From an uncultured Lentisphaerales bacterium (GTDB lineage Bacteria > Verrucomicrobiota > Lentisphaeria > JABSQK01 > UBA12247): a stretch of DNA of 64,000 bases. The translations under genes were made by a program, and so were the position numbers. The notes beneath the pieces were generated by a model that saw only the letters and a list, made by a program, of their open reading frames with translations, did no database searches and was not told where the DNA came from. Below, in pieces: positions 1 through 64,000 of this stretch. The stretch spans positions 1 to 64,000 of the forward strand of contig CALSSJ010000032.1 of the NCBI GenBank assembly GCA_943788985.1, in the 5' to 3' direction. Numbering within the stretch: position 1 is the stretch's first letter; each line of letters opens with the position of its first letter.

Positions 1-3000
1 GCCCATTTGCTTTGCGAAGTTCGCACCGACCATCGGCAGGTAGACGTCATTGATCAGCTTGTTCCGGACAAAGCCACTCATCACGCGCGGCTTAAACTCC
101 TCAAGCCGCATGCCTTCTGCTTGCTTCTCACCGAGTTCATGGCGCAAACGGGTGAAGGTCCGAAACATCGGCACGGTTTCGTTGACAAAGTGATCCAGCT
201 TGAGCAGAAAGCGGTCGAAGTGAATCTCGAGCACGCCGTTCTCGATCCGGCTATGCTGTCCAAGCAAGTCGTTCACGGTCTCACAGGTGCTGATCGCCTC
301 GGCCGCGGTCTCGATGCGACCACTAATCAAAATCAGCGCTGCGACTTCCCAGATCAGGCAGTTCTCCCCCGGTGTCTCGCGGATTTGCACGTAGGTTTTG
401 AGCCAATCCAGCACGAGGTACAGCTTGCTCTTGAGGTGGCCCTTGAGCTTGCCCAGGTCTTCCTCGAACGCGGCAAAAACTTTATGCTGGCGCAGGTGCT
501 CGACAAAGCGCGACTGCAGATCTGCAGCCAGCTGATTCTCGGTCAGCACCAAGTCATCATGGTCTTGAAGCTCATAGTAGAGAAATTCGGCCGCACCACG
601 CAGGATTGCGGAGTTCGCAGGCAATTTTAGATCATCGAAGAAAGCCGCCATCGGTTCACGAATTTCCTCGACGTACGAGCGATTGACTTCTAGTTCGCCG
701 AAGGCCTTGCGCAGGATACCAACACTATGGAGCTTGCTGCGCAGGCGATTCTTGAGAGTCTCGTCCTGACAGAAGGCCCAGAACAGCATGGCATGTGCGC
801 GTGCTTCTGAGTCGTAGCGCAGCAGGCCGCAGCGGCCATGCAAGCGGACCAGGCTGCCGAGGATCAGCGCGGCATCATGGTCATGAACACCCTTTTCGTA
901 GCCTTCGGTGTAGAGTTCGGATGAATAGTCCTGGACCACGTCCAACATCGGGTTTGCGGAGTCCGCAGCGGCCAGCTCGGTGAGCTGCATCAGCGAGAGA
1001 CCTTTCTCTGCGTGCAGCGCGTCCTGGAGGATGCAGTAGGCGAGGTACTCGCCGCGGTAGACGTGGCGATCTTCGCTCACCAGTTCCTGGGTCCACAGCG
1101 GCCGAGTCTCGAGGAATTCGGGGTCTGTGATCGGCTCGAAGTAGTCGGTGCCGGTGAGGTGGAAGCACATGTCGTTGTCGCGAAAGACAGTGGTGAGCGC
1201 GAGCTGCTGGGTGTTGACGCTGAAGCGATAGCCCCCGAGATTGATGATATTGTCATCGCCTTCGAATAGGTCGAGCCGGTCGCGCAGCTTGCGTCCAATC
1301 TCATCCTGCGAAGCCTTGAGCTGTCCGGCCAGGTCATCGGCCTTAACGGTGTCGCCCATTCCGGTAAGCTTGGCGATCAATTCACGCAGCTTGACCACCA
1401 TTAGGTCTGCAGCGTAGTAGGCATTAATCTCGTCAATGGTCTTGAAGGTCGAGGCGCGACTGCCCACGCCGCGCATGATCCGATTGGCGCTGGAGAGCAG
1501 GCTGTTGATGCGGCGCTGCTGCTCTTCCTCGAGCACCTGCTTGCGGTTGTTGAAGGCGTTGTACGCCTCCTCCCGCTTCTCGGCCAGCTTGTCGGCATAC
1601 TCATCATAGTCGGCGAAGCGGCCCTCGAGCTCTTCGACATTGATCATGATCTTGGTGAGCAGTTCATCGCAGCGATCCGGCGAATCGCAGAGCCCGATAA
1701 AGTTGGTTATGCTCTGGGTCAGTAGCTGATATTGCGCTGCGAACTCCGCAGCAGCTTCACCCTTGCCCAAGTTCTGGTGAAGCCCACGGGCGACGGCCTT
1801 GGTGCGGTTGATTTGGCCATAGACGCCAGTAATCGTGTCGACGATTGCGGTGGTTTTGGTGGTGTCGTCGATGTTGAGGTTATTCACCACATCGGTCAAC
1901 AGGTCCAAGCGCTCACTGAGGACGGTGAGGTCTTCCTCGATCGGTTTTAGGTCGGCCAGCTTTTCAACTTTCTCGATTAGGCCATCCATCTCGGACAGGC
2001 GCTCGAAGTACGGCTTGAACGCATCGTCGCGCAGCAAAAAGTCGACGCAATTCAGGCAGACCTGCTGATAGGCCTTTTCGAGTGATTCCTCCATGCTCTC
2101 GACCGCTTTCGGGTCGCTAAAGCGCAGATCGCGCAGCGAGATGCAGTGCCCTCTGGTGGCGCGCAATTGATTCAGCAGCTCGACGAACTCATCGACGCTG
2201 GTCTGGCTTTCCAGATGAGCGCGCTTGCACAGCGAGTCCACGTTCTTGACGTTCTCGCCGATCTGGCGTTCGGTATCCTTTCGAATTCGCTCAACTTTCT
2301 CGAACTCATCGATCGCGGCTACGCCGGTCTGGCGAATCTCGCCCAGCACTTCCTGAAGGTTGAACACCTCTTCGTGATTGAGCCAATGATAGGAATCCAG
2401 CGCACCAGTGGACTCACGGATCAAGTCTTCGAAGGTGACCAGGGCGGGGTCTGGACGACTAATCAGCCGGGAAATCGAGTAGCAGTCGGAGACACCACGC
2501 ACGAGATCGCGATTACCGATCTTATACAGAAACGAATTGGTGTCCTTGGCGATTTCGTGGGTATCTGAGTAGAACGGTGTCTGCCAGATCTGCATCGGGT
2601 GCATGCGCCGCGCTTCCTCATCCTGCGCGCTGAAAATGATCATGCTGCCTTCTTCGAAGATAGTAGACCCGTGGCAGAAAATCGGATTCTCGAGGGCTTT
2701 ACTAATGAGATTGTACTGGATGAGGATATATCGGCCAGTCTGCCGCTGGTAGAACTGGAAGGCAAAATCCTCGCCATTTGGGGAGCGGCGGCAGCCGGTG
2801 TACACCATGCCCGAAACGTCTTCGTCGAACCGTTTCATCTCGCCGTCCTGCAAGTAGCACCCGCGCGGAAAAATGATGCCGTGGTCTTCTGGAAGCAGAA
2901 TGCAGGCCTGGGCGAGGGTGTCTTCGCGCACCACCCGCCGGCGCTTGTAGTCGTAGATGTAGTAGCGCGGGGCTTCCTGATACGGCATAATGCGCAACAG

Positions 3001-3807
3001 CAACAGGTGCCCTACCTCGGCATACGAGATGACCGCATCATCCAGGGTCTGGTCACGGTTGTCGACCGGCTCCGAAAAGATGCCTTCGCCCGATGCAGTA
3101 TTATTCTCGACCTTGATCGTGAGATCGCCGCCGATGGTCTCGACGAAAACCCGATCCAGCACGCTGACATGCGGATGCTCGCCCGACACCTGATCATCAC
3201 GCGTACAGGGCTCCCATTCGAACTCGAGCTGATTGGGCGGTTCTAGATCCGTGTCGCCGCCGTTGTCCTCATAGACCAGCGTGTTTCCCTCGATCCGCCA
3301 GCGAAAGACCTTGAAGTCGTCTACCGTCTCGCCGGTTTGGAAGACCATATAGAGACGCCCGTTCTGCTCCCGAAACTGGAGGAACCTTGCATGCTTGTAG
3401 TATTTGTACAGCTCTTGGAAATCGCCCCGAAAGCTGATGTCATCGATGAAATTGGGGTCTCCGGTGCGTAGCTCGCCATTCTCGAACAGCTGCACGGAGA
3501 ATACGTCGGTGAGCGCGGTCTCGTTCTTGAGCCCGACAAACACGTTGTAGCCAAAGATGACTGTGTTGCCGACGGAGACGATATCTCGCGGCACACATTT
3601 ATTCTCGGTCTGGATGCGGTCATGGCCGATGATTGCCGATTCTTGCCCGCCGAACACGTCCTTGCGGGAGAGATTCAGCTTATCGATGCGCTCCAAAAGG
3701 CTCGTGTTGAGCGCCTTTAGGCGGCTATGAAGGACTCCAAACGCGCCGCCCTTCAGTGCGGGCGATGCTGCGGCATCCGCAGATTCGTCGGTGGTCGGGT
3801 CAGCCAT
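1..3807 (-). CDS. Large 'DNA repair ATPase' family protein (DUF3686-type), 3'-partial; the AAA domain is expected beyond the window edge
   Basis: ATG at 3807 reads MADPTTDESADAAASPALKGGAFGVLHSRL...RIQTENKCVPRDIV...IFGYNVFVGLK. The same frame at position 1 reads MRLEEFKPRVMSGFVRNKLINDVYLPMVGANFAKQMG, the motif that precedes the P-loop in this family. The ORF track lists no ORF in this frame, consistent with an open frame running off the edge. Confidence 0.85.
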   Translation of the reverse strand, partial: MADPTTDESADAAASPALKGGAFGVLHSRLKALNTSLLERIDKLNLSRKDVFGGQESAIIGHDRIQTENKCVPRDIVSVGNTVIFGYNVFVGLKNETALTDVFSVQLFENGELRTGDPNFIDDISFRGDFQELYKYYKHARFLQFREQNGRLYMVFQTGETVDDFKVFRWRIEGNTLVYEDNGGDTDLEPPNQLEFEWEPCTRDDQVSGEHPHVSVLDRVFVETIGGDLTIKVENNTASGEGIFSEPVDNRDQTLDDAVISYAEVGHLLLLRIMPYQEAPRYYIYDYKRRRVVREDTLAQACILLPEDHGIIFPRGCYLQDGEMKRFDEDVSGMVYTGCRRSPNGEDFAFQFYQRQTGRYILIQYNLISKALENPIFCHGSTIFEEGSMIIFSAQDEEARRMHPMQIWQTPFYSDTHEIAKDTNSFLYKIGNRDLVRGVSDCYSISRLISRPDPALVTFEDLIRESTGALDSYHWLNHEEVFNLQEVLGEIRQTGVAAIDEFEKVERIRKDTERQIGENVKNVDSLCKRAHLESQTSVDEFVELLNQLRATRGHCISLRDLRFSDPKAVESMEESLEKAYQQVCLNCVDFLLRDDAFKPYFERLSEMDGLIEKVEKLADLKPIEEDLTVLSERLDLLTDVVNNLNIDDTTKTTAIVDTITGVYGQINRTKAVARGLHQNLGKGEAAAEFAAQYQLLTQSITNFIGLCDSPDRCDELLTKIMINVEELEGRFADYDEYADKLAEKREEAYNAFNNRKQVLEEEQQRRINSLLSSANRIMRGVGSRASTFKTIDEINAYYAADLMVVKLRELIAKLTGMGDTVKADDLAGQLKASQDEIGRKLRDRLDLFEGDDNIINLGGYRFSVNTQQLALTTVFRDNDMCFHLTGTDYFEPITDPEFLETRPLWTQELVSEDRHVYRGEYLAYCILQDALHAEKGLSLMQLTELAAADSANPMLDVVQDYSSELYTEGYEKGVHDHDAALILGSLVRLHGRCGLLRYDSEARAHAMLFWAFCQDETLKNRLRSKLHSVGILRKAFGELEVNRSYVEEIREPMAAFFDDLKLPANSAILRGAAEFLYYELQDHDDLVLTENQLAADLQSRFVEHLRQHKVFAAFEEDLGKLKGHLKSKLYLVLDWLKTYVQIRETPGENCLIWEVAALILISGRIETAAEAISTCETVNDLLGQHSRIENGVLEIHFDRFLLKLDHFVNETVPMFRTFTRLRHELGEKQAEGMRLEEFKPRVMSGFVRNKLINDVYLPMVGANFAKQMG

Positions 3808-3915
3808 ACGGTGCAAGTCCAGCCGGGATGAGAGAGCGCAGAAGCCCGGCGCGACCGGGCGATACAAAATAGCGAGTGCTCTGAAGTGATGCAACCGTCT
3901 TCTTTCGGATGGGCG

Positions 3916-5236
3916 TCATTCTGCGGCGAAATCTTGGCCGTCGAGCTTGCGGATCTGCACGTGCACGCCCGGCGCCGGCGCGGTCATGCGGTTGATTACC
4001 ACCACATCGCCAGTCGCCAAACCGCTGACTAACAGGAGTTCGCCTTGATCCCGAACCACAGAGACGGCAACGCGGCGCAGGTCGCGGGTCTCTCCCGCAC
4101 CATCCAAGACGTACACGTGGGAGTCTTCGGTAACTGCGATGCGCGGTAGCCGGACGACGCCTTCCGCTATTTTTCCGGGAATGCGAACTTCGCAAAACAT
4201 GCCTTCCACCAACTCGGGGGCGTCGTCCTGCTCGAGCACGATGATCAGGCCAATCTGGCGATCGCGGGGGTCGAAGGAGGCGATGCGCTCGACGGCTCCG
4301 GACTGCCATTGGTCAGCTTGCGCGTCGACCCAGCGAATGCGGGCGCGGGTACTGACCGGCCGCGGTAAGGCACCGGGCCCATCTGAGTCGCTGAAGTGCA
4401 ACCAGCGCCGAGCATCGGCGAAGTCGAGTGCCACCGTGATCTCGCGCACGCGATCGTCCACCAACTCGGCGATCATGGCGGTGGGCGAGACCACATCTCC
4501 AGGCTCGACCTGCTCGCTGACCACGCGGGCTGAGAATGGAGCAAGCACCGTACAGCGGGAGATCTGCAGCCTGAAAGTTTCCGCCGCGACTTCGAACGTT
4601 GCCAGCTGTGCCTTGAGCACGTTGATCTGGCGCGGCAGCGCTGCCAGCGTTCCCTCGTGGCCGACGATGCGTTCCTGATCGGCAATGACCGCCTGCGTGG
4701 CACGCTCGACCGCGGCCCTGTGTTCCGACGTTGGCCGAAGTGAGGAGACTGTTCTGTCGCGCCAGCTCGCCTTCGCTCAGCGCCAGCCCGCGCTTACGAA
4801 CGGCCAGCAGCGCCTCGGTCGACTCGATCTCCCGCTGCAAGCGTGCGATCTCCGCAACCACCCGCATTTTCTCGGCCTCGGTCTGCTTGAGCTGGAGCCT
4901 GAAATCTTGCTCATCAATCGTGAGCAATAGGTCGCCCTTGTCGACGCGTCTTCCAGGCAGGAGATTGGGATGCACAGTGAGCACTTCGCCGCTGACCTGC
5001 GGCCGCAGCATGAGTCGGGTTCGGGCCTGAATGGTACCGAAGCCAGGCAGTTCGATTTTGGTATCGCCGGTGTGGGCGGTCATCGCATCGACGGGAATAG
5101 GCGGAACCATCACTGCTTGCTGTGCGGGGGCCTTCTTCTTAGCGGCCAGCCAACCGCTGACCGAAATCCCGCCAGCAAGAAATGCGCCGACCACGAACAG
5201 GCGCCAAACAATAATTAGCTGTGGTGCGACCTTCAT
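3916..5236 (-). CDS. RND efflux periplasmic adaptor (membrane fusion protein), split by a +1 frameshift at ~4716-4718
   Basis: N-terminal TM, PQVSGEV...VDKGDLL and coiled coil in ORF 4313..5236; APFSARV...PGDVV and beta-barrel in ORF 3916..4620. Removing one base of a G-run joins the frames as NVGTQAAVERATQAVIADQER. Confidence 0.85.
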
Positions 5237-6513
5237 TCGTACTCTGGCAGCATGGCCAGCTCCTCAATCACCGCCGCCATGTTCTTGGGCCGCTCCTCCC
5301 GAATCTTCGCCATGCAACGCCGGCAGACGAACGCTTCCCACTCATCGGGGAGCGAGGGGACCAGCCCCTTCAGCGCGGGTGGACGTTCTGTGAGATGCTT
5401 CTGGTATAGCTCGTAGGTGTCCAGCCCATGAAAGGGAGCGCGCCCGCAGATCAGGTGGTACAAGGTCGCCCCAAAGGCATAGATATCTGCAGCGGCCGTC
5501 AGCGGCGCATCGGTAAACTGCTCAGGAGGCATGTAGACCGGCGTCCCTAGGGCGATGTTCGACTGGGTCAGTTGGCTCTCGCCAAACCGGGCAACCCCGA
5601 AATCCCCCAGCTTGACCGAGCTATCGCGGCAGACGAAGATGTTTCGCGGTTTCACATCGCGGTGAATAATATTGTTCTTGTGCACGTATTCGAGTGCTTC
5701 GGCCACATCATTGGCCACGCGGCGCACTTGCTTGCATTTGGCCGGGCGACCGCTCACGATCTGTTCGAAAAGGTCCTGCCCCTGGAGAAATTCCATCACG
5801 TAATAGGGGCAGCCTTCGTGCCTGCCGTCGTCCAGAACGGGGATCAGGTTAGGGTGCTGAAGTCGCTGCATAACCTTGATTTCGCGCGTGAATCGCTGTT
5901 GCCCAGACCAATCATCGGTCATGTGTTTGGACAAAAGTTTTATAACGCACTCTGCGCCACTGGAGACGTGTTCGGCGCGATACACCAGCGTGCCGCCGCC
6001 CCAGCCGAGTGTTTCGGTAATGCAATAGCCACCGATACTGTCGCCGGGACTCGGGCGACTGCGGATGTGCGCCAAGGTAAGGGCTTCGTCTTCCTCGACC
6101 TCGCGCAGCCGCGGGCAGTACTTCATCAGCATGTCGATCTTGCTCGACAGCTCCTCCGGGTGATACTGCAGTTTGGTGAAGAAGTCATCGGCACCCGCTT
6201 CGATGCCGCGCACGTGGTTGGTGACGTCTTGCAGGCCGGTCAGCATGATCACGGGAAAGAGCGGCGAGAGCTCCTTCTTTATGGTCCGACAGACCTGGTA
6301 GCCGTCGATATCCGGCAGCAGCACGTCAAGAATTACGAGGTCGATCGCGGCGCAGTCGTCGGGGGACTCGCCAAGCCCAAGCATCGCCAGCGCCTTCTTG
6401 CCATAGGCAGACTCGACGATGTTTGTGTAGCCTGCGTCCTCTAGCTGTGCACGCAGCAAAACGCGGTGCGGCTGACGATCATCGACGATCAGAATGCAGG
6501 GCGACTGGTCCAT
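5233..6513 (-). CDS. Receiver domain fused to a Hanks-type Ser/Thr protein kinase
   Basis: REC motifs ILIVDD, ILDVLLP, MLTG, FTK; kinase motifs GWGGGT, VIK, HRDVKPRN, DFG, GTPVYMPPEQ. Start moved to ATG 6513. Confidence 0.9.
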   Translation of the reverse strand: MDQSPCILIVDDRQPHRVLLRAQLEDAGYTNIVESAYGKKALAMLGLGESPDDCAAIDLVILDVLLPDIDGYQVCRTIKKELSPLFPVIMLTGLQDVTNHVRGIEAGADDFFTKLQYHPEELSSKIDMLMKYCPRLREVEEDEALTLAHIRSRPSPGDSIGGYCITETLGWGGGTLVYRAEHVSSGAECVIKLLSKHMTDDWSGQQRFTREIKVMQRLQHPNLIPVLDDGRHEGCPYYVMEFLQGQDLFEQIVSGRPAKCKQVRRVANDVAEALEYVHKNNIIHRDVKPRNIFVCRDSSVKLGDFGVARFGESQLTQSNIALGTPVYMPPEQFTDAPLTAAADIYAFGATLYHLICGRAPFHGLDTYELYQKHLTERPPALKGLVPSLPDEWEAFVCRRCMAKIREERPKNMAAVIEELAMLPEYE

Positions 6514-6576
6514 AAGCGAGGTCAATGCACGCGTGTGGGGTTGCAGGAACGCGTACAGTGGCCACCTTTCGGGGCT

Positions 6577-7470
6577 ATGCAACTTCCTCCTACCGTTACT
6601 CCCCCGACGCATGTCGCGATCGTGGCACCGGCATCCGGCTTGGATGACGCAGCCTTACAGGCTCGCGTGTCCTATCTTGAAGCGCTCGGATGTAGCTGTG
6701 ATGTCGGGCAGGTGACTCAGCCCGGTCCAGCGCTAGAGTCTGATGTAGCCCGAGCTCAAGAGCTCGCGGCCGCGATGCGCAGCGATGCCTCGGTCATCCT
6801 TTGTGCGCGCGGCGGCTACGGCACCACGCGCCTGCTCGATGCGCTGGATTTTGCGGAGTTCGCAAACCGCCCAAAGTGGGTCGTAGGCTTCAGTGATATC
6901 ACGGCGCTGCAGCTGGCAATTCTCAAGCATACCGGGATTGGCTCAGCAAGTGGGTTTCTGCTCTATCCGAGTTTGGATGAGTGCGGGATCGCTCGGCCAC
7001 GGGCTGGTGAATCACTGTGGCAGACGCTCGGCGGAGATTTTCAGCCGGTTCGTTCGCTGAAGTGCCTGCGTCCCGGGCGAGCGCAGGGCCCGCTGGTTGG
7101 CGGCTGCCTGAGCATGATAACGGCCTTGGTGGGCACCCCGCATCTTCCGGACCTGTCTGGCACCCTGCTTTTTCTCGAGGATGTGGGGGAGCGACCGTAT
7201 CGAATCGACCGGATGTTGCAACAGTTGTGGTCTGCTGGGGTCCTTCAGGACGTGGCCGGACTGATAGCCGGGCACTTCGCAGGCTGCCACGCACGCGGCG
7301 CGCTCGATGCTACGGTACCGGACGTGCTTGCGCACTGGGCCAGCCGTGTGAATTGCCCAGCTGTTACAGGCCTTCCGTACGGCCATGACATCGACTCTCT
7401 GGTACTGCCAATTGGCGTACCCGCAACACTTGATGCCGACGCCGGAACCTTGGACCTCTACCCCGTTTGA
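6577..7470 (+). CDS. LD-carboxypeptidase (peptidase S66, LdcA-like)
   Basis: IVAPAS, CARGGYG, VGFSDIT (catalytic Ser), LFLEDVGE, PYGH (catalytic His). Confidence 0.9.
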   Translation: MQLPPTVTPPTHVAIVAPASGLDDAALQARVSYLEALGCSCDVGQVTQPGPALESDVARAQELAAAMRSDASVILCARGGYGTTRLLDALDFAEFANRPKWVVGFSDITALQLAILKHTGIGSASGFLLYPSLDECGIARPRAGESLWQTLGGDFQPVRSLKCLRPGRAQGPLVGGCLSMITALVGTPHLPDLSGTLLFLEDVGERPYRIDRMLQQLWSAGVLQDVAGLIAGHFAGCHARGALDATVPDVLAHWASRVNCPAVTGLPYGHDIDSLVLPIGVPATLDADAGTLDLYPV

Positions 7471-7474
7471 ATTC

Positions 7475-8197
7475 ATGAAGTACTTTCTTGTTTTTACGAT
7501 GTTCGCAACCCTTGTGTCTGGCCAGAATGCGGAGACCACTGAGGCCTTTTGCAACAGCCTGCGCCAGCCGCCGGTTACCCCCGCATGGGCCATCCTCGAG
7601 GGGAAGGCGGAGTTCCGCCCGAAAGGCGAGAAGACACAGCGCGAGGCGATCTCGCTACGCATTCACATGACCCCAGCCATGCTGCGCGCCCAGCTGCTGT
7701 TTGGCGATGATGAACGCTACCTGGTGCAGCAGGTGTTTGCCGATGGCCTGGAAGGCGGCAGCGTGATCACTGAGGAGAAGCCGGGCGAGGGCGCGCTTTC
7801 GCTGGCAGCAGTGGGGCTGCGCGCGAATGATCTGATGCTGTCCTTTCTTTATTGGGACCTGGTCGGGGAACTGCCGTCTGAAAAAATCGGCGGTACCGCC
7901 TGCCGGGTGCTGCAACTCAAACACGAAAACGAGGTGGTGCACGTGTGGGGCAGCGTGGAACATCGCTTTCCCCTTCAAGTGCACTGGTACGATGCGGGGC
8001 GGAAAGACCCGAAACGTACGCTGCGGTTCACGGATTTTGAGGCGCTGGACGAGAAGCGCTTTTGGGTGGTCAAGAGTATGACAATTCGGGGCCTGAACTG
8101 GAAGACGCGGGTGACCTTTGGCGAGAGCCGAGGCATGGCTATCACGCCGTCTGATCCGATTCCGGCCAGCTTATTTGCAGGGGGATACCATGACTGA
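7475..8197 (+). CDS. Secreted protein, outer-membrane lipoprotein-sorting / LolA-like
   Basis: Signal-peptide-like N-terminus MKYFLVFTMFATLVSG; beta-rich C-half (EKIGGTACRVLQL, VHVW, PLQVHWYD) resembling LolA-like proteins. Confidence 0.55.
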   Translation: MKYFLVFTMFATLVSGQNAETTEAFCNSLRQPPVTPAWAILEGKAEFRPKGEKTQREAISLRIHMTPAMLRAQLLFGDDERYLVQQVFADGLEGGSVITEEKPGEGALSLAAVGLRANDLMLSFLYWDLVGELPSEKIGGTACRVLQLKHENEVVHVWGSVEHRFPLQVHWYDAGRKDPKRTLRFTDFEALDEKRFWVVKSMTIRGLNWKTRVTFGESRGMAITPSDPIPASLFAGGYHD

Positions 8198-9338
8198 TTT
8201 ATCACAGCCAGTGTTGTTGTTTGGCATTGGCACAAATGCCGGGCGGATCCTGACGGAGCTGTCTTCACGATCCCTCCCGGACTACGTGCGCACCGTGCAG
8301 GCAGATACGGAGGAAAGCGCGCTGCAGGATGTGGTAGCTGACCATACGCTACAACTAGGCCGCGAGTGGACCGACGGCCTGGGCTGCGGTGGAGATGACG
8401 GCCAGGGCTACCGCGCTGGGCAGTCAAGCATCAAGGCGATCGAGGAAGCGGTCGCGAAAGCGAAGTTGGTGATTGTGGTAACGTCACTCGGTCGCGGCAC
8501 CGGATCCGGTGCGGTGATGAGCGTGGCACAGGTCATCCGGGAAAAGCGGCTGCCAGCTCTCTTTCTCTGCGTGCTGCCTGCATCGATAGATGGCAATCGC
8601 CCGGTACTGATGGCAGAGCGCGCCCTACAGAAGCTGCGGGCGGAAAATAATGCCGTGATCGTGTTGCCCGGCAACAATGTCCTCTCTGCTGCTAAGCTTG
8701 ATGAGGATTTTGCCAAGGCGTACGCGCAACTAAATGGCTTTGTCGCAGACAGCGTAGAGGGTCTGGTCCGCATGCTGAACAGCAACGCAACCAAACCGAT
8801 CGATTTCCCCGTGCTGCGAAACTACCTGATGCAACGCAAGGCTGAATGCGGAATCGGGACGGCCACGGTTTCGGAACACGTAGGCCTCGACCGGATTTTG
8901 GATCAGGCACTGGCCTGCCCGCTTTTTGGCACAGACAATAACGTGACGAAGGTGGACGCCGTAATCGTTTCTCTTCAGGGCGATGTGAGCTTGCGAAGTG
9001 CGCAAACCGTCATCGATTCATTGCACCGGCGATTTCCCCCGTCCGTACAGACTGACGTCGGTACGCAGTACGATGGCTCAGTTCCAGGCCAGGCCCGACT
9101 TACCCTGCTGGCGATTCGCTATCAACAACTGCCTAAGAAGCGCACGCGCAAGCCTAGAAAACGATCATCGATACCGATTTTTGATCCGACAGCCACGCGT
9201 CAAATGCGGCTGGCGATCGGCGTAGACGGCGTCGGCATTTTCTCCCAGGTGCAAGCGACCGTGCATCACGAACAAAACCTCGATGTCCCCACCTTCCAAC
9301 GCCAAGGGATCGAGCTGGACCTAGCCGAAACTGAGTAA
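8190..9338 (+). CDS. ftsZ: Divergent FtsZ-family protein
   Basis: Collinear FtsZ motifs: FGIG, DTEESAL, GLGCGG, SLGRGTGSG (tubulin signature variant), IDF, and C-terminal core NLDVPTFQRQG. Start overlaps the upstream stop. Confidence 0.8.
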   Translation: MTDLSQPVLLFGIGTNAGRILTELSSRSLPDYVRTVQADTEESALQDVVADHTLQLGREWTDGLGCGGDDGQGYRAGQSSIKAIEEAVAKAKLVIVVTSLGRGTGSGAVMSVAQVIREKRLPALFLCVLPASIDGNRPVLMAERALQKLRAENNAVIVLPGNNVLSAAKLDEDFAKAYAQLNGFVADSVEGLVRMLNSNATKPIDFPVLRNYLMQRKAECGIGTATVSEHVGLDRILDQALACPLFGTDNNVTKVDAVIVSLQGDVSLRSAQTVIDSLHRRFPPSVQTDVGTQYDGSVPGQARLTLLAIRYQQLPKKRTRKPRKRSSIPIFDPTATRQMRLAIGVDGVGIFSQVQATVHHEQNLDVPTFQRQGIELDLAETE

Positions 9339-9342
9339 TTGC

Positions 9343-10782
9343 ATGATTGAACTGACAGACCTTCTTATTGCGGCGCGCAACGCGCTGTTCATCGTTTTCT
9401 TTCTCGGCTTTAGCATTTTCATCCATGAGCTGGGGCATTTCTGGGTGGCCTACAAGCGTGGGATGCATATTGAGAAGTTTTCGGTGGGATTTGGGAAAGC
9501 AATTTATCGCTGGAAGTGGCTTGGGGTAGACTTTCAGATTGGCTGGATCCCGCTGGGTGGGTTCGTGGCCTTGCCCCAGTTGGACCCCGGCGATGAACCG
9601 CAGGCGCGCGACGGTACGGTGCTGCCAGTCGTGAAGCCGATTGACCGGATTCTGGTCGCGATAGCCGGACCGGTCTGCAACGTGATTTTTGGCCTTTTCT
9701 TGGCCACGATCGTCTGGAAGGTGGGCATCTTTGGCTTGCCACCGGCCCCTTCCGTGACTGTGGAGGAAGTCCCCCAGTACTTCGAGACCAAGAAGGGAGA
9801 TGAGATCATCCGTGGCGAGACGCCAGAATGGCTGGCAGGGCTTCGCCGCGGGCATGTGATTACAAACGTAAACGGCACCGACTTGAAGGGCGGCTGGCCG
9901 CAGGTGGTAGACTTGATTGTCTACGATCGTGATGGGCGTGTAGCGCTGAAGGGCACGCAGGATGATGGCGAGGCGTTTGCGCTGGAATACCAATTGGTAG
10001 GAAACCCGATCTTCGACGGAGTCGGTGTACCCTTTTTCCATCCGGTCTTTCCCATCTTTGCCAAGTTTGTGCAGCCAGGCCCCGCTCGCGAGGCAGGCGT
10101 GAAAACGAAGGACCAGCTGATCGCGGTAAACGGCAAGCCGATTACGTCGGGCCGGATGCTGCAGAATGAGATTCAGCAGGCCAAGAATTCAGCCGTTACC
10201 CTGACGGTCACCAGGGGCAAGAAGGACATCACGTTGACGATGGTTCCGGCGATACACGAAGAGGCGCAGCGCTACGTGATCGGGGTGGTGATGGAAAGCG
10301 GATTTAAGCACCATCCGCCGCCATGGAGCAAGCTGACGAAAGTGGCCGAGGACACCTACCGCACGGTCGGTGCCGTATCGTCATCGAAGAACCCGATCGG
10401 CGTGAAGCACCTCAGCAGCATTCTTGGGATGATCAACGCAATCTGGACCGTGCTCAATCACAGCAGCTGGGTGGATGCGCTGGATATCGTGGTGTTCATT
10501 AACTTTGCCCTCGCGATTTTTAATCTGCTGCCGATTCCGGTGCTGGACGGCGGACATATTACGTTGGCTCTGATTGAGCTGATCGCGCGTCGCCGAGTGC
10601 CCGCACGCTTGACGATCGCTGTCTACAACGCCTGTGCCATAGTGCTGATCTCGTTGATGATGTACATCTTCTTCCACGATGCCCGCCGCATGGTTCAGCC
10701 ACCGCATCGACAATCTACGACGGTAAGCGAACCGCCTGCGCCAGCTAATCCCCCTCCGCAGCCTGCTACAGAAACACAATAA
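9343..10782 (+). CDS. rseP: RIP metalloprotease RseP (M50 with PDZ domains)
   Basis: HELGH, FSVGFG, IPLGGFV, AGPVCN, PDZ segments, NLLPIPVLDGG. Confidence 0.95.
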   Translation: MIELTDLLIAARNALFIVFFLGFSIFIHELGHFWVAYKRGMHIEKFSVGFGKAIYRWKWLGVDFQIGWIPLGGFVALPQLDPGDEPQARDGTVLPVVKPIDRILVAIAGPVCNVIFGLFLATIVWKVGIFGLPPAPSVTVEEVPQYFETKKGDEIIRGETPEWLAGLRRGHVITNVNGTDLKGGWPQVVDLIVYDRDGRVALKGTQDDGEAFALEYQLVGNPIFDGVGVPFFHPVFPIFAKFVQPGPAREAGVKTKDQLIAVNGKPITSGRMLQNEIQQAKNSAVTLTVTRGKKDITLTMVPAIHEEAQRYVIGVVMESGFKHHPPPWSKLTKVAEDTYRTVGAVSSSKNPIGVKHLSSILGMINAIWTVLNHSSWVDALDIVVFINFALAIFNLLPIPVLDGGHITLALIELIARRRVPARLTIAVYNACAIVLISLMMYIFFHDARRMVQPPHRQSTTVSEPPAPANPPPQPATETQ

Positions 10783-10845
10783 GAGTAATTAAATTGTGGC
10801 GGAACATGACGTCGTTCTGATACCCGGGAAAGGGGGCAAATGCCT

Positions 10846-10864
10846 CCGGTGGTTTCACCACCGG
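10846..10864. terminator. Perfect hairpin between convergent rseP and moxR (terminator or REP-like palindrome)
   Basis: ccggtggt-ttc-accaccgg, 8-bp stem; no clear U-tract directly after it. Confidence 0.4.
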
Positions 10865-10903
10865 CTACGTTCGATTTTCCCTTTGGAAAACGGCCCTTAG
10901 GTC

Positions 10904-11899
10904 CTACACGACTTCAGCGGTCGCTGCGATCTGCGCCTCCAGCAAGGTCTCGGCAGTGATGCCTTCCGCCTGGCCGTCGTAATTCAGTAGCAGGCGATGC
11001 CGCAGGACTTCGACTGCGAAGTAGCGGACGTCTTCGAAGGCGACGTGCACGCGGCCTTGGGACAGGGCGCGTACTCGCCCGGCACGCAGTAAGGCTTGGC
11101 CAGCCCGGGGACTCGCTCCTGCTCTCACGAACAGGCGAATCTGCTCGCCAGCGAACTCGGTATCGGGATGCGTCCCGAGAACGAGGCGGGTCGCGTAGTC
11201 GCGAATTGGCTCGGCAATGACCACTTTCTGCAGTATCTCACGCAGGGCGAGGATCTGGTCACCGTCCATGATCTTTGTGACCTCAGGCTGCTCGCGCAGT
11301 ACCGTGCGCTTGAGCACTTCATTCAGGTCGTCGCGGCTCAGAAACGGGACGCAGACTTTGAACATAAACCGGTCAAGCTGTGCTTCGGGTAACGGATAAG
11401 TGCCTTCTTGTTCGAGTGGATTCTGTGTCGCCAGAACAAAGAATGGTGGTCGGAGCGGGTGTGACTCGCCATCAACGGTGACGGAGTGTTCCTGCATCGT
11501 TTCAAGCAGCGCAGATTGGGTTTTTGGCGTAGCCCGGTTGATTTCGTCCGCAAGGAGAAGCTGGGTGAAAACCGGACCGCGGCGAAACTCGAAGGAGTAA
11601 TTTCCGTGGTCGCTCTGGCTCATGACTTTGGTGCCAATGATGTCCGCTGGCATCAGATCCGGGGTAAATTGAATCCGCTTGAACTCCAGATCCATGACTG
11701 CGGCAATTGTCTTAACCAGCTCGGTTTTTCCCAGCCCGGGGACACCCTCAAGCAAAATATTTCCGCCAGCAACCAAGGCGGTCACAGTGGCCTCAATGAC
11801 CCGTTCCTGCCCAGCGATGACTTTCTGGATCTCTCCGTTGATCGCGGCGATCTCTGTGCGAAAACGCTCGGCTTCCTGCTGCAGTGGTTCGTCACTCAT
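10904..11899 (-). CDS. MoxR-family AAA+ ATPase
   Basis: LEGVPGLGKT, RIQFTPDLMPADIIG, LLADEINRATPKTQSALLE, ATQNPLEQEGTYPLPEAQLDRF. Confidence 0.95.
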   Translation of the reverse strand: MSDEPLQQEAERFRTEIAAINGEIQKVIAGQERVIEATVTALVAGGNILLEGVPGLGKTELVKTIAAVMDLEFKRIQFTPDLMPADIIGTKVMSQSDHGNYSFEFRRGPVFTQLLLADEINRATPKTQSALLETMQEHSVTVDGESHPLRPPFFVLATQNPLEQEGTYPLPEAQLDRFMFKVCVPFLSRDDLNEVLKRTVLREQPEVTKIMDGDQILALREILQKVVIAEPIRDYATRLVLGTHPDTEFAGEQIRLFVRAGASPRAGQALLRAGRVRALSQGRVHVAFEDVRYFAVEVLRHRLLLNYDGQAEGITAETLLEAQIAATAEVV

Positions 11900-14840
11900 T
11901 CTCTTTCTCCCATCGTTTCTTTTTCTTGAGTAGGGCTCCGGCAGTCGACCTTTGCTCGGATTCTGCTGGTTCTGTCGGCTCGGCTTGCGGGCTCGGCCTC
12001 CTGGCAGTGGCTTCCGATACCGGTCGGGGCGAACGACTCGCGCGCCCCAATGTGGCCGGACGTGTCTCTGGCCGAAGATTACGCTTACGCGCCAGGAGGG
12101 AGCCGATGGTCCCGTCGGCTTGTGTCTTGCCCCGGCGTTTCGGCAACCACTGACGGAAGCCGATCTGCACGCGTCGGATGGCGACATCAGCGAGCAACAG
12201 ACCGCTTAGCGCAATCAGAAACCAGTCGATGATCAGCTGCGTACTACGCCTGACTTCGCGAGTCGCAGGGAAGATGTCGGCAGCGGATTCATCGCCTAGC
12301 AGGATGCGGCCGCCGGTACGGTCGGCAATGCGCTGCAGGTGTGGGAGATCGCCGCGAAACCGCAGGTACTCGGCGGAGTAAGGAATGATCAGGCTAGCAG
12401 TAGCCATCTCGGCGCGCTCGCCCGCGCTGCCAGTCACGAGCAGATGATAGTGGCCTACACCGGATAGTGGATACTCTGCCTCGTAGCGTCCCGGGGCGGT
12501 CTGGCGCAGGTCTACATTGACGTCGGCGCCGTTGGGACCGAGTACAGATGCCGTCAACTCAAGAAAGCCGCCGTCTGGATGGGAATCCTGAACCACCAAC
12601 TTACCCCTGGGCCCGGAAGCCCAGGACTGGACCGTGAGATGAGAGTCCTTCTCGACACGGCTGATATCTTCGAACAGCTGCTTCACGAATTGGTCATGGT
12701 TAGCCGAGGCAACCCAGTCGCGGCCCCAGCGTGCCGTGAGGTCGGAGGTGAATGCGGCCGTGCGCCCGAGACCGTGCTGCCAGACAGCCAATACCGGATC
12801 CAGCGCTTCTTTGTCTGGCCCCCGCAAGATGGTCACCGCGCGATCCTTCGGCGTGGTTAGTGTGTACCCGTGGAGCGGCGAGACCTCGGTGATCCCCTTC
12901 ATGATCGCTGAATACGCGTTCATGGTCGGGTAGAAGGTCTTGTTCTGGATCAGATTGCGACGCAGTGTCTTGGCTTCCTTGATGAAGATGGAGGGGAGCT
13001 GGTTCGGATCCTGCGGGAAGTAATAGCGCCCACCGGTCGCCGCAGCGATGGCCTGCATAATGCTCACTTCCACATTCCCGTGGGGAAAGATAGACACCGT
13101 GCTGACGCTGATTTTCTCGGTCACGAACTGATCCAGCACGCTGGGGGCCGGTGGCTGGGGATCGCCATCGGAAATCACGATCATATGCCGCGCGGCGGCA
13201 TCCGAGTCGCTCAGCGCCTTGAGCCCCATCTCCATGGTCGGCGAGAAAGATGGCATATCGCCGATCTGCGCAGCGCTAATCTTACGGGCCATCTCGTCGT
13301 ATTCGGAGATCGGCGTGAGTTCGCAGACAAACTTGACGCCGCCCTGATAGCTGTAGGCCAGCACGCATGCCTCGTCGCGCTCCCCAAGCACCCGGATTGC
13401 GGCCTTGGTAATGTTCTTGCCCCAGGTGTTGCCATTGGGGAATTCGCAGGTGTGCAGGACGATGGCAAGTGCCGCTTTGGGCATGACCCGGCGCATGGTG
13501 ATGTCCATTGTCACCGGCAAGGCAGTTTCGACTGGCGTCTGCCGGTAGCCACCAGGTCCGAAGCTGTTCTCGCCGCCGATCATCAGCAAGCCCTGGCCTT
13601 GCCGAAAGACTGCCTGCTGAATCGCCTGCAACTGCGGATAATCGAATGAGTCTGCAGCGACGTTACAGAGTACGATGCAATCGTACGGCATCAGCTCCAA
13701 AGCACTGTATGGCATCTCAAACGATGTCATGGGCTGCACCTCTGCCTCGGCTGCGGCCAACGCCTGGGCCAGATAGCTGTAGTCTGCGTCATCTGCGGCG
13801 AGCGGGTCGGTGACCAGGAGAATCCGACGCTGCCCCTTGAGATAGATGTAGTTAATTCCGATGTTATTCTCGCGCCGGGTATCCCGTCCGGGAGCGGGAA
13901 TGATCTCCGCGCGATAGGTGTAATAACCGGGGGAGCGCAGGTAGATCGGCAGGGTAAACCGGTTTTTGCCAGCGGAATAGGTGACAGCCTCGCGCGCGAT
14001 TTCCTCGTCGTTCTCGAAGAGTACGAGTTGGCCGCCGCCGGCAGTCAGGCTGCTCAGCAGTACTGACGCCTGGTAGGTCTCGCCTCGTTTGACGTTGACC
14101 GGCAGCCCCAGCCGCTCGATCCAGACCTCCTCCGTGATGTCATACTGCACGGGCAGCACGTCTACGGGCAAATCACGCGCTTTGCATTCGTCTAAAACAC
14201 CGGTCGTGTCTCCACTGGGAGAGACGCCATCGCTGATCAGCACGATGCGTCCCGGGGTGTCGAGGGGGACCAACGCCGCAGAGAGAGCCAGCGCCTTGCC
14301 GATGTTGGTGTCGTCGCGGGGCACCTGTACATTGATTGCCTCGAATGGAAACGACTCGGTAGGCGGTAATTCGACGGCGGCGTCGCCACCAAGAATGACC
14401 AGTCCGGCTCGGTCTCCGTCCGGACGGTCGTTCGCTGTGGCCAAGATGTATTTCAAGCCCTCGGTTGTGGCAATCTTCCCCACCGAGTCTGACACGTCGA
14501 GGACATACACAACTGACAGGTCATCGTTCTCTCGTACCGAGCGCGGCTCGGCAAGTACGGTGATCAGCACTGCAATCAGGGCATAGCGTGCGAGTTGTGC
14601 ACTCACGTTGCGCAGGCCAGAAAGACCGTGAAAGCCAGTCACATGAAGCCACCAGAACCAGATCAGACTGGCGGACAGAGCAAACGCAGCCGGTCGGCCA
14701 AACAGAACAGCGCGGGTATACATGAGAGCGCCAATCGCGAGTACGAACACCGCAACAAACACGATGAGCGGCGCTGCATCTCGCCCGGTAATCGGCCGAC
14801 GCGGTTCAGGAACGATCAGTCTTAGCCATCGATAGGCCAT
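11892..14840 (-). CDS. Membrane-anchored protein with two vWA domains and a central GATase1-like domain
   Basis: N-terminal TMs; MIDAS DVSDS...T...ISDG; GLLMIGGENSFGPGGYRQTPVE (GATase1-like); second vWA with ISDGD and ATGGRYY; C-terminal TM. Confidence 0.85.
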   Translation of the reverse strand: MAYRWLRLIVPEPRRPITGRDAAPLIVFVAVFVLAIGALMYTRAVLFGRPAAFALSASLIWFWWLHVTGFHGLSGLRNVSAQLARYALIAVLITVLAEPRSVRENDDLSVVYVLDVSDSVGKIATTEGLKYILATANDRPDGDRAGLVILGGDAAVELPPTESFPFEAINVQVPRDDTNIGKALALSAALVPLDTPGRIVLISDGVSPSGDTTGVLDECKARDLPVDVLPVQYDITEEVWIERLGLPVNVKRGETYQASVLLSSLTAGGGQLVLFENDEEIAREAVTYSAGKNRFTLPIYLRSPGYYTYRAEIIPAPGRDTRRENNIGINYIYLKGQRRILLVTDPLAADDADYSYLAQALAAAEAEVQPMTSFEMPYSALELMPYDCIVLCNVAADSFDYPQLQAIQQAVFRQGQGLLMIGGENSFGPGGYRQTPVETALPVTMDITMRRVMPKAALAIVLHTCEFPNGNTWGKNITKAAIRVLGERDEACVLAYSYQGGVKFVCELTPISEYDEMARKISAAQIGDMPSFSPTMEMGLKALSDSDAAARHMIVISDGDPQPPAPSVLDQFVTEKISVSTVSIFPHGNVEVSIMQAIAAATGGRYYFPQDPNQLPSIFIKEAKTLRRNLIQNKTFYPTMNAYSAIMKGITEVSPLHGYTLTTPKDRAVTILRGPDKEALDPVLAVWQHGLGRTAAFTSDLTARWGRDWVASANHDQFVKQLFEDISRVEKDSHLTVQSWASGPRGKLVVQDSHPDGGFLELTASVLGPNGADVNVDLRQTAPGRYEAEYPLSGVGHYHLLVTGSAGERAEMATASLIIPYSAEYLRFRGDLPHLQRIADRTGGRILLGDESAADIFPATREVRRSTQLIIDWFLIALSGLLLADVAIRRVQIGFRQWLPKRRGKTQADGTIGSLLARKRNLRPETRPATLGRASRSPRPVSEATARRPSPQAEPTEPAESEQRSTAGALLKKKKRWEKENE

Positions 14841-15733
14841 GTGACCACCACAATTCTACGATTTCCTGTGTCGGCGATCAGCACGCGATTTCCGTCGCTT
14901 GCCAGCCCCCATGGCGTCGACAACTGCCCGTGATTACGCCCTGGGGTCCCCCATGCTCCGTGGAAGGAGCCGTCAAAACCCCAGCGGGAAATGCGCCCGT
15001 CGCCCCATTCGGCGATCAGCATTCCCTCTTCAGCGAGCACTAGGTCATAGGGGAACTGCATCTTGCCTTTGCCCACGCTGAGCAGATGCTCACCGTCCTC
15101 GCTGAAGACCTGAAGCTGATGGTTCGCCGCGTCGGATACGTACAGTTTTCCGTCTTGCCACTCGATGCCGGACGGGCGTTGGAACTCGCCGGGCTCGGTG
15201 CCGAAGGCGCCAAACTGCGAGCGATACTCGCCATCCGCAGAGAACCGCTGCACGCGATCATTGGACCCGTACTCGCAGACAAACAAGTCGCCGTTCGGGT
15301 GCTCGCAGACGGCTACCGGGTAGATGAATTGCCCGTCAGCCGTGCCCTTTGAACCGAAAATGCGGACGATCTCGCCAGTATTCGTAAAGATCACCATGCG
15401 ATGGTAATGCGTATCTGGTACCACGATGTTTCCGTTAGCCAGAACAGCCAGATTCTCCGGCCTGCCCACGATGCTCTCAGGCATACGCCACTGACGCAGC
15501 ACGGCCCCGTCTCGGTCCAGAACGGTGATGCGGCCCGCGGTATCTAGGACATAGGCCTCGCTGCTGTTCGCGGACATAGCGATGCCGCGGGGGGCGGGCT
15601 GACTGGCTCCCTCTGTCGGCAACCGCCAAGACGTCACACTCGCAGCCTGAAGCACAACCGTGTCCCTCTGGGTACAGGAAACCAGTTGGCAAGCTGCCAG
15701 GGCGACAAGCACGGTGCCAGTCAGGAGCCTCAT
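14822..15733 (-). CDS. NHL-repeat 6-bladed beta-propeller, probable lipoprotein
   Basis: Repeats GxxGxxxGQFxxP (GTADGQFIYP, GTEPGEFQRP, GRNHGQLSTP), ADTGNRRI; hydrophobic N-terminus with LAAC. Confidence 0.85.
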   Translation of the reverse strand: MRLLTGTVLVALAACQLVSCTQRDTVVLQAASVTSWRLPTEGASQPAPRGIAMSANSSEAYVLDTAGRITVLDRDGAVLRQWRMPESIVGRPENLAVLANGNIVVPDTHYHRMVIFTNTGEIVRIFGSKGTADGQFIYPVAVCEHPNGDLFVCEYGSNDRVQRFSADGEYRSQFGAFGTEPGEFQRPSGIEWQDGKLYVSDAANHQLQVFSEDGEHLLSVGKGKMQFPYDLVLAEEGMLIAEWGDGRISRWGFDGSFHGAWGTPGRNHGQLSTPWGLASDGNRVLIADTGNRRIVVVTWPIDG

Positions 15734-15743
15734 GCGTGAACGG

Positions 15744-16403
15744 CTACCTGCCAAGCCTTGAAGCTGGTGTCGCCTTTACATATCGGGCGATCTTGGGTGC
15801 AAGCTGGGGAAAACCCCCGATTGCTGCCTTCACCGCGTCATAAATAGGCCCCTTCAGCACGCGCCGGACGTCATTGGTCGCTAGGATACGGTCGACATAA
15901 AGCGCCTTAAGAACGGGCGAGTCCAAGATCATAGCCTCTGGCTGCACCGCGCCGACACTGGGCATCCCGACAGAGCTCAGCGGCCAGGCCTTGCCCAGCT
16001 CTGTCAGCGCATCGTTCAGCGGGTCTCCCATCGCCACGCGCTTTGCGATCTTCGCAAGATCGGGCAGGTAGCGTAGCATGACGTCCACGGAGTAGATATC
16101 GTTGGCGGTCTCGCCGGGGAGCGGCAACTCTTCGATCGCCCGCTGAATACACGCTGCGTCAGCCTCCCGACAGACCACAAACTGACAGAGGCGGTAGAGC
16201 AGCCTCGCCGCATCCGCCATCACCCAGACATCAAGCTCTGGCATGGGGTCGGCTTTGATCAGCTCGCGCAGTGCCCACTTGTCGTGAATCTCGCGCAGCA
16301 AGGGCTCTAGCGTTGACGCGTCCAGATCTGCCTCCAAGGAATGCAAGCTGCTGGGCACCTTGACGCGCCCTAGATCTCTGAGGTCAGTGAGAAATTGCTT
16401 CAC
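15744..16403 (-). CDS. Conserved protein resembling the bpX4 component of MoxR-vWA-beta-propeller ternary systems
   Basis: Motifs AARLLYRLCQ, SVDVMLRYLPDL, DPL, WPLSSVG, LYVDRI match my recollection of bpX4 (not database-checked). GTGA overlap with the upstream gene. Confidence 0.55.
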   Translation of the reverse strand: MKQFLTDLRDLGRVKVPSSLHSLEADLDASTLEPLLREIHDKWALRELIKADPMPELDVWVMADAARLLYRLCQFVVCREADAACIQRAIEELPLPGETANDIYSVDVMLRYLPDLAKIAKRVAMGDPLNDALTELGKAWPLSSVGMPSVGAVQPEAMILDSPVLKALYVDRILATNDVRRVLKGPIYDAVKAAIGGFPQLAPKIARYVKATPASRLGR

Positions 16404-18604
16404 TGCAGGACCTGCTTGCGCTTCATCGCGGTCTCGTAGGCCCTCAACAAGCTAAAGTGAAACTTCTGCGCATGCTCGTTGGGCTGAATTGTATAGGCTC
16501 GATCCATTTCCACCTTGGCCTCGGCCAGACGCCCCAGGGCGAGCAGGCACTGCGCATTTGAAAAGCGGGCCGTCTGTTCCTCGTTTGGACTGGGGGTGGC
16601 CTGCACGGCGAGTTGGTAAAACTCTATAGCCTCCGCGAAATGTTTTTTCTCGCGGAGTCGATTCCCAATTGCCAACGCCTGCTTGTCGTTTCCAGCCAAA
16701 CGCATCGTCTCCTTAAACTGGGTCACTGCAGCTGCGACACGCCCGCCCATTTGCAGATACGCCAGCGCCAGATTAATCCGATAATCCATCAGGTACGGGT
16801 CGTTTTTGACCGCGATCTCGAAACACTTGGCGGCTTCAGCCGGATTCTCGTTCTGAATGTAGCAGACCCCCAAATTACTGAGAGCTGCCGGGAAAAACTG
16901 GCCCTTCTCCGCTCTGATCTCTACGGCACGCCCGAGGTGGTGGATGGCTTTCTCATAGTTCTTGACCCTCAGGTGATATGTCCCGAGATTTTTATGCGCT
17001 TCCGCGTGCGGCTCGAATAGGTCCAAGGACGCCTGATACTGCTTCGCGGCCTCTGCCCGTATGCGGGTCTCTTCCTCTTGGGCTGCCTTCTGCTCGGCCT
17101 GCAAATGTTCGTTAGCAGCCTTTGGGTTGGTCGTACGGAGTTCGACTGCGTGCTTTTGCGCCCTCTGAATCCGCGCAGCAGCCTCCGCTTTGCCTCGTTC
17201 GCGAAGCGCATCGCCATAATTATTCAGCCCTACCGGGTTCTTTGGATGTGCCTTCAGTGCAGATTCCCAAAGCGTGATGCTGCTCCGCCAGTGGGTGTTA
17301 CGCCGCATGGTTAACCCGCCAAAGATTAGCATAATCACGCAGAACGCCCCCAACAGTGCCCTGGCATTTACACGTCCGGCGAGCCAGTTAAGCCCCAGGC
17401 AAACTGCCAAAAACACGCCGATTCCTGGCAAGTAGAGATAGCGGTCTGCCATCGTTGTAGAGATGGGCACCTTGATGTTCGAAACAGGAAACCAGGCGAC
17501 GAACGCCCACGCGAAGCAGAATGGAAAGAGCCGATGCTGCTTGCGAAGCGCAAAGCCAGCACAGACGGCACTCGCCAACACGCCTATCGTGGCGGCGAGA
17601 GCTCGCAAGGTCTTGGTGTCGCTCATGTCGGAAGGCCTATCGACGATGGCATTCGGATACTTGTTACACAAATTAACCGGGTAGACATAGTTCACGGCAT
17701 AATCGAACAACGCGCGCAGCACCGTCGTATAGGTATAACGCGGGTCTCCTTTATAGTGAAACCGATGCGCAGCGGCACTGCCCTCGCTTAACAGTCCTAG
17801 CGCGATCGCGTAATACGGAAATATGCTCAGGAGCGCGAGCGGGATGTAGGCGAGTGCGTAGTTCCGAATCTCGTCCCGCTTGCGGATCCTGGCGAGATCC
17901 ATCAACAGCAGCAACGGAGCCAGCACGATCCCGAACGGGCTGGAGAGCATGGCCAAGACCATCAGCACGGCTCCACTGATCACCCACGGAAAGGCAATCT
18001 TCGTCAACTGCCGCCGGGTCCCGTAGACATGCATGGCCATGCCGCTGAATGAAAATGCCGAAAGTAATCCATACTTCCGAGATGCGAGCCAGGTGACAGC
18101 TTCCACATTTACCGGATGTGCTGCGAACAGCGCAGCTGTGCAAAGCGCGATCATCCTATTGTCTTTTTCTGAGCCGCCGCGCGCTTCGTTCAGGAACATC
18201 AGCAAAAGCAAGAACAGAGCGCCCGATCCGATCGCATGAAGCACGAAGTTTACGACATGGTATCCGGCGGGTTTAAACTTCCATAAGTGGTAGTCGATCG
18301 CGTAACTCAGCACCCGAACCGGCTGGTAGGTCACTCCCTTAACCGGCGTAAAAATCTCTTTGACATTTTCGCTGGAAAGCGAAAGAATCGCCCGGTTTTC
18401 CAGAATTAAGACGGGGTCATCCCAATTGGTGAACTCGTTCCCGATCGTGTTCAGATAGAGAAGGCAGGCCAAGACAAACAGCCCGACCGTTGCGAACTTC
18501 GCAAACTGGGGATGCCCGGTGATAGGCAAGACGGTCCCAAGACCAGTCGCTTCGATGACGGCACCGCTCTCCTTGCGACGTTGCTTTCCGCGCCGTTTTG
18601 CCAT
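16400..18604 (-). CDS. TMTC-like GT-C membrane glycosyltransferase with C-terminal TPRs
   Basis: FTNWDD, YQPV, HVVNFVLH, HPVNVEAVTW, MADRYLYLP, WRSSITLW, followed by TPR repeats. Confidence 0.85.
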   Translation of the reverse strand: MAKRRGKQRRKESGAVIEATGLGTVLPITGHPQFAKFATVGLFVLACLLYLNTIGNEFTNWDDPVLILENRAILSLSSENVKEIFTPVKGVTYQPVRVLSYAIDYHLWKFKPAGYHVVNFVLHAIGSGALFLLLLMFLNEARGGSEKDNRMIALCTAALFAAHPVNVEAVTWLASRKYGLLSAFSFSGMAMHVYGTRRQLTKIAFPWVISGAVLMVLAMLSSPFGIVLAPLLLLMDLARIRKRDEIRNYALAYIPLALLSIFPYYAIALGLLSEGSAAAHRFHYKGDPRYTYTTVLRALFDYAVNYVYPVNLCNKYPNAIVDRPSDMSDTKTLRALAATIGVLASAVCAGFALRKQHRLFPFCFAWAFVAWFPVSNIKVPISTTMADRYLYLPGIGVFLAVCLGLNWLAGRVNARALLGAFCVIMLIFGGLTMRRNTHWRSSITLWESALKAHPKNPVGLNNYGDALRERGKAEAAARIQRAQKHAVELRTTNPKAANEHLQAEQKAAQEEETRIRAEAAKQYQASLDLFEPHAEAHKNLGTYHLRVKNYEKAIHHLGRAVEIRAEKGQFFPAALSNLGVCYIQNENPAEAAKCFEIAVKNDPYLMDYRINLALAYLQMGGRVAAAVTQFKETMRLAGNDKQALAIGNRLREKKHFAEAIEFYQLAVQATPSPNEEQTARFSNAQCLLALGRLAEAKVEMDRAYTIQPNEHAQKFHFSLLRAYETAMKRKQVLQ

Positions 18605-18762
18605 TCGGTTTTCCTTGTTGATTCCTCATTGAACAAAGCATGGGCAACTTACTCGCCTGAGCGGGATTTGCTTCGCAAACTCCACTATACTACGGCCTGA
18701 AGCGCCAGTAGCCTTCTCCTGGCAGCAGGGTAGGGGTGTTGACCAGGGCGCTGCCGTCCCAT

Positions 18763-19848
18763 TCATAAACATCGTAGGTGGCGGACTCGGCTGTCAGGGC
18801 GAGGCCCACCAGTTACCAGCCTGAGCGCAGCGCCGGTGCAGTCGGCAGGGCCAGGCCAGTAATCGGCAGCGAGATCATGGATCAGCCAGGTTAATTGTCG
18901 AGCGTTTACGCTGCGGCATGGCCATGGAGGACGAGAGCGGACGCGTCCGTGAGCCCGACCGCAAGGCTGCCCAGTTGCATCGAAGCCATCCGCACTGGCG
19001 ATCCGCACCGTATGCACATCAACGGGATAGTCTGCTGGAAGGACGGCGACTATCGTCTCGGCTACGAACTCCCTCGTAAAGGTCGTCGGGAATGGTGAAG
19101 GTACACTCTCCAAGCACAGGCGGTCCGTTGCAATGGGCAGATCTTCACCGGCTGGCTGGGCGCGGTCCCCAAAGCCGCCGGCCTCATACCAGCCGTGGGG
19201 CGTCTGATCACGCTCCGTAACTGTCCACCGCGCATCGGGGAAAACCAGCTCATAGCTCAGCTAGGCCAAGCCGGCCAGCACCATCGCAAACAGCAGATAG
19301 GTCGCAGGCTCCGACACGACCGAGATGGCCAGCGAGCCAACCTCCAAGGCGCCGAAGGTGTGCGCGCCATTGGTGTCGAACGCGCCAACGTTGGTCAGCG
19401 AAAACGTATAGTTCCCGAGCGCGAGATCTTCCGGTAGCAAGAAGCTGAGCTCCTCGCCCCAGAAGCCATCGAGGGCGAGTTGGCCGTTGCGATTGGGCAA
19501 GCCAGCGAAATGCAGCTCGCTGCCGGTCGCACCGACGGTATCCAAGCGAATCGCACCACCTACGGGAAGCGGCACAAAGGGCCCGGAAGCCGCTGGTGCG
19601 CTCTGGTCTTCGCCAGCGAAGACTGACCAGCCATGCGATGCATAGTCACGATCTTGCAGGATAATGTCGGGAGTCCTATTCGGCACAATGATGTCGTAAG
19701 CGATGCCGTGGACAAGTCCGGAACCGCTGACAAACGTTCACAGATCCCGCTGCGCACCCGGATTCACGTTCACAGCCGTAGTCCGGTCGCCATAGTTGGC
19801 GCCAGCAAAAAGGTCGACACGCAGAGCGAACGCCGGGCTGGCGCAAAG
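18763..19848 (-). pseudogene. Decayed secreted PEP-CTERM-type gene(s) with two related beta-rich domains
   Basis: One frame reads LCASPAFA-LRVDLF...GAQRDL*TFVSG...AYDIIVP...VVSEPATYLLFAMVLAGLA*LSYELVFP.... Internal stops, no start codon, SEP in place of PEP, no basic tail. Confidence 0.55.
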
Positions 19849-19852
19849 CTAA

Positions 19853-20477
19853 CCCGACTTTCGGCCCTCGACTCCTTTATTTCCTATGTCTGGAAAATTT
19901 CTGCTGCCTTTCGGCGTGATACCCGCAAAGATCAACTTTTTGCTGACAGGCAGTTGGTTATGGGCTGCCACCTGCTACGCACCGATCAGCAGGATCTGCC
20001 TGCCAAGCAACTTTGGCAGCTATTCATCACCTCAGTCTTGGCCGAAGAGGGGTTTCGGCTACTAAAAACCGACTTAGGCCTGCGCCCGAATTTCCATCAG
20101 ATCAAAGATTGCGCGGACGGGCACATTTTCATCACCGTGCTTGCCCACCACGTACCGACGCACATCCTGTTCACCTTGCGCCAGCGCGGAGACACCCGCG
20201 GCTGGCAGACGTTACGCAGCGTCTTGCAGCCGCATAGCTACGGGACACTGATCGCTCCGACAGTCGACGACACGGTTCATTGAATTGGTAAGCCAGGGCT
20301 TCCTGAGGCATCACAGGCGCAGATCTATCGCCACTTCGACATCGACACGACCGCCTTGTCGCAGACCAAGTTGATCACCACACTAAAATGACACGAGAAG
20401 AACCTGCGACTTTGTCGTGACTCCCTTCTTATCTCAGGCATCATCAGGAATTTGCGATCCTGCTTGAGAAAGTCTGG
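19853..20477 (+). mobile_element. Internally deleted IS1634-family element (transposase C-terminal remnant)
   Basis: Terminal IRs cccgactttc / ccagactttc; CTAA direct repeat at 19849-19852 and 20478-20481; remnant LLRTD...EEGFRLLKTDLGLRPNFHQ...HIFITVLA with an internal stop at 20281. Confidence 0.8.
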
Positions 20478-20687
20478 CTAACTTATGCCGCGGCCATTCA
20501 CGACCGAATTGAGGTGCAGCCGGTCTTGCAATATATCCACTCGCCAGCAGCCGCGGCTGACATTGATAATGCGCTGGTCCTAGGGCTACGCGTCAGCTTG
20601 CCCCTCTGGTAGTATTGCGAACTGTGCTACTGCGTGCGAAGCCGAGACGCAAGGCGTCCAAAAGACGAGTTTGCAGCAGACGCGAGT

Positions 20688-21536
20688 TTATCCACGGGCT
20701 GTTAGGCGAATCCCGTTGTCTTCCAAGTAAATCAGCCGCTTCCTATACAAGGCGCTCACGGCCAGCTTAAAGGCTTTCTTGCTGACGCCAAAGCGCTGTT
20801 GAATCGCGTGCGGGGAACTCTTGCTCGTCAGGGGGAGAAAGCCATCTGCGCTTTGGATGGCGGCCAGGACCGTAGCCTCGACGCCGGCGACCTTGGCATA
20901 CCCGGGCGGTTGCAGCGAGATGTCTAGCTTGTCGTCCAAGCGCAATTCTTTGACGTAGCCCGACATGCGCTGGCCGTCCTCCAAGTGCTCGAAAACCTCG
21001 TCCCCGTAGAGCAACCCCCAATATTGGCCATCTACGATCGCCTTATAGCCCAAGTCGGTCTCTTCGAAGATCATCAACTCGACTTCATCGCCGAATTGAT
21101 AGCAGTCGGCAAAATAGGACAGATACTTGCGCAAGTCTCCAGTGCCGTAGAGCCGGTCTGTCTGCTCGTCCAGACAGATCCTCACCACCCGCCATTCGCC
21201 CACGCGAAAGAGCCCGTTCTGCTGGCGCCGTGGGACCAATAGGTCCTTGGCGATCCCAAGATCCATAAAGGCTCCGTCTGACGACGTGCCCACCACTTCT
21301 AGGCAGGCGAACTCGCCGAGCACCGCTTTGGGCTTTTCAGGGGTCGCGGTCAAACGCTCTTCTGAATCGCGATAGACAAACACCGATATGTGATCGTCCA
21401 GCTTGAGGTCGCTGGGCGCAAAACGCAATGGCAACAATGCCTCATCGCCCGCTTCGTTGGCGACAAAGAAGCCAAACTCTGCGGTTCGGATAACCTTCAA
21501 CTCACTGATAGTTCCAAGCACCTGCGACCTTCCCAT
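20688..21536 (-). CDS. cvfB: CvfB/YitL-family S1 RNA-binding protein
   Basis: VFVYRDSEERLTAT, GAFMDLGIAKDLLVP, TDLGYKAIV, winged-helix tail SKKAFKLAVSALY. Confidence 0.9.
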   Translation of the reverse strand: MGRSQVLGTISELKVIRTAEFGFFVANEAGDEALLPLRFAPSDLKLDDHISVFVYRDSEERLTATPEKPKAVLGEFACLEVVGTSSDGAFMDLGIAKDLLVPRRQQNGLFRVGEWRVVRICLDEQTDRLYGTGDLRKYLSYFADCYQFGDEVELMIFEETDLGYKAIVDGQYWGLLYGDEVFEHLEDGQRMSGYVKELRLDDKLDISLQPPGYAKVAGVEATVLAAIQSADGFLPLTSKSSPHAIQQRFGVSKKAFKLAVSALYRKRLIYLEDNGIRLTARG

Positions 21537-22048
21537 TTAGCCTGACTAATTGATGCAATCTCGTTGCGAGAGTCGGCTGTGTGCTTCAGGCAACGATTAA
21601 TCTTCGATGGACAAGCCGCAAGGATAGTCCGCAAACGCGCTTACGCTACTGATGCGCTAACGAATCGTTTCGCCTCACTGTTTGCCGCAGATGGCAGGAA
21701 AGAGCCGGCAGTGCTCCCAGTGGTACCTGGTCTGATGCGTCCTAATTTATGCGGATTGTCTACGGACAGGGATAGCGGGTATTTTTCTGAGTGGTGTTTG
21801 TCGGGGCAGACCTCTTAGCTGCCGGCCTGCAAGAGGGCGATCGCCTTGTTCAGCTCTGCGATCTGCAGGGGCTTGTCGCGGACCAGATCCACGCAGGCAG
21901 TTCGTTCCGTCACGCTGTTCATGATGCTGCCAACCACAGTGAGCCTAAATGATGGGTTTGGCGGTAGCGAGGGTTTTGGTGGGAACAAGTAGATCATACT
22001 ATCGACTCGCTGGTAGCGCGAAATCCGGCAACACGGCTAAAGTGTCCT

Positions 22049-22437
22049 ATGCGTAAGTCATTTACACTCGCCGAATGCGGCAACGGCGACGCCCGCGACG
22101 CCATCCCAGATGACCAACTCCTTGCGGAGATCGCAAAGGCACTGGGTCATCCGGCATGCGTCCAGATCCTGCGTCTCCTCCTTCAATATGAGCGCTGTTT
22201 TGCTGCGATATTGTCGAGGCACTCCCTCTGGCACAGTCCACCGTTTCGCAAGACCTCAAGCAGATGAAGCAAGCCGGGCTCATTCAAGGCGAGGTCGCTG
22301 GAGTTAGTGTGTGCTACTGCCTCAATCCGGCCGTCTTTCAGTACTTTAAGGCCATCTTTGCCGCGCTCCGACAGTGCGTAATCGTTTTTTGGCGATTGAT
22401 GATGGGGGGACTGGCCTTGCGAGTGGCGGCGCGATAA
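22049..22437 (+). pseudogene. arsR: ArsR/SmtB-family repressor, frameshifted at 22198-22201
   Basis: KALGHP..ILRLL...CF continues in another frame as [30 protein letters not shown]...CYCLN. One T is missing from a T-run. Confidence 0.8.
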
Positions 22438-22456
22438 AATGAATAAGGAGATGATT

Positions 22457-23653
22457 ATGAGCGAGCATGCTGAACGCAAAATGAGCAGCATTTTTGAGCG
22501 TTACCTGACGGTTTGGGTCGCCCTCAGCATTGTTGTAGGCATCGCTTTGGGAAAACTTCTGCCAGACCTCGCGAAGACTTTGGATGGCGTCGCGATATCC
22601 GTAAACGGCGCACCAGTGGTGTCTATTCCGATTGCGGTCTGCCTCTTCTTCATGATGTACCCGATTATGGTGAAGATCGACTTTGCGAGTGTGGTGCAGG
22701 CCGGCAAAACCGGCAAACCGGTATTTCTGACGCTGTTTCTGAATTGGTGCGTAAAGCCATTCACCATGTATGGGATATCGCTGTTTTTTCTCGGTGTGCT
22801 TTTCCGTGGTTTCATTGGCCCAGAGGCGACAGATCTGGTGAGGATGCCGTTTGGCCTTGACCTCCCAGTCGGCAGCGAATACGGAGCCGGGGCTGTCGTG
22901 CTCCAAGATGGCATCAAAATGCTGCAAGTTCCCCTCTGGCGCAGCTACCTTGCGGGGTGCATTCTGCTCGGGATCGCCCCCTGTACGGCGATGGTGCTCG
23001 TCTGGGGATACCTGGCGAGGGGCAACGACGCTCTGACGCTGGTTATGGTAGCGATAAACTCCCTGACGATGTTGCTGCTCTATGGGGTGCTCGGTGGGTT
23101 TCTGCTCGGAGTCGGCCGCTTACCCGTCCCCTGGCAAGCACTGCTCCTCTCGATCGGAATCTACGTCGCGCTGCCACTTGTTGCCGGGTATTTTTCCCGC
23201 CGGTGGATCATCCGGGTGAAGGGAGAGGCGTGGTTTCGGGAGACGTTTCTCCAAGTGCTTACCCCGATCACGATCATTGCCCTGCTCGTCACCTTGGTGC
23301 TGCTCTTCTCCTTTAAGGGCGAGGTGCTTATCGACAATCCGCTCACCATTCTGTGGATCGCGATCCCCCTGTTTCTTCAGACCTGCCTTATTTTTGGTCT
23401 GGGCTACGCGCTGGCAAGATGGCTAAAGCTGAGCTACGAAGATGCTGCGCCTGTCGCAATGATCGGAGCTTCGAATCACTTTGAAGTGGCGATCGCCACT
23501 GCCACGATGCTGTTTGGACTCTCCTCTGGCGCTGCCTTAGCCACCGTTATCGGTGTGTTGATCGAAGTTCCAGTGATGCTGATGTTGGTCCGGATTTGCC
23601 TCAAAACGAGGGCATGGTTCGGGCCCGCGGTGATGCCGAAGCCAAGCCAATAG
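22457..23653 (+). CDS. acr3: ACR3-family arsenite efflux transporter
   Basis: [58 protein letters not shown] aaggag. Confidence 0.95.
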
Positions 23654-23919
23654 AATTTCAGGAGGGGCACCGGCTGCCTGCGAATCCCGACATTGCCCGC
23701 ACCATACAGGCCGAAACAGTCGAGTGCTTCAACAGCCTGGGGGGAAATTAGCAAGCAAGTCCTTATAGCAGTGGCTTTACGCCGGAGCCGCCATTCTGGA
23801 AAGACCTTCAGAACTGACTTGCGCCGCCCAGGTGATTGACCTTCCCCCGACGGTTACCATAGTACGCAGCTCTGCCGGTGGCGTAGGGATAAATTATTGT
23901 TATGGATAGGAGGCCTGTC

Positions 23920-24792
23920 ATGGGCGTATTGCAGCTGGGCATTCCAAAGGGAAGCCTCGAGAATAGTACGGTGGAAATGTTCGCCAAGGCCGGTTATAAG
24001 ATTTCGATTAGTTCGCGGAGCTACTTTCCCAGTATTGATGATCCGGAAATCGAGTGCACGCTGATTCGTGCTCAAGAGATGGCCCGGTACGTGGAAGAGG
24101 GTGCTCTCGATGCTGGGTTGACTGGATCGGACTGGATTCGTGAAGTAGGCGCAGACGTGGTTGAAGTCGCCGAGCTGGTCTATGGCAAGGTCGGTCGCAA
24201 GCCGCTGCAGTGGGTTTTGGCCGTGCCGGAAGATTCGGACATTCACAAGGCGGCGGATCTGGAAGGCAAGCGGATCGCCACCGAGGCCGTCGGCATGACC
24301 AAGCGCTACTTGGCTGACAACAAGGTAACCGCCAAGGTAGAGTTCAGTTGGGGCGCGACCGAAGTGAAGCCGCCACGACTGGCCGATGCGATTGTAGAAA
24401 TCACCGAGACTGGCTCGTCGTTGCGGGCCAATAATCTCCGAATTGTGGACACGCTTTGCACCTCGACCACGCGTTTGGTGTGTAACAAGGAAGCCTGGGC
24501 AGATGATTTCAAGCGCCGAAAAGTCGAGCGCCTGGCTATGCTGCTCATTTCGGTGCTGGAAGCGGAGAGCAAGGTCGGCCTAATGTTTAATCTGCCGAAG
24601 GATAAGGTGGAAGGCGTGATGAACCTGCTTCCGGCTTTGCGTCGGCCCACGATCTCGCCGCTGGTCGAAGAAGGCTGGGTGGCCCTCAATACGGTGGTGG
24701 AGGAGCACGTGGTGCGCGAGATCATCCCGCAGCTGTCTTTGCATGGCGCGGAAGGCATCGTCGAGTATTCACTGAATAAGGTCGTTCGCTAA
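23920..24792 (+). CDS. hisG: ATP phosphoribosyltransferase (long form)
   Basis: [40 protein letters not shown], regulatory C-domain PTISPL; SD aggagg. Confidence 0.95.
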
Positions 24793-24802
24793 CCGGGCTC
24801 TG

Positions 24803-25072
24803 TTGCAGCTCTCGATCACATATTTCGGGCAGGCCCGTGAGTTTGCGGGAGGCGCAAGAGAGTTTCTGGCATTGGCAGAAGGTGCTACGCTGGAGGACGC
24901 GCTGCGGCTTGCCGCAGGCCAGCATGGCCCGAAGCTTGCGCAGTTGTTGTTCGATGCCGCAGGCAGCTTGCGGCGCAACGTGCTGCTGGTCCTAAATGGT
25001 GCCCACGCACAAGGTGGCGCGCTTAGAGACGGCGATGCCCTGACGATCCTGCCATCAATTTCTGGAGGCTGA
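24803..25072 (+). CDS. MoaD/ThiS-family sulfur carrier
   Basis: YFG, LRDGDALTILPSISGG with terminal Gly-Gly. Confidence 0.9.
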   Translation: MQLSITYFGQAREFAGGAREFLALAEGATLEDALRLAAGQHGPKLAQLLFDAAGSLRRNVLLVLNGAHAQGGALRDGDALTILPSISGG

Positions 25073-25074
25073 GG

Positions 25075-25275
25075 ATGCTTCCAGAGCTGACAGCGCAAGA
25101 ACGCGCGGTCTCCGCAATGGCTGCGAACATCGCAGTGCTAGAGGGGATCAAGGTGCTTGCCGGGCTGGGAGAGACGCTGGCCGGTACACTGCTGACCTAC
25201 GATGCGTTGACGATGTCGTTTATGAAGGTGCCGCTCGCGCGGCGTCCTGACTGCCCGATCTGTCGGGACGTTTAG
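25075..25275 (+). pseudogene. MoeB/ThiF-family adenylyltransferase reduced to N- and C-terminal ends by an in-frame deletion
   Basis: MLPELTAQER joined directly to AVSAMAANIAVLEGIKVL...RRPDCPIC; no GxGxxG nucleotide-binding core; 66 aa. Confidence 0.75.
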
Positions 25276-25279
25276 CCGG

Positions 25280-26794
25280 ATGAAGAATGCGAAACGGATG
25301 TTTTTGCTGTCGGCGGTCGTGGTGGTGGCTCTCGTGCTGGGGCTTGCGAAGTTCGCAAGCCCTGCGAAGTCCGCAGCGGGCGGGTCCGCAATTCTGGTCT
25401 ATTGCGCGGCTGGAATCAAGGCCCCGGTGCAAGAGCTAGCGACCCAGTTCGAACAGGATTATGGGGTGCGCGTACATCTGCAGTTCGGCGGTTCTGGAAC
25501 CTTGCTCAGCAACCTGCAGGTGAGTCAGCAGGGCGACCTGTATTTATCCGCAGATGTGAGCTATCAGGAGATTGCCCGGGCCAAGGGCCTGGTTCGGGAG
25601 CTGGTGCCTCTGGCCTTCCAGAAGCCGGTGATCGCGGTTCACAAAGGCAATCCCCGTCAGATTCGCGGGCTGGCGGACCTGGCGCGCAGCGATGTGCGCG
25701 TGGCACTGGGAAATCCGGAAGCCGCTTCGATTGGCAAGCAAACCCAGAAACTGCTGACGGCAAGCGGGCACTGGGCAGCAGTCGCCGAGAATGTGACGCA
25801 AAACGGGGTATTTAAGCCGACGGTCCCCGAGGTGGCAAACGATATTAGCCTGGCATCTGTAGACGCGGGAATTATTTGGGACGCGACCGCGCGACAGTAC
25901 GACGACATTGAGCTGATTCAGGTCCCGGAGTTGGATCTGGCACGCAAAGAAATCATGATTGGGGTGCTGACTCAGTGCACCCAGCCGACGCACGCGCTCC
26001 GCTTTGCTCGCTATCTAAACAGCACGGTGGGGAATGCGGTGTTCGCAGCGCACCACTACGAGACCGTGGCGGGTGATCGTTGGGAGTGGGAGCCGCAGAT
26101 GACTTTTTTCAGCGGGACTGTAAATCGACGCGGTATCGATCGGGCTGTGCTTGATTTCGCCGAGCGCGAGGGCGTGTCGATGAATGTGATCTACAACGGC
26201 TGCGGCTTGCTGACTGGGCAAATGCGTACGATTCGCGCGAGTGAACAGGCAACGGGCTTCCCAGACGCCTACATGGCCTGCGATCGCTACTACCTGGATG
26301 TGGTGGCCGACTGGTTCAAGGATGACAGCAACATCTCTGAGAATCGCATCGTGATCGCCGTGCCGAAGGGAAATCCTGCGAAGATCGCAACCCTTGGGGA
26401 CCTCGCAAAACCAGGAGTAAGGGTCGCGCTGGGGCAACCGCAGCAGTGCACGATCGGGGTCCTGACGCGCAAGCTGCTGGAAGAGCAGGGCCTGCTTGAT
26501 GCGATCACCGCAAACGTGGTGACCGAGACCGCGTCATCGGCACTGTTGGTCCCGGCTATCGCCACGGGGCACGCAGATGCGGCCATTGCCTACGAGACCG
26601 ATACCCTGGCGGAGGTGGGCAAGATCGACAGCGTCGTAATCGAGTCGCAACTGGCGCGTGCTGTGCAGCCGTTTTCGATCTCACGGTCGAGCGTGTACCA
26701 GCACCTGAGCGAGCGGTTGCGGGCAGCGATTGTCGCGCATCGCGACGATCTGGAGGCGGCTGGCTTTGTATTGCAGCCGGGCCCGGAGAAGTGA
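25280..26794 (+). CDS. modA: Molybdate ABC substrate-binding protein with two tandem ModA-like domains
   Basis: CAAG, FGGSGTL, LSAD, KGNP in domain 1, with a second copy (PKGNPAKI, ADAAIAY); 504 aa. Confidence 0.85.
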   Translation: MKNAKRMFLLSAVVVVALVLGLAKFASPAKSAAGGSAILVYCAAGIKAPVQELATQFEQDYGVRVHLQFGGSGTLLSNLQVSQQGDLYLSADVSYQEIARAKGLVRELVPLAFQKPVIAVHKGNPRQIRGLADLARSDVRVALGNPEAASIGKQTQKLLTASGHWAAVAENVTQNGVFKPTVPEVANDISLASVDAGIIWDATARQYDDIELIQVPELDLARKEIMIGVLTQCTQPTHALRFARYLNSTVGNAVFAAHHYETVAGDRWEWEPQMTFFSGTVNRRGIDRAVLDFAEREGVSMNVIYNGCGLLTGQMRTIRASEQATGFPDAYMACDRYYLDVVADWFKDDSNISENRIVIAVPKGNPAKIATLGDLAKPGVRVALGQPQQCTIGVLTRKLLEEQGLLDAITANVVTETASSALLVPAIATGHADAAIAYETDTLAEVGKIDSVVIESQLARAVQPFSISRSSVYQHLSERLRAAIVAHRDDLEAAGFVLQPGPEK

Positions 26795-27675
26795 AAGAGC
26801 TGACTGCGCCAGCAGTGAGACGGGCGGATACCGCGTTCTACCTAATCCTGACCGTGATCTGCCTGCTGTATGTCGGGCTGTTGTTTTTGTTGATCGGGGC
26901 CGATGTCGCCTACATGGTGTTGGGCGATGACTTACCGGACCGGAATCCAATGCTGGATGCGTTGGCCAAGCCAGAGATCCGGCGCTCGATCCTGCTGAGT
27001 CTGGGCTCCTGCACCATCACGGCGATCCTATCGGTCTGGGTTGCTGTGCCGATCGGCTACCTGCTCACGAGGGTGGAGTTTCCTGGGCGACGGCTGGTGG
27101 ATGCCGCGCTGGATATCCCGATTGTGCTGCCGCCGCTGGTGGTCGGGCTGAGCTTACTAATCCTGTTTCAATTTCCACCGTTTTCGACGGAGCTGGCGAT
27201 CCCGCTGGGGGATGGCGAAGTGCTGCGGCTGAGTCTGGCGCGGCTGGTGGTTTATCAGGTCCCGGCTGTGATTCTGGCGCAGTTTACGGTCTCGGCAGCG
27301 TTCGCGGTGCGGACCATGAAGGTGACGTTTGAGCAACTCAATCCGCGCTGTGAGCAGGTGGCGCTGACGCTCGGTTGTACGCGGTCGCAAGCTTTCTGGC
27401 GGGTGGTGGTCCCACAGTGCGGGCCGGGGCTGATTACCGCATTTACGCTGTCATGGGCGCGCGCTCTCGGTGAGTTTGGGCCGATTCTGATTTTTGCCGG
27501 GGCGACCCGCAATAAGACGGAGGTGCTGTCTACGACGGTGTTTCTAGAGTTGAGCATTGGCGATCTGCAGGCGGCCGTGGCGGTTTCCTTGATCATGGTG
27601 ATTGCTGCGGTGGTGGTGCTGGTGATCGCCAGACTGTGGGGGCTGCGCGAGTTTTATGCGGAGGGCCGGGCATGA
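26791..27675 (+). CDS. modB: Molybdate ABC permease
   Basis: DIPIVLPPLVVG, EQVALTLG, WARALGEFG. Confidence 0.9.
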   Translation: MKELTAPAVRRADTAFYLILTVICLLYVGLLFLLIGADVAYMVLGDDLPDRNPMLDALAKPEIRRSILLSLGSCTITAILSVWVAVPIGYLLTRVEFPGRRLVDAALDIPIVLPPLVVGLSLLILFQFPPFSTELAIPLGDGEVLRLSLARLVVYQVPAVILAQFTVSAAFAVRTMKVTFEQLNPRCEQVALTLGCTRSQAFWRVVVPQCGPGLITAFTLSWARALGEFGPILIFAGATRNKTEVLSTTVFLELSIGDLQAAVAVSLIMVIAAVVVLVIARLWGLREFYAEGRA

Positions 27676-28307
27676 TCGAACTCAAGGATGTCGCGATCGC
27701 CGCTGGCGGGTTCTCGCTCGCTGGCGTGAATTTGCGGATTCCGCAAGGCAAATACGGCGTCTTGATGGGCAAGACAGGCTGTGGCAAGTCGACCATTCTC
27801 GAAGCGATCGCGGGGCTGAAGCGGGTCACCGCCGGGACCATCTGCCTGGCAGGTGAGGATGTGACCGAGGCCAAGCCCGCGCTGCGTGCTGTGGGCTTTG
27901 TGCCGCAGGACAGTGCTCTGTTTCCGGGGATGACCGTGGCGGAAAACCTGACCTTTGCCTTGGATATCCGCGGGGCAGGGGAGGGCGCGCAGGACGCGCG
28001 CTGTCAGGAATTAGCGGGCCTGCTCGGGCTTGAAGCGCTCTTGGAGCGCTATCCTGCCAATCTGAGCGGCGGGGAGCGCCAGCGCGTGGCACTCGGCCGG
28101 GCGATCTCATTTCGGCCAACGACACTGCTGCTGGACGAACCGCTAAGTGCGGTAGACGAGAATACCCGGGAGGAAATGCACGATCTACTCAAGTCCGTGC
28201 AGCAGTTTTCATCTGCGACCATACTGCACGTGACGCACAGCCGTGGGGCAGCTGAGCGTCTGGCAGACCTGCGTTTTGAGCTAGTGGATGGGCGCATCTG
28301 CTCCTGA
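27672..28307 (+). CDS. modC: ABC ATP-binding protein (ModC-like, no TOBE tail)
   Basis: GKTGCGKST, LSGGERQ, LLLDEP, HVTH. Confidence 0.85.
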   Translation: MIELKDVAIAAGGFSLAGVNLRIPQGKYGVLMGKTGCGKSTILEAIAGLKRVTAGTICLAGEDVTEAKPALRAVGFVPQDSALFPGMTVAENLTFALDIRGAGEGAQDARCQELAGLLGLEALLERYPANLSGGERQRVALGRAISFRPTTLLLDEPLSAVDENTREEMHDLLKSVQQFSSATILHVTHSRGAAERLADLRFELVDGRICS

Positions 28308-28405
28308 CGCGAGAATTTATCCACTTGTGCTGATTTGTCAGGCGTCGCTATCTCCGTACAGTACCGCTCACATGTCGAATTCCACCGTACCGAGGTCGTC
28401 CCCAT

Positions 28406-29176
28406 ATGCCTGTCAAACAAAGTGTCTGCTATCCGCTGTTCGCTGAAATTCCAGTCGACGATTTCTGCCGGACTGCCGCCGAGATAGGCTTGTCGGCAAT
28501 CGAGCTGTGGGGGTGGGACGAGAGTCTCGACGGGATCGTCGAGACCGCGAAGAAGCATGGTCTGGTCATGGCCAGCATGTGCGGGCACGAATCGCTGCCC
28601 GACGGACTGAACAAGGCTGAAAACCACGATCGGATCGAAGGGGAATTGCGGGTCTCTATCGACAAGGCATCAGAGCTAGGGATTCCCGGTGTGATCTGTT
28701 TCTCCGGCAATCGTAATCCCGGACAGAGCGATCTGGAAGGCATGATTACTTGCGCCAGGGGGCTTCGGCGCATTGCCCCATACGCTGAGGAGAAGGGGAT
28801 CAACCTAAACGTCGAGCTACTCAATTCGAAGGTTGACCACCCAGGCTACCAGTGTGATACGACCGACTGGGGCCTGGCACTGTGTGAAATGGTCAACAGC
28901 CGACGCGTGAAGCTGCTCTTCGACATTTACCACATGCAGATCATGGAAGGCGACATTATCGGCAACATCCGCAAAGGGATTGACTGGATCGGGCACTTCC
29001 ACACGGCTGGGAATCCGGATCGACACGACTTGGACGACGACCAGGAGCTAAACTACCGGGGAATCTGCCGGGCCATTGCTGCGACTGGCTACGATCTCTA
29101 CGTCGGGCATGAGTTCTCGCCCAAGGGCGACAAAATCGAGGCGCTCAAGAAAGCCTTTGCGCTCTGCGACGGCTAG
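28406..29176 (+). CDS. Hydroxypyruvate isomerase-family TIM-barrel protein
   Basis: ELLNSKVDHPGY, LLFDIYHMQIMEG, HFHTAGNP, VGHEF. Confidence 0.9.
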   Translation: MPVKQSVCYPLFAEIPVDDFCRTAAEIGLSAIELWGWDESLDGIVETAKKHGLVMASMCGHESLPDGLNKAENHDRIEGELRVSIDKASELGIPGVICFSGNRNPGQSDLEGMITCARGLRRIAPYAEEKGINLNVELLNSKVDHPGYQCDTTDWGLALCEMVNSRRVKLLFDIYHMQIMEGDIIGNIRKGIDWIGHFHTAGNPDRHDLDDDQELNYRGICRAIAATGYDLYVGHEFSPKGDKIEALKKAFALCDG

Positions 29177-29960
29177 GACGAAGCTTGCGGAGAGCCTCTT
29201 TCTGGTCAAAAAAACTGGGAGCGCAGGCGTCCCGTCTGGTCCATCCCCAAAAGCGAGTTCGGCAAGAAGAGCCAACCACTGATACACACGGATGGATACT
29301 GATTTCCACGGTGGATCTGGAGCCTCCTCCGTCCCAAAATGCCGCGTGCCAGCGTCAATTAGGATGGGCTGGCATGGCGTGTCAGACCACAGATGTACGG
29401 CTGAATTGTACCTGCGATGCCCGGCACCAAGGCGATGCTTGTTTTGCCTTGCTATGGAGATACGGAGGCTGGGCAGGGCGCAGAGCAGGAGAAAAAATCA
29501 TCACACGGCGGCTCTTCCTTGTGCCTCTTCGCTTCTTCGTAGTTGATGTCTCCCATCTCCCTGCCTTGCGTTGTGCCTGGGGGGACGCGGGACAGAGACC
29601 CAACGCTACTTTTGGGGGGATGTCACACCGCTACTGGGGAACGAAAGTAGCTTGGCTCTCTGAGCCGAGTCCCGCTGTGCGATGCGCTGGGCGGTTTCGC
29701 GGCAGGCTCAGCTAAAGCCGGCAGGCTCCACTGCCACCGAGCGTCGCGCCCGTACTCACCGTCACATTGCTGCATCAGCGGCTTGCGACCGCGTCGGCCG
29801 CCACTCGATTCCTGGCAAGGCGCGGCGTTTCGCAATTGGCGAAGCGTAATACAGCGCGGTGCCGTCTGAGAGAAGGGGGACAGCTGTCGAAAGGCTGAAA
29901 GGCTCGGCCCCTCATGGACTGTGTTGACACCGTGACGATGACTGCTGGTCGGGCTTCATC

Positions 29961-30118
29961 ACATGTCAGGGCGTCGCCGGGAGTCATGGCGTCACCCAGT
30001 CACCAAGTCCTATTCCATCACGCCCTCCGCGTGATTGCTAGCGGGTGCAGCAGAACTCGGTGACTGGGCTGACGATGTCGGAGGGCCTTCGCGCATCCCC
30101 GGCCACACGTTCACACGT
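29961..30118 (-). ncRNA. Candidate structured non-coding RNA (unassigned, rod-shaped)
   Basis: 17-bp stem 29995-30011/30052-30068 plus outer stems to 29961/30118 and an inner hairpin at 30017-30035. Several A-C mismatches on + become G-U pairs on -. Confidence 0.35.
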
Positions 30119-30239
30119 TTATTACGGACACTGAATTTACTGTTGCGATGAGATCGCAGAAATTCGGTCCGAGAGGGCCGCCCCGCTTTCAACAAGCGAC
30201 TCTGCTGCTCAGTCTACGAGAAAGGTCGCGAGCAGAAGA

Positions 30240-30728
30240 CTATGCTGGAGGAGTATCTTCATGGTCGGCACTGGCTGGCTCGTCGACAGCCGGAGGTTCC
30301 GGATCCGTGCATATTTCGGCTTTGAGCGCACTGGGGTCGTCAGCCGAGGCGTCGTCTGCTTCGTGGTCTTCACCAAGATCGCTGTAGTCTTCGTCTCGGT
30401 AGTATTCCTCGTGCCCGTCGTCTTCGTCGCAGTAGTCGTCGGCGCTTTCGCAGTAATCGTGTTTTTCGTCGTGGAAGGGGGTAGGGGAGACAAAGGCGTC
30501 TTTGAAGGGCGAGGTGGCGCCTTTGATGGCATCTTTCGCCTGGCGATCGAGTTCCTGGATCTCGCGAAGCGTGCTTCGCGTAGACGCACGGGCTTCGTAG
30601 ACGTACTGTTGGACTTTGCCGTAGAACTTGCCGATCGTTCGCACAAACCGTGGCAGGTCTTCCGGGCGAACAAACAGGATCACCGCGACCAGCAAGACAA
30701 GCGCTTCATGTAGTGACAGACCAAGCAT
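30240..30728 (-). CDS. tatB: TatA/TatB-family twin-arginine translocase subunit with a long acidic tail
   Basis: MLGLSLHEALVLLVAVILFVRPEDLPRFVRTIGK: TM, hinge and amphipathic helix pattern of TatB. Confidence 0.7.
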   Translation of the reverse strand: MLGLSLHEALVLLVAVILFVRPEDLPRFVRTIGKFYGKVQQYVYEARASTRSTLREIQELDRQAKDAIKGATSPFKDAFVSPTPFHDEKHDYCESADDYCDEDDGHEEYYRDEDYSDLGEDHEADDASADDPSALKAEICTDPEPPAVDEPASADHEDTPPA

Positions 30729-32233
30729 CTAGACCCTCTTCAGATTTGCGACCGGCTGCGCAGACGATCCGTGTCGTCGTGATTCTCGCCGCTGCGCTCT
30801 TGATTTCTCATGCTTACTTCTACAACGGTGCGCAGTGGAATCATAACGCCCGGCTAGACATGATTTTTGCGACGGTTGAAGGCGGGGCACCGCTATTCTC
30901 GATCGACAGCTTTATTTCGGACCATCGGGCGGGCAAGAACACGGGCGATTGGTCCTTTTTTCAAGGGCATTTTTACTCGAATAAGGCGCCTGGCTCGTCT
31001 CTGCTGGGGATCCCCGCGTACTTTTGTTTCTACCATGCGGAACGCCTAGTGGGCGTGGATCCGGCCGCGCCTGGACCGGCATTGTGGAATGCGTACTTGG
31101 TGCACGTGCTGGTGACGGTCGTGCCGCTGGTGCTGTCGTTGCCCTTTGCGCTGTTCCTGTTTCTGCGCCTCTCCGGAGGGCGACTGCGCTGGGCGGTGTT
31201 CTGCACGGTCTCGTTGTACTGGGGGACATTTCTGTTTCCGTACGCGACACAGTTGTGGGGACATTGTACGGCGGCGGCGTTTGTGATCGTGGCGCTGTCG
31301 CTGTTTCAGCGTTGCGGAGTGCGCACACCGTTGGCTGTGGGAGCGTGCTCCGGAGCAGCGGTTCTCTGCGAGTATTCGTGCGCAATTGCGGTGTGCGCAA
31401 TCGGCGTCGGCTATCTGGTGCGGCGTGATCTGCGCTCTTTCGGGACCTTCTGCCTGGGGGGGCTTCCGGCGCTGGGCTTGTTCGCTTGGTATCACACGGT
31501 CTGTTTTGGGGCGCCGTGGCGGATCGCCAACTTCTATATCAATCCTATTTTTCAGGACGATGCGGGGCTGTTTAGTGAATTTTACGCAGAAGCAATCTAT
31601 GGCCTGAGTTTCAGCGGTTTTCACGGGGCATTCAGATTTATGCCGGTTTTGTTGCTCGGCCTGTTGCTGCTGCCACTGACGGGGCGGAATCGGGATCGGG
31701 TGTTTTGCGTGGTCTGCGTGCTGATGGCCGGGGGATTTTTGGCGATGAACCTGACGTTCAACGGTTGGCATGGTGGCTACTGCATTGGCCCGCGGTACCA
31801 GATCCCGGTGTTGATCGCGTATGTCGTGCCGCTGTGCTGGTTGCCAGGGTACCGTTGGGCGCGAGCCGGGGCCGTGCTGCTCAGTGCCGCGGGGATTGTA
31901 TGCATGAGCCTGATCGCGATGATTTCCGCATCCTATCCGGAGAACGCGCGGCTGTCTCCGCTACGGGCGTACACTGGCTGGTTCTGGGACATGGTGACAG
32001 GGAGGGGCAGTCGGCTGCATCCGTTTCCGGGGCAGATCCGGGACCAAGCCAGCAGCGAAGTCTACCAGCTTCAACACTTCAACTGGGGCGAGCTAGTCGG
32101 CTTGCAGGGCGCGGCTTCGGCGCTGCCCTGGGTGGTGGCGATGGGCGCAGCTGCGCTGCTGGTCTACCGCCTTACTGCGGCGGTACCTCCGACGAATGAT
32201 GATGGAGGATCGGAGCCGGAGCCGACGGCTTGA
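30713..32233 (+). CDS. Polytopic membrane protein, probable GT-C-fold glycosyltransferase (start uncertain)
   Basis: About 12 hydrophobic segments; FYSNKAPG, CEY, WHGGYCIGPRY motifs. Confidence 0.6.
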   Translation: MTDQASRPSSDLRPAAQTIRVVVILAAALLISHAYFYNGAQWNHNARLDMIFATVEGGAPLFSIDSFISDHRAGKNTGDWSFFQGHFYSNKAPGSSLLGIPAYFCFYHAERLVGVDPAAPGPALWNAYLVHVLVTVVPLVLSLPFALFLFLRLSGGRLRWAVFCTVSLYWGTFLFPYATQLWGHCTAAAFVIVALSLFQRCGVRTPLAVGACSGAAVLCEYSCAIAVCAIGVGYLVRRDLRSFGTFCLGGLPALGLFAWYHTVCFGAPWRIANFYINPIFQDDAGLFSEFYAEAIYGLSFSGFHGAFRFMPVLLLGLLLLPLTGRNRDRVFCVVCVLMAGGFLAMNLTFNGWHGGYCIGPRYQIPVLIAYVVPLCWLPGYRWARAGAVLLSAAGIVCMSLIAMISASYPENARLSPLRAYTGWFWDMVTGRGSRLHPFPGQIRDQASSEVYQLQHFNWGELVGLQGAASALPWVVAMGAAALLVYRLTAAVPPTNDDGGSEPEPTA

Positions 32234-32555
32234 CGACGTAGGTAAAGCGGGCGACGAACCGAAAGTCAGCACCGTCTCGGACAAATGTCCAGGTGTAGAG
32301 TCCACTGAGTACGGCGGTGTCGTCGCCTGAGGACTGGATCGCCAGGCTGTCCGTGTCTACTGCCACGAGCAGGTCTTCGCAGGGGCTGAGCCCGGCGAAG
32401 TAATCTCGACGCGCCGGCGCATCTCTGCGGACGCGATTGGAAAACGTGGGCAGCAGGACGGCGTCGCTGGCGTACATGGCCGCGATGCGATCGACATCGA
32501 CGGCGTTGACCGCGTCCAGCCAGTTAAGCAGGACGGCGTGAAAAGGATCGTTCAT
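32172..32555 (-). CDS. SnoaL/NTF2-like (CaMKII-association-type) protein
   Basis: YASDAVLLPTFS, SGLYTW, ARFTYV, ILHHHSS; SD ggagg. Confidence 0.85.
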   Translation of the reverse strand: MNDPFHAVLLNWLDAVNAVDVDRIAAMYASDAVLLPTFSNRVRRDAPARRDYFAGLSPCEDLLVAVDTDSLAIQSSGDDTAVLSGLYTWTFVRDGADFRFVARFTYVVKPSAPAPILHHHSSEVPPQ

Positions 32556-32627
32556 GGTGGTTCCTCCTAAAAATTGCGAACTCCGCAACGCCAGACGGGC
32601 TGACGTGGCGGGGGCGCAAGTTGTTTC

Positions 32628-33896
32628 TTACATTCCGCTTTGCAGCGCTTCGAGATGACGCGAGAAGTGATCGGCCAACAGCTCGGTGTAGGTGTCCTGA
32701 TGGTCATCGAGGACCTTACGCAGCGCGCCGCCCAACTCGGGATCGGTCAGCGTAGAGCCGAAGGTACAGTGCAGGATCTGGCGGCCTGGCTCGGTGAAGC
32801 CCTTGCCCATGGGCACTTCTGCCCAGATGCCGAGATATTGCTTCTCCAAAGTCTCGAGCGACTGTCCCTCAGTGGTGGGGGCACAGTCAAGAGTGGCCGA
32901 GACGTGGTAGGTAGCACGGTCGGTCTCGTAGTGCTCGCGGCCGAAGTCGATGATGCGGCGGAACAGCGCTTCGTCGTGTTTGGCGGCGACGCGCACGGCT
33001 TCGAGATAGCTGGTGCCAGCGGTCTTGACGTGGAAGCGGCCGTGCGTGTTCCGAGCGAGAATCTCGTACATGGACAGCTTGTCCGAACCGGAGTGCAGGC
33101 TGAGCTTGTAGGGGCCGAGCAGTTCGGCGATGGCATTGTGATCGCGCATGGACGCGTTCAGGGCATCCAGGTCGCCCTTGTAGTCCACGCCCTTCTCGAG
33201 TTCACCAATGAAGCGGGGAGCGAGGCTGACCATCTTGAGCCCATGCTGGCGAATCTGATCGGCGATGATGTAGTGCTCTGCCAGGGTGGTGGGCTGGTCG
33301 GTTTCGTCCACGCTGAGCTCGATCTCATATTCGCGATCCAGCTTTGTGGCCTGCTCTTTGACGTAGTCGCCCAAGGCGAGGGCGTGGTTGAGAGCGCGGC
33401 CATATTTAACGGCTGCGCGCATGCAGGCTTCTTCAGTCAAGTCGACGCGGGTGGTGGTTTTGAGCAGAGTGGCTTTGCCGCTGTAGCGGTCGAACCATTC
33501 GATCTCGTCGCGAACTTCTGCAAAGGCCGCACGAAGGGCCTCCTCGTCGTAGTTGTCCGCGTTGTCATCGACAAAGTCTGAGGGATCGATGGTGAAGAAG
33601 GTGAAGCCAGCGTTGAGCGTGACGTCGACGTCTTCACGGGTCTTGAGGTGATCTGCATCGGCGCCACAGGGGCCGTCCCAGCCAGCTGTATGCATCCCTT
33701 CGATCGCTTCGGCCATGACTTGTGGGGCGGTGCGCTGGGTGCGAGTCATCTCACGGATGGACTGCTGTGGGAAGATGGGGTCGATGCCGGCGCCGGAGCG
33801 AAGCATCGCCTCGACGTGGCCAGGCGTGGCGACTCCGATGCGGTCGCCAAAGCCAAAGCTCGACGTGAGCCCGAGTGTTACGCATTCATGATTCAT
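32628..33896 (-). CDS. uxaE: Tagaturonate/fructuronate epimerase
   Basis: GFGDRIG, QQSIRE, GADADHLKT, ELSVDET, LSLHSGSDK, HVKTAGTSYLEA. Confidence 0.9.
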   Translation of the reverse strand: MNHECVTLGLTSSFGFGDRIGVATPGHVEAMLRSGAGIDPIFPQQSIREMTRTQRTAPQVMAEAIEGMHTAGWDGPCGADADHLKTREDVDVTLNAGFTFFTIDPSDFVDDNADNYDEEALRAAFAEVRDEIEWFDRYSGKATLLKTTTRVDLTEEACMRAAVKYGRALNHALALGDYVKEQATKLDREYEIELSVDETDQPTTLAEHYIIADQIRQHGLKMVSLAPRFIGELEKGVDYKGDLDALNASMRDHNAIAELLGPYKLSLHSGSDKLSMYEILARNTHGRFHVKTAGTSYLEAVRVAAKHDEALFRRIIDFGREHYETDRATYHVSATLDCAPTTEGQSLETLEKQYLGIWAEVPMGKGFTEPGRQILHCTFGSTLTDPELGGALRKVLDDHQDTYTELLADHFSRHLEALQSGM

Positions 33897-33930
33897 GGAA
33901 TTCTCCAATGTTTGTGCCGTTTGGCACGAG

Positions 33931-34803
33931 TTAGCCTGCGAAGGCGGGCGCCGGAAGGCCGACTACTCCGGGTTTCACCACAAATAGGCTGCCAGCGTGA
34001 GGCTGACTGGTGTCGCCTTCACAGCCTTGGCGTGCTGTGGTGATGTAGAGGGTGTCGAGTTCTGGACCGCCAAAGGCGCAGGAAGTTACTTGGCGCGCCG
34101 GCACGTGAATACGGCCGATCTGGTCACCAGTTTGAGGATTGTAGCGGTTGATTGCCCAACCGCCCCAAAATGCGACCCAGAGCATCCCTTCGGCATCAAT
34201 GGTCATGCCGTCCGGGAAGCCTTCTGTGTCACGTAAATCGATGGCTGTGCTACGATTGCTGATGGACCCAGTTGGATCATCGTAGTCATAGCGGGAGACG
34301 ACGCGTGTGGGCGTGTCGATATAGTACATGGTGCTGCGGTCTGCGGTCCAAGTGAGACCGTTTGAGACGGTGATGTCGGTTTCGACTTTGGTCACCGATT
34401 GATCGGTATCGAGGCGATACAGCGCGCCTAAGGGCTCCTTCTGTGGGAGCGAAAGGGTGCCAGCCCAGAAACGGCCTGATGGATCGCATTTGCCATCGTT
34501 AAAGCGATTCCCGGGTAGGTCTGCCTCGGGATCGGCGATGGGGATAACGGTCTCGTCGTCGAGGTCGAGTGTGGCGAATCCGCTGTGTTGGGCGAGGATG
34601 AGCACGCTACTGGCACGCGGCGCCACGGCGCCGGGCATTTCGGAGAGCTGAATGACGCGGTCTTCGCCCGTGCTTGGCGTATGGACATGAACGCGGCAAC
34701 CGAGAATATCCACCCAATACAGACGCTGGACGACGGGATCCCAAATGGGGCCCTCGCCAAGTTCAGCGCGAGCATCAAGCAGAAGCTCAGCGGTTTCAGG
34801 CAT
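33931..34803 (-). CDS. SMP-30/gluconolactonase/LRE-family sugar lactonase
   Basis: LGEGPIW, RFNDGKCDPSGRFWAGT, SNGL, PDGMTID, TSCAFGG. Confidence 0.95.
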   Translation of the reverse strand: MPETAELLLDARAELGEGPIWDPVVQRLYWVDILGCRVHVHTPSTGEDRVIQLSEMPGAVAPRASSVLILAQHSGFATLDLDDETVIPIADPEADLPGNRFNDGKCDPSGRFWAGTLSLPQKEPLGALYRLDTDQSVTKVETDITVSNGLTWTADRSTMYYIDTPTRVVSRYDYDDPTGSISNRSTAIDLRDTEGFPDGMTIDAEGMLWVAFWGGWAINRYNPQTGDQIGRIHVPARQVTSCAFGGPELDTLYITTARQGCEGDTSQPHAGSLFVVKPGVVGLPAPAFAG

Positions 34804-34841
34804 TTATGATGTGGGTGCCACCATAAGTGGCAGTCAGCACC

Positions 34842-34875
34842 AGCTGAAGCCGGGCGCAGGCGCCCGACTCCAGCT
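34842..34875 (-). terminator. Stem-loop downstream of ppdK (terminator or mRNA-stabilising hairpin)
   Basis: 15-bp stem, fully paired on the - strand with two G-U pairs; no U-tract. Confidence 0.45.
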
Positions 34876-34891
34876 AGGAGCCAATCTCCGC

Positions 34892-37600
34892 TTATTCCGC
34901 GGCGATCGCTGACTGTGCTGCGGCCAGACGTGCAACTGGTACGCGATATGGCGAGCAGCTGACGTAGTTCAGGCCGCTGTGGAAACAGAAGTCCACAGAA
35001 GCTGGGTCACCGCCCTGTTCACCACAGATACCGATCTTGAGGTCGCTGTTGGTCTTACGACCCCGCTCCACACAGGTCTTGATCAACTGGCCAACGCCCT
35101 CTTGATCAATGGTCTGGAACGGATCTGCTGCGAGGATACCTTGGTCGAGGTAGTCTTGCAGGAAGCCGCCGATGTCATCACGGCTGAAGCCGAAGGTCAT
35201 CTGCGTCAGGTCGTTGGTGCCGAAGGAGAAGAACTCAGCAACTTCTGCCATGCGGTCTGCAAGCAAGGCCGCGCGTGGGATCTCGATCATGGTGCCGTAG
35301 GGGCAAGTGATGCCTTCGCGGATATTTGCGCGCACGTCTGCAATGACGCGGTCGTAGATATCTTTGGTAGCGGTCAGCTCGGTGACGTCACAAGTCACAG
35401 GGACCATGATCTCAGGCTTAGCATCGGTGCCTTCGTTCTGCAGCTCTGCAGCAGCTTCGAGGATGGCACGAATCTGCATCTCGGAGATGGCTGGGTAGGT
35501 GATGCCCAGACGCACGCCGCGATGGCCCATCATTGGGTTCACTTCATGCAGATCTGCGCCACGCTTGGCGACGTCTTCTGCGCTGATCCCGAGTGCTTCG
35601 CCCAGGCGTGCCTGGCCGTCAGCAGTGTGGGGGATGAACTCATGCAGTGGCGGATCGAGCAGGCGAAAGGTCACGGGGTATGGTGCCATGGCTGCCATCG
35701 TGGACTTGACGTCACGCTTGACGAAGACTGCCAGGGCGTCGATTCCCTTTTGGCGCGATGCGTCGTCAGCAGCCATGATGATCTGGCGGAGGCTGAACAA
35801 CGCGTCGTCTGCACCCTCACCGTAGAACATGTGCTCGGTACGAAATAGGCCGATGCCTTCAGCACCAAAGTCACGCGCGATCTGCGCATCTTCTGGCGTG
35901 TCGGCATTGGTGCGAACGCCCATGGTCCGGAACTTGTCGACCATGGTCATGAAGCCCTGCAGGCGGGGGTTTTCGGTGGCGTCGATCATGTCGAGTTCGC
36001 CTACGTAAACCTGGCCCTTAGTGCCGTTGAGTGTGATGGTATCGCCTTCCTTCAAGGTGATGCCGCCAACGGTCATGGTGCGCGCCTTCATGTCGATGTC
36101 TAGCTCGCCAGCGCCTACGATACAGCACTTGCCCCAGCCGCGGGCCACGAGTGCTGCATGGCTGGTCATGCCGCCACGAGCAGTCAGAATACCTTCTGCA
36201 GCGCGCATGCCTTCGACGTCTTCCGGGTTGGTCTCATCGCGAACGAGGATGACGCTGTTCCCGGCTGCAGCAGCTGCTACAGCGCCTTCGGAGGTCATGG
36301 AAATCTGGCCACGAGCGCCACCGGGACCTGCGGGCAGGCCCTTGGCTAGTATCGTGGTGGCAGCTTCTGCAGCTGGGTCTACCAGCGGGTGCAACAACTC
36401 GTCGAGCTGATCAGGATGGACGCGGGTTACCGCAGTCTTTTCGTCGATCATGCCTTCATCGAGCATGTCCATGGCCATGTTCAGCGCAGCGGTACCGGTG
36501 CGTTTACCCGAGCGGGTCTGCAGCATGTAGAGCTTGTTCTGCTCGACCGTGAATTCCACGTCCTGCATGTCGCCATAATGGGCTTCGAGCTTGCAACGCA
36601 CGTCGTAGAGCTGCTCGTAGACCGCAGGGTTGCGCTCCTGGAGGGAGGGCATGTGCTTGTTTTGGTCGTTTTTGGTGTCGTCATTGAGCGGGTTCGGAGT
36701 ACGAATCCCGGCCACAACGTCTTCGCCTTGAGCATTGACCAGCCATTCGCCGTAGAATACGTTCTCGCCGGTAGCCGGGTTACGGGTGAAGGCAACGCCG
36801 GTGGCGGATTCGTCGTTGAGGTTGCCGAACACCATGCTTTGCACGTTGTTGGCTGTGCCCCAATGGTCGGGAATGCCTTCGATGCGGCGATAGGCGATGG
36901 CACGGCGACCGTTCCAGCTCTTGAACACGGCGCTGATGCCGCCCCAGAGCTGCGCATGGGGATCGTCTGGGAATTCGACTCCAAGAACTTCGACGACCTT
37001 GGCCTTATACTGCTCGCATAGCTCCTTGAGATCGGCGGCGGACAGCTCAGTGTCGGACTCAACACCTCTTGCGTCTTTGAGCGAGTCGAGCAGCACTTCC
37101 AGTTGGTGACGGATGCCACGGCCTTCCTCGGGCTCAATGCCCTCGGACTTCTCCATGACGACGTCAGAGTACATGGTGATGAGACGGCGGTAGGCGTCGT
37201 AGACGAAGCGCTCGTTGGACTGCTTAATCAGGCCGGGAATCGTGCTACTTGCGAGGCCGACATTGAGGACTGTCTCCATCATGCCGGGCATGGACTGGCG
37301 GGCACCGGAGCGGCAGGAAACCAGCAGCGGGTTATCGGCGTCGCCGTATACCTTGCCCATGGCAACTTCGGTCTTTGTGATTGCTTCGAGTACCTGCGCA
37401 CGAAGTTCTTCAGACAGCTCGCCGCCTTCTTCGAAGAACGTGTTGCAGTAATCGGTGGTGATAGTGAAACCTGCTGGGACCGGCAAACCGATCTTAGCCA
37501 TTTCAGCGAGATTAACGCCTTTGCCACCGAGAAGATTCTTCTGGGTGACGTTACCTTCGGCTTCGCTGCCGCCGAAAAAATAGACATATTTGTCGGGCAT
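34892..37600 (-). CDS. ppdK: Pyruvate, phosphate dikinase
   Basis: LLGGKG, GGMTSHAA (phospho-His), GLFRTEHMF, FSFGTNDLTQ, ICGEQGGDP. Confidence 0.97.
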   Translation of the reverse strand: MPDKYVYFFGGSEAEGNVTQKNLLGGKGVNLAEMAKIGLPVPAGFTITTDYCNTFFEEGGELSEELRAQVLEAITKTEVAMGKVYGDADNPLLVSCRSGARQSMPGMMETVLNVGLASSTIPGLIKQSNERFVYDAYRRLITMYSDVVMEKSEGIEPEEGRGIRHQLEVLLDSLKDARGVESDTELSAADLKELCEQYKAKVVEVLGVEFPDDPHAQLWGGISAVFKSWNGRRAIAYRRIEGIPDHWGTANNVQSMVFGNLNDESATGVAFTRNPATGENVFYGEWLVNAQGEDVVAGIRTPNPLNDDTKNDQNKHMPSLQERNPAVYEQLYDVRCKLEAHYGDMQDVEFTVEQNKLYMLQTRSGKRTGTAALNMAMDMLDEGMIDEKTAVTRVHPDQLDELLHPLVDPAAEAATTILAKGLPAGPGGARGQISMTSEGAVAAAAAGNSVILVRDETNPEDVEGMRAAEGILTARGGMTSHAALVARGWGKCCIVGAGELDIDMKARTMTVGGITLKEGDTITLNGTKGQVYVGELDMIDATENPRLQGFMTMVDKFRTMGVRTNADTPEDAQIARDFGAEGIGLFRTEHMFYGEGADDALFSLRQIIMAADDASRQKGIDALAVFVKRDVKSTMAAMAPYPVTFRLLDPPLHEFIPHTADGQARLGEALGISAEDVAKRGADLHEVNPMMGHRGVRLGITYPAISEMQIRAILEAAAELQNEGTDAKPEIMVPVTCDVTELTATKDIYDRVIADVRANIREGITCPYGTMIEIPRAALLADRMAEVAEFFSFGTNDLTQMTFGFSRDDIGGFLQDYLDQGILAADPFQTIDQEGVGQLIKTCVERGRKTNSDLKIGICGEQGGDPASVDFCFHSGLNYVSCSPYRVPVARLAAAQSAIAAE

Positions 37601-37743
37601 CATGAACTCCATGTTCTGGGCCAATTTGTATTCCCAAGCGACAGCTCACAAAGCCTACTCGGGTAAGTTGAAGCGGGTAGTATACCGAAAGGCGTGTCAT
37701 GGGCAACTGTGGGGCACCGCTTTGGCGGGCGAACTAGGCCAGG

Positions 37744-40700
37744 TTAGGACCTTTCTGCCTGTTCCTGATGCTTCTGGATCAGGTCAAAGTTCGGCTCGAC
37801 ATGATCACGAGTTTGCGGGCGCTTCAGATGCCAGACGGTATGTAGGATGCAGCGGAAGTCGTTTAGGATAGCCAGCAGGCAGGGGATCACGATGAGTGTA
37901 CCGAGTGTGGCGAATAGCACACCGAAGGCGATGGACACGCCCATTGGAATGAGAATCTGCGCTTGAAAGCTCCGCTCTAGGATGATTGGGAACAGCCCGG
38001 CGAAGGTGGTGATGGAGGTGAGAATGATGGCGCGAAACCTGCGCTTTCCCCCCTCGACAATGGCGTCATGGAGGCCCATTCCCTGTTCCAGGCGGCGATT
38101 GATCGCGACAATCAGGACGATCGCGTCATTGACCACGATTCCGGTCAGAGCAACCAATCCGAAAAAGGACATCATGGACAGGGAAATCCCATACAACAGA
38201 TGGCCAAGAATCGCCCCGACAAAACCAAACGGAATGGCAAACATGATCACGGCAGGTTGCAGATAGGAGCGAAAAATCGTGGCCATAATCAGGTAGATTG
38301 CGAGGACCGCAACCGCACCGCCAAGCTTGATGGAGGCGATCGAATCCATTTGGTCTTGGGAGTCGAAGCCGCGTCGGGCATGAATGCCGAATTTTCCGGT
38401 GAGGTCGGGAACGACTTTGGTGAGTAGGTCGGTCATGATTTCTTCGGTGGGTGTGCCGTCGAGTGTGCTGGCCTTGATGGAGAACTTTCGCCGCCCGTTC
38501 TCGCGGTGGATCTTGGAGAAGCCGGAAGCTGTTGTGATGTCCGCCACAAACTCCAGCGGGACCTCCTGGCCTGTTGGGGTACGGATGCGCAGGGCTGCGA
38601 TCTGCGCAATGTTGCGCCGCTCGCTGTCTGTGTAGCGGACCATGATCCGGATGTCGTCCGAATCGCGTTGGACGCGAAGTGCTTCGTCGCCATAGAATCC
38701 GGCTCGGATCTGGCCGCCGAGATCCACGACAGTGAGTCCGAGTGCGTGGGCCTGCGGTTTGAGCCTGAGTTCAAGTTCCTTGCGGCCGGGGCGGTAGTCC
38801 GTGGTGATGTCGGTGACGCCGCCGTAGGTGCCAATCTTTTGCTTGAGCGCGACGATCGCCTCGTCGAGGAAGTCTGGATCGTCCCCGACAACGTCGAGTT
38901 GGATATCTCCCCCCGGAGGACCACCGCCGAAGCCAAGGAACTGAATCGACTCGACGCCCTGGAGAGCCCCTGTCTTCTCGCGCCAGCGTTGGAGGATTTC
39001 CTCGAAGTAGAGGTTGCGCTCCTCGGTGGGGGTGAGTTCGACAAAGATATTGGCGAGATTGTCGCCACGTACCGGATTCCCATTCTCAATGCCGAGGGTC
39101 CCGCCGATGTTTGCATACACGGCTACTGATAAGCTCTTGCCGTCGAGCTGCGCTTCAAAGGACCGGGCCGTTTCGTTCCAGGACGCCACGACGGTCTTGG
39201 CGATCGCCTCGGTGCGGACCAGCGGTGTGCCGGGCGGTGTCTCGATCAGCACGTGCACATAGTCCACGTCGGAGGATGGGAAGAACTCGTAACCGACCAT
39301 TCCACCGCGCACAAAGCCGACGGTAATCATTACGGTCGCGGCGCCTCCGGCCATCGCCGCATACCGCCAGTGCAGGAGAAAGCGAAGGACTGGGTCGTAG
39401 AGGCGCTCAATAAAGAAACGCAGGCCGGATGCGATGAAGGCGCGCAGTTTTCCCAGTGGATTCCACCACGACGCATCGCGGAAGCTGCGGTAGCCAATGT
39501 GCGGGAGGTCCCGTAAATGGACGGGAAGAATGATCAGCGCTTCGAATAGACTGATGGTCAGAGCGGCTACGACCGGACCGGGGAGCACCGCGATAAACTT
39601 GCCGATGACCCCGGAAATGAAAAATAGCGGGCTGAAGGCGACGATGGTCGTGATGACTGCGGTCAGGACCGGCCAAAGCACTTCTCGCATGCCTTGTTCC
39701 GCCGCCTTGAAGGCATCCTGTCCTTGCTCTCGGCGTGCGTAGATTGCCTCTCCGACCACGATCGCATCATCGACAATGATGCCGAGTACCATGATCAGGC
39801 CAAAAAGGCTGATCATGTTAATAGTCTGTCCGCTGGCTGCCATGATGCCAAATGCGCCGCCCACGGATACGCCGATACCCAGCACCACCCAGAAGCTCAA
39901 CCGTAAGTCCATCACCAGTAGCAACGACAGGAATACCAGGATGATGCCCCAGAAGCCGCTCCTTTTGAGCAGCTCAATGCGATCTGAGATCAGGCGAGAT
40001 GTGTCGAACCACAGGGAAAGGTGGAGGGAGTCGGGCAAGGTGGCCTGCCGCTGGTCTACCCAGTCGGTGATGCGATCTGCGATCTCAATAGCGTCTTCAT
40101 CCCGTCCCTTCAGGATCTGAAGATTGACCGAACGCTCGCCATTGAACAGTCCATAGACGGACGAGGAATCGTCGAACGTATCTCGCAGATCTGCGACGTC
40201 CGCAAGTCGAATTTGTTGGCCGTTTTGCGAAGTTCGCACCACCACGCTGCCAAATTCACTGGCATAGTATTTGCGGCCGATCACGCGCAGGGCGATGTCC
40301 TCGTCGCCGGTGCGCAGTACGCCGCCGGGGATGTTCTGACTGGCTGCTTGGATCGCCTGCCTGACTTCTCCCAGGCGCAGGCCGTAGCGTCGCAGCTTCT
40401 GCTCGGAGATCTCGATGGAGATCTGTGATTCGCGGATGCCGACGATATTGATCCGGCTGACGCCGGGGAGGTGCAGCATCTCGTCGCGCAATTCTTCTGC
40501 CAGGCGTTTTCGCTCGTGCTCTGTGATATCGCCCCAGAGCGCTACGTTTACGACGGGGTCGTCAAACTGAAAGGTGCTGATGACGGGGCGCTCGGCGTCG
40601 GCCGGAAGGGTTTGGATCGCGTCCACTTTATTCTTGACCTCGCGCCGGACGCGGTCGCGGTCCGCCCCTGGATCGACCTCCACGATGACCACGCCGAAGT

Positions 40701-40953
40701 CCTCCGCGGCGGTGCTCATCAAGCGGCGAATCCCGGGTACGCCTTCGAGCGAGTCCTCCACCCGAATAATCACGGATTCTTCGATTTCCGCCGGGTCTGC
40801 GCCGGGGTAGGCGACCTGAACCTCAATGAAGTCGAGCTCAAACTGGGGGAAGCTCTCGCGAATCATCATCGTCGGCACGACGACGCCCGTGAGGATGAAC
40901 AGCAACATCAGGATGTTGGCGAATACGGGATTACGCAGGATAAGACGTATCAT
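37744..40953 (-). CDS. RND efflux permease (AcrB/AcrD/AcrF family)
   Basis: YPGADPAEIE, GIIVDDAIVVGE, GIVVNDAIVL, RFRAIILTSITT; 1069 aa. Confidence 0.95.
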   Translation of the reverse strand: MIRLILRNPVFANILMLLFILTGVVVPTMMIRESFPQFELDFIEVQVAYPGADPAEIEESVIIRVEDSLEGVPGIRRLMSTAAEDFGVVIVEVDPGADRDRVRREVKNKVDAIQTLPADAERPVISTFQFDDPVVNVALWGDITEHERKRLAEELRDEMLHLPGVSRINIVGIRESQISIEISEQKLRRYGLRLGEVRQAIQAASQNIPGGVLRTGDEDIALRVIGRKYYASEFGSVVVRTSQNGQQIRLADVADLRDTFDDSSSVYGLFNGERSVNLQILKGRDEDAIEIADRITDWVDQRQATLPDSLHLSLWFDTSRLISDRIELLKRSGFWGIILVFLSLLLVMDLRLSFWVVLGIGVSVGGAFGIMAASGQTINMISLFGLIMVLGIIVDDAIVVGEAIYARREQGQDAFKAAEQGMREVLWPVLTAVITTIVAFSPLFFISGVIGKFIAVLPGPVVAALTISLFEALIILPVHLRDLPHIGYRSFRDASWWNPLGKLRAFIASGLRFFIERLYDPVLRFLLHWRYAAMAGGAATVMITVGFVRGGMVGYEFFPSSDVDYVHVLIETPPGTPLVRTEAIAKTVVASWNETARSFEAQLDGKSLSVAVYANIGGTLGIENGNPVRGDNLANIFVELTPTEERNLYFEEILQRWREKTGALQGVESIQFLGFGGGPPGGDIQLDVVGDDPDFLDEAIVALKQKIGTYGGVTDITTDYRPGRKELELRLKPQAHALGLTVVDLGGQIRAGFYGDEALRVQRDSDDIRIMVRYTDSERRNIAQIAALRIRTPTGQEVPLEFVADITTASGFSKIHRENGRRKFSIKASTLDGTPTEEIMTDLLTKVVPDLTGKFGIHARRGFDSQDQMDSIASIKLGGAVAVLAIYLIMATIFRSYLQPAVIMFAIPFGFVGAILGHLLYGISLSMMSFFGLVALTGIVVNDAIVLIVAINRRLEQGMGLHDAIVEGGKRRFRAIILTSITTFAGLFPIILERSFQAQILIPMGVSIAFGVLFATLGTLIVIPCLLAILNDFRCILHTVWHLKRPQTRDHVEPNFDLIQKHQEQAERS

Positions 40954-40974
40954 GATGGGCCGACTGGTTGCCGG

Positions 40975-42642
40975 TTAGTTCCGTTGAATCTGCTCACTGT
41001 CGCCCCCGAGCAGGCCCTCCAGCAGGTCGCGTTCCTGCGTGGGGGCACCGTCGCCTTCGAGCGTGTCGCCCCGCTTGGCGGCAAGGCGCTGCAGTTCAGT
41101 GTATAAGCTGTGAAAAACCGCGGGCTCGTTGAGTTGGATTTGCTGGAGGGCAACCTGCTTCATCGTTGTATAGGGGGGCAGGCCGCGGCGTTTCGTGTCG
41201 CGCTCACTCTTGAACTGAGTCTGGTACTTCGAATAGGAGCGCTGCGCGAGGCTCTCCCAGTTGCTCGCTGCCTTGAAATCTCTGCGGCCGAGCGCTGAGA
41301 ATGCTTCTTGTAGGAAGCCGCTGATATTCGGCAGAGCCTGGTGCTCCCCGCCCGCATTCACGTCCTCTTCCAACTCGATGAGGACAAACTCGTCCAGGGA
41401 GCGCACGAAGCGCTCGGAGCCTTCGGCATACTTCGAGCTGCGCATGATTTCGAGAAAGCGCTGGGCGTCTTCGGTGCGCCCCCCAATGTAAAGTGCGCGA
41501 ATACAGTCAATCATGAAATTCACGTAGCCGGACTTGATACCGCCATTCCTGTCGTGGTTTTTGATGGCATTCAGGTAGGCTTCCCGGGCTTCATCCACGA
41601 TGTCGAGGTTGGGCGAGAGATGGATCTTCAAGGTCGTGTCTGGGAGGTAGCTGACTCTCCCGATTTCCACCGAACGAGACATGCAATGAAAGATCATGCG
41701 CTCGCACTCGAGAAACACTTCTGAGCCATCCGGCGTGTGCTTGAGCCCCTGGTATGCCCAATAGATACCGTGGGCTTGTGCTGTGCGAAAGTCCAGTGGG
41801 CCGTAGTGCTGGTCGATCTCATAGAGGACCACCGGGTCCAGGCTCTTGGATAAGAGCCATCGGCTTCTCAGGTAGAGGACGAGTAGCTCATCACACTTTC
41901 GACGTTTTGCGAACTCCGCAATTGCCGGTGGGAGCGTGGCGGATTCTCGGAAGCTCTGTTCGAGTCCGCTTAGAGAGAGTCCCTCCTGGTGCAGGGCGGC
42001 TGCAAACTCCGCAGCATCATCGCCAAGGGCGGCGACCATGGCGTCTGGATCCTGCGGCGCTTCGGCGAGGGCTTGCCAATCATAGGGACCCGAGCCGAGC
42101 ATCTCGATCATCTGCAGCGCGACCTGGCGTTTGTAGTAGTAGTTCATGTCGTCGAGATTCTGGCCGATCTTGTGCTGATAGATCCAGCCAAGCTGCTGGT
42201 AGAGCTTAGGATCTCCAGGATGCTGGGGCAATGCTTCGTCGCGCACGAGCTCGATGGCGGCATTTACCCAGCGCCAGCGTTCTTCTGGCTGACTGAAGTT
42301 TACGGAGACGTTGTAGGCGAGATTCCAGACGGAGTAGCTGATCGCCTCGGTAAAGCGAGGTTGGAGCTGGATGGTCCAGCGAGCGAGCTGGACGAGCTCG
42401 AAATAGTTGCCGTTCGTTTGCATTTTTCCTTGCCGGAGAAAGAGCATGTCGGCCAGCAGGCCGCGAAAGCCGCCGAGGACGACGACAGACAGGGCGAGTG
42501 CCGGCGGAGCATTCTCAAGAGGCGGCGCGTCGGTCAGTGTCAGGCGGCGCTCCGTTAGGCGCTCTTGCACCAGATGATTCACGCCGGCAATCGCAAGCAG
42601 GGCCAAAATCAGGCTGAGTTTTAACCAACGTCGTGGGATCAT
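40975..42642 (-). CDS. Conserved hypothetical membrane-anchored helical protein (PVC-type)
   Basis: N-terminal TM; GGFRGLLAD, WNLAYNVS, ERWRWV, LGWIYQHKIG; overlaps the upstream permease stop. Confidence 0.6.
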   Translation of the reverse strand: MIPRRWLKLSLILALLAIAGVNHLVQERLTERRLTLTDAPPLENAPPALALSVVVLGGFRGLLADMLFLRQGKMQTNGNYFELVQLARWTIQLQPRFTEAISYSVWNLAYNVSVNFSQPEERWRWVNAAIELVRDEALPQHPGDPKLYQQLGWIYQHKIGQNLDDMNYYYKRQVALQMIEMLGSGPYDWQALAEAPQDPDAMVAALGDDAAEFAAALHQEGLSLSGLEQSFRESATLPPAIAEFAKRRKCDELLVLYLRSRWLLSKSLDPVVLYEIDQHYGPLDFRTAQAHGIYWAYQGLKHTPDGSEVFLECERMIFHCMSRSVEIGRVSYLPDTTLKIHLSPNLDIVDEAREAYLNAIKNHDRNGGIKSGYVNFMIDCIRALYIGGRTEDAQRFLEIMRSSKYAEGSERFVRSLDEFVLIELEEDVNAGGEHQALPNISGFLQEAFSALGRRDFKAASNWESLAQRSYSKYQTQFKSERDTKRRGLPPYTTMKQVALQQIQLNEPAVFHSLYTELQRLAAKRGDTLEGDGAPTQERDLLEGLLGGDSEQIQRN

Positions 42643-43994
42643 GGTCTAAGCACAGCCCCCAACTCACGCTGGCGTAGAAGAAGGAGCCCGACGAGGCTGA
42701 CAGGAAGAGCGCGGATCAACAGCAGCTTTACGGCTACGGTGAAGATGTATGAGAGCTCGATCAACCGTCCGTGAGAGAGGGACGAAATGCCGCTGAACTC
42801 ATTGGCACCTACGGTGATGAAGCGCACGCCGCGGCGTACTTGATACTGGATTTGGCTGATGGCATCGCCCCCGGGGACGTCCATCTCGCCTTTGGCAGGC
42901 GTCTGAAAGTCCACGAGTGCGCCGAGTGCCAGGTAGGCGCAGACTAGAAACGCAGCAGCACCGGTGGAGAAGGCCCCGCCCAGCGCGCACGAGAATGCGG
43001 CGATGGCTACCACATGAAGCAGAACCAGCAGGACTGCCCGTGTGTAGTTGTTCGCAAATGATACGGCTGGTAGGAGAGCGCTCGGACCGTCGATGTGCTG
43101 GATGATGGCGACTCGTTGCTCCGGGTCAAAATTTGTATACGCGACTTTGAGTTCGCCGTCTTCGCTGATGAACTTGCCGGAGATAGGCAGCTCGAGAAAC
43201 ACCCCGCTCATGGCGTCGCGCGGCTGCGAAACGAACCGCTTGGAGGTGGCTTCCTTTACGTGCCAGACGCCTTCGGTGCGCTCTCGCACTCTGCTCTTTA
43301 CTTGAGCGCGATAGATTCGATATCGCAGATGGACGATCTCATCAGGCCCGAGCTGAGGGAGACCTTTGATAACCCATTCGCGTGTCATGCTGAATGGAAT
43401 CTCGTCCAGGTGCCTCTTGAGCTCTCTCTGTAGCGTGGAGAGTTGCGCGACTTCGGGGAGGCGGGTATCGATCAACCCCTCGTGGAGGCGGCGACGATAT
43501 TCCTGCTTCACAAGCTCGTCGAGCGAGGGGCGATCGGTGTCGAAGACGCGGCGCCCCGTGAGCACATTGGCCTTCAGTTCGGCGAGTTCGGCCTTGTTCT
43601 CAGCCTGCGAGAGCTTCCAGTGGGTCAACGCGAGGATGGTCGCGGCAGAGACCGAGAGCAGGACGATCTGGATGGCCATGATTCCCAGCAGTTTGCCAAG
43701 CCACAGAGTCACGACTGGGACCGGCTTGGTCAGGATCAGGTGGATCCGATGGCTCTCGATGTCGAGCGAGATCTGGGTGCACCCGAGCCACACTGTAACC
43801 AGCGAAAGTACCGCTCCGACCATGCCTAGCGAATAGGTGAGCGAGAGCTGCAGCTGACCGTGCAGGGTGCCGTCGCCGCGTAGGATCACAGGCAGCAGAG
43901 TGACCGCCAACAGTAAGGCGAGTAGTACGTGCACGACACGGGACCGCAGGGAGCCGCGAATTGTGGTTTGTGCTATTGCGAGTATCGCTGCCAA
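42639..43994 (-). CDS. ABC-2-type permease subunit with a large extracytoplasmic insert
   Basis: DIESHRIHLILTKPV...WLGKLLG motif; TM clusters at both ends. Confidence 0.75.
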   Translation of the reverse strand: MAAILAIAQTTIRGSLRSRVVHVLLALLLAVTLLPVILRGDGTLHGQLQLSLTYSLGMVGAVLSLVTVWLGCTQISLDIESHRIHLILTKPVPVVTLWLGKLLGIMAIQIVLLSVSAATILALTHWKLSQAENKAELAELKANVLTGRRVFDTDRPSLDELVKQEYRRRLHEGLIDTRLPEVAQLSTLQRELKRHLDEIPFSMTREWVIKGLPQLGPDEIVHLRYRIYRAQVKSRVRERTEGVWHVKEATSKRFVSQPRDAMSGVFLELPISGKFISEDGELKVAYTNFDPEQRVAIIQHIDGPSALLPAVSFANNYTRAVLLVLLHVVAIAAFSCALGGAFSTGAAAFLVCAYLALGALVDFQTPAKGEMDVPGGDAISQIQYQVRRGVRFITVGANEFSGISSLSHGRLIELSYIFTVAVKLLLIRALPVSLVGLLLLRQRELGAVLRP

Positions 43995-44098
43995 TGGTGC
44001 TGTTCCCAGTATGAAGTCTGTGGTGGGTCAACAGTAGCCCTTCGAGCGCAGGATTCGACTCAGAACAGAGGAGGAAAGAGACCGCTAGATCAGGTGCG

Positions 44099-44944
44099 CT
44101 ATCTCCCGCGTTGAATCTGCTTGACGGTCCCGGCAAGCACGCGGCCTGGGCCGAGTTCTTCGAACGAGTCTACACCCTGCTCGATCAGGGACTGGATGGT
44201 CTCTGTCCAGCGGACTGGGCTGTGAATCTGGGAGCAGAGATTGTCAATAGCCTGACCGGCCTCGTAGGGCTGCGCAGTCACGTTGGCGATCACTGGTGTG
44301 ACAGCGGCCTGGAAGCTGGTGCTTTCGAGGTGCACGCGAAATTGCTCTGCAGGATCCTTCATATAACGCGAGTGGAAGGCACCGCTCACGTTCAAGACCA
44401 CGTAGCGCTTGGCACCCGCGTCTTTAAATGCGGACTCCGCAGCTACGATATCCGCAGCCGGGCCAGAGATCACGGTTTGGCCGAGGGTGTTGAAATTCGC
44501 CATATCAAGGGTGGCCAGGTTAGCCACGCGGATAACCGCGGCGATATCATCTGCGGCCAACCCGAGGATGGCCGCCATGCCGCCGCCGGTAACCCGCGCC
44601 ATGAGTTCACCACGGGCTTTTGCCAGGCGTACGCCGGAGGCGAAATCTAGGACACCGCCAGCGTAGAGTGCGGCGTATTCCCCAAGCGAGTGACCGGCCA
44701 TAAAGGCGACCTCTTGGTCTGCACCGCGAGCGTCGTAGCTGAGGGCGTCGACGACAAACAGCGCCGGCTGGGTATACTGGGTATTGTTGAGCAGGCCGTC
44801 GGGATCTTCGAGACACAGGGATCTTAGTGAGTAGCCGAGAATCTCATCTGCTTCCGCGAGACGCTGCGGAAACTGGTCGAACAACTCCGCGCCCATGCCA
44901 ATGGTCTGGGATCCCTGACCGGGAAATAAAAATGCAGTTGCCAT
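44099..44944 (-). CDS. fabD: Malonyl-CoA:ACP transacylase
   Basis: FPGQGSQ, TQPAL, GHSLGEY, VSGAFHS, SPVRW. Confidence 0.92.
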   Translation of the reverse strand: MATAFLFPGQGSQTIGMGAELFDQFPQRLAEADEILGYSLRSLCLEDPDGLLNNTQYTQPALFVVDALSYDARGADQEVAFMAGHSLGEYAALYAGGVLDFASGVRLAKARGELMARVTGGGMAAILGLAADDIAAVIRVANLATLDMANFNTLGQTVISGPAADIVAAESAFKDAGAKRYVVLNVSGAFHSRYMKDPAEQFRVHLESTSFQAAVTPVIANVTAQPYEAGQAIDNLCSQIHSPVRWTETIQSLIEQGVDSFEELGPGRVLAGTVKQIQRGR

Positions 44945-44946
44945 GG

Positions 44947-46011
44947 TTAGTTGGTTCTCCCTTCGGCCAAGTCAAGAAACATTTTCTTGTCGTTCGCTTT
45001 CATATACGCTTCCTGTGCTGATATCATTTCGCTCTCATAGAGCCGCCGTAATGTGGCATCCATGGTACACATGCCGGTAGCCTGACTTCCCTCAATGATG
45101 GACCGGATATTGGAGATCATGCCTTCGCGGATCGTGTTCGGTAAGCCCTCGTTCTCCAGCAGAATCTCATGGGCAGCCACACGCCCGCCGCCAAGTTTCT
45201 TGCAGAGCAGCTGGGAGATGACGCCGGACAGGCTGCCCGCCAGCATCGTGCGAATTTGAGCCTGCTCCTGGGCTGGAAATGCGTCAATCACGCGGTCAAT
45301 GGTCTTGGGAGCATTATTCGTATGCAGCGTGCCGAAGACGAGCATGCCCATGCTCGCACAGGTCAAGCTGAGGCGAATGGTCTCCAATTCACGCATTTCG
45401 CCCACTAGGATGATATCGGGGTCGGCGCGCATGGCGCTTTCCAGCGCTCTGCCAAAACTCTTCGCGTGAAGGCCTACCTCGCGATGGACGATCACCGACT
45501 TCTTGTTCTGGTGTACGAATTCGACCGGATCCTCGATTGTGATGATATGCTTAGCCATGGTCGCATTGATGTAGTCGAGCATGGCTGCCATAGTGGTGGA
45601 CTTACCGGAACCTGTCGGACCAGTGACGAAAACCAGCCCTTCATTGTAGTGGCAAACTTTGCGAATTGCTTCCGGCAGATTCAGCTGTTCAAGCGAGAGC
45701 ACTTTCGCAGGAATGGTGCGCAATACCGCTGCGTTACCAAAGTAATTGCACAGATAATTGACGCGGAAACGAGCCAGCCCTTCAATCTCATAAGCAAAGT
45801 CCAGATCTTTGGCCTCGAGAAAGTGCTCCCACTGGTCTTTCGGGCAGACCTCAGAGAGAATCTGCGCCATGTCTTCCGTAGTCAGTGGCGGAGAATCTAA
45901 CGCGGTAATCTCCCCGCTGATGCGAACTTTTGGCGGTAAGCTTACGGAAAGATGTAGATCGGAGCCACCGGCTTCGACCATCGCGTGCAAAAATTCGTCC
46001 ATTCTAGCCAT
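44947..46011 (-). CDS. pilT: Type IV pilus retraction ATPase
   Basis: SDLHL, GPTGSGKSTT, TIEDPVE, DPDIILVGEMR, GTLHT; TAATG overlap with the upstream gene. Confidence 0.92.
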   Translation of the reverse strand: MARMDEFLHAMVEAGGSDLHLSVSLPPKVRISGEITALDSPPLTTEDMAQILSEVCPKDQWEHFLEAKDLDFAYEIEGLARFRVNYLCNYFGNAAVLRTIPAKVLSLEQLNLPEAIRKVCHYNEGLVFVTGPTGSGKSTTMAAMLDYINATMAKHIITIEDPVEFVHQNKKSVIVHREVGLHAKSFGRALESAMRADPDIILVGEMRELETIRLSLTCASMGMLVFGTLHTNNAPKTIDRVIDAFPAQEQAQIRTMLAGSLSGVISQLLCKKLGGGRVAAHEILLENEGLPNTIREGMISNIRSIIEGSQATGMCTMDATLRRLYESEMISAQEAYMKANDKKMFLDLAEGRTN

Positions 46012-47528
46012 TAGCGTCCGAACCACCCTTTCTTCTTTTTGATGCGTAGCTTATCGGCTTGCTCTTGGGCTATTCTCGCCTCGTTGATCTGAACTTCTTT
46101 GATACACTCGCCCTCCTCCAGATAATAAAAGGCCATTTCTGCATCGATAAAACCATCCAGATACAGCTCGAGGATGCTTTGATCCATCAGGCACATTCCA
46201 TGCTTTGTCCCGGTTTGCAGTACCTGATGCAGCTGATGCGTGGCGCCGTCAGCGATATTATTGCCCACGGCGGCGTTATTGATCAGGACTTCAAGTGCCA
46301 GTGAAAGGGTGCCTTGGAGGTTTGGTACCATCTTCTGGCAGATGACGCCGCGCAGACTCTCGGCCACCATTGCGCGAATTTGAGCCTGCTGGTCATGGGG
46401 AAACACGTCTAGCAACCGGTGTAGTGTGGTGGCCGCATCGCTGGTATGCAGCGTGCCAATCACGAGATGCCCGGTTTCGGCTGCAGTGATCGCATTCTCG
46501 ATCGTTTCGAGGTCACGGAGTTCACCGATTACGATAATATCTGGATCTTCGCGCAAGGCACCTTTGAGGGCAGAACTGAAGGATTTTGTATGAGCTCCCA
46601 CCTGTCGCTGCGTGACATTGCAACTCTTGGAGTGCTGGACAATCTCGATTGGATCCTCGACGCTGATAATGTGGTCCGTGCGCTCAGAGTTGAGAATGTC
46701 CATCATCGCGGCGAGTGTCGTGGTCTTGCCGCTGCCGACGGGGCCGGTTACGAGAATGAGCCCGTAGTGGTAGTCCAGCAGCTTCATGATGGTGGGGGCA
46801 TGGCGACCGAAGCCGAGCTCCTGGAGCGAGGGCACGTGGTTGGGGACCAGACGGTAGGTGCCGCCTAGGCCCTGCTTATGGCGCATGACGTTGACGCGAA
46901 ACCGGTTCGAGTCGTCAACGGCGAGCGCAAAATCAAGGTCCCAGTCGTTTTCGAGCTCTTCACGCTGCGTCTCGGACAGGAGGGCAATATTGATCTTATT
47001 CGCGGCTTCAGGCGTGAGCGGTTGGCCAAACATGTGCAACTGGCGCGTGATGCGGACGAACGGCTGCGCGCACGCGGAAAGATGGAGATCGCTTGCGCCC
47101 ATGTCGCGAGCGATTGCAAGCATGCGCTTTAGGACCTCCCCGGCCTGTTCGTCGGACATCTTCTCGATGCCTGCCAGATTCATTGAATCAAGGCTAGAAT
47201 AGTCTGCCTCGACATCGGCGGTTGGCATGGGCCCACGATCGGCGGGCGGGCCGGCAGCAACGTCATCTTCTGCGTAGTCTTGCTCCTCCGCAAAAGGATC
47301 ATGATCCGGGATAGCGCCAGCCTGCGCATTCGTGTGGGCCAGATCCATCCATGATTGAACAAGCTCCGTGTCTTCACAGAGCTGGTTGTCAAGCACAGTC
47401 TGTGCGATCAACATCAAGTCTGCGGCTTTAGTTCCGCCACAGACATCGATAAGTTGCAGGGCAAGATCTTCAGTAAGCACTTCTGCGTCGATTGCGGCAG
47501 AAATAAACCAGCGAATTTCAAGATTCAT
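46011..47528 (-). CDS. PilT/PilU-family ATPase with a ~130-aa N-terminal extension
   Basis: ASDLHL, GPVGSGKTTT, VEDPIE, LREDPDIIVIGELRD, ETGHLVIGTLHT. Confidence 0.88.
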   Translation of the reverse strand: MNLEIRWFISAAIDAEVLTEDLALQLIDVCGGTKAADLMLIAQTVLDNQLCEDTELVQSWMDLAHTNAQAGAIPDHDPFAEEQDYAEDDVAAGPPADRGPMPTADVEADYSSLDSMNLAGIEKMSDEQAGEVLKRMLAIARDMGASDLHLSACAQPFVRITRQLHMFGQPLTPEAANKINIALLSETQREELENDWDLDFALAVDDSNRFRVNVMRHKQGLGGTYRLVPNHVPSLQELGFGRHAPTIMKLLDYHYGLILVTGPVGSGKTTTLAAMMDILNSERTDHIISVEDPIEIVQHSKSCNVTQRQVGAHTKSFSSALKGALREDPDIIVIGELRDLETIENAITAAETGHLVIGTLHTSDAATTLHRLLDVFPHDQQAQIRAMVAESLRGVICQKMVPNLQGTLSLALEVLINNAAVGNNIADGATHQLHQVLQTGTKHGMCLMDQSILELYLDGFIDAEMAFYYLEEGECIKEVQINEARIAQEQADKLRIKKKKGWFGR

Positions 47529-47535
47529 CAGAGAA

Positions 47536-48804
47536 TCAGAACTCCATGCGTTTCAGGAGGACATCATTTTCGTAACTGCGAACATCGTTGATCCATGCGG
47601 GGCCGACGGGAACTTCTTGCTGCAGGCAGTAGTAGTCCCAGACTGCACCCCATGGCATCGATTTGAGTTCTTCGAGCATGACCAAGCGATCTGTGTAATT
47701 TCCTGCCTCTTCCAGGGAGCGCAGGCTGTCTGTGGGCTCAAGGAGCGCAATGAGCAGCGCTTTAATCATGTTGCGCGTCCCAATGACCCAGGCGGCAATG
47801 CGATTGATGCTCGCGTCAAAAAAGTCCAAACCAATGTTGACCCGGCCGAGAAACCGGTTTCGGACGATCTCTGAGGCGATGGCGATCAACTCGTTATCCA
47901 AGGTGACGACGTGATCGCTGTCCCAGCGAACGCCACGGCTGACGTGAAGGAGAAGCTCATCGAGATAGAGCAGGACGCTGGAAATTTTATCGGAAATCAC
48001 TTCCGTGGGATGGAAGTGCCCCGCATCGAGGCAGAGCATCTTCTGATTTTTTACTGCGTAACCCAGGTAGAACTCGTGAGAGCCGATCACGCAGCTTTCG
48101 GAGCCAATGCCAAAGAGCTTACACTCGACGGCATCACGCATGTTGGGCAAGGATTCTGCGAACATCGCATCGAGAGATTCGACGAGTAGTTCACGCCGGG
48201 TGCGGCGGTCAATAGGGGTATCCTTGAAGCCGTCCGGAATCCAGACGTTTGTCACCGGAGGAGAACCGAGTTCCCTGCCCATCCAGTCTGCGATCCGCCG
48301 ACAGGCGCGACCGTGGGCGATCCAATAGTCGCGAATGGCAGGGTCAAGATGCGCCAGGGTAAAGCCGTCATCCGCATTGGGATGAGAGAAAAACGACTGG
48401 TTAAAGTCTACACCGATGTCAGTAGCCCGCGCCCAGTCGACCCAGCCTTGGAAATGGCAGGGCTCGAGTTCGGCGCGATCAACAGCCTGGCCACCAGTTT
48501 CCGCATAAATGGCATGTAGATTGACTCGATGGCGGCCGGGAATGAGGGCGAAGGCTTGGTTAAGGTCGCCTCGCAACTCACCCGCGGTGCGGGCGCGGCC
48601 GGGATAATTCCCGGTCGCGAGAATGCCACCGCCACTAAGACCGTCTCCAGATTCAAAGCCGGCCACGTCATCGCCCTGCCAGCAGTGCAGGGAAATGGGT
48701 ATTTTCGAGAGTGCCCGGAGCTGCGCGTCGGTATCGATTCCAAGTTCAGCATAGCGCGCTTGCGCTAGCTTGTACTGGGATTCGACCGAAATCGGGCTGG
48801 GCAT
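47536..48804 (-). CDS. rhaA: L-rhamnose isomerase
   Basis: [44 protein letters not shown]. Confidence 0.95.
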
Positions 48805-48815
48805 AATGGTCTCGA

Positions 48816-49226
48816 TCAGCCCTCTGCGGTTTCGGGAGCCGTTGCTGGCTCCTGCTCTGGGGCTGTGTGAGGTTGCTCGACCCACTCCAAATAGCACATC
48901 TCGGCAGAGTCACCTGCGCGCGGGCCAATCCGAACGATGCGCGTGTAACCACCTTGCCGGTCCGCAAACAGCGGGCCGTAGGTATCAAACAGATGGCGTA
49001 CGGTCGGCAGGTCCTTCAAAATGGAAATGGCCCGGCGGCGGCTTGCAAGGTCACCTGCCTTGGCCAGGGTGACCATGCGCTCCGCGATCCGACGGGCTGC
49101 TTTTGCCTTCGGGATAGTGGTTTTGATGCGGCCTTCCCGAATCAGGCTGCCTGCCTGATTAGAGAGCATCGAACGGACATGGTCCGAACGACGTCCTAGT
49201 TGAACTTTATATTTGCGATGGCGCAT
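48816..49226 (-). CDS. rplQ: 50S ribosomal protein L17
   Basis: MRHRK, IKTT.PKAK, GGYTRI. Confidence 0.97.
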
Positions 49227-49229
49227 GGC

Positions 49230-50270
49230 TTATGCCTCTTCTGCTTCTGACGTCGTGACTGGCACGCTGCGCTTCTGTTGCTCACGCTGAAGTGCGATGC
49301 GTACGTTCTCGGAGATATCCATGCACAGCTCGAGTCCCATCTCTACGATCTTTTCCTTAAGCTCATTGAGGGACTTCTGCCCAAAGTTGCGATACTTCAG
49401 CATCTCAGCTTCGCCACGCTGGACCAAATCACCAATAGTGTGGACGTCTGCGTTGTTCAGGCAGTTTTGTGCACGTACAGATAACTCGAGCTCGGTAACT
49501 GGACGCAACAGCTTGCGAAGCAGTGCTTCATCCTGTGGCGTGGTAATGAGCTTTGCGGCAGGATCCTCATCGATCGGGTCGAGGCCAGTGAAGACCTTGA
49601 GATGGTCTGCAAGAATGCAGGCTGCCTGGCGTACTGCGTCACCTGGTGATACGCGGCCGTCGGTCCAGACTTCAAGTTCGAGGCGATCGTAGTCTGTGCG
49701 CTGGCCGACACGAGTGGCCGACACAAAATAGGCGACACGGCGAATTGGGCTGAACAGGCTATCCGTTGGAATCACACCAATCGGGTGATCTTCACGTTTG
49801 TTGTCGTCGGCGGGGCGGTAGCCACGGCCACGATCGATTTCGATCTCGATGATGAGTTCGGTTTCGCGGTCACACGTACAGATGACTTTTTCCTGATTCA
49901 AGACGCGGGTTACGCTGTCCACGGCAATCTCGCCTGCGCGAATTTCACCATCGTGGTTTGTGCGCAGTTCGAGGCGGCGTGGGGTTTCACCATTGCACTC
50001 CAAGAGGACTTCCTTGAAGTTGAGTACGATCTCAGTGATGTCTTCAATGACGCCAGGCATCGAGGAAAACTCGTGCTGGGCACCGTGCACATGAATGGAG
50101 GAAACGGCAACGCCTTCGAGGCAGGACAACAGCACGCGCCGGAGAGCGTTTCCGAGCGTGTGGCCAAAGCCCTTCTCGAGCGGTTCAGCCACAAACTTGG
50201 CGTAGGTGTTTGTCGACGTGGTTTCGTCGATCACCAACTGGTTGGGCATTGTGAAAGGTTGAACGGACAT
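49230..50270 (-). CDS. rpoA: RNA polymerase alpha subunit
   Basis: EPLEKGFGHTLGNALRRVLL, GRGY, LELSVRAQNCL, NFGQKSLNE. Confidence 0.98.
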   Translation of the reverse strand: MSVQPFTMPNQLVIDETTSTNTYAKFVAEPLEKGFGHTLGNALRRVLLSCLEGVAVSSIHVHGAQHEFSSMPGVIEDITEIVLNFKEVLLECNGETPRRLELRTNHDGEIRAGEIAVDSVTRVLNQEKVICTCDRETELIIEIEIDRGRGYRPADDNKREDHPIGVIPTDSLFSPIRRVAYFVSATRVGQRTDYDRLELEVWTDGRVSPGDAVRQAACILADHLKVFTGLDPIDEDPAAKLITTPQDEALLRKLLRPVTELELSVRAQNCLNNADVHTIGDLVQRGEAEMLKYRNFGQKSLNELKEKIVEMGLELCMDISENVRIALQREQQKRSVPVTTSEAEEA

Positions 50271-50323
50271 AGTGGCTCCTTGGGGAACGATAGGTTTCGC
50301 TGCAGGAAGGCGGCGAATGCCGA

Positions 50324-50944
50324 TTACTTGGAGTACAACTCGACGACGAGTTGTTCGTTGGCGACAGACTGCAGATCTGTGCGCAACGGGGTGCGATCCA
50401 CGACAACCTTAAGGTTTTCTTGGTCTACTTGAACCCACTCTGGGACCTCACGATGAACAGACTCTTCCAGATAACGGCGGGTAAGCGCCAGGGACCGGGA
50501 GGAATCCTTCACTGTGATTGTATCACCTGCACGCATGGTGCAAGATGGGATGTTTACACGGCGACCATTGACGGACAGATGGCCATGCAGAACGAGTTGG
50601 CGCGCGGCGTCACGTGTCGGCGCCAAGCCAGCACGGTAAACCACGTTGTCGTACCGCGATTCGAGCAGGATCAGCAGGTTATCACCAGTGATGCCTTGCA
50701 TGCGGCGTGCCCGTTCAAAGGTAATGCGAAACTGTTTTTCGGTCACGCCGAAGCAGTACTTCAGCTTCTGCTTCTCGAGCATCTGCTGACCATAGTCACT
50801 GAGTTTGCGCCGGTTGTGCGTAGCGCCGTGCTGCCCCGGAGGGTTCGGACGATTCGCCAGTAGACGATCAAATTTTGGAGTGCCATAGATGTTGGTGCCG
50901 AATCGGCGTACAATCTTGCCCTTGGGGCCACGGTAGCGGGACAT
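50324..50944 (-). CDS. rpsD: 30S ribosomal protein S4
   Basis: MSRYRGP, PPGQHG, EKQK, ARQLVLHGH, VVELYSK. Confidence 0.98.
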   Translation of the reverse strand: MSRYRGPKGKIVRRFGTNIYGTPKFDRLLANRPNPPGQHGATHNRRKLSDYGQQMLEKQKLKYCFGVTEKQFRITFERARRMQGITGDNLLILLESRYDNVVYRAGLAPTRDAARQLVLHGHLSVNGRRVNIPSCTMRAGDTITVKDSSRSLALTRRYLEESVHREVPEWVQVDQENLKVVVDRTPLRTDLQSVANEQLVVELYSK

Positions 50945-50969
50945 GTTTTATTCTCTCTAGACCTAAGGG

Positions 50970-51404
50970 TTAGACGCGGCGACGCTTGGGAGGGCGGCAG
51001 CCATTGTGGGGGACCGGAGTCATGTCGCGCAGGGCACCGATCTCAAGACCGGAGGCTACAACGCCACGGACGGCGGACTCACGTCCGGCGCCTGGGCCCT
51101 TGATTTCGACTTCAACGTCGCGAAGGCCATAGGTTGTCATGGCGCGCTTGCATGCTTCCACCGCGACAACCTGTGCAGCATAGGCAGTGCTCTTGCGGGA
51201 GCCCTTGAAGCCTTGCTTACCAGCCGATGACCATGTCAAAACGTTACCGTTCATATCAGTCACGCACACCTTAGTGTTGTTGAAGGTGGCGTGCACATGC
51301 ACGACACCGCGGGAAACATTGATAATCTTATTCTTGGCGCCTTTCTTCCGCTTAACGGGGGCCAAAACGACATTTGCAATGTCGTCATCCATAATATCAG
51401 ACAC
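50970..51404 (-). CDS. rpsK: 30S ribosomal protein S11
   Basis: [40 protein letters not shown]. Confidence 0.98.
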
Positions 51405-51438
51405 AGGAATTCTCCAGTCTCAGTTCGTTACTTCTAAA

Positions 51439-51837
51439 TTAACGTGCTGCTTTACGCTCAGCCTTGTCACGAATGGCCCCGACTGTCCGCTTGCCGCCCT
51501 TCCGGGTACGTGCGTTGGTCTTGGTGCGCTGCCCACGGACTGGAAGCTTGGCGCGATGCCGAAAGCCGCGGTAGGACTTGATGTGCTGGAGTCGACGGAT
51601 GTCTTGCTGGACTTTGCGACGAAGGTCGCCTTCCACCATGAAATCATCGTCATTCTGCACGAGGGCGTTAATCACACCGGCCTGGGCGTCTGTCAAGTCG
51701 TAGACGCGTGTCTCGGGATCGAGATTGCAGCGTTGGCAGATGGACAGTGCCAGATGGGGGCCCACACCGTAAATATAGGTCAAGGCTATTTTGAGCTTCT
51801 TGCGTTCGGGAATATCTACACCGACGATACGTGGCAT
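51439..51837 (-). CDS. rpsM: 30S ribosomal protein S13
   Basis: MPRIVGVDIP, LTYIYGVG, LPVRGQRTKTNARTRKG. Confidence 0.98.
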   Translation of the reverse strand: MPRIVGVDIPERKKLKIALTYIYGVGPHLALSICQRCNLDPETRVYDLTDAQAGVINALVQNDDDFMVEGDLRRKVQQDIRRLQHIKSYRGFRHRAKLPVRGQRTKTNARTRKGGKRTVGAIRDKAERKAAR

Positions 51838-51849
51838 GTCAGTTTCTCC

Positions 51850-51963
51850 TTAACCTTGACGTTGTTTGTGACGTGGATCTGAACAAATAACTCGCACTAC
51901 CCCGCCGCGGCGGATGATGCGGCAATTAACGCAGCGACGTTTAACGGAAGCGCGAACTCGCAT
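51850..51963 (-). CDS. rpmJ: 50S ribosomal protein L36 (zinc-ribbon type)
   Basis: [37 protein letters not shown], 37 aa from ATG 51963. Confidence 0.97.
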
Positions 51964-52099
51964 AGGGAACTCCTGAAACTTAGATCTAAAAACTAAAAAA
52001 AAATCGGTGCAGACGGCCTCTTGGTAGGGAGGTGTCGGTGTCTGGGCGAAGCGGCTAATATAGCAAGACCGATGTTCTTGCAAATGCGGGAATCGGAAA

Positions 52100-52315
52100 T
52101 CAGGTTTTGCGGTAGACGATTCGCGCCTTGGCGAGGTCATAGGGGGACATCTCCAAGGTGACCGTATCCCCCGGCAGGATGCGGATGAAATGCAGGCGCA
52201 TTTTGCCGCTGATGTGCGCTAGGACGGTGTGCCCGCCCGGGATTTCTACTCGAAACATGGTGTTCGGCAGAAGTTCCTTGACGGTGCCTTCTAGTCTTAT
52301 TGCGTCTTTGGGCAA
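52100..52315 (-). CDS. infA: Translation initiation factor IF-1
   Basis: [30 protein letters not shown] start inside the end of map. Confidence 0.97.
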
Positions 52316-53070
52316 GTGATTATCTCCGCTTCGTGATGTGTAATGATTATCATATGTTCGAAATGCGAGGACATGCTGCCGTCCTGGGTGCGGACCGTCC
52401 AGCCATCCTCGTGATCTAGTGTGACCCGGTGCGTGCCAATGTTTACCATGGGTTCGATGGCGAGGACCATGCCGGGGCGCAAGCGCGTGGTGGCGCGGCG
52501 GGTGACGTAATTTGGAACTTCCGGGGGTTCGTGCAGGTCGACGCCGCAGCCGTGCCCGACAAAGTCATGAACGACGCTAAAGCCAGCAGAAGTCACCATT
52601 TTTTCGATTGCGCGTCCGATGTCTTGAACGGTATTGCCTGCATTGGCAGCCTTGATGCCCGCATACAGGCTCGCCTTTGTGATGTCCATCAGTTTCGCGA
52701 CTTGCGTGGTGGCTGGGCCCATAGAGACTGAGCGTGCGTTATCTCCGACATAGCCTTCGAAGTGGACGCCACAATCGATTTTTACGAGGTCGCCCATGAG
52801 TACTGTACGGCTGTCGTTGCCTATGCCATGGACAACTTCTTCGTTCAGGGAAATGCAGACTTGGCCAGGGAAGCCTTTGTAGTTCAGAAAGGCGCTGGTG
52901 GCGCCAAGTTCCTTGATCGTCTGGCCCGCGTATCGGTCCAGTTCACCTGTGGTCATGCCTGGTCTGACGTATCTGCAGATGCGATCCAGTGCTGTGGCTG
53001 CAACGACAGCGGCCTGGCGAATTCCCGCCAAGGCTTCGTCGGAGTGGATGATATATTTCGGTTTTGGCAT
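52297..53070 (-). CDS. map: Methionine aminopeptidase type I
   Basis: [37 protein letters not shown]. Confidence 0.95.
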
Positions 53071-53174
53071 CGGATTCAAATGGGTGGGAGTGCGCGTCCG
53101 CGGCGCGTGGGCAAAGTGGCGAAGATAGCGAATTGCGCCTAGGGGTCAAATTTTACTTGACCTGAGGGCAGTCG

Positions 53175-54098
53175 TTACACGGCTATGGTCATGCCCTCGC
53201 GAGCCCAGAAGAGGTTGAAGGAAGTTTCCTTGGTGCGGAACCTGCGGCCGTAGGTGCGTCCGTAGTCGTCGATCTGGCTATCCGACGTGCGCGGCTCATG
53301 ATGAAAGACCGCGAGTTGCTTTACCTCGCTCTCGATGGCTATCTCTGCGACGGTCGGGATGGATGAATGTCCCCAGCCTCGGCGATTCGTGTACTCGGTC
53401 TCCGAGTATTGGCCGTCGCCGATCAGTAGGTCGGCACCTCGGATGAAATCTTTGAACTCCGCCAGCAAGCGAGCACGCTCTTCAAGATCGAGATGCCCCC
53501 ATTGCGGGTCCGCCTGGAAGTTTTCTGGTGGGTCAGTCATCTGGTCGAGTTCGATGTCGCTAGCGTAGACCATGGTGCGGTCGCCCAAGCGAATGCGATA
53601 CCGGGCACAGCCCCCAGGATGAAAAATCTGTTCCTGCCAATCTAAGCGCAAGTCTCCGATTTCGATCGCTTTGGCGTTGATTTCGTGGATTTCCAAGGTG
53701 GCGTTAAACATCGACATGTCGATGGGAAAGTAGTGTGTGTCCATTTGGCCTTCGAGGATATTCTCAAGGACCTTTTCTCGCGCCGGGCTGCCGTAGATGT
53801 GCATCTGGACCCCAGGGATGAAGGCTGGCTCAAAGAATGGCAGGCCCTGGATGTGATCCCAGTGGGTGTGGCTCAGGAAGAGGTGAATCTTTTTCAGGTG
53901 CTTGCCAGCATTGACTGCTTTGGCTAGCTCAATGCCCAGCAGGCGGATGCCGGTGCCAGCGTCAATGATGACTAGGCTATCTTGATGCTCAATGCTGACG
54001 CAGGGGGTGTTCCCGCCGTACTTCTCTGTCATTCGGCCCGGAGTGGGGAGTGAGCCGCGCGTGCCCCAGAATGTTACGTGTAGTTGATTGCTGCTCAT
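53175..54098 (-). CDS. MBL-fold metallo-hydrolase
   Basis: FWGTRGS, GGNTPC, DAGTG, SHTHWDHIQG, GWGHS, FHHEP. Confidence 0.9.
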   Translation of the reverse strand: MSSNQLHVTFWGTRGSLPTPGRMTEKYGGNTPCVSIEHQDSLVIIDAGTGIRLLGIELAKAVNAGKHLKKIHLFLSHTHWDHIQGLPFFEPAFIPGVQMHIYGSPAREKVLENILEGQMDTHYFPIDMSMFNATLEIHEINAKAIEIGDLRLDWQEQIFHPGGCARYRIRLGDRTMVYASDIELDQMTDPPENFQADPQWGHLDLEERARLLAEFKDFIRGADLLIGDGQYSETEYTNRRGWGHSSIPTVAEIAIESEVKQLAVFHHEPRTSDSQIDDYGRTYGRRFRTKETSFNLFWAREGMTIAV

Positions 54099-54607
54099 GA
54101 ATCAGTGGCTTTTGGGGGGACGTTTACCGTGGGCATATCTCGCAGTTTCTTTTCCAGAAACAGGAGCCGAGCTTCCCCAATCTCAATCTGGTCATTGTCG
54201 CGCAGAACACTGCGTACGATCCGCACGTTATTGAGGTACGTTCCATTCGTGCTATCCAGGTCCTCTACCAAGTACTCTTCATCCATGCGGTAGACTCGAG
54301 CGTGAATGCGGGAGATGTTCTTCAGCGGCAACTGAATGGTCGCCTCAGGGCTGCGGCCGATGGTGATCTCTTCGCTCCCCAGTTCTATGCCCTGTATGGC
54401 ACCTACGCCACGGACTTCAAGAAACGCGGTCTCGTACACTACTACTCCGTCGCCCAAGATATCACGCCGCGACAGCCGCAGGGTGTTTGAGTCCGCTGAT
54501 TCGGCGATAGGCGGCGCAGACGGTCCGCTTGCGAAAGCGGTGTCGTCAGTGGCTCCTGGACGAACTATTTTCGCCATCACCGTTTTGTCTTTGCTTAACC
54601 CGCTCAA
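54095..54607 (-). CDS. FHA-domain protein
   Basis: IGR, ISRIHA, DLDSTNGT phosphothreonine-binding motifs. Confidence 0.9.
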   Translation of the reverse strand: MSGLSKDKTVMAKIVRPGATDDTAFASGPSAPPIAESADSNTLRLSRRDILGDGVVVYETAFLEVRGVGAIQGIELGSEEITIGRSPEATIQLPLKNISRIHARVYRMDEEYLVEDLDSTNGTYLNNVRIVRSVLRDNDQIEIGEARLLFLEKKLRDMPTVNVPPKATDS

Positions 54608-54660
54608 TATCTTGGCTCACTGCGCGTGGCGTTGCGTTCGCGTTAAGTTCAATGTAAAAT

Positions 54661-57390
54661 TCAATCTCGCCGTGACAAGCCAAGTGGCACAGAATCCGCT
54701 AAAATTCTCGCGGTGTCGTCAGCGGTCTGCTCGCCTCCTTCGCGGATTAAATGGATCCATTGGTCACTGCAGTCGTGCCGAATTAAGTGGTCAATGACGC
54801 GCTCTCGGGTCGCGGTGTCTAAGTCCAATGCCCGAACTCCAGTTTTTTCTGAAATTTGGGTCAACGTAAAATTGATTGCACCTTGTTGTTGACTGTTCTC
54901 TTCAGTCATGAGACGCGTCAACCATGGTGTAACCGCTGCTGGTGGCAGTATCAGATTTTCAGGCCCCTGGAAAAGTTTCCGTGCGCCAAGCCGTGCGAGG
55001 GCCCACAGTTCAAACGACGCGAACTCCGGGCGTTTTATCAGGATCGAACCAAATCTCTGTTTGGCTTGGACCGGCAGCCATTCCATGGCACCGATGCAGC
55101 GCCACATTTCTAGTCTGGCCTGCTCCCCTTCTCTAATGGCCCTGCGATACTTACTTTTTGGGGCAATGATTTTGCCTGAAACCCCGCTCACGGTGCTCTG
55201 GTGACCTGCCTTTAAGCCACCTGCTACACGGCGCCAGAAAACCCACCACTCGGCTACATTCTGCGCGCTTTTGGGGTAAGCTAGCCCGTCGAACCACATG
55301 GACCAGACTTTTCGCATGCGCAGTGCATCACCGGGATCGCCGAAGCCAGGCCGCAGGCAGAATCCGAGAAGATTAAGCCAGCGTGCTTCAATCGGTGCGG
55401 CCCGTCGCGCCACGTCTCTGATACTTATCAGGGAGTCGGAAAAGGTCCTGCAGGTGTGCATGGTCCAGTTGGTTTTTTGCTGGCCAGTGATTTGCTCAAG
55501 GCGCTGAGGTAGCTTGGCTAGCGCCTGAGGTGGGCCATTGAATGATTGCTCTAACTCACGAACCGCAGCGTCCAACGTAGCCGCCGGGAGGACGACGCTG
55601 GTGGTCTCTTCAGAATTTGTCGTTTGGGCGGCGATTGCAGGGCGCAGATCGAAGCGTAGCGGCCAAGAGTGATCAGTTGACGCGGATTCAAGCGCGATTT
55701 CGAGCGCTCCTACCTCCGTGACTTGGCTGCGAAGCGACACTTTCAGGCCCTGCTTTTCGCCCTTGCCAAACTGCAGAACTGAGACCAGAGGGGCAACCAG
55801 ACTCAGCTCGTCCTTCTCTGTCTGGACAACTCCAGGCTGATCATGCAGACGCGTTGCGCTGCTGAATAAGGGGAATTGAACGCTCTGGTTGGTCTGAAGC
55901 TGAAAGCTTCCAGGGACTGTGGTCACGGTGCCTTCGTCCGTGTCACGGGAGATCAAACACACGATCTCGTTGCCGTCCGGGCCGTTGATCTCGGTATAGT
56001 ACGCGTGCGAAATTCCGCCCTGAACTCGTACACCTTCGCCCCGTCGCCCACGTCCGTAGTAGCTGGCCCCCCGCGCGACTGCGAGGGCGTAGTCGCTTTC
56101 CAGTTCTACAGGCTTGGTGCGGTCAGGGAACCAGGATGCGAGTGCGGAAAGAACCTGCTTCCGAACCGTGGACGGGATCGTGCTGCCACCATTGAACAGA
56201 ACGTGCTTGGGAAAGGCTAGCGAGTCGTCATCTTTGGAGATCTCAGCCGCTCTTCGTAAGAATGCGAGCAGGTGAGAGGTTACCGCGGGGTCTTGTGCGT
56301 ACGGCAGGCCCATTTGGCGAATTCCTGCAGCCTGCGGCGGCTGGGCATCGCGATCCAAAAGTGGAAAGAAGCCCTCGGTTAGCAGAGACAGCAGTTCGTC
56401 TCGCCGAAGTTCTGCGGTTCGCGTTCCGCCCAGAAGCGAGCTGCCGCGCGAAAGTAGAGTGATTGGTGCGGAGTCCACATCGCCGTTCAGCAAGTCTTCC
56501 TTGGCTTTGCGGCAAAGCTGCACGAGCTTGCTCCACTCCGCGGGCTTCAACGTGGTCTTCCATGCTTGCTCGAAGCGTCGAGCGAGCGCAATGTCGATGT
56601 TGTCTCCGCCTAGCAGCAGGTGCTCACCGACGGCAAATCGTCGCAGCTTGCCGCCAGCCTCTAGTTGAATGAAGGAGAAGTCGGTGGTTCCACCGCCCAC
56701 GTCGATCACAAGAATTCGCTCCCCCGGATCCAGAGAGGTCTGCCAGGTATCAGCGTTGACATCCAGCCAGGCATAAAACGCTGCCAATGGTTCTTCCAAT
56801 AGCTGAATTTCCCGCAGCCCGGCATCTCTAGCCGCACGAATGGTTAGATCGCGCGCGGTTTCGTCGAAGCTTGCAGGGACCGTCACCACAACTTGCTGTT
56901 CTTGTAGAATGCACGGCGAGCCTTCGCGGTCGCGGGTTTTCCCCAAGACCTGATTCCAGGCGTCTCGAATATGCCGGAGATAGCAGGTGCTGACTGCCAG
57001 CGGAGAAAGCTTGTCAGAGGAGTTGCTTCCCCACGGGAGAATGGCGTCCTCCCGGTCGACCCCGGCGTGAGAGAGCCAGGATTTTGCCGAGTTGATCAGC
57101 TGGCTCGGGAGTGTAGCTCCATAGTCGCGTGCAAAGGTGCCAACAGCCTGTGGCGGATTCTTTAGCCAGGGAAGGTCCACAGCGCCGTCTGGGAGCTCCA
57201 CGCCGGGCAAGTAGCAGAATGAGGGAAGAAGCCGGCATGGGGAAACTTCTCCAGATGCGACCACCTGGGGAATGTTGAACACTTCGCCCGCGTGATTCTC
57301 CTGGTAGGTGTCATAGAAGAAGCAGGCGCTGTTCGTCGTGCCAAGGTCTATTCCGACGATATACCGTGACTGGTGAAGCGCATCACTCAT
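54661..57390 (-). CDS. Atypical Hsp70-family protein with C-terminal DUF3731-type helical domain
   Basis: GIDLGTTN, TVPASFD, EEPLAAFY, DVGGGTTDFS, LGGDNID, LFNGG; tail WLNLLGFCLRPGFGDPGD...WWVFWRRVAGGL. Confidence 0.88.
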   Translation of the reverse strand: MSDALHQSRYIVGIDLGTTNSACFFYDTYQENHAGEVFNIPQVVASGEVSPCRLLPSFCYLPGVELPDGAVDLPWLKNPPQAVGTFARDYGATLPSQLINSAKSWLSHAGVDREDAILPWGSNSSDKLSPLAVSTCYLRHIRDAWNQVLGKTRDREGSPCILQEQQVVVTVPASFDETARDLTIRAARDAGLREIQLLEEPLAAFYAWLDVNADTWQTSLDPGERILVIDVGGGTTDFSFIQLEAGGKLRRFAVGEHLLLGGDNIDIALARRFEQAWKTTLKPAEWSKLVQLCRKAKEDLLNGDVDSAPITLLSRGSSLLGGTRTAELRRDELLSLLTEGFFPLLDRDAQPPQAAGIRQMGLPYAQDPAVTSHLLAFLRRAAEISKDDDSLAFPKHVLFNGGSTIPSTVRKQVLSALASWFPDRTKPVELESDYALAVARGASYYGRGRRGEGVRVQGGISHAYYTEINGPDGNEIVCLISRDTDEGTVTTVPGSFQLQTNQSVQFPLFSSATRLHDQPGVVQTEKDELSLVAPLVSVLQFGKGEKQGLKVSLRSQVTEVGALEIALESASTDHSWPLRFDLRPAIAAQTTNSEETTSVVLPAATLDAAVRELEQSFNGPPQALAKLPQRLEQITGQQKTNWTMHTCRTFSDSLISIRDVARRAAPIEARWLNLLGFCLRPGFGDPGDALRMRKVWSMWFDGLAYPKSAQNVAEWWVFWRRVAGGLKAGHQSTVSGVSGKIIAPKSKYRRAIREGEQARLEMWRCIGAMEWLPVQAKQRFGSILIKRPEFASFELWALARLGARKLFQGPENLILPPAAVTPWLTRLMTEENSQQQGAINFTLTQISEKTGVRALDLDTATRERVIDHLIRHDCSDQWIHLIREGGEQTADDTARILADSVPLGLSRRD

Positions 57391-59195
57391 GGGATTCAGC
57401 GCTTTCTGCTAGTGGCGCGCGGCCCTCTCGCAGTTCATAACGAAGTCGCCAACGACGTTCTCCGCCGGACTCCGTGCACCATAAGGCAAGCGTACCTATT
57501 TCACTGAGTTCCGCGTGCAGATTGACCGGAATCAAGCTGCCGGCGCCATCACCTTCGTCCACATTCAGGTGAGTGGAGAGGCTGGGGAGTTCTGTGATAC
57601 CAGCCATGTCTGTGATGTTGGGAATCGTGGATCCCGCCGGGTCTTCCTGGCGGTCCGCAGAGGCGAAGAAGCGAAACTCGGAAGAGGCACCGACGAATAC
57701 ACCTAAGCCCTGGCTAGGAATATCCAGTTCGGTTCCTTCCTCCAGGCCAAAGGGGATCACGCAAAGTCCCTCCATCGGGGGCTCGTAGCCGGGGATCGCT
57801 GGCATGGTTGATTCGATTCCGACATAGTAGCTTCGCGCACTGCCTGCGCGAATTCGGATCGCGTTGCCGCGCCGTACGTTTCCATACCAGCAGGCGCCAT
57901 AGGCAACTGCGAGATCCGGGTGGGTGCCAGCGAGCTGTGTGACCTCAGCGCCGTGCCAATCGGAAAGGACGTCAAGAAGCCGGGCGCGAATGGCTGGTGC
58001 CTTGCTGACTCCGCCGTTAAACAGCACGGCGGCTGGCGAGGCGCAGTCTTCTCCCGAATTGCGAGATACAAATGCGGCGAGATGCCTGGTCATGGCCGGA
58101 TCACTTGCGTATTGTAGGCCGAAAGAACGGAGCCCTGCGCGCCTAGCTTGTGCCGGCTCCGCATCTACTGCACATGCGGGGAAAAAACCGTCCAAGAGGA
58201 TGCCTTGCGCCTCTTCAGGTGTAACCTGGACAGAGATGGTGCCACCGATCAGGCTGCTTCCCCGTCCGAGTACCGTCAGCGTCTGCGGTTCCGTCGCGCC
58301 GTCTCGCAGGTAGTTCTTCTTTTGCCTCGCGGCAGGCATGTGTCAGGCCCGCGAGTTGGCGGGCATCGAGCTTCATATTGCGTTCACGCTGCAATTTCGC
58401 TGCTACGCTGTAGGCGAGAGCCAGGTCAAGGTTATCGCCGCCAAGTAGAATGTGGTTACCGACTGCGATCCGCTCCAGCCCGAGATTCCCGTCCTCGTTG
58501 GTGACCTGAATCAAGCTAAAGTCTGTGGTCCCACCACCGATATCGCACACCAGAATCTGCTGACCTGCTTCGATCTCATCGCGCCAGTTCTCGCCGTGCT
58601 CGTGCAGCCAAGCATAGAACGCAGCTTGAGGTTCCTCCACGAGGGTGACAGATAGTCCGGCTTCCTCTGCGGCCATGACCGTCAGGTCCCGAGCGACTGC
58701 GTCAAAGGAAGCTGGGACGGTCAGTATGATCTCCTGAAACTCAAAGCGATCTTCGCTATCCATCGTCTGGTTCCAGGCATCACGCAGATGGCCAAGAAGG
58801 CGCTTTGCGGATTCAACCGGTGAAATCTTGAGCTGGCTCTCCTCGCGGTCCCAGGGCAGGATGTCGGCGAGTCGGTCCACGTTGCCGGCACAGAGCCACG
58901 ACTTGGCCGAACTCACCACCTGTGTGGGGGACATCGCCCCAAGCTTTCTTGCGTGCTGACCACAGCAAAAGCTGCGCTCGGTTGCCCACGGCAGGTCCAG
59001 GCTGCCTTGGGCGAACTGCCCTTCATTCGGCAGGTAGAGAAACGACGGGAGCGTATCCGCGGTGCCCACCTCCCCTGAATTCGATACCTGGGGAATCTGG
59101 AAGAGCTGCGGCTCTGGTACCTCTGCCTGCTGGTCAAGGTAGGCAACTGCCACATTGGTGGTTCCTAGGTCGATCCCGATCACGTATCTCGACAT
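57383..59195 (-). CDS. Atypical Hsp70-family protein, split by a +1 frameshift at ~58309-58310
   Basis: GIDLGTTN, TVPASFD, DIGGGTTDFS in ORF 58215..59195; LFNGG, DLAVAYGA in ORF 57383..58339. Removing one base gives KEELLRDGATE. Confidence 0.88.
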
Positions 59196-59198
59196 TTG

Positions 59199-59724
59199 TT
59201 AGCCGCCCACTTCTACTTCAGCTGGCTGAATGATCGTGGTGTTAACTGCACCCGTACGCTGGGGAAGGTTCACCTTGTCTGCACGCCAGCCGCGATGGGC
59301 GAGCGCCCCCTTATACGGGCCTGATTCAGGAAGATTTCCCGTGAGCCGTAACTCTGTCGCGTCAAACCCGTCGGGAATCTCCACCTGGCTCTGTTCGTCC
59401 TCGGAGCGGACCGGCTGGATGGAAAAGTGGTGGTTCAATGCTGCTTGGCAATCTCCATGAATCTGGCGGACTGCCGCCCCGATCTGATCATCAGCGTATC
59501 CATCGATGGACTCCTGGAGAAAATCAATCAGCCGTCCCTCGCGTTGCAGTAACAGCAACGTATACATCGCACCTTCCTCGAATCGCTCGGGCATCAGTTC
59601 TGGCTTTAGTGGGGCCGCCGGCTTCGGCGTCGGCGTTGGGTGCCAGGGGAAGAGACGATTTCGGAACGAGCTCCTCGCCTTTCAAAACCATCATAAACGC
59701 TTTCCACGCTTGTAGCAATTTCAT
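59199..59724 (-). CDS. DUF2760-type protein, +1 frameshift at ~59638-59649
   Basis: LLLLQREGRLIDFLQE, IGAAVRQIH, LTGN, HRGW, PAEVEV; N-terminus MKLLQAWKAF is in the adjacent frame. Confidence 0.8.
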
Positions 59725-59843
59725 CGTCTTTGTCCTAGTGCAGATTTCCGCGAAGAGGTTAAATTGCCCGCAATCGCATTGCTTTCAATTAAGGTGCCCT
59801 TGACCATGAGCTGCATTATCGCCTATTTCGGGATTGTTGGCGC

Positions 59844-60908
59844 GTGACTGAGGCTGATTCGCTGCGCGGATGGATCTTAGCGCTCCTGCAGGAGTTTGAT
59901 CAACTTCGGCGCAAATTCCCTATTATCAAGACAATGCGCCCTCCTAATTTGGCAATTAGCGCGCATTTGACTCGTGACTGGGGAAGTTGGGATGAGGATA
60001 AGAGATTGTTGACCTTGTCTCGACGCCTGTTCAAAGCGGCGAATTGGGATGATGTTGTCGCTGTGTTTCACCATGAATTAGCACACCAGATTGTTTCAGA
60101 ACATTTTGGGATTCGCAATGCGCGACCCCATGGCGAAGGCATTTTCGCGAGCGTGCCACCTGATTGAGATTGAGCCGGAGACCACCTTCACACCACGGGG
60201 GAAGAGCGCGGTACCTAAGCGTATCGAGAAGCTATTGGCTCTCGGTCAATCCGCCAATAGTCACGAAGCAGAGCTGGCTCTGGAAAAAGCCCATGAGCTG
60301 GCCTTGCGCCAAAACCTCACATATACGCAGGGATCGCCTCGCTCAGCTGCATACGGATTTCGGCTAGTGGGCCCTGCTCGGCAGCGACTCCCTCGCTATT
60401 TCCACGCCGTTGGCAATATCGTCTCAGACTTCTACTTCGTGCAGTACATCGCGAACTGCTACTACGCAGAGCACCATGTTTTCGCTGGAAAGCCTGTCCG
60501 TCAGATTGAGCTGTATGGGACTTTCGAGAATCTTGACATGGCGGAATACGTCTTCTACTTCCTGATCAACAAGGGGAGAAGAACTCTGGAACCAGTACAG
60601 GCAGACGCACACCGCGGCTGGCGTGCGTAAGAAGTTGTCCTTTCTGGACGGCCCTCTATCATGGTTTTCAAGGTAAACTTCGGGAGCGTGCCGAGGATCT
60701 GGAGAGCCGGTGCGCACTAGTCTGGTTGGGAGACCCTGGCCTTGATGCATTCTACAAGCAGAGAAACCCGACGATGAGTACTTCCAGAGCAAGAGCTCGC
60801 CGCGATCATCAGGCAATGCTGGCCGGAACAGAGCAGGGACGAAGACTTGAGATTGCACCTGGAGTGAGGGATGCTCCCCGCGGAGTCATCGGCTCTCTAA
60901 AGGAATGA
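59844..60908 (+). CDS. SprT-like zinc metalloprotease fused to a DUF2786-type domain; three +1 frameshifts (~60138, 60573-60576, 60652-60654)
   Basis: WGSW, HELAHQ...PHG, then IEKLLALGQSANSHEAELA; removing three bases yields one continuous frame ending ALVWLGDPGLDAFYKQRNP. Confidence 0.75.
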
Positions 60909-61514
60909 CCACTTCAAAGGCGTTGGTAAAGCGTCTCAGAACCATCTCTGCTGTACTCTCCGCCTGGCTGCTCAGCGTCGCCACGATCTGGGGAATCGTT
61001 TATCTGTTCAAATGGCCCGCCAGACTCCCGATTCTGGCCGCCGCAGCCTGGCTTCCTGCGTGCGCAATTTTTGCGTTTTGTAGTCAGTATCGAAAGCTCT
61101 ATGTCGCTGGGCATGAGCTGACGCATTGGCTTGTCGCGAAGCTGTTTCGCAGGTATACCGGCCGCTTGCGTATCTTTCAGCATCACGGGGAGCCTGCTGG
61201 TAGGGCGCGTGAATATCTGGATTGCACTGGCCCCGTATTTCGTGCCGTTTTATGCCCTCTGCTGGTGCATTTTGAGCCTGCCGCTTCTTTTTCATAGCAG
61301 TGGTGCTGCAATTCGTGAGGTCGGCATCGGTGTTTCATACGCGCAGCACTGGGTGCTGACGTGTGTGATTTTAAGGCGAGATCTTTCTGATCTGAAGTGC
61401 TTTGGGCGGATGCTCTCCTGGTCCGTGATTCTGTGCATGAATCTACTGGCTCTGCTCGGGGTACTGCTTCTGCCGCGTATTGACCAGACGCTAATCGAGT
61501 TATTCAGGGACTGA
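60905..61514 (+). CDS. Membrane protein with HExxH motif, M50B-like peptidase; +1 frameshift near 61175
   Basis: GHELTH between TMs, then NIWIALAPYFVP and SDL in the next frame; ATGA overlap with the upstream gene. Confidence 0.6.
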
Positions 61515-61572
61515 CACGAAAAGGCAAGGAACTCGAAGCTGCTTCGCTATGAGCCCGGTTTTCGTCGCCGCA

Positions 61573-62057
61573 TCAATAGTTGTGGAAGTTAGGGCGGCTG
61601 CCTACTTTGGCACCTTCAACGTGACCATCGGTAAACAGGACTTTGATCCATGCGTTCGCCGGGGGATTGCCGCTTTGGTCGTAAGCGAGGGAGTTGTCTG
61701 CCGAGCTCTTGTTGTCGTCGCTGAGGCGGGAACCGAGAACTCTTAGTTGGACTGTGTTGCCACGGTCCGTAGATTCGTCTGGCTGGGGCAGCAGACGTAG
61801 ACTTTGCCGTCCACGAGTTAGTCGTTGCGGTTCAGCAGGTTGAAGCTCGTGTCGTGGGCGGTGTCGTGAGGCATGAACCCGGAGTAATCACCAGAGTAAA
61901 TCAGTAAGGCTAGGTCGATGGACTTAAGGTTGCCGGCGCAATTGATCCGCTGGGCCTCCTCACGTGCCCTTGCCATAGCTGGTACAAGTATGGCGATACT
62001 TACGATTACGACCAGCGGTTCGATGAGCATGAAGCTCATCTTCCGTGCGCGGTTCAT
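61573..62057 (-). pseudogene. Decayed tandem copy of the prepilin gene
   Basis: Collinear with 62238..62729 but SFMLIEP replaces GFTLIEL, there is a TAA at 61818-61820, and a further stop and frameshift near 61740. Confidence 0.85.
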
Positions 62058-62158
62058 TTGAATGAGTCTCCGGTTTCGGCAGCTTGATCATTCAGGATAA
62101 TGGTCCGCCTTTCTGCAACCGGGTGAGAAGGGCCGCGATGGTCGAAGGAAACGGGCAC

Positions 62159-62190
62159 AAAAAAGGCGAGGAAACCGAAGTTTCCTCGCC
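62159..62190 (-). terminator. Rho-independent terminator of the prepilin gene
   Basis: ggcgaggaaac-cgaa-gtttcctcgcc, 11-bp stem followed by a U6 tract on the - strand. Confidence 0.85.
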
Positions 62191-62237
62191 CTGATTCCTG
62201 TCAGCCCGAAGGCCGAGGCAGGAATTGGTCTCGGGTG

Positions 62238-62729
<492 letters not shown>

Positions 62730-62892
62730 GTGAATGATCCTCCGTTTGTTTTTGGTTATTGCCCAACATTAGGCATCTGGTCCACAGTATAGAAAACTAA
62801 AATGCCGATTTCACCCCCTTCGACAAAAAAAATGCAATTCTTCTTGGGCCGCCCGGGGCGCGGTTTCAGTCTTCAATGAATTGCCGAGAAGA

Positions 62893-63285
62893 TCAGGAGC
62901 GAGAATTCTGCTTCCTCAGTGTGTCTTCTTTTCGTCGATCATCGCACAGGTGAGTCAGGAGTTCCTGTAACGTCATCTTCATCATACCCGGCGTCACGAC
63001 TGCGACAATCGGCCATGGGCCGTTTTCCCGGACCGAGCGGATGAACGCATGAACCAGTTGCTTGGGGAGAAAAGCCAGGACCACCACTGGCACTCCCAAG
63101 TCACTGAATTCCAGCTTGGCTTCGGTAGTACTGCTAGCAAGTAGCTCCGGAATTGGCGTCTCAAGTTGCGAATAGCTCCACGTGCGCCGTTTGCCAAGCG
63201 AAAGCCCGGTACAGCATCGAGTCAGCCACGCCTCGTCTGCCAAGTCTGATGGAAGTAGGTAGACTCCCGGCTGAGGCTCAGCCAA
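62893..63285 (-). CDS. DUF3783-like protein
   Basis: C-terminal VAVVTP...TLQELLTHL pattern; start overlaps the trxA stop. Confidence 0.55.
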   Translation of the reverse strand: MAEPQPGVYLLPSDLADEAWLTRCCTGLSLGKRRTWSYSQLETPIPELLASSTTEAKLEFSDLGVPVVVLAFLPKQLVHAFIRSVRENGPWPIVAVVTPGMMKMTLQELLTHLCDDRRKEDTLRKQNSRS

Positions 63286-63601
63286 GCGCGTCTTCCAAAG
63301 CTTGGCTCAGCGCGGGCTTGGTGGTCTTTGGGCCTACACCGATCGCTTGAAACACTGGCTCGCCGTCTTTCAGTACGTATACGGCAGGAATGCTGCTCAC
63401 GCCGAACTTCACGGCCAGATCGCGATTGGTGTCAACATCTACTTTGGCCACCACTGCCCGGCCCTCGAATTCTTCGGCCAGTTGGTCGATGATTGGTCCG
63501 ATCTGGCGGCATGGGCCACACCAAGGTGCCCAGAAATCCAGCAGGGCCACGCCGGCGTCTGTTAGTTCGTTGATATTATCAGTCGTGATTTCGATGGCCA
63601 T
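63278..63601 (-). CDS. trxA: Thioredoxin
   Basis: DFWAPWCGPC, KVDVD, SIP. Confidence 0.95.
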   Translation of the reverse strand: MAIEITTDNINELTDAGVALLDFWAPWCGPCRQIGPIIDQLAEEFEGRAVVAKVDVDTNRDLAVKFGVSSIPAVYVLKDGEPVFQAIGVGPKTTKPALSQALEDALG

Positions 63602-63613
63602 ATTTGATCTCCA

Positions 63614-64000
63614 TTAATTTCTTGTGCTTTGCTGTACGCCACGTTGTTCAAACGTGGAAAAATTCCATAGATCTCGGTCGCGCAACTGCTGTAGCTGCAC
63701 ATTGCCCTGTGCCGCTAGCAGCGACTCTGCGATTCGTGGGTGCTCGCTACTCAGGTCCCCAAGCAGCCGCTTGATCCTCGCCCGCTGCAGGTTCGCCTGG
63801 TTGCCGCACAGGTTGCAGGGGATGATCGGATAGCCTTGTTCTCTTGCGAACTTGGCAATGTCTGCCTCGGGCGCATTACACAGCGGCCGGATGACCGTAT
63901 TCCTGCCATCATCGGAGCGAAGCTTCGGCGGCATTGCCGCAATTCGGCCGCTGAACAGCATGTTCATCAGAATGGTTTCGTTGGCGTCTTCGCGATGATG
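63614..64000 (-). CDS. ttcA: tRNA 2-thiocytidine biosynthesis protein, 5'-partial
   Basis: HHREDANET, MPPKLRSDDG, VIRPL, PIIPCNLCG. Confidence 0.9.
   Translation of the reverse strand, partial: HHREDANETILMNMLFSGRIAAMPPKLRSDDGRNTVIRPLCNAPEADIAKFAREQGYPIIPCNLCGNQANLQRARIKRLLGDLSSEHPRIAESLLAAQGNVQLQQLRDRDLWNFSTFEQRGVQQSTRN

Follow-up and report, generated by a model that had tools for sequence, protein, structure and literature searches.

The window, a stretch of 64,000 nucleotides, belongs to a MAG of the class Lentisphaeria (marine, uncultured; completeness 83.6%) and carries a divergent ftsZ between the following genes:

6466..7470, + strand: LD-carboxypeptidase (Peptidase_S66), upstream of ftsZ; profile match, context only.
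7385..8197, + strand: orphan ORF upstream of ftsZ, likely start near 7475, hydrophobic N-terminus; ORF of no family.
8190..9338, + strand: ftsZ, 382 aa and stop; assigned as an orthologue from the ORF, Pfam, NCBIfam, PDB sequences, AF2 model and tree.
9343..10782, + strand: RseP-like site-2 protease (Peptidase_M50 and PDZ), 5 bases downstream of ftsZ; profile match, context only.

The ftsZ ORF starts with ATG, and its GC content is 57.8% vs 57.9% for the window. The orphan ORF, stop codon included, ends 8 bases inside ftsZ, which makes it a possible operon mate of ftsZ; it sits where relatives have ftsA, and no Pfam or NCBIfam family was assigned to it, even at E ≤ 1. Homologues of the orphan ORF, LdcA and RseP were found nowhere within 1.5 kb of ftsZ in the loci of 23 relatives. 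There is no dcw cluster around ftsZ. The six ORFs overlapping the locus (five antisense, one in another + frame) gave no Pfam family, a promoter/terminator scan of 6200-11200 yielded nothing above shuffles, and Rfam at gathering thresholds gave no match in 6000-11000.

The protein was recognised by Pfam PF00091 (Tubulin/FtsZ GTPase domain) at 73.7 bits (cut-off 33), and FtsZ_C PF12327 scored 15.1 bits, under its cut-off of 27. The C-terminal (activation) domain is present by fold: the AF2 model (pLDDT 90.3, pTM 0.81) has the two domains of the FtsZ fold and can be aligned with full FtsZ cores across 304-316 columns, and the best Foldseek matches among solved structures are FtsZ (TMt 0.78-0.86). 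The NCBIfam ftsZ profile TIGR00065 matched with 116.4 bits (profile positions 22-326 of 353), below its equivalog cut-off of 295.2. Using phmmer against PDB sequences, 54 distinct sequences were obtained at E ≤ 1, and FtsZ or FtsZ/tubulin chains make up the best 51 of them; with these E-values (best 1.7e-22) a chance resemblance to FtsZ is ruled out. In the tree, the protein is nested in the Lentisphaeria FtsZ clade (SH-aLRT 100), within a subclade of same-order relatives (support 84), and is paired with P0002 (support 100), its one 60%-identical relative, which is known as a protein sequence only. By sequence and phylogeny the gene is thus the FtsZ orthologue of a PVC lineage, the class Lentisphaeria, in agreement with the lineage proposed by the earlier note. 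L136, a metagenome assembly obtained independently, shows 99.92% identity across 13,146 bases, and its FtsZ protein is the same; the motif changes described below are therefore not assembly errors.

Searches of the same genome with TIGR00065 and PF00091 gave the window gene as sole FtsZ match and no second ftsZ (at 83.6% completeness). FtsA is encoded on a separate contig, unlinked from ftsZ:

Contig C43, 34471-35697: FtsA of the same genome; TIGR01174, 158.6 bits.

The genome also carries mraZ-rsmH-ftsL-ftsI, PBP2, RodA, MreB and MraY, and its FtsW-like gene is present in four frame pieces; the frames of recA and priA are split as well. Among 40 relatives, ftsA and ftsZ are adjacent in 29, unlinked in 8 and undecided in 3; the 8 unlinked cases are all of family f9 (8/8 genomes). 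FtsA was found in 41/41 genomes of this set, own genome included. With the window FtsZ as query, FtsZ was found in 35/40 relatives, at one locus per genome. A scan of genome contigs with the single window protein returned no relative, and an alignment query was needed. The genome further contains, on contig C10, a second, well-conserved tubulin-superfamily gene (TubZ/FtsZ-like, here TubL), with 43-59% identity across Lentisphaeria and Kiritimatiellales and an intact G-box and signature.

These data bear on the alternative that the window gene is a paralogue with another job, the true division FtsZ being encoded in the 16% of the genome that the assembly lacks, or division depending on the second tubulin-like protein. 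The incomplete genome, the envelope-related neighbours (LD-carboxypeptidase, RseP), the position away from ftsA and the presence of TubL would suit such a paralogue, but the tree places the protein among orthologues, relatives have a single FtsZ locus, the FtsA-type tail is retained and an exhaustive phmmer search of 1.84 billion representatives revealed no closer family. We regard this alternative as very unlikely.

Motif states were compared with 61 other Lentisphaeria FtsZ, 27 other Verrucomicrobiota-labelled FtsZ and 16 non-PVC FtsZ, and were located as follows:

8223..8249, + strand: T1 loop / G-box, residues 12-20, GIGTNAGRI (canonical GVGGGGxNA); alignment.
8487..8513, + strand: T4 tubulin signature, residues 100-108, LGRGTGSGA (canonical GGGTG(T/S)G); alignment, 6/7 signature positions kept.
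8574..8603, + strand: T5 loop, residues 129-138, LPASIDGNRP (canonical PFxFEGxxR); alignment.
8664..8684, + strand: T6 loop, residues 159-165, LPGNNVL (canonical PND); alignment.
8718..8744, + strand: start of helix H7, residues 177-185, AYAQLNGFV (canonical AFxxA(N/D)DVL); alignment.
8793..8816, + strand: T7 loop, residues 202-209, KPIDFPVL (canonical INxDFADV); Asn replaced by Pro, first Asp kept (D205), second Asp replaced by Val.

In the phmmer alignment to a PDB sequence, GIGTNA lies opposite GVGGGG, GRGTGSG opposite GGGTGTG, PASIDGNRP opposite PFNFEGRRR and PIDFPV opposite NLDFAD, so that the four changes read from the sequence in the earlier note are present, as is the intact tail NLDVPTFQRQG. 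That list had omitted the T6 change (PND to PGN) and the H7 change (F to Y, no Asp). In T1, 40/61 other Lentisphaeria retain the first of the replaced Gly and 52/61 retain the third; the three positions are T, N, A in the window FtsZ and S, N, A in P0002. The Arg of T4 is shared with 5/61, and 50/61 have Gly. The T5 Glu is invariant in all 104 comparison sequences (61/61, 27/27, 16/16), with Asp only in the window FtsZ and P0002; the T5 Phe (56/61 other Lentisphaeria) is Ala. The T6 Asn and Asp, each kept in 57/61, are Gly-Asn in the window FtsZ and P0002, and the H7 Phe (58/61) is Tyr. At T7 the NxDxxD pattern, through which FtsZ provides catalytic acids to the next subunit, is reduced to the first Asp. 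Of 68 sites conserved to at least 75% in the 61 other Lentisphaeria, 23 are changed in the window FtsZ, 13 within the T1-T6/H7 segments, 11 with the same residue in P0002. Taken together, the motif states (Val and Pro in T7, Asp in T5, Gly in T6, no Asp in H7, T/N/A in T1) point to poor catalysis.

By the same alignments, much of this degeneracy is class-wide and not specific to the window gene. Of the 61 other Lentisphaeria FtsZ, 58-61 lack the T7 Asn, T1 Asn, T2 Asn or H7 Asp, depending on the residue, and 42 lack the second T7 Asp. The T7 Asn is kept in 1/61; the H7 Asp occurs in 0/61 Lentisphaeria, 2/27 other Verrucomicrobiota and 12/16 non-PVC sequences. The earlier note had singled out the loss of the T7 Asn and of the catalytic Asp: the Asn and the second T7 Asp are indeed gone, with the first Asp retained, but the loss is not distinctive, since it is class-wide and partly PVC-wide (second Asp kept in 19/61 and 7/27). 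Specific to the window FtsZ and P0002, as far as the compared sequences extend, are the changes in T1, T5, T6 and H7.

Over 184 Lentisphaeria genomes, TIGR00065 matched in 178, with 0 reaching the cut-off of 295.2 (best 228 bits); among control genomes, 13/14 passed. Once a clade profile was used, no genome with complete FtsZ loss was found among those searched. Family f6 comprises ORFs of 247-346 aa with a weak N-domain and the tail, from which the whole C-terminal domain is gone, T7 loop included. Such more reduced forms in other Lentisphaeria fit a continuum of erosion at the sequence level. The class would thereby offer a graded natural series, in which catalytic and nucleotide-contacting residues are lost first and the C-terminal domain next (one family), while the presumed FtsA-binding tail is kept throughout.

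The C-terminal end of the window FtsZ is organised as follows:

9123..9224, + strand: basic, low-confidence linker, residues 312-345; AF2 and comparison with P0002.
9225..9320, + strand: C-terminal module (conserved), residues 346-377, with a GIF..(A/P)T motif ahead of the partner-binding peptide; P0002 comparison and AF2.
9276-9308, + strand: partner-binding peptide NLDVPTFQRQG, residues 363-373; sequence.

The linker (AF2 pLDDT 58-60 over residues 321-350) is identical to that of P0002 at 17/34 positions (50%, 3 gaps), and the module (pLDDT 86-87 over residues 351-370) at 27/32 (84%). The peptide, judged by sequence, is a conserved C-terminal peptide of the FtsA/ZipA-partner type; all 61 other Lentisphaeria FtsZ have its Pro and Arg.

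The stem leading to the window FtsZ and P0002 measures 1.83 changes per site and is the longest internal branch of the tree, with tips of 0.35 and 0.41, which reads as acceleration followed by constraint. In the exhaustive phmmer search, no intermediate with between 61% and 35% identity to the window FtsZ turned up. Both proteins are 60% identical without indels except in the linker, and the 382-codon frame is open in both assemblies. Population variants in ftsZ (n = 6; 4 synonymous, 2 non-synonymous) gave a pN/pS of 0.17 (one-sided binomial p 0.041). The metagenome scan matched the organism's own population only (L136), and the evidence on selection is thin, consisting of one relative as protein only and the six population variants. 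RNA-library contigs (4 runs, 2 studies) cover ftsZ at at least 99% identity, as they do neighbouring genes, and DNA carry-over is possible. These data, together with the pocket motifs, in which the window FtsZ and P0002 agree at 51/69 positions (222/382 overall), the unchanged protein in L136 and a gene GC that matches the window, are signs of a working gene under purifying selection, not of a decaying one.

They also weigh on the alternative that the gene is a relic heading for loss, with no division role left in an organism that already divides without relying on FtsZ, like Planctomycetota and Chlamydiota. The long stem, the separation from ftsA, which most relatives keep adjacent, the more reduced forms in the class and the broken FtsW-like gene could be taken in its favour, as could an unreferenced reviewer's remark, printed in 2008, that calls the Lentisphaera ftsZ homologue non-functional (PMC2474590). 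The frame, intact in two assemblies, the similarity to P0002 with its 84% identical tail, the low pN/pS and the detection in RNA libraries stand against it, and misassembly could explain the broken ftsW, because priA is likewise split in the same assembly. We consider such a relic highly improbable. The proposal of the earlier note that the gene marks an intermediate stage of FtsZ loss holds insofar as the more reduced class forms fit a continuum; the signs of purifying selection oppose passive decay, and no complete FtsZ loss turned up among the genomes searched once a clade profile was used.

A further alternative is an ordinary, fast-evolving and enzymatically competent FtsZ. Such a protein would have compensated for its substitutions, would bind GTP and hydrolyse it fast enough to be useful, and would drive division in the classical way. 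The intact fold, the T4 signature, the retained first T7 Asp and the presence of FtsA, FtsL, FtsI and MreB agree with this alternative, as does retention of the gene by the class despite scores below the NCBIfam cut-off; moreover, the window FtsZ and P0002 agree more closely in the pocket motifs (51/69 identical, 74%) than over the whole protein (222/382, 58%), as expected of a pocket in use. An enzyme that is altered yet active would account for a conserved changed pocket just as well. Against competence, the second T7 Asp, T7 Asn, T6 Asn-Asp and H7 Asp are absent, three T1 Gly positions are replaced and so is the otherwise invariant T5 Glu; in model FtsZs, the GTPase is almost lost when only the second T7 Asp is mutated. 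This residue is missing from 20/27 other Verrucomicrobiota-labelled FtsZ and ftsZ is reported as essential in Verrucomicrobium spinosum (PMC12283558), so its loss is compatible with a functional, perhaps active, division protein. Altogether an enzymatically competent FtsZ of this kind appears unlikely.

About even confidence is placed in the reading that the window FtsZ is an FtsA-tethered division scaffold whose GTPase is weak or absent, FtsA binding, reduced GTPase and scaffold role each being predicted; the non-treadmilling scaffold of the earlier note is likewise a prediction. The class as a whole is already without the T7 Asn and a number of residues that contact base and phosphate, and most members are also without the second T7 Asp; on top of these losses, the lineage has rebuilt the rest of the nucleotide pocket (T1, T5, T6, H7). 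Given the class losses and the rebuilt pocket, polymer-stimulated GTP hydrolysis, and hence fast treadmilling, is expected to be weak or absent. A nucleotide may remain bound as a structural cofactor, since the rebuilt pocket has in turn been conserved. In FtsZ the phosphates are held mostly by backbone amides of T1 and T4; with these amides and a nearly intact T4, nucleotide binding and some hydrolysis may survive. FtsA at the membrane is most likely still the docking site of the C-terminal module, and the protein probably continues to act as the early scaffold of the divisome.

TubL was considered as a correlate of erosion. It occurs alongside eroded FtsZ in the own family f1, in f6 and in f9-g18; contrary cases are G003 (f4), where FtsZ is weak and TubL was not found, and the many genomes in which TubL accompanies an ordinary class-type FtsZ. 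With so few independent lineages, the association is a lead only. A broader reading would have Lentisphaeria FtsZ change, on repeated and independent occasions, from a cytomotive filament driven by GTP to a small, hydrolysis-independent adaptor with an essential FtsA-binding tail, the dynamic GTP-dependent role perhaps having passed to TubL, which is far better conserved than FtsZ; the window FtsZ would then be a full-length stage with a rebuilt pocket and family f6 the end stage. We hold this reading, taken whole, to be quite unlikely; if true, it would show in living organisms how Planctomycetota and Chlamydiota arrived at division without FtsZ.

Planctomycetota and Chlamydiota divide without FtsZ, and the route of the PVC superphylum to such division is an open question on which the window gene and the class picture bear. 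Recent PVC surveys count Lentisphaerota as FtsZ-positive with conserved dcw genes (PMC5147048, PMC12283558), a plain listing from which the class-wide graded erosion differs. The idea of an impaired Lentisphaeria FtsZ may not be new, given the 2008 remark; a literature search with most subscription journals outside its scope found no paper on motif erosion, truncated forms or the second tubulin-like protein. The question is testable, as cultured relatives exist (Oligosphaera ethanolica and Lentisphaera marina, by record titles) and the proteins are small and easy to assay.

With canonical bacterial FtsZ (TIGR00065; PF00091 and PF12327) the window FtsZ shares the two-domain fold (TMt to 0.86), a near-intact T4 signature, a disordered linker, the C-terminal partner-binding peptide, the single copy and FtsA in the genome; it differs in its score (116 vs 295 bits), in the replaced T1, T5, T6, H7 and T7 residues and in lacking an ftsA neighbour and a dcw cluster. 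Other Lentisphaeria FtsZ (Lentisphaera, Victivallis and Oligosphaera lineages) form one clade with it (SH-aLRT 100) and share the lost T1 Asn, T2 Asn, H7 Asp and T7 Asn, the T3 GCGGD motif and the extended tail GIF..PT..(N/D)LD(I/V)PT(F/Y)(Q/L)R, and the separation from ftsA recurs in family f9. The window FtsZ is only 21-33% identical to them, whereas MreB reaches 43-67%, and its extra T1, T5, T6 and H7 losses are common to P0002 only. In tubulin, the T7 residue of β-tubulin is non-catalytic and GTP on α-tubulin stays unhydrolysed; by analogy only, no heterodimer partner being evident for the window FtsZ, a replaced T7 catalytic acid at a tubulin-superfamily interface would leave the nucleotide as a structural cofactor. 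The closest engineered counterparts are the GTPase-deficient mutants of the second T7 Asp, E. coli D212 and B. subtilis D213, in which the same residue is missing and the expected effect is slow or absent polymer-stimulated hydrolysis. The change in the window FtsZ, by comparison, is natural and fixed, is accompanied by a rebuilt pocket and affects the only FtsZ detected; a natural FtsZ that scaffolds without hydrolysis, if true, would test the need for treadmilling in organising septal wall synthesis.

The gene under study was read as the following open reading frame:

8190-9338 (+): ftsZ, ATG start, 382 codons plus stop

The frame may instead begin further upstream, at a TTG at 8118; P0002, the closest relative and known as protein only, starts where the ATG lies. 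In the product the Pfam tubulin/FtsZ GTPase domain scored 73.7 bits (cut-off 33), the FtsZ C-terminal domain 15.1 bits (under the cut-off of 27) and the equivalog TIGR00065 (NCBIfam) 116.4 bits over profile positions 22-326 of 353 (cut-off 295.2). Best matches among all PDB sequences were FtsZ chains (phmmer, E 1.7e-22). In these alignments the changes read by the earlier note were seen again: GVGGGG to GIGTNA, GGGTGTG to GRGTGSG, PFNFEGRRR to PASIDGNRP and, in the T7 loop, NLDFAD to PIDFPV; its tail NLDVPTFQRQG lies at residues 363-373. Two changes came in addition, PND to PGN in T6 and AFxxA(N/D)D to AYAQLNG in helix H7.

The independent metagenome contig L136 matched window positions 2189-15335 at 99.92% identity (9 mismatches, 1 indel) and encodes an identical FtsZ, both in-gene differences being synonymous. 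GC content was 57.8% for ftsZ vs 57.9% for the window, and the stretch was present in 20 public runs of 11 studies, from marine and estuarine metagenomes. The ftsZ sequence is real and native to the genome. Six overlapping ORFs on the opposite strand or in other frames of ftsZ contained no Pfam family, Rfam gave zero family matches over window 6000-11000, and no promoter or terminator pattern around the gene rose above shuffles.

The predicted structure (AlphaFold2, 71-row alignment) had a mean pLDDT of 90.3 and a pTM of 0.81, with low confidence in the linker alone (58-60 over residues 321-350; tail module 86-87). A Foldseek search of the PDB returned FtsZ structures for all top 50 hits (TMt 0.78-0.86, rmsd about 3 Å, 19-22% identity; one domain-swapped entry at TMt 0.60). 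By this model the window FtsZ has both FtsZ domains. In the tail module (window 9225-9320, residues 346-377), modelled at pLDDT 86-87 despite the preceding disordered linker, a GIF..(A/P)T motif precedes the partner-binding peptide; according to the columns of the clade FtsZ alignment A2, it is common to FtsZ of Lentisphaeria and other Verrucomicrobiota.

Motifs of the nucleotide pocket and catalytic interface were compared in 106 FtsZ sequences (75 of the 80 loci from the species-representative genome scan, 17 proteins found by database search, 14 of 18 relatives' genes), after the partial loci L026, L046, L053, L071 and L104 and four duplicate relatives' genes had been dropped. Groups were our own, by record title, kinship and clade, and comprised 61 other Lentisphaeria, 27 other Verrucomicrobiota-labelled and 16 non-PVC sequences; seven rows with Verrucomicrobia or uncultured in their titles were assigned to Lentisphaeria, L028, L035, L038, L059 and L063 by tree clade, L041 and L061 by motifs.

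FtsZ sequences keeping the motif residue (other Lentisphaeria; other Verrucomicrobiota-labelled; non-PVC)
T1 Asn: 3/61; 17/27; 15/16
T2 Asn: 0/61; 19/27; 15/16
H7 Asp: 0/61; 2/27; 12/16
T7 Asn: 1/61; 20/27; 15/16
Second T7 Asp: 19/61; 7/27; 14/16

The T7 defect is present as claimed, and is not special to the window FtsZ: given the counts for the T7 Asn and second Asp, it characterises Lentisphaeria as a class and, in part, the phylum. Of the 27 other Verrucomicrobiota-labelled sequences, 20 lack the second T7 Asp (rows L081-L105; for instance, Opitutales read INVDFATL and Verrucomicrobiales MAGs LNVDFAHV), so a non-canonical T7 loop is widespread in the phylum. Other changes are specific to the window FtsZ and P0002. 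The T5 Glu, kept in 61/61, 27/27 and 16/16, is Asp in these two only. Both proteins also have Ala or Thr for the T5 Phe (Phe kept in 56/61 other Lentisphaeria), Gly-Asn for Asn-Asp in T6 (each residue kept in 57/61), Tyr for the H7 Phe (kept in 58/61) and TNA or SNA for GGG in T1. The T4 change from GGG to GRG occurs in the window FtsZ, not in P0002; Arg stands there in five others. The window FtsZ retains the Pro and Arg of its tail as well as the first Asp of T7. That this protein is an enzymatically competent FtsZ, as the retained T7 Asp and the spread of unusual T7 loops would allow and the T5, T6 and H7 changes would not lead one to expect, is considered rather unlikely.

A quick IQ-TREE phylogeny (LG+C20+F+G4, SH-aLRT only, 61 of the 106 rows, hand-thinned) placed the Lentisphaeria sequences in one clade (SH-aLRT 100; stem 1.19 changes per site). 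Within it, the window FtsZ and P0002 pair (SH-aLRT 100) inside a subclade of same-order relatives (SH-aLRT 84), on a stem of 1.83 changes per site, the longest internal branch, with tips of 0.35 and 0.41. An exhaustive phmmer search of 1.84 billion cluster representatives found no form between P0002 (61%) and 35% identity except a 115-residue self-fragment; a separate homologous-protein database search gave the same gap. Against up to 40 relatives, the window's genome showed identities of 21-33% for FtsZ, 22-35% for FtsA and 43-67% for MreB (57-67% for full-length MreB within the order). One MAG of the window's subclade encodes an FtsZ (L035:635-1789) more worn than the window's, with T1 SVGTGAGEI, T4 LGHRTGSEC, T3 largely deleted and the tail intact; it also carries the second tubulin-like protein TubL (L138).

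Neutral decay, raised earlier as a possible outcome, is argued against by region-dependent conservation and by variant counts, which point to constraint. Identity between the window FtsZ and P0002 is highest in the tail module (84%), lower in the N-domain (60%) and C-domain (56%) and lowest in the linker (50%), where the sole gaps fall. Over the eight pocket and T7 motifs the two proteins share 51/69 residues, vs 222/382 overall. At 68 sites conserved in at least 75% of the 61 other Lentisphaeria the window FtsZ keeps 45 residues and changes 23, of which 13 lie in the T1-T6/H7 segments and 11 have the same new residue in P0002. Six single-base variants from the second assembly and RNA-library contigs comprised four synonymous and two non-synonymous ones (Q78R, A200T), giving a pN/pS of 0.17 (one-sided binomial p = 0.041; 851.7 non-synonymous and 294.3 synonymous sites). 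The sample is small, but all lines point to an episode of rapid change with purifying selection acting afterwards. A functionless relic, for which the long stem might speak, is very improbable in the face of this constraint. Metatranscriptome contigs from four runs of two studies matched the gene at at least 99% identity:

8327-8647, 8722-9366: RNA-library run X17
8549-9294: RNA-library run X18
8146-8793: RNA-library run X19
8189-8400, 8773-9192: RNA-library run X20

Runs X17 and X18 also cover the neighbouring genes and DNA can occur in RNA libraries, so that the matches hint only faintly at transcription of ftsZ.

The survey of erosion with TIGR00065 (E<=0.001) covered the window's own genome and 183 other Lentisphaeria genomes of >=90% completeness, 184 in all. 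A match was found in 178, none of which reached the cut-off (best 228 bits), vs 13 of 14 control genomes reaching it; the window FtsZ, at 116.6 bits in this search, lies in the lower part of this range and is not the lowest. Genomes in which first queries found little were re-searched with clade profile A2, and no outright ftsZ loss was seen among the genomes searched in these two ways. Six genomes gave no TIGR00065 match, and the five of them searched with A2 (all but G115) each contain remnants. In family f6 (L217, L218, L220-L222) these are ORFs of 247-346 aa (A2: N-domain 25-57 bits, tail 28-44 bits). Genus g12 (2.1-2.2 Mb, 95% complete; L126, L127) has ORFs of 258-270 aa with the N-domain fused directly to the tail, T4 reading LGGKVCS, the entire C-terminal domain including the T7 loop absent and ftsA still adjacent. 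The mini-FtsZ of f6 and g12 (247-346 aa) combine a degenerate N-terminal GTPase domain with a conserved tail, and in both groups the C-terminal domain with the T7 loop is missing. In genus g18 (5.3-6 Mb, 2-80 contigs, near-closed; L128-L130), FtsZ of about 350 aa is recognisable only at profile positions 128-396, with the T2-T4 region unrecognisable, the G-box GLGERAGD and a weakened tail (KLKVPTYKRLG); ftsZ and ftsA lie 73-150 kb apart in the two genomes having both on one contig, and on different contigs in the third. One ORF of genome G062 matches at the C-terminal end only (A2 296-396), and in G051 the only trace is a fragment at the end of a contig. In these sequences the tail is the last part to be lost.

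The window's genome assembly comprises 4.58 Mb in 48 contigs (estimated 83.6% complete), the window lying on contig C32; a species-representative genome scan with the FtsZ alignment gave titles of Lentisphaeria, Victivallales or Lentisphaerae and, further down, Opitutales and other Verrucomicrobiota, which places the organism in the PVC class Lentisphaeria. The search for ftsA proposed earlier located it at C43:34471-35697 (409 aa; TIGR01174 158.6 bits, cut-off 175.85; PF14450 70 bits), unlinked to the ftsZ contig and with genes for a tail-specific protease and a YfhO-like protein downstream. Contig C22 carries mraZ-rsmH-ftsL-ftsI and also MreB, C5 PBP2, and C44 RodA and MraY, the MraY ORF (L119:3495-5682) having a 266-aa N-terminal extension. 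A second, FtsW-like SEDS gene (C23:67536-69710; L116:6212-7708 and downstream) is split over four frame pieces, contains an in-frame TGA and has its start fused to the recA frame; priA is divided between two overlapping ORFs. Because the window and L136 differ at 4716 by an indel of one base, the split frames are read as possible assembly indels and no proof of decay; together with the MraY extension and the indel itself, they stem either from indels made in assembly or from true decay of the genes.

Gene order was examined by Pfam in 48 ORFs, picked from 105 called and 2 hand-added window ORFs. In five of five relatives so examined, ftsA lies directly upstream of ftsZ. By coordinates the two are adjacent in 29 of 40 relatives and unlinked in eight, which are all eight genomes of family f9; in the other three (G007, G008, G017) they lie on different contigs near contig ends. 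In the window, the surroundings of ftsZ are:

upstream of ftsZ: LD-carboxypeptidase (Pfam)
7385-8197: orphan ORF in ftsA's place, its stop overlapping the ftsZ start by 8 bases, without any family even at E<=1
5 bases downstream of ftsZ: RseP-like protease (Pfam)

In 23 loci from relatives, none of these three turned up within 1.5 kb of ftsZ. A paralogue that has taken on a different role might sit in such surroundings; TIGR00065 and PF00091 yielded no second FtsZ in the whole (83.6% complete) assembly, PF00091 giving a weak match on C10 (29.1 bits, TubL), and this alternative is regarded as improbable. Elsewhere in the window, 10904-18601 (-) encodes a MoxR AAA+ ATPase, a large VWA protein and NHL-repeat (beta-propeller), bpX4-domain and TPR proteins, by Pfam names a putative MoxR-vWA-beta-propeller ternary system, and 5233-6612 (-) a receiver domain (response regulator) fused to a Ser/Thr protein kinase domain; a second protein with this fusion is encoded at L117:11908-13131.

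The second tubulin-like gene was located as follows:

C10:73297-74400 (L005:1438-2541): TubL, 368 aa

It has the G-box GIGGAGSK, the signature GGGTGNG, DGxxDxEDF and a conserved C-terminal LKR(I/L)GK(L/I), scores 29.6 against Pfam Tubulin, just below the cut-off of 33, and has no PDB sequence match at E<=10. With a predicted structure (AF2, pLDDT 83.6, pTM 0.81) closest to TubZ, FtsZ and CetZ (TM 0.6-0.74), TubL is a tubulin/FtsZ-superfamily protein. The relatives set, the window's own genome counted, comprises 41 genomes, and 25 of them carry TubL with 45-59% identity; across Lentisphaeria and Kiritimatiellales the identity is 43-59% (L121-L125, L131-L135, L137-L216). Its conservation is far stronger than that of FtsZ. 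Species-representative contigs gave 100 matching stretches, the best 80 mostly with Lentisphaeria and Kiritimatiellales titles; Oligosphaera ethanolica and Lentisphaera marina are among the matches listed. All examined lineages with the most strongly reduced FtsZ carry TubL (own family f1, f6, g18 of f9 and the MAG of L035/L138); exceptions to a link are genome G003 and the many TubL-carrying genomes with ordinary class-type FtsZ. A connection of TubL with FtsZ reduction is a lead only. The literature searched, with subscription journals largely outside its scope, held no description of TubL.

Division in Lentisphaerae is reportedly described in the abstract of Pilhofer et al. 2008 as 'possibly also' FtsZ-based. 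PVC surveys count L. araneosa, or Lentisphaerota, among the FtsZ-positive taxa and report conserved dcw genes for them (PMC5147048, PMC12283558). A reviewer's remark printed in 2008, given without a reference, already describes the ftsZ homologue of Lentisphaera as non-functional (PMC2474590). Per-residue FtsZ erosion and short forms in Lentisphaeria were undescribed in the same literature searched. The window ftsZ finding is real and the gene alive; its product is no unique oddity, and is an extreme case, still full-length, of an FtsZ degradation that affects the whole class and had been suspected before. The more interesting lead is the wider pattern of catalytic erosion, kept tail, domain loss in one family and conserved TubL.

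In FtsZ, the T1 and T4 loops bind the phosphates mostly through their backbone amides, and the T5 Glu, T6 Asn and H7 Asp/Phe hold the ribose and base. GTP hydrolysis needs T7 acids from the next filament subunit; when the second T7 Asp is mutated (E. coli D212, B. subtilis D213), FtsZ still assembles but hardly hydrolyses GTP, and treadmilling is slowed. The C-terminal peptide binds FtsA. From these residue roles the window FtsZ would be expected to fold, to be tethered by FtsA, possibly still to polymerise, to bind nucleotide differently or weakly, and to hydrolyse it poorly. We give about even chances to this combination of a folded, FtsA-tethered protein with weak or different nucleotide binding and poor hydrolysis. 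Conservation of the rebuilt pocket suggests that it is still in use, perhaps holding nucleotide as a structural cofactor, by analogy with the non-exchangeable site of tubulin.
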